From a virus (taxonomy: Duplodnaviria; Caudoviricetes): 24,664 nucleotides of DNA. Below, in pieces: positions 1 through 24,664 of this stretch (its first letter is position 1; each line of letters starts with the position of its first letter). The notes under the pieces were generated by a model. It ran no database searches and was not told where the DNA came from. It was given only the letters and a program-made list of their open reading frames with translations. The stretch is from positions 1-24,664 of IMG/VR virus record IMGVR_UViG_3300023095_000011, one strand, 5' to 3'. The position numbers and the translations under genes were made by a program.

Positions 1-1778
1 TCATAAAGTTTGTTATATTTTTCGTTAGCTTCTTTAAACTTACCGTTCCCGAACTTCTCTTTAAATTGTGTAAGTTTTGCCCCAGTATCGACATTCCAAT
101 TCTTCTGACCAGCCGAGTATGTGTTCGCGGCAATACCAAACGCATCAGCTAAAGCGCCAACTAGAACATTCGCACCGTTCTTTTCTTTGCTGAGTTCTAC
201 GGCGTTCGCAATCGGCAGAGGAGTGAGGGCGTTATTAAGTGTTCCACCTACCGTGACGGGATTGCCGTTAAAGTCTTTGTGGTTTAGAAATACTTCTTTA
301 ACAACCGAGGCAGCAGGGGAAAGTTTGTTCTCTAAGAAATTGGATATAACGTCAACGCCTGTCTGTGAGCCATAGCCTGAGTTTAGTTTACTTATGCCGC
401 CAGTTGTTGAGCTCTTACTGGATTGGCTGGCAAGACGTGCCGCAAGACTAGCAATAGAACTCATACCACCAGTAAGATCAAAGCGAGTATTGCCTACTTT
501 AATCTTCCCGAAATCACTTGACCGCGGGTCGAACTCGACACTGCCTGGCCGCACTAAGTTAGCTATAGCCATCACAGCAGCTGTGCCTGTGACAACTTTC
601 ACGAGGTTCTTAGCGGCCTGTTTGCGCACAAAAGCAGTCGTACCTTTTTGAAACTGATGAGCAGTAAGCGTATCGATGTTAGCCTTTACTGATCTAGGCG
701 AGAAGAAGATGCTATTCACTGTATTAGCTGCAGGCTCTAATCCGCCTAAGTGACCACGTCCAGTGAGAGCATTAACCAGCTTACCCATACTTTGTAGCTG
801 ATTATCATCTAGGTTAACGCCTTGTTTCTTAGCAACCTCTACGTACTTATCGAATACATCAGCACGCTGTCTATGAAGGAAACCTGTATAAGCAGACTCA
901 CTAGCCTTAAATAGACGCTTCACTCCAGGTATCTTTTCAGGTAGCTGGCTGGGGAACTCTTCTTCTACCGTGGCAGTGGCAAGTTTAGCTTTTTGGTATA
1001 AGTCGTAATTAGGGCGAGACACGATATCAGCCGTGACCTCACGCATCGCATCTTGACCCTTTAACTCTTTGGTTATGTCTTTGAATGTCTTAGCAGAGTT
1101 TTTAGCCCATTCCTTCGGATTTGTAAACATAGTCTTCCAGCCTTGTCGGAATATAGCGCTGTTATCAAGGCTTGCCTTCATTGATTTCGTGAGACTAGCA
1201 ACATTAGTAACTGTTTTGGCGGGGTGCATGTAAATATCGCTCAATTTACCTTTATTAGCTGCGTTCTTTAAATCGCTTACATAAGCCCCAAGATCAACCT
1301 TCGCACGACCATAATTAAGCCTGTCTGTTTCAGATGCGAATGTCCCGTCAGGCTTACGTTTACCTTTAAGCTCACTTACCTTCTGCGACATATTAGCTAT
1401 CTGTTTAGCTTCAGCTTCAGATACCCCATAACCCAACTTGGTGGCGGCAAGGTCTTTTAAAAACTGTTCATTCTCTGCGGGGTCTAATACCCTATCAAGC
1501 TTTTCAATACGGGATATAAGATCACGGCGTACCTCAGGAGTAATTCCTGCTACCTTCTTAGCCCACGAAATATACGCCGTCTTTTGGTTCTTCATGAGTA
1601 TCTTAGATTCAAAACCAGCGTTTACAAACTGTGCGTAATCTTTACCGACTAGTTTAGTAAAGTAAGCGTTTCTTTCATCACTTGAGAGCTGTGATAATTC
1701 GGCAGGGTTCAATTTACCGCTCGCTATTGCGCTACGGAATGACTCGATAACTTTAGGGGGAAGGCAGATTTTAGCCAT
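1..1778 (-). CDS. Large internal virion/DNA-ejection protein (polyvalent-protein/LPD38-like C-terminal region); truncated at the window edge and absent from the ORF track
   Basis: ATG at 1778 directly follows the TAA of the upstream ORF. Hand translation of sampled segments gives MAKICLPPKVIESFRSAIASGKLNPAEL... at the start, VEFDPRSSDFGKIKVGNTRFDLTGG internally, and ...EKFGNGKFKEANEKYNKLY still open at position 1. Helical Lys/Ala-rich composition and position after the tail genes fit an ejection protein. Confidence 0.75.
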   Translation of the reverse strand, partial: MAKICLPPKVIESFRSAIASGKLNPAELSQLSSDERNAYFTKLVGKDYAQFVNAGFESKILMKNQKTAYISWAKKVAGITPEVRRDLISRIEKLDRVLDPAENEQFLKDLAATKLGYGVSEAEAKQIANMSQKVSELKGKRKPDGTFASETDRLNYGRAKVDLGAYVSDLKNAANKGKLSDIYMHPAKTVTNVASLTKSMKASLDNSAIFRQGWKTMFTNPKEWAKNSAKTFKDITKELKGQDAMREVTADIVSRPNYDLYQKAKLATATVEEEFPSQLPEKIPGVKRLFKASESAYTGFLHRQRADVFDKYVEVAKKQGVNLDDNQLQSMGKLVNALTGRGHLGGLEPAANTVNSIFFSPRSVKANIDTLTAHQFQKGTTAFVRKQAAKNLVKVVTGTAAVMAIANLVRPGSVEFDPRSSDFGKIKVGNTRFDLTGGMSSIASLAARLASQSSKSSTTGGISKLNSGYGSQTGVDVISNFLENKLSPAASVVKEVFLNHKDFNGNPVTVGGTLNNALTPLPIANAVELSKEKNGANVLVGALADAFGIAANTYSAGQKNWNVDTGAKLTQFKEKFGNGKFKEANEKYNKLY

Positions 1779-3896
1779 TTAACACTTCAGACTTTCTGCG
1801 AAAGCTGACCAGTCCATTCGGGTTGGTACTTTCGGCTTTGCTACTGATTTAATTTTGGCGACTGTTTCTTTCTCTGCCTGACTATACGACTTCTTGAGTT
1901 GTTTTTCTATTGCCGCTTTCTTAGCATCAGCAACGGCACGCATCTGCGTGACCGCTGAATCAGGATCACGTTCTGCCAACATACGGATGCGCTGACCCAT
2001 ACCCGTAGCTTCTGAACTAAGGCTAGATGAAGTAGCAAGCTCCCTGAGTAGTTGTACGTCCCCGTTCTTAATCGCAGCATCTTCTAAGGCAACATAGACA
2101 GACTCAGGGAGCAGGCCTTCAGGTGGACGCTCTGTTCCCATAGCAATACGTCGAGCACGTTCACCATCTTCGTTTAGTAGACGCATGGCTGCATTAGACT
2201 GGTCTTTTACATTTACGCGGGCATACTCAGGCAGGTCGCGGAAACCTTCGGTTAATTTGGCATCTATGGCTTTCTGGTTTGTGGAACTTGCAAGTTTACT
2301 TGTCTTAATCTCAGGAGTTTGTCGTACTTCTTCTTTTATTGGCGTTGACGTGATGCGAAGCTTCTTTGGTTTTACTTCAGGTGTTTTAACGACGATAGGC
2401 ACATCCTGTCCTGCTTCTTGTGCCGCTATCAAACGATGCTTACCGTCCTGAACAAAATATTCACCTTTTTCCTTCGTAACTACTAAAGGTTCAATAGGCT
2501 TACCTGTCGCAATGTCATCTGCGTATTGTGCGACTCTGGCTTTATCGACATCACCTAGAGCATCACTGCCTAGTTTAAGCTCGGTCGGCTTCACATATTT
2601 AACATCGGCTGAGATAGTCTTGTCATTCACGACATCAGCATTCAACTTGTAAGAGATTTCCTTACCAGCATTCTTTTCTTTAGCCACGGCTTGTTTGACC
2701 TTAGCCTGCACGACAGCGTCGTCTGCACTCTGTGCGGTCTTCTCTACCTCTTGTATCTTTTTATCGACATTCTTCAAAGCCTCATCAACCTGTTTGACAT
2801 TAGGATTCTCGGCTTTAAGGCGGGTGAGCTTATCCTTTTCTGCGTTTAGTGGGCGAAGTGCACCCTTTGATTTTTCAATCGTGTCATTAAATACAGCTAT
2901 CTTTTCGGCATCACTTAAAGCAGGAGAGAGGCTTTTAACACCTTTACCAATAGCCACGCCGCCTGCTCCTAAGCCAACATCTAGCGCAGTCCCCAGCCCA
3001 GCATTTACGACACCTTTTTTGAGAGCACCTTTAAGTGTCGGGTCTTCACTTGCTAACTCTTGCGTACCACCCTGCACAAAGTTAAGTACGCCTGTCTTGG
3101 CAAGATTGGCGAGCTGTTCTTTACCAGCGGTCTTTAGACCCTGTTCAGCCAATTGCTTAGCAACGAGTCCACCTTGTCCGAGACTAGCTATATTAAGACC
3201 TGTGTCTGCCACAGCAAGTGCACGATCTTTCGCACTCACATCTTGGCTGATTTCTTGGGTTTTCTTTCCTACTTCTTGCTGAGCCTTCGAGATACTCCTT
3301 AGTGCTTCTGCATATTGATCTTTACTAAGCTTGCCAGATTTAAAGTCTGCCTGTATCTGTTTCTGGGCTTTATCTATCGCTTCCGAATTTTTTTGATTAA
3401 GCCTGTTCTTTGCAGGCTGTACTTTTGCATCGACATACGTTTTACCAGCCAAGAGCGCAGGTTTGACGATTGGAAGTTCTTTAGGATTAACTTTCTTACG
3501 GAGTTCTTTATTAATGTCGTCTTTTACGTTACTAGCTTCGGTCGGAGTAGTGTTTACCCATCCGTCTTTTTCTAGATTTATTGCTTGGTCAGCCGCTCGT
3601 TGTTGCTCTTTACGTAGTGGTGCATACGCCTTTTCAGCTATAAAGTTTCCTGGAGCACTTAATACGGAACCGAACTTCTGTAATAAACTTTTCTTCTTGC
3701 TGGGTTCAACTGCAGGGGTGGATTTCTTCGCCTGTTCCTCTTCGCGAGCCACCACATCCCAACCTTTTTTGGCAGGAGTTTTAGCATTATAATCGGCACC
3801 AAAAGAGTCATAAGGGTTTCCACCGCTTTGTTTTACTTTGGTGTAAGTATCACTTCCTTTGCGAATATCCTGATTGTATGGGTTTTTCTTAGCCAT
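1779..3896 (-). CDS. Internal virion/ejection protein with an embedded ParB/Srx-like domain
   Basis: 705 aa. Lys-rich N-terminus, Gly/Ala-rich hydrophobic segment (GLGTALDVGLGAGGVAIGKG), coiled coil, and the ParB-N motif IEPLVV...YFVQDGKHRLIAA. Confidence 0.7.
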   Translation of the reverse strand: MAKKNPYNQDIRKGSDTYTKVKQSGGNPYDSFGADYNAKTPAKKGWDVVAREEEQAKKSTPAVEPSKKKSLLQKFGSVLSAPGNFIAEKAYAPLRKEQQRAADQAINLEKDGWVNTTPTEASNVKDDINKELRKKVNPKELPIVKPALLAGKTYVDAKVQPAKNRLNQKNSEAIDKAQKQIQADFKSGKLSKDQYAEALRSISKAQQEVGKKTQEISQDVSAKDRALAVADTGLNIASLGQGGLVAKQLAEQGLKTAGKEQLANLAKTGVLNFVQGGTQELASEDPTLKGALKKGVVNAGLGTALDVGLGAGGVAIGKGVKSLSPALSDAEKIAVFNDTIEKSKGALRPLNAEKDKLTRLKAENPNVKQVDEALKNVDKKIQEVEKTAQSADDAVVQAKVKQAVAKEKNAGKEISYKLNADVVNDKTISADVKYVKPTELKLGSDALGDVDKARVAQYADDIATGKPIEPLVVTKEKGEYFVQDGKHRLIAAQEAGQDVPIVVKTPEVKPKKLRITSTPIKEEVRQTPEIKTSKLASSTNQKAIDAKLTEGFRDLPEYARVNVKDQSNAAMRLLNEDGERARRIAMGTERPPEGLLPESVYVALEDAAIKNGDVQLLRELATSSSLSSEATGMGQRIRMLAERDPDSAVTQMRAVADAKKAAIEKQLKKSYSQAEKETVAKIKSVAKPKVPTRMDWSAFAESLKC

Positions 3897-3905
3897 GCGT
3901 TAGCC

Positions 3906-4610
3906 CTATTTGGCGTAACGCCAGTCTTTCGTAGGGTCACCAGACCGATTATATGTACTATTAAATAAATCCCAATAGCCTTGTCGATTGTTTTTAGATA
4001 CGCCATTCTGTTCAAACCACGCATCAGCCCATGCGTCCTGAGCTTGTCGGGTGATCTTAGTATTCCCAGCACCGCCAGCGCCCTTGAATTGGTTTCCTAT
4101 ATAGTCTAAGAACTCTGCTCCTGGGTCTACGCTCTCCGCTTTAGCCTTCTGACCAGCTGAAACATTGAACTGACGCTTGCTCTCATTAGCCTGTTGTTGT
4201 TTTAGGGCGTAATCCAATTGATCTGCGAGGCTTTGACGTTTGTTCTTATAGCCTGATTCAGCTAAGCCAATCTTCGTATCAGCCTCACCAAGTAGTGATT
4301 TAAGTGCATCCTGTTGGATACCAAAGCTCTTACTCTGATCGTTGTATGCTCCAACAAGCGGTTCTCGTTCCATATTAACAAGGCGTTGTCTCTGTGCTTC
4401 AGTTACAAGTGAGCCTGATGTACGTCCTGTGACTGATGGGTCAACAGCTTTAATAGCATTCTCTGAATTAAGAAGTTGCGTTTGTAGACCCTGCACTCGT
4501 GCACGGGCATCAGGTATACCGAGCTGTGCCGTGACTGTATTGTAGACTTCGGTTGGGTTATAACCTTTATCCACTTCTGCTATTTGTCGGGCTAAATCAT
4601 CGGGGTTCAA
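3906..4610 (-). CDS. Putative internal virion (ejection/pilot) protein
   Basis: 234 aa, TTG start with GGAG 7 nt upstream. Gln/Ala-rich helical sequence; first gene after the tail module. Confidence 0.6.
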   Translation of the reverse strand: MNPDDLARQIAEVDKGYNPTEVYNTVTAQLGIPDARARVQGLQTQLLNSENAIKAVDPSVTGRTSGSLVTEAQRQRLVNMEREPLVGAYNDQSKSFGIQQDALKSLLGEADTKIGLAESGYKNKRQSLADQLDYALKQQQANESKRQFNVSAGQKAKAESVDPGAEFLDYIGNQFKGAGGAGNTKITRQAQDAWADAWFEQNGVSKNNRQGYWDLFNSTYNRSGDPTKDWRYAK

Positions 4611-4662
4611 AGTAAATCTCCGCTATTAAAGCCGAAGTGAGCCTGTTGAGTAAAGTATATCA
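4611..4662 (-). promoter_or_regulatory. Extended -10 promoter plus conserved leader motif (site A)
   Basis: mRNA strand: TGATATACT-ttactc-aacAGGCTC-actt-CGGCtttaatagcGGAGatttactTTG. Confidence 0.7.
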
Positions 4663-5331
4663 TTAGTTAGCCGTTTCTTGCAGTAGGTAGTAGACAACGT
4701 TAAATGCACTAGAAGTAAACCCAAATGCACCTGTTAACATTACACTGCTTCTAAAATAAATATTTGTACTGTCTATAGCTACGCCTACATTTGTCCACGC
4801 TACACTCTTACCCCCACCACCCGTTGACAACGCATAGCTATAAGGTAGTGAATTATTAGTCCCTACATCTCCCAAGAAGGCAAGTATGGCAGGCGTATAA
4901 CTTAAACCGTGTGCCACTGTAGTCGTTGTCTCACCACTAGTAAAGTTAGTTGCGCCTGGGCTTCCAACGACAAAACTACTTATTGTAGCTGTGCCCTTGC
5001 TAACTATTTTAAATGTATTCTGCGAACTGTTAAATATAAGCTGATCCGCTGTGGCTGTATTAACATCGAATCCAGCCTTTGAAACTTTAAGCCCGTAGAA
5101 ATCTACACCAGCACTAACGCCGTTCTGTTGGTACCCCATCAATACCCTTGTCTGAGTAGCATCTCTTACTAATGCGGTTCCTGACCGTAGGTCAACACCA
5201 TACCCTGTTGTCTGCCACTGTGAAACCCTGCCATCATCTTGTGGGCGCAGAGACTCATTAAGCGGTGTTACGGTCGAACTTGCTGGTTCGTTCGTATACT
5301 TTACTTCATCGTTTGCGGGTACATCAGCCAT
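4663..5331 (-). CDS. Tail tip/fibre-associated structural protein
   Basis: 222 aa, beta-rich. Contains YGLKVSKAGFDVNTATADQLIFNS and VAHGLSYTP motifs typical of phage tail proteins; TAATG-coupled to the upstream gene. Confidence 0.55.
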   Translation of the reverse strand: MADVPANDEVKYTNEPASSTVTPLNESLRPQDDGRVSQWQTTGYGVDLRSGTALVRDATQTRVLMGYQQNGVSAGVDFYGLKVSKAGFDVNTATADQLIFNSSQNTFKIVSKGTATISSFVVGSPGATNFTSGETTTTVAHGLSYTPAILAFLGDVGTNNSLPYSYALSTGGGGKSVAWTNVGVAIDSTNIYFRSSVMLTGAFGFTSSAFNVVYYLLQETAN

Positions 5332-7223
5332 TAGTCAGCCTCCGATTTAAGTGATTCCCATATGACTGTTGCACCGATAATCTCAGGAGTGGTTGTGGTC
5401 GCGACAACATCTATAGCTATCTGGAGTTCTTTATACCGCTTATTAATAGGTAAAAGGGCAAAGGTACTTCCTGCCACTGCGGTTGTACCTGATACGTAAC
5501 TTCCTCTATCTATCTTGTACTTTGGAGTAACCGTCGCCCCCGTTGGAAGGGTTTTAAAGTCTATACGTAGAGAGACAGCCATTTTAGTCTTGTCAGGACG
5601 ACCGTTATCTATGAGTAGGCTTTCCCACGTTGCATTTGAGAATGGCGGCGAATTAGGGTCAACCTTATCTACTCCGTACCTCTGTCCAACTATCTGGGAG
5701 TCATCCCGCCAACTTATGAACAACTTATCCCCAAAGCTTTTGATCATCCCTATACGAAGGTTATTCGAGCCTGTGTTTAAACGGCTTCCTGTAGACATAG
5801 AATAAGAAAACCCGAAAGACGGTTCGTAGTTCTTATTTCGTTTGCCGTAAGAGTAGACACCATGTTCAATGTTCGTACTATTTGTCTCAGATGGGAAAGC
5901 ACCTAATAACACGCTATTACGAACGGCAATAGAATATGGGTAGTTCACCATATAAGTATTTGAGTTCGTAAACTCGAAATCCGTATTAGGCATTTGGAAA
6001 ATAGGCACGGGGTTTCCACCGCTCCAAGCCCACCACTTACCATTCGCAAAGTAGTACACGATATTACCTTGTGAAAATGCTCCGTACGGTGACCCTTCGG
6101 GGACATCTATGATTCTGTTATATGAAACCGATGTGCCATCCCATATGAATAGTTTACCTTCTTGGTATTCATTTGTGGCGCTCGTAGAGCGCTTCTCGCA
6201 GGCGATAACTACATATTCGTCCCAACGGGCAAATGAGGTGACTGAGTAGCCTGGAGGGAACGTAAGACGGTGACGAACCCACTCTACATTCGATGGACTA
6301 GACTGTGATATCGGCTCCCATGCTGTGACGTATCGCTCATTACCGATCAGATAATACTGGAGAAACTCAATTATAGGGTGGAATCCATTCGTAGGAAGGA
6401 TGAGACGATTAACATATTCCTCAAACCGTGCGCCACTCAAATCGTTTGGATTAGCGGTACCTATTGTTGAAGCAGTACCGTTTGAATGGGTTATATGAAA
6501 ATGATATGTACCTGCATTAGGCTTCACAAGCATACGAACGGGTGAAAATGTGAATTGATTAAGGGAACCGCTGGAGATGCTTGCGTTTGGCAGAGTTGAC
6601 GTGCCGAGGATGTTATTGGCCGCATCATGCATCGTGACGGTCAAATCACCTGTTCCCTTAGTTGTTACCCATATACTTATACTAACCAGTGGTTCAATAG
6701 TCGGCGTAATGTTGAGTTTATTGGTCATGTATTCGTCAATAGAGCTTTGTGTCGTATAGGTATTAGGGGAGCCTGTAGCCGATTGATCAATCTGTGAGCC
6801 AAAAACATCAGCCATTACCCCCATCGTACCGCCGAATCTTCCATCAGCATTCGTTATAGCATGGAATGTCGTATTTCCCGCTACGTATACCGTATCGTGC
6901 TGGTTGTTATACACCATGCCGAATGTGGTACTAGGTAGGCTTGAACCAAATTTAGACCACGTACCGCCCGCTGTCCGAGTATATATTCCCCCGCTTGCAT
7001 CTATTGCGACATACTTTCCTGACGGGAGCTGTATCATATTCGTCACAAGATCGGTCACAATCATGCCAGTTTCTTTTACAGTGCTTGGAAGAATCGTTAA
7101 CAGACGCGGGTCTTTACGGAAGTCCATGTGGCGTGAATAGGAAAAGCTATCTTTAACGCCTTCTTTCAGACCACCCGTGCTCCAACCATTCACGAATCTT
7201 TCAAATACTAATGCATTCTTCAT
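5331..7223 (-). CDS. Podovirus tail nozzle/hub-like protein (P22 gp10/T7 gp12-like, probable beta-propeller)
   Basis: 630 aa, rich in beta strands and aromatics (LFIWDG, WWAWSGG); directly follows the adaptor gene. Confidence 0.6.
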   Translation of the reverse strand: MKNALVFERFVNGWSTGGLKEGVKDSFSYSRHMDFRKDPRLLTILPSTVKETGMIVTDLVTNMIQLPSGKYVAIDASGGIYTRTAGGTWSKFGSSLPSTTFGMVYNNQHDTVYVAGNTTFHAITNADGRFGGTMGVMADVFGSQIDQSATGSPNTYTTQSSIDEYMTNKLNITPTIEPLVSISIWVTTKGTGDLTVTMHDAANNILGTSTLPNASISSGSLNQFTFSPVRMLVKPNAGTYHFHITHSNGTASTIGTANPNDLSGARFEEYVNRLILPTNGFHPIIEFLQYYLIGNERYVTAWEPISQSSPSNVEWVRHRLTFPPGYSVTSFARWDEYVVIACEKRSTSATNEYQEGKLFIWDGTSVSYNRIIDVPEGSPYGAFSQGNIVYYFANGKWWAWSGGNPVPIFQMPNTDFEFTNSNTYMVNYPYSIAVRNSVLLGAFPSETNSTNIEHGVYSYGKRNKNYEPSFGFSYSMSTGSRLNTGSNNLRIGMIKSFGDKLFISWRDDSQIVGQRYGVDKVDPNSPPFSNATWESLLIDNGRPDKTKMAVSLRIDFKTLPTGATVTPKYKIDRGSYVSGTTAVAGSTFALLPINKRYKELQIAIDVVATTTTPEIIGATVIWESLKSEAD

Positions 7224-8104
7224 GGTATCTGTAAGTCTCTTCTATAATGGGTATACCCGCTACTGAGACGAGGGCTCCTAAAGTAGTTAGACGTGGTCTT
7301 TGAATTGTAGTTTGCCTTACAATCTAACAAAGATTCGTCAAAGCTTGCCTTCATATCTTTAGCAGCGCCAACATCCCGACGGCGACGGTAGTATCGAAAT
7401 AGAGCGTAATCAATGAGAGACTCGTGGTATTCTTCTGGGATATCTGGCACTTCACCTATCAGGTACGTTTTTGTACCTCCTGATGTCCCGCCGTATGTAT
7501 TCTCAAGTGTTATGTGTGTCGAGTCGGTGAATGAAGCAATTTTGTACCCCATACCATCTGCTGAACCATCCGTTACAAATAGTACACGACCAACCATACT
7601 TGTTGTCCACGTTGTCCCCGTACCCACTACGGCAGACGATCCTGCAGTCATAGTGACAGTCCCTGTAATGTAATCATCCTGCGTCATGTCACGCATCGAG
7701 TGTTCATAGGTGAGAGTGCCCGTGTTAACCCCTGATGGTGTCGGCCATATACCGAACTGGTCATTGCCTTCAACAAAGAAGTATTCAGGTACGCTTGATG
7801 TCTGTGTTCGCATAGTTACTGCTTGCCACATTTGTTCATCGACGATTTCCTCAAGCGGATACGCAACTGAGCCTACATTGACTGTGATAGTTTTCACTCG
7901 GATACAGTCTTCAGGTGTCTGATAATAGGTCTGTGAAGCAACAGTTAAGAATGTCTGCTTACGATTTCGCCAATCCCGTCTTAATAGAGCACCGAATTTT
8001 CGCATACCCTGATTGACCGCCCTCTTTAATAAAACAGTCGTTGCGGCGGAATCGTCTTCTGCCTGTGCTTGTGCCTCTGAGATAATCTGAGCAAAAGTAA
8101 TCAT
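7220..8104 (-). CDS. Head-to-tail adaptor protein with an inserted beta-sandwich domain
   Basis: 294 aa. Helical N-terminus (ITFAQIISEAQ), YQTPEDC, IWPTP and C-terminal PDIPEEYHESLIDYALFRYY are typical of podovirus adaptors. Confidence 0.7.
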   Translation of the reverse strand: MITFAQIISEAQAQAEDDSAATTVLLKRAVNQGMRKFGALLRRDWRNRKQTFLTVASQTYYQTPEDCIRVKTITVNVGSVAYPLEEIVDEQMWQAVTMRTQTSSVPEYFFVEGNDQFGIWPTPSGVNTGTLTYEHSMRDMTQDDYITGTVTMTAGSSAVVGTGTTWTTSMVGRVLFVTDGSADGMGYKIASFTDSTHITLENTYGGTSGGTKTYLIGEVPDIPEEYHESLIDYALFRYYRRRRDVGAAKDMKASFDESLLDCKANYNSKTTSNYFRSPRLSSGYTHYRRDLQIP

Positions 8105-8841
8105 TATATAGCCAGTACGAGTATGTAGCCTCTCGCTACGGTGTTACGAACATCTACAGTACCTGCACTTGTACCCAGAGTTAGACAGACATCACGGCTT
8201 CCTGCTGCAGGAGCCGCTAGATAACCTATAAGAGAGTGAGTGTAGGCTGATCCTGAAGTTACGGTATCACTAGCAATAGTTATAGCTGTTGCACCAGTAG
8301 TTGCACCATCACGGATAACAAATGTCTCACCGCCTGTACTGGTCTGCTGGATGACATTAATCTGTGCATAGATCATTACATCTCTACCGCCCGCAGGAAC
8401 GGTATAGTTGAGGGATGTACCCGAAGAAAGGTTAAGAAGTGTAGTGGCTGTTATACCTGTCTGGTCGCTAGCTGAGGTCTGCTTATAACCAAGTCTGATA
8501 GCGCTCGTAGAAAGAAGGGGGGCGGTGATTGCATTATTAGGGAATGCCGTAGCGCTTAGTTGACCGCCATTGGCTGTGTCTGCGTGTGTATGGTTCGCAT
8601 TGGTAAAGCTACTAACTGTAGGAGTTGCTGTCCATGCAGATGTTCCCACGCCGTTCCCTTGTAATATAAGACCAGCTGTTGGGGTTGATGCGCCAGTTCC
8701 TAATTTGGTAGCGAGGGCTGGTATCTGGATTTCAAAGTCATTTAAAAGACCAGTTAAACCTATGCCGCCTGCTGTTCCATTAGGCGTGTCTGCACCTGCA
8801 GTGACTGAGTATGATGGTATGCCAGTTGGGAAATTAGCCAT
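8104..8841 (-). CDS. Tail fibre/spike-like structural protein
   Basis: 245 aa, Thr/Gly/Ala-rich. MANFPT start, HTH-type fibre motif (ANHTHAD) and a C-terminal beta-sandwich. Confidence 0.6.
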   Translation of the reverse strand: MANFPTGIPSYSVTAGADTPNGTAGGIGLTGLLNDFEIQIPALATKLGTGASTPTAGLILQGNGVGTSAWTATPTVSSFTNANHTHADTANGGQLSATAFPNNAITAPLLSTSAIRLGYKQTSASDQTGITATTLLNLSSGTSLNYTVPAGGRDVMIYAQINVIQQTSTGGETFVIRDGATTGATAITIASDTVTSGSAYTHSLIGYLAAPAAGSRDVCLTLGTSAGTVDVRNTVARGYILVLAI

Positions 8842-9023
8842 TAGCTTACACTCACATATGTTGTCGGTTGTTTATTAGATAGCTGGTTAGGAACGATTGG
8901 GGTGAAGTACCCATTCATATAAGCGACCGTGCTGTTTAGGGTTATAAGAGTGCTGTTGAGCGTCCACTTACTTGCTAACGCATCTGCGGTTGAGCTGATA
9001 TATGTAGTTGTTGGTTTTGCCAT
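8841..9023 (-). CDS. Small hypothetical virion protein
   Basis: 60 aa, SD GGAG, TAATG-coupled to the next gene. Similar ends (KPTTTY / KQPTTY). Confidence 0.6.
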   Translation of the reverse strand: MAKPTTTYISSTADALASKWTLNSTLITLNSTVAYMNGYFTPIVPNQLSNKQPTTYVSVS

Positions 9024-9091
9024 AAAGTCTCCATTAAAGAGCCGTATGAGCCTGTTGTCTATATAATAAGGTAATTAGTTCGTTAGGGCAA
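9024..9091 (-). promoter_or_regulatory. Sigma70-like promoter plus conserved leader motif (site B)
   Basis: TTGCCC (9091-9086), 17 nt, TATTAT (9068-9063), then atagac-aacAGGCTC-ata-CGGCtctttaatGGAGactttATG. Confidence 0.7.
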
Positions 9092-9203
9092 TGTAGATGA
9101 TGTACGCCGTACAAATTATCGTTGTAAAGAACATGCCTATGATCCCTCTATACATCCATTTGTGAACAATGTAGATTTGTTCATTTTCGGGTAGTTTTTT
9201 CAC
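9075..9203 (-). CDS. Small single-pass membrane protein, 42 aa (not in the ORF track)
   Basis: GTG overlaps the upstream TGA (GTGA). Translation: MKKLPENEQIYIVHKWMYRGIIGMFFTTIICTAYIIYIALTN*. Confidence 0.6.
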   Translation of the reverse strand: MKKLPENEQIYIVHKWMYRGIIGMFFTTIICTAYIIYIALTN

Positions 9204-9739
9204 GCCGCCTTACCTACCAGAGTGACAGTTATGGTTGAACCTGAGGCGGCGCTAAATGCTACGGAGCCGAGTATGTTTGTGCTGAGTAGGGTTATACCAG
9301 TAAAAATCTGCTTATTGAATGGAATGGTGACGGACTTCTTATTGCCTGCTACTACTGCAGCTGCACGAGCATAGTTGGCACTTGAGTCAATCGTCTCAGT
9401 TCCTACACCTTCTACGTATATGTCTGAGCAGATAGCTGTGCCTGCCGAAGTGTGGTCGCTGGTTAGGTAGATAACCGCGTTTCCGCCTGAAGTGGTCACG
9501 GTGTCCATCCACACTACGATATCGCCTGTGTTCGGTGTACCGTTTAGGGGAGTTCCATTCTGGTAATAGCGAACAGAAGTTTTCGTATTGGCTACAGCGA
9601 GTACAGCTTGGTCACCGAGATATACCTGAGCCTCAGAAGGTATCTGGTCAGGACTGTTAGTCATAGGCATTGAGTTGGTAACCATGTCGGTCGTGAGAGC
9701 GTTCGATGGTTGGTTTGATGGGTTTACTGATACTGTCAT
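9200..9739 (-). CDS. Hypothetical beta-rich structural protein
   Basis: 179 aa, Thr/Ser/Val-rich, TAATG-coupled within the fibre cluster. Confidence 0.6.
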   Translation of the reverse strand: MTVSVNPSNQPSNALTTDMVTNSMPMTNSPDQIPSEAQVYLGDQAVLAVANTKTSVRYYQNGTPLNGTPNTGDIVVWMDTVTTSGGNAVIYLTSDHTSAGTAICSDIYVEGVGTETIDSSANYARAAAVVAGNKKSVTIPFNKQIFTGITLLSTNILGSVAFSAASGSTITVTLVGKAA

Positions 9740-10269
9740 TATAAGCTCACTATTCTTCCAGCAAAGTAATTATTAGCTGTACCCGTAGTTATTGCACCGC
9801 CAAGTCCTTGCAGATAGACTTCTACATAATCCGTTGCGGATAACTGTAGTACATCATTTACTCCAATAGTAGTAGTGACGTTACCTGCAGTAAAGTACTG
9901 GAAACCACTCGTTACAATAGACCCGTTTTTGTATAAAGCTATCCTGAAACTACCCGCACCGCCTGTCACGTATGTAATCCATGAATCGAACTGATAGAAT
10001 CCTGCTACTGGAGCAGTAAATCGTCCGACGTTCGTTGTAACATCGAAGTTGTTGCCTGTATCATAATTCTCTGTATCAAAGTTTACGATTGCAAGAGTTG
10101 CGTTACCACAGTTCTGCGCGCCATTTCTATATGCACGAAACTTATAAGGAATGTGCTGGTTAACGACTGTAGGAGATGCTGCTGTACCACCAAGATCACC
10201 AGCAAGCTGAACTTTACCTTTAGTAATAGTGGTTGCATCGGCAGTAGGAGCATTTTGATTTAATGCCAT
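9739..10269 (-). CDS. Short fibre/receptor-binding protein with a C1q/TNF-like head domain
   Basis: N-terminal fibre repeat DATTITKGKVQLAGDLGG. C1q-type motifs FRAY, VNFDTENYD..NNFD..GRFTAPVAGFYQF, LYKNG, LQLSATDYVEV and YFAG. Confidence 0.75.
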   Translation of the reverse strand: MALNQNAPTADATTITKGKVQLAGDLGGTAASPTVVNQHIPYKFRAYRNGAQNCGNATLAIVNFDTENYDTGNNFDVTTNVGRFTAPVAGFYQFDSWITYVTGGAGSFRIALYKNGSIVTSGFQYFTAGNVTTTIGVNDVLQLSATDYVEVYLQGLGGAITTGTANNYFAGRIVSL

Positions 10270-11948
10270 TACAGGGTAGTCTCCGTCACATAAGCAAACC
10301 CGTTAGCCGAGTTCCAAATAATGTCTATTCTTCCTGCGTAGTCTTCACCATTCAACGAGAAACTTCCGAGGCTTTGCAAGAAGATGCTGAATGATGTCGT
10401 GGAAGCAGTTGTGCCGAATTTAACGTACGCATCAGAAGTCGAGGCGTTATAACAGGTCATAAGTCTTCGGGATGGGTTCGCCGCTAAAAGGGTCGTAGAA
10501 GTCGCTGAACTTGTAACTGTAGTTAGAGCTGCAGTATTTGCTGGGGAATTACGCGTAAATGTTGTTCCAGTACCGTCCGTAGCGAAAGGAGAATAATCAC
10601 CATTCGCACTTGTGAGAGTTGTAGCTGCATTATCATTACGCACTCCCCACACTGCAACGCCAGTATCACCTGAGGTATGTGCTGCATCCTCAGCTTTACC
10701 TAAGTTAGTAGCAGCAACTCCAGGCGTTAAACTTGTTGTCCCTGTCAGAGTGGTGACCGTACCTACTGTAGTGACGGTCGCAAGAGTTTGTGCAGCCGCA
10801 ATATTAACGGCACCAATAGTAGCAGAACCAGCTACTAGTGAAGGCAAACGGGTAACATCGACATCCAGCCCATTCGTAATGTCACCACGCATTCTATCCC
10901 ACGTAGTACCGTTGTATAGTGCAGAGAAAGCCCAGTTCTGGGTCATGTCAGTTTCGTTGGTATAAGCATCTGACGGTCGTTGTGACGATGGGTTTGGGGC
11001 AACTATGTGATAAACAGTCTGAATACGTAAAGAGGTCGTAAGTGTTGCACCATTCGTATAGACGATTCGGAAGTAACGAGCGGTAGGTTGAACTGAGAAC
11101 ACTTTGCCCGAAGTCGCAGGAATTGTATATGTGTCGATGAAATCCCAGTTTGTGTTGTCCGACGATTGCTGTAGCGATAGTCCATCGGTCGCAGACGCAT
11201 GTGAACTATACACAGATACTTGAATAGCTGAATAATTTAATACATCTTCGCCTGTACCAGTGAAAACACCCGCTGCGGAGAGGTTTGCGCTCGTTGAGTT
11301 AGCGGTTGATAAGACCCCATTTGTCTTCAACACAACAAATTGGTTACCTGCAGTATCGCCTGCAATACTCTGAATATTCGTCCCATCGTCTACCATTGCG
11401 AGTGTACCTGTGGCAGTGCCCCTGACAGCTCCATCGGCATACTGTGTACCGCTTGAACCACCAGATGCAATCGTTACCTTTAGGTTACCGTTCACATCAA
11501 GTTGAGGTGCGTAAAGTTGACCGTCAGTAAGTGTGGGGGCAGAAGACTTATAGCGCCCAAGAGCTACCGTGCCTGTCGCTGGAGCAGTAGTCGTCAACTC
11601 TGCGTATTGTGTACCTGCAGCACCACCTGTAGAGGCGACTCTAAGCGCACCTGTAGAATCAAGCTGTAGTCCATACATCTGTCCATCAGTAAGGGTCGGT
11701 GAAGATGATTTATAACGTCCGAGCGCTAGAGTGCCTGTGCCAGGAGCTGTGGTGTCGAGTTCTACATACTGACTACCCGCAGAACCGCCCCCTGTAATAA
11801 CAGCACTCACCAGTAGACGGTGAGTTGTGGGATCAGCACCAATAACAACAGGCGTGCGACCTGCAGTGTTTATTGTATTTATATCTGTACCGAGAAGAGT
11901 TGTTACTCGGTTTTCATCTCGTGGTGAAATTGCATCTGGTAAAGCCAT
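10269..11948 (-). CDS. Fibre/appendage protein with internal repeats
   Basis: 559 aa, very Thr/Gly/Ala-rich. Repeats of about 54 aa, a jelly-roll-like segment (LQQSSDNTNW...ARYFRIVYTNG) and YNGTTWDRMRG. Confidence 0.65.
   Translation of the reverse strand: MALPDAISPRDENRVTTLLGTDINTINTAGRTPVVIGADPTTHRLLVSAVITGGGSAGSQYVELDTTAPGTGTLALGRYKSSSPTLTDGQMYGLQLDSTGALRVASTGGAAGTQYAELTTTAPATGTVALGRYKSSAPTLTDGQLYAPQLDVNGNLKVTIASGGSSGTQYADGAVRGTATGTLAMVDDGTNIQSIAGDTAGNQFVVLKTNGVLSTANSTSANLSAAGVFTGTGEDVLNYSAIQVSVYSSHASATDGLSLQQSSDNTNWDFIDTYTIPATSGKVFSVQPTARYFRIVYTNGATLTTSLRIQTVYHIVAPNPSSQRPSDAYTNETDMTQNWAFSALYNGTTWDRMRGDITNGLDVDVTRLPSLVAGSATIGAVNIAAAQTLATVTTVGTVTTLTGTTSLTPGVAATNLGKAEDAAHTSGDTGVAVWGVRNDNAATTLTSANGDYSPFATDGTGTTFTRNSPANTAALTTVTSSATSTTLLAANPSRRLMTCYNASTSDAYVKFGTTASTTSFSIFLQSLGSFSLNGEDYAGRIDIIWNSANGFAYVTETTL
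11334..11789 (-). repeat. Three tandem protein repeats of about 54-55 aa (third degenerate)
   Basis: GG.AG(S/T)QY.EL.TTAP.TGT.ALGRYKSS.PTLTDGQ.Y..QLD..G.L.V occurs twice, then GGSSGTQYADG...ATGTLAM. QY falls at aa 60, 114 and 169. Confidence 0.8.
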
Positions 11949-11990
11949 TTAAAATCCTGTTTAAAGGCCGTGTGAGCTAATCGAATTATA
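11949..11990 (-). promoter_or_regulatory. -10 box plus conserved leader motif (site C)
   Basis: TATAAT (11990-11985), tcgatt, AGCTC-aca-CGGC, then ctttaaacAGGAttttaaATG. Confidence 0.65.
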
Positions 11991-12753
11991 ACTTATGGGA
12001 CTGTTTAATACTAGCGAGGTCGTTCAGTGCAATCTCTCTACCATCCAGCTGTAACTTACGATCATGGAGTTTCATTTCTCTTGTTGTAAGTTCTTTTTCT
12101 TTGCCATCTAAGTCAGCTACCCTATCCTGTGCCTGTTCAACTAATAACTTGGCTGCATTTTCTTTATCTTCTGCGCCCTTGAGAAGCCTATTAGCTTCGT
12201 CTCTATCCTTATCGATCAGCACTTCTTTTTCGGCTATAGCCTTTTCACGTGCTTCTAGATCAGAGACCTTTTCTTTAATCTCGTTCTCAGACTGCGATAC
12301 GGAACTCTCCCTAGTGGTTAGGAACTGAGACTGCTTATCTAACATCTTGGTCTTTTCACGGAGATTATCTTCATCTTCCGCTAGTTTAATATCACGGCTA
12401 TCGAGTGATTCTTTGCGTGCGTCCAGCTCACGAGTTTTCTCTGTAACATAATCTTGGTGCTCAGCGGTCTTCTGGGTAAGTACATCCATCTTCTTATCGA
12501 TAGTTTTTTCTGCCTCTGCAAGACGAGCTTCCTCAGCATGCTTCTCATTGCTAAAAGCTTCACTACGTGTCTTTATCTCACGTTTGATACTTTCTAAGCG
12601 TTCTTGGTTAGTGACAACCTGTCTATTACCTGTCTGTACCTCTTCGGTGATATTAGCGTGTATAGCTTTAAGTCCTGGTAGTTCTCTGGTCAGCTTAGAG
12701 TGCATCTCTTGAAGCTTTGCCACTTCATCGTGTAGCTTGTCCCATTCAGACAT
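11986..12753 (-). CDS. Long coiled-coil protein of unknown function
   Basis: 255 aa, almost entirely charged heptads (L..RE..L pattern). Confidence 0.75.
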   Translation of the reverse strand: MSEWDKLHDEVAKLQEMHSKLTRELPGLKAIHANITEEVQTGNRQVVTNQERLESIKREIKTRSEAFSNEKHAEEARLAEAEKTIDKKMDVLTQKTAEHQDYVTEKTRELDARKESLDSRDIKLAEDEDNLREKTKMLDKQSQFLTTRESSVSQSENEIKEKVSDLEAREKAIAEKEVLIDKDRDEANRLLKGAEDKENAAKLLVEQAQDRVADLDGKEKELTTREMKLHDRKLQLDGREIALNDLASIKQSHKL

Positions 12754-13262
12754 TAGTTCTGCTCTATTATAGTATCGGTTGTACCGAGTGAGGCTGCGGC
12801 AATATCGCTAACAGCGTTCTTCGATTTGTCATTTAGTTCGGGGAATTCAACGTCCTCAACTGTTGGTTCAATAACAGCGTCTTCTACAGATTCATCAGTG
12901 GTCACACCTAGATCAATTTCTCCTACAGGACCACGAGTAGCATGCAACGTACTAGCTTCTTTGACACGCAAGACAACTTCAGCTTCGTACTTGGCGCGGA
13001 CATCTGCGTCCCAGATACGGAGTACGTCTGACTTACTACTTTGAATCATTTCGTCAATGATTGCTTTCACACCGAGAGTAGCCACCGCTCCACCAGGTAA
13101 TTCGCTTACCTTGTGAGCAGGAAGCTTGTATTGATAAGGCGTATTCGTTTCATCTGCTACCTGAAAGATGACATCATGATCAAATGGATTCTGAATCCAT
13201 ACTGTTGCTTGTGGATGGAATTGTCGGTAGTTAGATTTTGTACCGTCGGTTGTTGTGGCCAT
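12753..13262 (-). CDS. Hypothetical phage protein with acidic C-terminus
   Basis: 169 aa, strong SD AAGGAG, TAATG-coupled to the next gene. Confidence 0.75.
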   Translation of the reverse strand: MATTTDGTKSNYRQFHPQATVWIQNPFDHDVIFQVADETNTPYQYKLPAHKVSELPGGAVATLGVKAIIDEMIQSSKSDVLRIWDADVRAKYEAEVVLRVKEASTLHATRGPVGEIDLGVTTDESVEDAVIEPTVEDVEFPELNDKSKNAVSDIAAASLGTTDTIIEQN

Positions 13263-13298
13263 TAGAGCTCCTTAAATGTTTATGCCTATAGTTTACCA
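13254..13298 (-). promoter_or_regulatory. Extended -10 promoter and leader with the motif overlapping SD and start (site F)
   Basis: TGGTAAACTataggcATAAACAtttAAGGAGCTC-taA-TGGCcaca; near-copy of 16701-16743. Confidence 0.65.
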
Positions 13299-13304
13299 CA
13301 CATG

Positions 13305-13327
13305 AAAAGACGCCCTTTCGAGCGCCT
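13305..13327 (-). terminator. Intrinsic terminator
   Basis: AGGCGCUC-GAAA-GGGCGUCU stem with GNRA tetraloop followed by a short U run, downstream of the 96-aa ORF. Confidence 0.75.
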
Positions 13328-13355
13328 ATTCTGGTTCACAGCCGACTTAAGTATA

Positions 13356-13646
13356 TTACTTAGTTGCGGTGTTTGAAAAGCCACCAGCACCAGTCTTACC
13401 TGTGCTGTTGTTCTGTTGGTGAGCGCTCTTCTCAGACTTGGTATCTTCCTTAACGGTTGATTCTTTAGTCTCATCTTTAGCAGGCTTAACATCCTCTTGC
13501 TTGTCTTGGTCTACATCCTGTGCAAGACGGTCTGTTAGCTGTGCGAATGCATCTTCTGCCTTTGTAACAGCTGCACGAAGTTCTGTGATAGCTTCCTGAG
13601 CTGCACCAGTAAATGCGTTGATGTGGGTTGTTTGTACTTCTGCCAT
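13356..13646 (-). CDS. Hypothetical protein (helical N-terminus, charged disordered tail)
   Basis: 96 aa with strong SD AAGGAG. Confidence 0.7.
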   Translation of the reverse strand: MAEVQTTHINAFTGAAQEAITELRAAVTKAEDAFAQLTDRLAQDVDQDKQEDVKPAKDETKESTVKEDTKSEKSAHQQNNSTGKTGAGGFSNTATK

Positions 13647-13665
13647 ATAATTCTCCTTTTAGTTA

Positions 13666-13703
13666 AAATGGTATCCGTTGGGCTTAACCTCAGGATACCA
13701 TTT
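13666..13703 (-). other. 11-bp perfect inverted repeat (leader hairpin or possible terminator)
   Basis: AAATGGTATCC-16 nt-GGATACCATTT, ending about 8 nt before the SD of the 96-aa gene. Confidence 0.7.
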
Positions 13704-13734
13704 ATGTTGATCTCGTACTGTTCGTATTCTTACA

Positions 13735-13974
13735 CTAAGCTGCGGTTGTGACGTTCGTCCACACGGTAGAACCTGTGGTGTTCACGTACAAACGGGTTGA
13801 TGTGCTTGATCCGTCAGTCCTGAGGTAGATAGAGCCTTGAGGTGCGCTCATAGTTGGTACACCTGAACCAAAGGTAATCTTTGGTGATGCACCAGTCCCA
13901 ACACTTGTGAAGGTAGCGCCACCCGCTGTGATAGGGGTGTTGATTGCTACTTCGTAATCTCGTAAGTCTGACAT
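13735..13974 (-). CDS. Small capsid-associated/fibre-like protein
   Basis: 79 aa, SD TAAGGAG. GSGVPT.SAPQGSIYLRTDG...LYVN..G...W is a motif common in phage fibre and decoration modules. Confidence 0.65.
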   Translation of the reverse strand: MSDLRDYEVAINTPITAGGATFTSVGTGASPKITFGSGVPTMSAPQGSIYLRTDGSSTSTRLYVNTTGSTVWTNVTTAA

Positions 13975-13983
13975 TGTATCTCC

Positions 13984-14727
13984 TTACGCAATGTTTAGGT
14001 TAACAAAGCCGTACTTGGTTGTGACACCAGGTACTGCATAGACCGTACCGATACGAGTAGTGACGGTTGTTGCAGCTTCGACAGCGACTGCACCAGCAGT
14101 TGTCCCCTGGATGACACCAGAACCAACCGCAGGAGTACCGTCGATAAGGACGTTCGTAACACCCTTAACTTGGAACCAACCATAGTTAGCAGCCGTGACA
14201 GCGATATCAGGGACACCAGTGAAGACATCAGTAACTGCAGTACCAGAGGCATCTGAGATTATGATGTTTGTCATCGGGTGAACCGCAAGGCTGACTTTAG
14301 AGTTACCAGCTACGATGGCTGTAGTGATCGGGTCGTAAAGGTTAATGACCACGTTACCAGTAGTTGAAGCCTGTGCAGAGTGTCCTTTGATAAGGATGTT
14401 CTGACCAGCGCCAGCGCCGTCGAATACCTGTAAGTAGCCGCCAGCGTACTGGTTAGCAGTTACAGCCGTACCAGCTAGGGTAACGGTGATTGACATTGAA
14501 CCGACAGCTACGTTTGACGCGGTAGGTACAACTAGGTTCTGATGGTTAGCAACACCAAGCGGAGCCTGTGTGAGCTTACCAATAGCCAAAGTTGACGCAC
14601 CAGCCAAGCCGTAACGGTAGACACGTCCGTCGATTGTGTTTGCTTCGACACCTAATGCACCCTGTTGGGTTGCGCTTAGTGTGTTTAGTTCCTGTTCTAC
14701 TACAACAGGTCGCATAGTAAGTCCCAT
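13984..14727 (-). CDS. Capsid decoration/cement-like protein
   Basis: 247 aa directly after the MCP. LG....DGRVYRY and YGWFQVKG motifs; Gly/Ala/Thr/Val-rich. Confidence 0.6.
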   Translation of the reverse strand: MGLTMRPVVVEQELNTLSATQQGALGVEANTIDGRVYRYGLAGASTLAIGKLTQAPLGVANHQNLVVPTASNVAVGSMSITVTLAGTAVTANQYAGGYLQVFDGAGAGQNILIKGHSAQASTTGNVVINLYDPITTAIVAGNSKVSLAVHPMTNIIISDASGTAVTDVFTGVPDIAVTAANYGWFQVKGVTNVLIDGTPAVGSGVIQGTTAGAVAVEAATTVTTRIGTVYAVPGVTTKYGFVNLNIA

Positions 14728-14729
14728 GA

Positions 14730-15800
14730 TTAAACTCCTGTGATTCCAGTTAACGCACCATGACGGCGGGTTGAACCAGAGATTAAGTTACCAAGCATGA
14801 TGAACTGACCAATCTGTGCGTACTGGTTGAACGGTTTATCGAAGCCACTCCACTGGATAGGGTAGTTCTGTTGGTACTCAGAGTAAACTGAGTCAATGTT
14901 CTTACCGTTCATCTTGTAGCTTGTAAGACCGACACCTTTAAGGTTGTACCAGTTCAAGTAATCTTCATTAATGAAGTACATTGTTCCAGATGGACACTTT
15001 TCATCAGCAACGATTGGAATACCTCTCCAACAGAGTGCCTCAAAACCGAAGTGACCCTTGAGGGATTCTTGATCTTTGAATGTGACACCAGGCTTAGAGT
15101 AGGTTGTGATGTTGACACGTGATAACGCGTCGTAACCAGCATTGATAGTTGGGGTGAACAAACTCTCAAGCAAGTCCCAGACTGTTTCAGTCGTAAGGAT
15201 GATGCTTGGGCGTTGGCGACGTGAGCCAGCAGCGCTAGAACCACGCATAACTGTAGCCATGTTAGCGAAGGTCAATAGACCACCCTGAGCAGCTAAGATA
15301 GTCGAGTTAAGTTGTGGGTAGGTAGTACGAGTAAGACCAGCGTAAGTGCTTGTCTGTGTACCGTCATCGATGATTGCACCAAGACCTAAGAAGTCATCAC
15401 CTGAACCAGTACCGTAAATCTGGCTACCGATTGAATCAAGCATAGCGTTCTGTGCTTCTTCCATCGTAACTTTCATTAAGTCGAGAACTTCACCGTCAGT
15501 CTTGTTCAAGCTAGCTTCACCACCAGAAACTGATACGTTCTGGTAGAACTGAGCATGACTGAAAGTCTGACGAATACGAGTATCTTGCAATGCTGTATCG
15601 AAGTTACCAACACCAGCGAATGAACCGCCAGTTGTAGGCTTTGCTATTTGTAGTGGAACTTGCATCTGACGACCAGACCAAGTTTTCATCTCACGCATGA
15701 ACAAGCGAGAGAGAAACACGTTGGAGTTTAGAACTCCGTCAATCACGGTAGGAACATATGATTCCTCTGTGATTGAGATAACACGGTTTGATAATGCCAT
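14730..15800 (-). CDS. Major capsid protein (HK97 fold)
   Basis: 356 aa following the scaffold. Features include LDLMKVTMEEAQNAM, IYGTG..DFLGLGAII, YAGLTR, PSIILTT and GIPIVADEKCP..TMYFIN. Confidence 0.85.
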   Translation of the reverse strand: MALSNRVISITEESYVPTVIDGVLNSNVFLSRLFMREMKTWSGRQMQVPLQIAKPTTGGSFAGVGNFDTALQDTRIRQTFSHAQFYQNVSVSGGEASLNKTDGEVLDLMKVTMEEAQNAMLDSIGSQIYGTGSGDDFLGLGAIIDDGTQTSTYAGLTRTTYPQLNSTILAAQGGLLTFANMATVMRGSSAAGSRRQRPSIILTTETVWDLLESLFTPTINAGYDALSRVNITTYSKPGVTFKDQESLKGHFGFEALCWRGIPIVADEKCPSGTMYFINEDYLNWYNLKGVGLTSYKMNGKNIDSVYSEYQQNYPIQWSGFDKPFNQYAQIGQFIMLGNLISGSTRRHGALTGITGV

Positions 15801-15822
15801 TATCTATCCTTTTATTTAGTTA

Positions 15823-15856
15823 AATTAAAAACCCGCCGACACTATGGCCGACGGGC
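15823..15856 (-). terminator. Terminator-like hairpin in the 5' leader of the major capsid gene
   Basis: GCCCGUCGGC-CAUAGU-GUCGGCGGGU (10 bp including 3 G-U pairs, so it forms only on the mRNA strand), followed by UUUUAAUUU. Confidence 0.7.
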
Positions 15857-15867
15857 TACTTAACGTA

Positions 15868-15896
15868 AACATAGCATATCAGGGCTAAAAAATCAA
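15868..15896 (-). promoter_or_regulatory. Sigma70-like promoter for the major capsid gene
   Basis: TTGATT (15896-15891), 17 nt, TATGTT (15873-15868), with the TGn extension. Confidence 0.6.
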
Positions 15897-16709
15897 CTAC
15901 AGACGGCTCTTAGCAAGGTCATGTACCTGATCAAGCGAAAGGCCAGGAGGAAGCGCAACTTTCTGGTCTGATTTACCACTTGTTGATGTGCCTCCACCTT
16001 GTACGCTACCGCCACGAGCATTCTTGCGGTTATTAAGCTCTTTCTCTTTCTCAATCTCGTATTTGTCGTACTGGACAGCCTTATAAGCAGTCTCAAAGTT
16101 ATTCACTACAATGCCCTGTTGAAGCTTGCGCTCCATGTAGCTGTAGACTTCTTCAATCTCTTTATCTTCTTTAATGCCGAGAGACTTGATGTCCTTATCC
16201 CATTCTTTTTGCAGGGCATCGGTACGTTTCTTGGTTTCACGCTGTTCTTCGGTCTTCACACGCTCTTCTTCAGCCTTGAAGTCTGAATCCTCTTTGCGCA
16301 TCAGCTCTTTAGTACCGCGCATCAGTTCCTTATAAGATACTGGTTCAAAGCCATCAGGTACTTCATCGAGGTTATTGAAGTAAAACTTCTTACCGTCTAT
16401 GCTCTTAATCTCTACCTTGCCCTTGCCAGGCTTGTTGATGTCTTCGTCTACTTCGTCACTTGCAGGGGTGTCGTCTTCTTGAACGTCATCATCTTTGGAC
16501 TCTTCCTCATCTGCCGAATCATCTTCGTCGGACTGCTCGGAATCGTCGTCTTTTCCTTCTTCAGAATCTCCGTCATCATCTGATTTGTCGTCTTGCTCTT
16601 CTTTTGTGTCATCTTCACCCTCGCTATCTAATTTGCGCTGTTCTTCTTCGGTGATCTGATCTAGGGTCAGACCTTCTTTGATTTCTTTATCGTCTTCTGA
16701 TGTGGCCAT
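15897..16709 (-). CDS. Capsid scaffolding protein
   Basis: 270 aa with a very acidic N-terminus and helical core, located between portal and MCP. Confidence 0.75.
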   Translation of the reverse strand: MATSEDDKEIKEGLTLDQITEEEQRKLDSEGEDDTKEEQDDKSDDDGDSEEGKDDDSEQSDEDDSADEEESKDDDVQEDDTPASDEVDEDINKPGKGKVEIKSIDGKKFYFNNLDEVPDGFEPVSYKELMRGTKELMRKEDSDFKAEEERVKTEEQRETKKRTDALQKEWDKDIKSLGIKEDKEIEEVYSYMERKLQQGIVVNNFETAYKAVQYDKYEIEKEKELNNRKNARGGSVQGGGTSTSGKSDQKVALPPGLSLDQVHDLAKSRL

Positions 16710-16743
16710 GTGAGCTCCTTATGTTTATACGACTAGTTTACCA
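16701..16743 (-). promoter_or_regulatory. Extended -10 promoter (inside the last portal codons) and leader with the motif overlapping SD and start (site E)
   Basis: TGGTAAACTagtcgtATAAACAtAAGGAGCTC-acA-TGGCcaca. Confidence 0.65.
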
Positions 16744-18808
16744 TACCACCCTGTGGTAATTGCGGAGCTTGCTCAACCATCTGTCCTGCGAGTGCGCTTG
16801 GGTCAGTTGGAGCGCCGCCACCGCCCATCATCTGTTGTTCAAGTGCAGCCTGTTGTAAGTCCTGCTGTTGCTTAGCCATCATATCCTCTTGGGTTGGTGC
16901 TTGTGACATCAGCGCCTGTAATTGTTTCTGAGCTTGGGCTTGGCACTTCCTCAACCATTCGATAGTCGCCTGTTTAACATCAGGTTTCTGCTCATCAAAG
17001 TCAGGAGAAACCATATACTGGTTAAAGTACTTGAGGTATTCATCACCAATGTCGTTGCGTTCTTCAGGCTCTTTGCCGCTATTAAGTATCTGTATATCCA
17101 TAAATGCGTAACGGTCGAACTCATCGTCCTTTTGTGCGCCCATAAACTTCTGCGGGTCAGTAGACCAGAGCATGTAGCGTTCAAGGAGCTTCTTAGGGCT
17201 TGGTAAGTTACCACCTGTCACAACTTCATAGAGAGATAATGGGTCGATCATCTTCATAGATGCAAGGCTATCTGCAGCTTTCAACTGTGATTGCTTATTA
17301 ACAGGCATGGTCGAACCAGCTTCTACGGCTATATCAATACCATCCTCAATCATGTCAGACTTCATTACTACCTGATCAAACTGTCCATCTTCACCAACAG
17401 CTTTAAACCAATGGTCTTCTGTGTAGTAGACCTTCATCATCTGGACAAGGTAGCGGTAATACAGGGTCGCTGCACGCTCAACAGCGCGGGCTATGTCATC
17501 CATGCGTGTGTAGTCTTGACTTTGTTGGATTTGATCTTGCCCTAATGTCTTATTAGCAGATCGTTCGCCACGTGAGATATCGTGAGTGGCAAATATGTTA
17601 TCTATCTCATTACGAGCGTCATTCTTGTCTTCTATGACGTAATTAGGGAGTGGTGGTGGGGCGACACGGGTCACAGCTGAACGCACATCCCCATTCACGC
17701 CGATACGCTCGTCAGGGGCTCCTGTAAGCTTTGCTATGTCCTCTTTCTTAATCATGACGGTGTTGAAGATTAAACCTGAGCCAGCCATCTCAGCGTTCTC
17801 CATGATCTGGAAGCCACGACGATCGAGGATTCTCTGCAACGGTGCAGCCTGTTCAACCATTGAGGTAAGGTCTACATAACTTGTACCATCATTCAGGTAG
17901 TTCAACGGGATAAATGGTGGTGCTGGGTAATCGAGGATGTTAGATGTCGCCTTGCTTGATTCTTCTTTGTAGTTCCAATTCGGGTTCTTGTCCTTACTCA
18001 GAACGTATTGGAAGTTCTCATCCACGACAGCAAGCCCGCCACGATATTGTTTCATGTCCTTATCAAAGTAGCGGAACCAGACTTCTAGCAGGTTCTTTTT
18101 CTTACCAAGTTGTGTCTTATATGCGACACGATCACCCTTGCTATTTGTGCGGGCCACGCCAATCAAGTCATAGACCTTATCCTTAGCATCAGGGAACATA
18201 GCCAGCATTTCCTCGCCTGTCTTATTCTCTAAACGCTGGACATAAACTCGTGGGACATCATTCCACTTAGCGTCCATATCAACCACGATATCCTCAGGTA
18301 ATACGTGTTCTGGAACGATCTCACCATGCTCGCCCATGTTCGGATCCCAGCGAAGCTTAATATAGCCAGCTCGCTTGAGCAGTAAGTTACGAGTCGCGAT
18401 ACGGAAGATGTCCTGTACTCGGAACTTCTTAGAGTGAGCGAATAGTGCGGTCTGCAGGTCTTTGGCTATCTGCTGTGAAGTAATCGTATCTTGAGCAGGC
18501 ATAACCTCAGGCTGTGGGATACGGGCATTAACAATAGAACAGATGGTCTCCACTGATGTGAATATACGCGGGTCTTGGTATAAATATTCTTCTTGGTAAT
18601 CATAAACATCTTTGTTCTTCCAGTGGTTAGGAAGCCACAGGTTCATATTTGATTCACGTATTTCTTTGAGCTTATAGGTGCCGTTCCAGTATGCTTCTGA
18701 ATCCTGTACAGGACGACGTATTAAAGCGAGGAGATCGTCGTCCTCCATTGGCAGGTCGAACACGGTTGTATCTACTGTTTGCTGGTTCTGAATATCTGAT
18801 GCGTCCAC
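16733..18808 (-). CDS. Portal protein (podovirus/P22-like)
   Basis: 691 aa, GTG start with AGGAG. HDISRGE..NKTLG and DIAVEAGSTMP motifs, Gln-rich C-terminal tail; follows the terminase. Confidence 0.85.
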   Translation of the reverse strand: MDASDIQNQQTVDTTVFDLPMEDDDLLALIRRPVQDSEAYWNGTYKLKEIRESNMNLWLPNHWKNKDVYDYQEEYLYQDPRIFTSVETICSIVNARIPQPEVMPAQDTITSQQIAKDLQTALFAHSKKFRVQDIFRIATRNLLLKRAGYIKLRWDPNMGEHGEIVPEHVLPEDIVVDMDAKWNDVPRVYVQRLENKTGEEMLAMFPDAKDKVYDLIGVARTNSKGDRVAYKTQLGKKKNLLEVWFRYFDKDMKQYRGGLAVVDENFQYVLSKDKNPNWNYKEESSKATSNILDYPAPPFIPLNYLNDGTSYVDLTSMVEQAAPLQRILDRRGFQIMENAEMAGSGLIFNTVMIKKEDIAKLTGAPDERIGVNGDVRSAVTRVAPPPLPNYVIEDKNDARNEIDNIFATHDISRGERSANKTLGQDQIQQSQDYTRMDDIARAVERAATLYYRYLVQMMKVYYTEDHWFKAVGEDGQFDQVVMKSDMIEDGIDIAVEAGSTMPVNKQSQLKAADSLASMKMIDPLSLYEVVTGGNLPSPKKLLERYMLWSTDPQKFMGAQKDDEFDRYAFMDIQILNSGKEPEERNDIGDEYLKYFNQYMVSPDFDEQKPDVKQATIEWLRKCQAQAQKQLQALMSQAPTQEDMMAKQQQDLQQAALEQQMMGGGGAPTDPSALAGQMVEQAPQLPQGGMVN

Positions 18809-18856
18809 GAATAACTCCTAGTTATGCCGTGTTGAGCCTTTGAAATGAGTATATCA
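18809..18856 (-). promoter_or_regulatory. Extended -10 promoter, conserved motif and SD hairpin (site D)
   Basis: TGATATACT-catttc-aaAGGCTC-aaca-CGGC-ATAACT AGG AGTTAT-tcGTG. Confidence 0.75.
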
Positions 18857-18884
18857 CACTCCAACTCACACACTACCCCTGTAA

Positions 18885-19160
18885 TTATTTAGCGTTTATG
18901 AGCAAGCGATAGTTGGATTTGCACAATTTACAGCGTACATTCACCGCTATATCGAAGTCCGTAGTCGGCATTGGAGTAGAGATAATCTTATCTATCTGCC
19001 CCTTTACGTCATAGATAGTTCTCTTACAGAATAAGCAACTGAGCTTCTCCATTTCGGACTGTGTGCCACCCATCATGTAGATGCTGATTGGCGGGCTGTT
19101 TGTGTGATCTTTATATGGTTTTTCACCATTACTAAAACTGAATGAATCGTTCATGTACAT
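18885..19160 (-). CDS. Zinc-ribbon protein, Mu Com-like (putative translational regulator)
   Basis: KLSCLFCKRTIY...VNVRCKLCKSNYRL matches the Com pattern (C-x2-C-x-K/R-hydrophobic...I/V-x-I/V-R-C-x2-C-K) with a longer loop; TAATG-coupled to terL. Confidence 0.6.
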   Translation of the reverse strand: MYMNDSFSFSNGEKPYKDHTNSPPISIYMMGGTQSEMEKLSCLFCKRTIYDVKGQIDKIISTPMPTTDFDIAVNVRCKLCKSNYRLLINAK

Positions 19161-20821
19161 TACTGTCTCCTTAATTTATTTTTAGCTAACGATCTCTCTA
19201 CTAACCTATCTAATGGCATATGTAGCGCCTCGGCAACAGGAACAGTACCGTCTTCTCGCACTCTGAAGCTTGGTCGCCCTTTCTTCTCAGGTGTATTCCG
19301 TACACCACCTGCATCGGTACTCTTCAACATCTGTCCAACACCAACTCTATAGTAAGCTAAAGCATGCAACCAGTGGTCAGGCTTATTCTCTTTCTTTTCC
19401 CAGCGTGCCCGTAGTATGCCTTTGGTGTCTGGTTCTACTACACGGTACATATTTGATGCATGATAAATCAGGTCTTCTAGTGCCTTTGGTTCTTGGAAGA
19501 AGCGTATCTCCCCACTGGTAATGCGTCCAGCAAGGTCATCAAACAACTTAGTTCTATCCGAGTCTATACGTCCGAACTGTGAGCCTTCATTGCGTAGTGA
19601 CACGGCCATGTTCTTTGAGTCATGCACGTAGTAGTGGACAAACACCCGCCCTGGGTACTTCTTAGCAAGCCGTTCAGGTATCGTAAAGTCTGGCAAGGCA
19701 TCTATCACACAGGTCGCGTCATAGAGGTTTATCAACCGTTCGATGTCTTCCCATTCATTTGTCTTACCATATGAAATCACGCCCTCTTGGTTACCCATGA
19801 CCCAGTGTTTCTCTTTACCTGAGTCGCAACCTATCACTACATCTGTTCTATCGGCTAGTCCAGGCAGACAAGCCCGTAGGATAGCCTCACGGTTAATCAA
19901 ATACTCGCTTGCTTGGTATGGAAGACCAAGTACCATATTATGGAAGCTCTGTATGTCCATCTCTTTCTCTTGGTCAAGGATAAGCTCAGCTGATACCCAC
20001 GGAATCATCAGCTGATTAATCCAGTAGCCTCTGCGTGAGCGGCCAGGATACTTAGCTATCCATCGTCCACTCTGCCTATCTGCATCTGTTAGTGGTTGGT
20101 CGCACTTTCCACATGCGTATATGACACGTTCAGGGTCTATGTAATGATTGTGCCTGTGGTCATCCTTCTTAAAGTCTAGATACATCTCATGTCCACAACT
20201 ACACTTCACGAACCAGTGCATCTGGTCTGATTCTTGGAACAATTCATGTACACCAAAGCCAGGCAATGACGGGTTACTAAACTTCCAGTACCACCGAAAG
20301 TCCGAAGCTTGAAGACGTGAGCGCATCATCATTAAGACGTTCTGGTTCGATCTATCAAACTCATCAGACACGATTAAGTCGGCAGCGGTCGAGATAGCCT
20401 CGCCCTCATGATGCGCACCACGGAAGTAGATAAACCTATCACCCACAGCTTTCATGCTCTTGTTGTCCGTACTCTTCACCATCTTAGCTAGCACTGGATT
20501 ACGTTTAAGCATCGGGTCTACCTTAGGCACGACGAACTCAGCACTTGCGTTACGGGTCGGGAGGACGTAGATCACATTTAACTTTAAGAAGTTAGCGGCA
20601 TGAATAGATTTCAGGATAGCTGCCGTACTCCATCCTATCTGTGCAGACTTCATAATAACTTGGTCGGGTGTTGAGTCTGCGTACGGTTGAAGCATGAACC
20701 TATGAGCTGTGAACTCCACAGGCTTTTGGTTCTCAGTAATCAGGTCGTTGTCCATCACCCACATCGCAGGGTTCAATATATGGAGCTTAGCTCGTAGCTT
20801 CTCTTTCTCCTCATTCTCCAT
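19160..20821 (-). CDS. terL: Terminase large subunit, lambda GpA-like family
   Basis: Variant Walker A VIMKSAQIGWS, Walker B IVSDEFD, motif III FSNPS, Zn motif CSCGH...CGKC, nuclease IGCDSG and DHWLHA. Confidence 0.9.
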   Translation of the reverse strand: MENEEKEKLRAKLHILNPAMWVMDNDLITENQKPVEFTAHRFMLQPYADSTPDQVIMKSAQIGWSTAAILKSIHAANFLKLNVIYVLPTRNASAEFVVPKVDPMLKRNPVLAKMVKSTDNKSMKAVGDRFIYFRGAHHEGEAISTAADLIVSDEFDRSNQNVLMMMRSRLQASDFRWYWKFSNPSLPGFGVHELFQESDQMHWFVKCSCGHEMYLDFKKDDHRHNHYIDPERVIYACGKCDQPLTDADRQSGRWIAKYPGRSRRGYWINQLMIPWVSAELILDQEKEMDIQSFHNMVLGLPYQASEYLINREAILRACLPGLADRTDVVIGCDSGKEKHWVMGNQEGVISYGKTNEWEDIERLINLYDATCVIDALPDFTIPERLAKKYPGRVFVHYYVHDSKNMAVSLRNEGSQFGRIDSDRTKLFDDLAGRITSGEIRFFQEPKALEDLIYHASNMYRVVEPDTKGILRARWEKKENKPDHWLHALAYYRVGVGQMLKSTDAGGVRNTPEKKGRPSFRVREDGTVPVAEALHMPLDRLVERSLAKNKLRRQ

Positions 20822-21278
20822 GCGAACTCGTCTGCTTCATGAGCATCTCAAGTGTACTGTCTACTATCTCTTTAGCGGCAGGAGTGTTTGGGTTGAGGTT
20901 GTTCTGTTGGATGAATGTGTTATAGGTATTGCCTGATGGTGTATCTACAGGAGTTATGTGCCCCTTTACCTTAATAGCTGTCTCTAAGTATTTGTGACGG
21001 ATTGCATAGTCTGGTTGTATATCAACAAAGCTTTCTTCACTCTTCGTACCCATAACAACAGCACGAGTAGCGCCTAAGCCCTCGTTCATAACCTGAGTTA
21101 AGCGCTCATCAGTCACGCCTGCTTCTTCAAGTATCTGAATAAAACCCTTTGACTGAGTTAATTTCTGCGGAGTTTTAGCTGTTTGAGGCGAATATCCTGC
21201 TTCTAACATCGCACGTGATATATTTCCGCCATTTTCCGCCGAAATCTCAGCCGCTAACTTCTGTCGCTCCGTTGGCAT
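20811..21278 (-). CDS. terS: Terminase small subunit
   Basis: N-terminal HTH TERQK....GNISRAMLEAGYSPQTAK; overlaps the terL start. Confidence 0.8.
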   Translation of the reverse strand: MPTERQKLAAEISAENGGNISRAMLEAGYSPQTAKTPQKLTQSKGFIQILEEAGVTDERLTQVMNEGLGATRAVVMGTKSEESFVDIQPDYAIRHKYLETAIKVKGHITPVDTPSGNTYNTFIQQNNLNPNTPAAKEIVDSTLEMLMKQTSSHGE

Positions 21279-21435
21279 TTTGTACGTCTTTCACAGTTAG
21301 TGTTATACCAATATCGAATGATGCATCTTCAAGAACAATCGGGATAATGAGTGTATTACCAACTGGATTCACGACCCAATCAGCCATCTCTTCTACCCGA
21401 CCATTGATGAGCTCTATAACTCGGTCTTTAATCAT
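21247..21435 (-). CDS. Hypothetical protein
   Basis: 62 aa, ATGA-coupled to the upstream ORF; overlaps the terS start by 32 nt. Confidence 0.55.
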   Translation of the reverse strand: MIKDRVIELINGRVEEMADWVVNPVGNTLIIPIVLEDASFDIGITLTVKDVQNANGATEVSG

Positions 21436-21662
21436 TTTGCTTCCTTAACAGGACTATCCTCTGTAGGTGGTTCAAGTTCGGTGATAGTTAGCTCAGTAAA
21501 CTGATCGTTAAGTTTGAACTGGGTGTTCTCGGTTACAGTGTGACCTTGCTTCAATGCGATCGTACTCAATGTGCCACTGAAGATAGCCTGTGAGTGTGTC
21601 TGAATAAAGGTTAGTAGTTGTGCGTCTGGTTGTTCTAGTTTGATTGTTACTGGTTCTGACAT
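21432..21662 (-). CDS. Hypothetical protein
   Basis: 76 aa with strong SD AAGGAG. Confidence 0.7.
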   Translation of the reverse strand: MSEPVTIKLEQPDAQLLTFIQTHSQAIFSGTLSTIALKQGHTVTENTQFKLNDQFTELTITELEPPTEDSPVKEAK

Positions 21663-21671
21663 ATTATCTCC

Positions 21672-21938
21672 TTAAAGTTGTTCTTTCTCTTCTTTACTAT
21701 ACATCTCATCGACCATTTCTGGGTAGAGGCGGGCATAATCTTTACTTGGTGAACCGTCTGCGTTCCACGGCTGTACTAAATCAGCTTGGTGGGCTTCACG
21801 GTCTTTCTCTCTGCTATACGATGCAATACCTGCGTGCTCCTTTCGACTTAAACAATCCTTACAATACAAACCGTACTTACCATTGAATACAGCGCTCATA
21901 AGCTTATCGCTTTTCTTACATACGAGACATTGGCTCAT
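21672..21938 (-). CDS. Small zinc-finger protein (start revised to ATG 21938; 88 aa)
   Basis: CLVC...CKDC. ATG 21938 overlaps the TAA of the upstream 29-aa ORF (TAATG). Confidence 0.65.
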   Translation of the reverse strand: MSQCLVCKKSDKLMSAVFNGKYGLYCKDCLSRKEHAGIASYSREKDREAHQADLVQPWNADGSPSKDYARLYPEMVDEMYSKEEKEQL

Positions 21939-22027
21939 TAATGCCACCTACCACTTTGTGAAACAGCGTAGGCAGCAACCAAAAAGCCGATAATGAAACC
22001 TAGTGCTATACCTGCTAAAAATGTCAT
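21938..22027 (-). CDS. 29-aa single-pass membrane peptide (not in the ORF track)
   Basis: MTFLAGIALGFIIGFLVAAYAVSQSGRWH*; coupled on both sides (ATGA and TAATG). Confidence 0.6.
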   Translation of the reverse strand: MTFLAGIALGFIIGFLVAAYAVSQSGRWH

Positions 22028-22293
22028 GAATGGTTCTCCCTTAATACTCGATCACGTTCTTTAATCCGTGCTAACTCTATCTGGTCTGGAGTCATACGAG
22101 GAATAGAGCCTGTACTTGAGCTTAAATCGATCGGCGTGTTCTTTGTGACCTTACCAGCTACAGGACGGACGACACCTGCTTTGTTGGCCTCACGCTCTTC
22201 TGTCTTAGCTTCGTAGAGTTCTTTAAGCATTGTATACATCTCTTTGGCGTAGAAGCCTGCTAACAAGCCAAGAATAAGCCATAGAGCTATCAT
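22024..22293 (-). CDS. Membrane-anchored hypothetical protein
   Basis: 89 aa with N-terminal TM segment MIALWLILGLLAGFYA; ATGA-coupled. Confidence 0.7.
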   Translation of the reverse strand: MIALWLILGLLAGFYAKEMYTMLKELYEAKTEEREANKAGVVRPVAGKVTKNTPIDLSSSTGSIPRMTPDQIELARIKERDRVLRENHS

Positions 22294-22457
22294 TTGTCTG
22301 CCTTCTTATTGAGTTCACGTTGTATAACTTCGAGTATGTAGAGTTTGTCATACATTTCAGCATAATTATCAGAGTCCCCAGCTCCTGATACTGTTTGAAT
22401 ATGCACTTTTATTGCACCAATCATCTCTTCTAAGGTGAGTCCTTCAGGTACTATCAT
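22290..22457 (-). CDS. 55-aa hypothetical protein (not in the ORF track)
   Basis: MIVPEGLTLEEMIGAIKVHIQTVSGAGDSDNYAEMYDKLYILEVIQRELNKKADK*; ATGA overlaps at both ends. Confidence 0.65.
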   Translation of the reverse strand: MIVPEGLTLEEMIGAIKVHIQTVSGAGDSDNYAEMYDKLYILEVIQRELNKKADK

Positions 22458-24076
22458 TGCTGACTCAGCTTGTTAATCTGTATCTGCTCTATCTGGTAGG
22501 CACGGTCATAACCTATGTGTACTGGAATAGTGATTGCAAGTCCAGCAGCAGCACAAGCGTTCTCTACGACACTCTTGAGTACCTTTGTAGGGTCTAAGAT
22601 GCCAGCCTTGAGTAGATCGATCGGTTCCTCTGACATTTCTTTTACGTTAAAGCCATAGCCTTTCTTAGACTTCAGTACTTGGCGCAAGCGATAGCCACCA
22701 TCTTCACCTGCGTTTGCCATGAGTTGTTTAAATGGTTCAGCTAATGCCTCAAATACAACCTCACAGCCTTGTTGTTCGCTAGGGTCTGCTTCGTCACTAT
22801 CCATTTTACTAAGTCTCGCAAGTGTTGTAGCACCGCCAGGCACGATACCTTCTTCTTTAGCGGCACGAGTAGCAGCGATAGCGTCCTCTACACGATACTT
22901 CATCTCTTTAGCTTCTGATTCAGTTGCACCGCCGACACGGATGATGCCAATCTTACCTTGTAACTTAGACAGACGTAGTTCCATGCGTTCTTTCTGGAAA
23001 GCGTTGTACTTATCTGATTTGAGTTGTTCTTTGAGGTCGCTGATTCTTTCAGCGATTTCTTTCTTGTTACCCTTACCACCTAAGATAGTTGTGGTGTCTT
23101 TGGTAACGGTTACTTTATCTGCAAGTCCGAGGTAGTTAGCGGTTACCTTATCGGCAGGAAGCGAGCCAGGGATAACTTTAGCGCCTGTCATAGCCGCAAC
23201 ATCTTCTAAGAATGGCAGTTCTTGGTCACCATAGACAGGAGGTTTCACAACACAGACTTTAATCTTGCCTGTTAAGTTGGTAAGGGCACAGGTTTCAGAT
23301 GCTTGTCCGTCTACGTTTCCGATAAACAGAACTGTCTTGCTCTTCACATTGGCGTGGACTAATTCAAGTATCGGGATGATGTCTTGGTTCTGAGTGATTT
23401 TCTTTTCGAGTACACAGATAGCTATATCCTCATGGACTGCTTCTTCACTGGTTCGATCAGTCACAAAGTGTGGCATCGTCCAGCCTTTATCGAAATGGAA
23501 GCCCTCTACCGTGTCTTGAATGACTCCAAGAGCGTTATGGAACTCTACCGAAACACCAACACCACCTGTTTTCTTCACGACATCGGCGACTAATTTACCG
23601 ATCTCAGGATCGCTGGCTGAAATGCCTGCTACTTTAGCTAAATCTTCATCTTTAACTGTCACAGAGAGATTGTCTAGTTCTTGCTTAATCCAAATAGCGG
23701 CTTTATCTATTCCCTTACGAAGTGCGAATGGACTATAACCTGCAGCAATCCGTTGGTTCGCAAGATTCATAATGTTATACCCGAGAATACAGGTACAGGT
23801 CGTACCGTCTCCACTGGTACTGTTGGACTTCTCAGAAGCTTCTACCAATAACCCAATGCCGAGGTCTTCTATTTCATCTTTAGAGGCGAGATCACGGACA
23901 GCAGTTACGCCGTCTTTGGTGATGTTTGGCTTACCGTAGTTCAGAGCAACAGCCACATTAGAGCTTGTTGCTCCATAGGTAGCAGAAGCAACATCGGCGA
24001 CGAGGTACATACCTTTTAGAATCTTCTCCCTTACTTCAGGACCGCTTGTTACGACTCGTACATCAGCGCGTGGCAT
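22454..24076 (-). CDS. groEL: Phage-encoded group I chaperonin GroEL (divergent)
   Basis: ITKDGVT, GDGTTT, IRVGGATESEAKEMKYRVEDAIAATRAAKEEGIVPGG and GILDPTKV motifs; no GGM tail. Confidence 0.95.
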   Translation of the reverse strand: MPRADVRVVTSGPEVREKILKGMYLVADVASATYGATSSNVAVALNYGKPNITKDGVTAVRDLASKDEIEDLGIGLLVEASEKSNSTSGDGTTCTCILGYNIMNLANQRIAAGYSPFALRKGIDKAAIWIKQELDNLSVTVKDEDLAKVAGISASDPEIGKLVADVVKKTGGVGVSVEFHNALGVIQDTVEGFHFDKGWTMPHFVTDRTSEEAVHEDIAICVLEKKITQNQDIIPILELVHANVKSKTVLFIGNVDGQASETCALTNLTGKIKVCVVKPPVYGDQELPFLEDVAAMTGAKVIPGSLPADKVTANYLGLADKVTVTKDTTTILGGKGNKKEIAERISDLKEQLKSDKYNAFQKERMELRLSKLQGKIGIIRVGGATESEAKEMKYRVEDAIAATRAAKEEGIVPGGATTLARLSKMDSDEADPSEQQGCEVVFEALAEPFKQLMANAGEDGGYRLRQVLKSKKGYGFNVKEMSEEPIDLLKAGILDPTKVLKSVVENACAAAGLAITIPVHIGYDRAYQIEQIQINKLSQQ

Positions 24077-24351
24077 TACTTATCCTCCACTAACATGATA
24101 CGGCTTGCTTGGAATATAGCTTGGCCTTTATCTTTAATCTCTTGAGGGGTGTCTGCCTCCGCATGTTTCTGTACATATACGATGTCTCCTATTTTAACAT
24201 CGGGCGTAATTAGCTTGCCAAATTCATAATGCCCCTCACCTACAGCCAATACCTCGTACTTCTGCATCGTGTCTTCTATGTTAGACGTGGTAACTACAGC
24301 GCTCTCTTTTTTTATTTCCTTACCCAAGACGTAACTAGCATATGGCCTCAT
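24076..24351 (-). CDS. groES: Phage-encoded co-chaperonin GroES (divergent)
   Basis: MRP....V...EVLAVGEG....G..I.PDVKIGDIV; TAATG-coupled to groEL. Confidence 0.9.
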   Translation of the reverse strand: MRPYASYVLGKEIKKESAVVTTSNIEDTMQKYEVLAVGEGHYEFGKLITPDVKIGDIVYVQKHAEADTPQEIKDKGQAIFQASRIMLVEDK

Positions 24352-24664
24352 ATTAACCCCAATTCTTTATTAGTTTTAGCAAAATCACCGTAAACTTTAC
24401 GAGCTAGTGAATCATAAGCTAAAGCCGCTTCTTTTGCAGTTTTATAAAAGCCTGCGTTATTTTTGCCGACTCTAGCTCTATATTTTTTTAAATCTACCCT
24501 ATAATCTACGCCCTTAAACCCTGTTTTATTACGTACAGATATTTTTGCGTTAGCACCATTTTGTGAAGTACTGCAAAGACGCAAGTTATGGCGACGGTTA
24601 TCTAATTTATCACCATTAATGTGGTCTATATATTTACCATCAATGGATTCAAGTATGTCTCGGT
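24348..24664 (-). CDS. HNH-AP2 homing endonuclease (5'-truncated by the window edge)
   Basis: The frame stays open upstream of the track's start: RDILESIDGKYIDHINGDKLDNRRHNLRLC (HNH), then TGFKGV...YRARV...GFYKTAKEAALAYD (AP2). Visibly more AT-rich than its neighbours. Confidence 0.9.
   Translation of the reverse strand, partial: RDILESIDGKYIDHINGDKLDNRRHNLRLCSTSQNGANAKISVRNKTGFKGVDYRVDLKKYRARVGKNNAGFYKTAKEAALAYDSLARKVYGDFAKTNKELGLI

Follow-up and report, generated by a model that had tools for sequence, protein, structure and literature searches.

The 24,664-nt stretch of phage DNA analysed here (the window) raises the question of how late genes with separate predicted promoters may be switched on together. 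The original prediction had proposed that a motif of the form RGCTC-N3/4-YGGC, recurring in six copies at the head of every virion module, is read on the mRNA by a small protein resembling Mu Com. From the sequence comparisons described below we consider it probable that five late transcripts share an RNA hairpin and that a Com-related zinc ribbon binds it and switches the genes on. The host of the phage is likely an ultra-small member of the Patescibacteria.

Distribution of the motif in the window

All six predicted motif strings were recovered on the minus strand in a sequence check. Four of them are intergenic and lie upstream of a Shine-Dalgarno (SD) sequence (minus strand, 18837-18826, 11977-11967, 9051-9041 and 4642-4631), preceding the portal gene, a 559-aa gene, a 60-aa gene and a 234-aa gene, respectively. 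A fifth true site that had been missed, GCCCGTCGGC at 15856-15847, precedes the major capsid gene. The features are:

18848..18856, minus strand: extended -10 of the predicted portal promoter (from the sequence; same position in relatives)
18826..18837, minus strand: mini-hairpin site 1, portal leader (leader -10.5 kcal/mol, z -2.7)
16733..18808, minus strand: portal gene (phrog_156, PF16510)
16705..16715, minus strand: scaffold copy of the motif over SD and ATG, possibly a repressive site
15868..15896, minus strand: predicted major-capsid promoter (-35 at 15896-15891, extended -10 at 15876-15868), upstream of the terminator
15847..15856, minus strand: mini-hairpin site 2, capsid leader, coinciding with the 5' arm of the terminator (25/25 close relatives)
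15822..15857, minus strand: intrinsic-terminator-like hairpin and U tract, capsid leader (11 pairs; -17.9 kcal/mol, z -4.3)
14730..15800, minus strand: major capsid protein gene (phrog_9953)
13258..13268, minus strand: 169-aa-gene copy of the motif over SD and ATG, probably not a site
11967..11990, minus strand: -10 box (11990-11985) and mini-hairpin site 3 (11977-11967), 559-aa gene
9041..9091, minus strand: sigma70-like promoter (9091-9063) and mini-hairpin site 4 (9051-9041), operon of the 60-aa gene and adaptor
4631..4662, minus strand: extended -10 (4662-4654) and mini-hairpin site 5 (4642-4631), 234-aa gene

Nine matches to GCTCN3-4YGGC occur in the window against 2.09 expected; three of the nine lie on the plus strand inside genes. 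A core pattern, drawn up after the data had been seen, gives six minus-strand matches, five of which fall within the intergenic 2.6% of the window. The -10 box that was said to precede every copy is present 7-11 nt away for four of the six, whereas the scaffold and 169-aa copies are about 20 nt from theirs; by sequence comparison the hairpins lie 7-13 nt behind the -10 boxes. No shared element was seen upstream of the five window promoters. The description of a motif heading every virion module was too broad: neither the terminase operon with its leader nor the groES/EL leader of the window carries a copy, the scaffold and 169-aa genes have promoters of their own without a 5' copy, and the labels 'fibres' and 'ejection' have no family matches behind either of them. 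The recurrence of the motif across several late leaders of related phages was confirmed by a conservation check. Neither the window (E values up to 5) nor ten related loci (gathering scores) had a match in Rfam.

In the scaffold and 169-aa copies the leading GAG is the SD itself, the 'YGGC' is formed by the ATG and the first codon, and the C or A that stands before the GG in all 43 aligned sites is missing. The full motif covers the start codon in 4/23 scaffold orthologues and in one of 14 orthologues of the 169-aa gene, namely that of the window. However, GCYY stands directly before the start of 7/23 scaffold genes compared to 8/224 other starts, and the scaffold copy should therefore not be dismissed. 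The leader of the 169-aa gene resembles the scaffold leader. Judged by sequence, the 169-aa copy is probably a chance match to an SD-ATG arrangement and the scaffold copy possibly a repressive site.

The motif as a short RNA hairpin

The motif had been called non-palindromic; at the RNA level, it is a 3-bp stem-loop with the consensus RYY-Y-N1/4-(C/A)-GRY and a loop of 4-6 nt whose first base is C or U. Across the 43 aligned sites stem pairing is kept in 128/129 cells (99.2%), the sites being derived from related sequences and the counts not representing independent events. The pairs are G-C in 40 and A-U in 2 sites at the first position, C-G in 40 and U-A in 3 at the second, and C-G in 23 and U-G in 20 at the third; double-sided changes account for five cells. 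None of 500 column shuffles matched the observed pairing, and slid controls reached 12-56%. The compensatory changes and the U-G pairs point to an RNA element, in agreement with the RNA-level action that had been suggested. On its own the mini-hairpin is barely stable (-2.2 to +0.1 kcal/mol).

These data bear on whether the motif might instead be a DNA site or an element of the initially transcribed region, with the zinc ribbon acting as a DNA-binding transcription activator of the Ogr type. P2 Ogr and P4 Delta are small C4 zinc proteins and activate several late promoters transcribed by the host polymerase, Ogr binding the DNA upstream of the promoter -35. The protein proposed here is likewise a small C4 zinc protein that would activate several late promoters read by host polymerase, and the fixed distance of the motif from the -10 box as well as a conserved purine-rich block upstream of close portal promoters would suit a DNA site. 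However, this block is absent from the other four window promoters, the conserved element is transcribed, the U-G pairs in 20/43 sites, the variable loops and the compensatory changes are features of RNA, the motif pairs with terminators and ribosome sites, and there is no profile similarity to Ogr (1.2%). We regard a DNA site as very unlikely.

Overlap of hairpin and terminator in the capsid leader

Motif and terminator occur together in 25/25 close capsid leaders, and the mini-hairpin is mutually exclusive with the leader terminator in these 25/25 as well as in 24/25 leaders of a second clade. The terminator caller used scored 2/110 shuffles as positive, replacing an earlier and looser one (64/162 shuffles). 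A loose -35/-10 arrangement lies 5' of 47/52 such terminators. In the second clade the capsid-leader hairpin is fronted by a GA(A)G-anchored 3-bp hairpin in 24/25 leaders (4.1 expected) with nine stem types; clade 1 was delimited by identity and clade 3 by hand (15 loci), clade 2 being the remainder, on which an automatic motif classifier failed. One leader, L075, was scored with a wrong anchor in the clade analysis, and its proper site is visible in the leader. A terminator over the motif was also found in eight tail-region leaders of relatives. Since the motif overlaps an intrinsic terminator in the capsid leader and in many of the relatives' tail leaders, the system would also work by antitermination. 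As the terminator is far more stable (-17.9 kcal/mol) than the mini-hairpin, such a switch must be kinetic.

The hairpins might also tune expression in cis as leaky terminators or by 5'-end protection, with no trans-acting factor. This is a simple reading, and the binder in our model is a candidate derived from sequence. Yet it is difficult to see, in the absence of a ligand, why the capsid gene should be preceded by a terminator of this strength and why a competing stem that is too weak to form by itself should be conserved. We consider regulation purely in cis very unlikely.

Moreover, a host factor of the Nus type or S1 type, or another host RNA-binding protein, might recognise the hairpin. 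The promoters are of host type, and site 4 is followed by a boxA-like string. This string lacks conservation, for which reason a boxA was discarded as an explanation, and the motif changes in the phage leaders between clades along the tree, as a phage-encoded partner would allow. Recognition by a host factor is thus quite unlikely.

Predicted hiding of the ribosome site in portal and tail leaders

Where a leader has no terminator, pairing between the motif and the ribosome site of the same leader is predicted. For the occlusion analyses 8/69 loose motif matches were removed by hand as non-structural or duplicate and the extent of one (L043) was corrected. A perfect motif is present in 18/22 close portal leaders. 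In the alignment of leader sites the first match given for L016, L018 and L021 is an upstream chance match, their real sites having been identified separately. At site 1 pairing of the motif's 3' half is predicted to span the portal GTG start. With the motif held, the cost of opening the ribosome site dropped by 4.7 kcal/mol on average compared to 2.3 for shuffled motifs (29/34 leaders), the 34 leaders classed as having no U tract including two misfiled capsid terminators. With all capsid leaders excluded from the comparison, occlusion by a leader's own motif exceeded the average obtained with natural motifs from elsewhere in 33/34 leaders. By sequence comparison, the motif and its ribosome-site partner co-vary.

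Within the window the picture differs between sites. At site 4 the loop is predicted to pair with the AUG of the 60-aa gene (leader z -2.95; rank 2/20). For site 3 the motif is present in ten listed leaders of the 559-aa type; the leader fold is not better than shuffles (z -0.85) and the occlusion ranks only 12/20. At site 5 no occlusion of the ribosome site is predicted (gain 0.3 kcal/mol), and compared to their own shuffles none of the window sites is clearly better (p 0.06-0.68). A hairpin competing with a structure that hides the SD or start, as for Com, was predicted in silico except at window site 5. The proposed occlusion of the Com/mom type is consistent with this predicted competition; in the capsid leader and in many tail leaders of relatives the motif overlaps a terminator.

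A zinc ribbon remotely related to Com

The predicted C4 open reading frame was confirmed at 19160-18885, immediately 5' of the portal promoter:

18885..19160, minus strand: gene for a 91-aa C4 zinc ribbon (CxxC-31-CxxC), a candidate RNA-binding activator; gene start and terL stop overlap
19160..20821, minus strand: terminase large subunit gene (phrog_675)

The four cysteines are invariant among 32 diverse family members, and an AF2 model of the 91-aa protein is all-beta (pLDDT 82.8). The profile of the 32-member family matched Mu Com at 94.5% (E 8e-8) with all four cysteines aligned, and, at 93.6%, a Pfam-Com protein encoded in the same slot. The controls, three proteins in all, scored 0.2-1.2%, with P2 Ogr at 1.2% (hhalign). 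A narrower 22-member profile reached only 12% against Com. The window protein has no Com match in Pfam, PHROG or NCBIfam. The cut-off of Pfam Zn_ribbon_Com (PF10122; 22.9 bits) is passed by Mu Com (36.8) and L123 (27.9) and by none of 30 family members checked, the best among the matches listed being 15.4 bits when the five best families per protein were considered. The resemblance to Mu Com that had been noted hence stands as a remote profile match but not at the Pfam cut-off, and the sequence evidence supports the 91-aa protein as a remote relative of Com.

Fold searches with the AF2 model gave no clear match, with a best E of 1.4 for Foldseek against the PDB and a best Z of 2.9 in a wide VIA search. 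The best hit in a viral structure library was an uncharacterised phage protein (E 0.005), Com appeared in the ESM Atlas as a weak match only (TM 0.37, normalised by query), and a PDB sequence search reached a best E of 0.016. The phylum to which a Saccharibacteria genome belongs was sampled with 401 genomes, in which the family profile found no match (positive control G002); this is no proof of absence. No relative came up when GTDB was scanned with a capsid alignment.

Co-occurrence of the gene and the leader element

It had been suggested to look for co-occurrence of the gene and the element. A capsid-leader terminator is present in 52/55 phages with the gene and in 0/13 without, but this contrast corresponds to one change on the terminase tree (one independent pair) and is therefore no test of coupling. 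In two phages the gene is inverted onto the other strand, and the one of these with the capsid leader in view keeps both hairpin and terminator. The gene is also kept where about 4 kb separate it from the portal gene. Eight of the 13 gene-less phages have a terminator-like hairpin before the portal gene, and seven of these eight carry a different small gene in the slot, showing that such leaders do not need the 91-aa protein.

These observations are relevant to the possibility that the switch is real and its binder another phage protein, encoded outside the 24.7-kb fragment or being a virion protein in feedback, the zinc ribbon merely travelling with the packaging module. Only part of the genome is in view (the 91-aa protein occurs on a 42-kb contig), and both the single contrast and the portal-leader terminators of gene-less phages would fit. 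However, among the small genes compared outside the relatives' early regions the zinc ribbon is the only one found conserved across all three leader classes, it is related to a proven hairpin-binding activator, and its gene is retained when inverted or distant from the portal. We judge another phage-encoded binder to be unlikely.

Proposed mechanism

In the model with the zinc ribbon as binder, transcription of the five predicted late transcripts would start upstream of the motif. The default state would be OFF, either by termination or by a hidden SD or start codon. In the capsid leader the hairpin overlaps the terminator, and in the leaders of three other genes it is predicted to pair with the ribosome site. 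During transcription the weak hairpin would be held by a protein, putatively the 91-aa zinc ribbon encoded behind the terminase, so that a single binding event may result in antitermination in some leaders and in translational activation in others. Expression of the zinc ribbon from the motif-free terminase operon would set the timing.

A wider version, which we hold only tentatively and at somewhat less than even chances, extends this to a large group of Patescibacteria phages. Here, one RNA-binding zinc ribbon of the Com superfamily, reading a 10-12-nt hairpin at the 5' end of every late transcript, would run the late programme, replacing a late sigma factor, a DNA-binding activator or a processive antiterminator. 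The capsid operon would be antiterminated, the ribosome sites of portal and tail genes freed and the scaffold gene repressed via its start-codon copy. The hairpin codes would be clade-specific, and true Com or DUF2292-like proteins would occupy the slot in sister groups.

Comparison with known systems and significance

Com binds a short hairpin adjoining a translation-inhibiting structure, with CC-N2/3-GAG as target loop motif (PMC6483171). The window system shares with Mu Com the small C4 zinc ribbon, with four cysteines aligned by profile, and the short hairpin with a loop starting with C beside a start-codon-hiding structure. In contrast to Com, the window protein is extended by an N-terminal strand, its knuckles are about 14 residues further apart, and the sites lack CC-N2/3-GAG. 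Furthermore, five separate virion leaders, terminators included, would be targeted instead of one overlapping mom gene; no mom or methyltransferase gene overlaps the 91-aa gene, the next gene being the portal.

The ANTAR proteins EutV, NasR and AmiR act on short-stem mini-hairpins, several per locus, that exclude a terminator (PMC3369931), and actinobacterial ANTAR hairpins overlap the ribosome site or start codon (PMC8164766). The mutual exclusion of mini-hairpin and leader terminator is common to both systems. However, the phage leaders have a single hairpin with a Y-led loop of 4-6 nt instead of dual hexaloop hairpins with A1/G4, the AF2 model is an all-beta zinc ribbon and not a helical dimeric domain, and none of the 29 window proteins matches Pfam ANTAR. 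In the BglG/SacY systems one protein-stabilised stem-loop (RAT) overlaps a leader terminator (PMC12591593, PMC3369931). The arrangement of one stem-loop over a terminator is alike, whereas the motif has 10-12 nt compared to the 29-30 nt of the RAT, which is bound by a CAT domain under PTS control; no window protein matches CAT or PRD domains.

A literature search found no paper on this Com-like switch of virion genes. Mom is the one target on which Com has been characterised, and according to a 2018 review its regulatory role beyond this target is still to be explored (PMC6240691). Should the model hold, proteins of the Com type can act as regulon-scale switches of phage late genes by antitermination and translational activation. 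Late genes would then be timed in a way that differs from sigma cascades, Ogr-type activators and Q-type antitermination. For the Patescibacteria, a largely uncultured group, the model would explain the timing of phage genes in a form that can be tested. Moreover, the relatives are a source of many natural candidate protein-hairpin pairs with varied stems, each consisting of a 91-aa protein and a 12-nt RNA and testable in E. coli reporters.

A covarying RNA hairpin in late leaders

All six strings listed by the original prediction are present in the window. It was claimed that each lies downstream of a -10 box; four copies are intergenic and follow a -10 hexamer by 7-11 nt. The scaffold and 169-aa-gene copies are made up of the Shine-Dalgarno sequence (SD), spacer, ATG and first codon. 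Only one of 14 orthologues of the 169-aa gene, the window's own, has that copy. The scaffold copy is a candidate site, as 4/23 orthologues carry the full motif over the start and GCYY precedes the start in 7/23, compared to 8/224 other starts. A fifth true site, absent from the earlier list, was found in the capsid leader. Five of the six minus-strand matches to the core pattern, which was set up after the data were seen, fall within the 2.6% of the window that is intergenic.

Features of the window
19160-18885 (-), zinc-ribbon (C4) gene of 91 aa between terL and portal
16715-16705, scaffold copy over the start codon
15856-15847 (-), capsid-leader site
13268-13258, 169-aa-gene copy over the start codon

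The expected recurrence in leaders of relatives was borne out in the form of a covarying RNA mini-hairpin. In close relatives the stem is GCU/GGC, GCC/GGC, GUC/GAC or ACC/GGU, and the loop has 4-6 nt starting with C or U. When 43 of the sites were aligned by sequence alone, 99.2% of the resulting 129 cells were paired, with double-sided changes at two pairs (5 cells) and an inner pair that is C-G in 23 and U-G in 20 sites. None of the column shuffles matched the observed pairing and slid structures reached 12-56%; since the sites share kinship, this statistic is to be taken as support, not as a probability. A DNA palindrome is made less likely by the U-G pairs and by the variation in loop length. 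By itself the mini-hairpin is predicted to be barely stable (-2.2 to +0.1 kcal/mol), and Rfam gave no match for the window or 10 related loci. An RNA switch acting in cis very probably exists, and its repetition across the late leaders is real and well-supported.

Several further elements were observed around these leaders. The scaffold (16743-16700) and 169-aa (13298-13253) leaders have a common -10-like box and ~70% identity over some 50 nt; they form the top direct repeat of the window, which suggests that a promoter-leader cassette was duplicated or that there is a second class of promoters. A purine-rich block (ACAGGGGTAG, 18882-18873) and a GTTNG block ahead of the -10 box of the portal gene are conserved in most close relatives and absent from other window promoters, possibly marking a second, DNA-level site. 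Within 13355-13300, a TATACT box ~25 nt ahead of the terminator closing the capsid operon could give an RNA of roughly 50 nt. In L006, L022, L053, L088-L091, L093, L096 and others, the portal gene starts few bases past a -10 box and seems to be leaderless; in several of them the capsid gene, too, has no SD ahead of it.

Terminator and predicted ribosome-site occlusion

Two OFF states are proposed for the switch, a terminator (capsid and some tail leaders) or a hidden ribosome site. The capsid-leader motif lies behind a -35/-10 pair and forms the 5' arm of a hairpin, predicted at -17.9 kcal/mol, that has a U tract. This arrangement is found in 25/25 close capsid leaders, and the overlap also occurs in eight tail-region leaders of relatives.

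Leaders lacking a terminator are predicted to have the motif base-paired to their SD or start codon. After 8 of 69 loose motif matches had been removed by hand, holding the motif unpaired made the ribosome site cheaper to open by an average of 4.7 kcal/mol, compared to 2.3 for shuffled motifs, and the own motif beat shuffled ones in 29/34 leaders (two of the 34 rows being misfiled capsid leaders). U-tract leaders gave -0.6 (27 rows) in the same test. When motifs were swapped between leaders, occlusion by the own motif exceeded the mean of 19 other natural motifs in 33/34 leaders, and the own motif was among the top three in 19/34. For instance, the GUCCUUC variant co-travels with a matching GGAGGAC ribosome site. 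Predicted gains in the window are 5.2 (portal), 4.8 (559-aa), 5.1 (60-aa) and 0.3 (234-aa gene), none of them significant individually.

The zinc-ribbon protein as candidate activator

The C4 ORF between terL and portal is present family-wide with four invariant Cys, and its model is all-beta (pLDDT 82.8). Its claimed resemblance to Mu Com is upheld by a 32-member family profile (94.5%, both knuckles aligned) but not by the Pfam Com cut-off, which the protein fails, or a narrow family profile (12%). The 32-member profile reaches 93.6% with the Pfam-Com protein that phage L123 carries in this slot; with P2 Ogr it stays at 1.2%, and with two further Cys-rich phage ORFs at 0.2-0.6%. P2 Ogr acts through a DNA site. 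On these profile comparisons we call the 91-aa protein a putative remote Com relative, outside PF10122.

The co-occurrence of terminator leader and gene was examined in 68 loci that include terL, the portal gene and the capsid leader. The capsid-leader terminator is found in 52/55 phages with the gene and 0/13 without it, but gene presence changes once on the terminase tree (61 of the 68 loci), and therefore the association amounts to one contrast only. In L109 and L092 the gene is inverted, lying on the opposite strand between terL and portal; L109 retains the capsid-leader hairpin and terminator. Speaking against exclusivity, a terminator-like hairpin precedes portal in eight of the 13 phages that lack the gene; in most of these some other small gene takes the slot (one passes DUF2292, one Com). 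Possible readings are that regulators in the slot are interchangeable or that the portal terminator-like leaders are independent of the slot gene.

In L125, L129, L130, L134, L139, L140 and L157 a roughly 70-aa DUF2292-like gene replaces the zinc ribbon in the terL-portal slot (1/7 passes Pfam); all seven have a terminator-like hairpin ahead of portal, making this a candidate parallel system. L123 carries a true Pfam-Com gene after terL (7892-8077), and its portal leader has GAG-N-CC-like repeats and a terminator.

Mechanistically, the motif-free terminase operon would most likely make the zinc ribbon, which would capture the nascent hairpin before its downstream partner is transcribed, leading to read-through at the capsid operon and leaving the ribosome sites of the portal and tail leaders accessible. 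The model infers where transcription starts, that OFF is the default, that the protein binds, and the timing. The zinc ribbon is quite probably the binder of the hairpin, the joint model of RNA switch and zinc ribbon as its binder is fairly likely, and a Com-related activator is plausible but unproven. The way of working resembles both Mu Com and ANTAR/BglG, and the system falls outside both by the tests that define them (PMC6483171, PMC3369931, PMC12591593, PMC8164766). A literature search that took in PMC6240691 and PMC7824862, with subscription papers mostly outside its range, found no paper on a Com-like late regulon or on the motif; the roughly 10,000 candidate phage RNAs of PMC10690425 could include motif leaders.

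Distant relatives and likely host

Judged by leader sequences, the hairpin design is family-wide. In one group of distant phages that have the gene order in common, the capsid-leader hairpin is fronted by a GA(A)G-anchored 3-bp hairpin, the 3' arm of which usually begins the terminator. This 3-bp hairpin occurs in 24/25 leaders (one match wrongly anchored) versus 4.1 expected by shuffling, with nine stem types. A third group (15 loci) mostly shows AGGA-N-CC at the equivalent place in a by-eye reading. The distant phage L054 has a longer, double zinc-ribbon-like ORF, and its portal and capsid leaders have a common 4-bp hairpin with UCUA loop and a compensatory change.

The window, a 24.7-kb phage fragment of 45% GC, is represented in the counts by the identical loci L001, L002 and L023; its minus strand encodes groES/EL, terminase, portal, capsid and an SU10-type adaptor. 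A Patescibacteria host is likely, because capsid (38%) and portal (32%) both have the TM7 phage DolZOral124_53_65 as top annotated match and Patescibacteria bins contain many of the terminase relatives found in GTDB assemblies, others being under different labels. The phage-encoded groES and groEL (22454-24351), upstream of terminase, are kept in many relatives.
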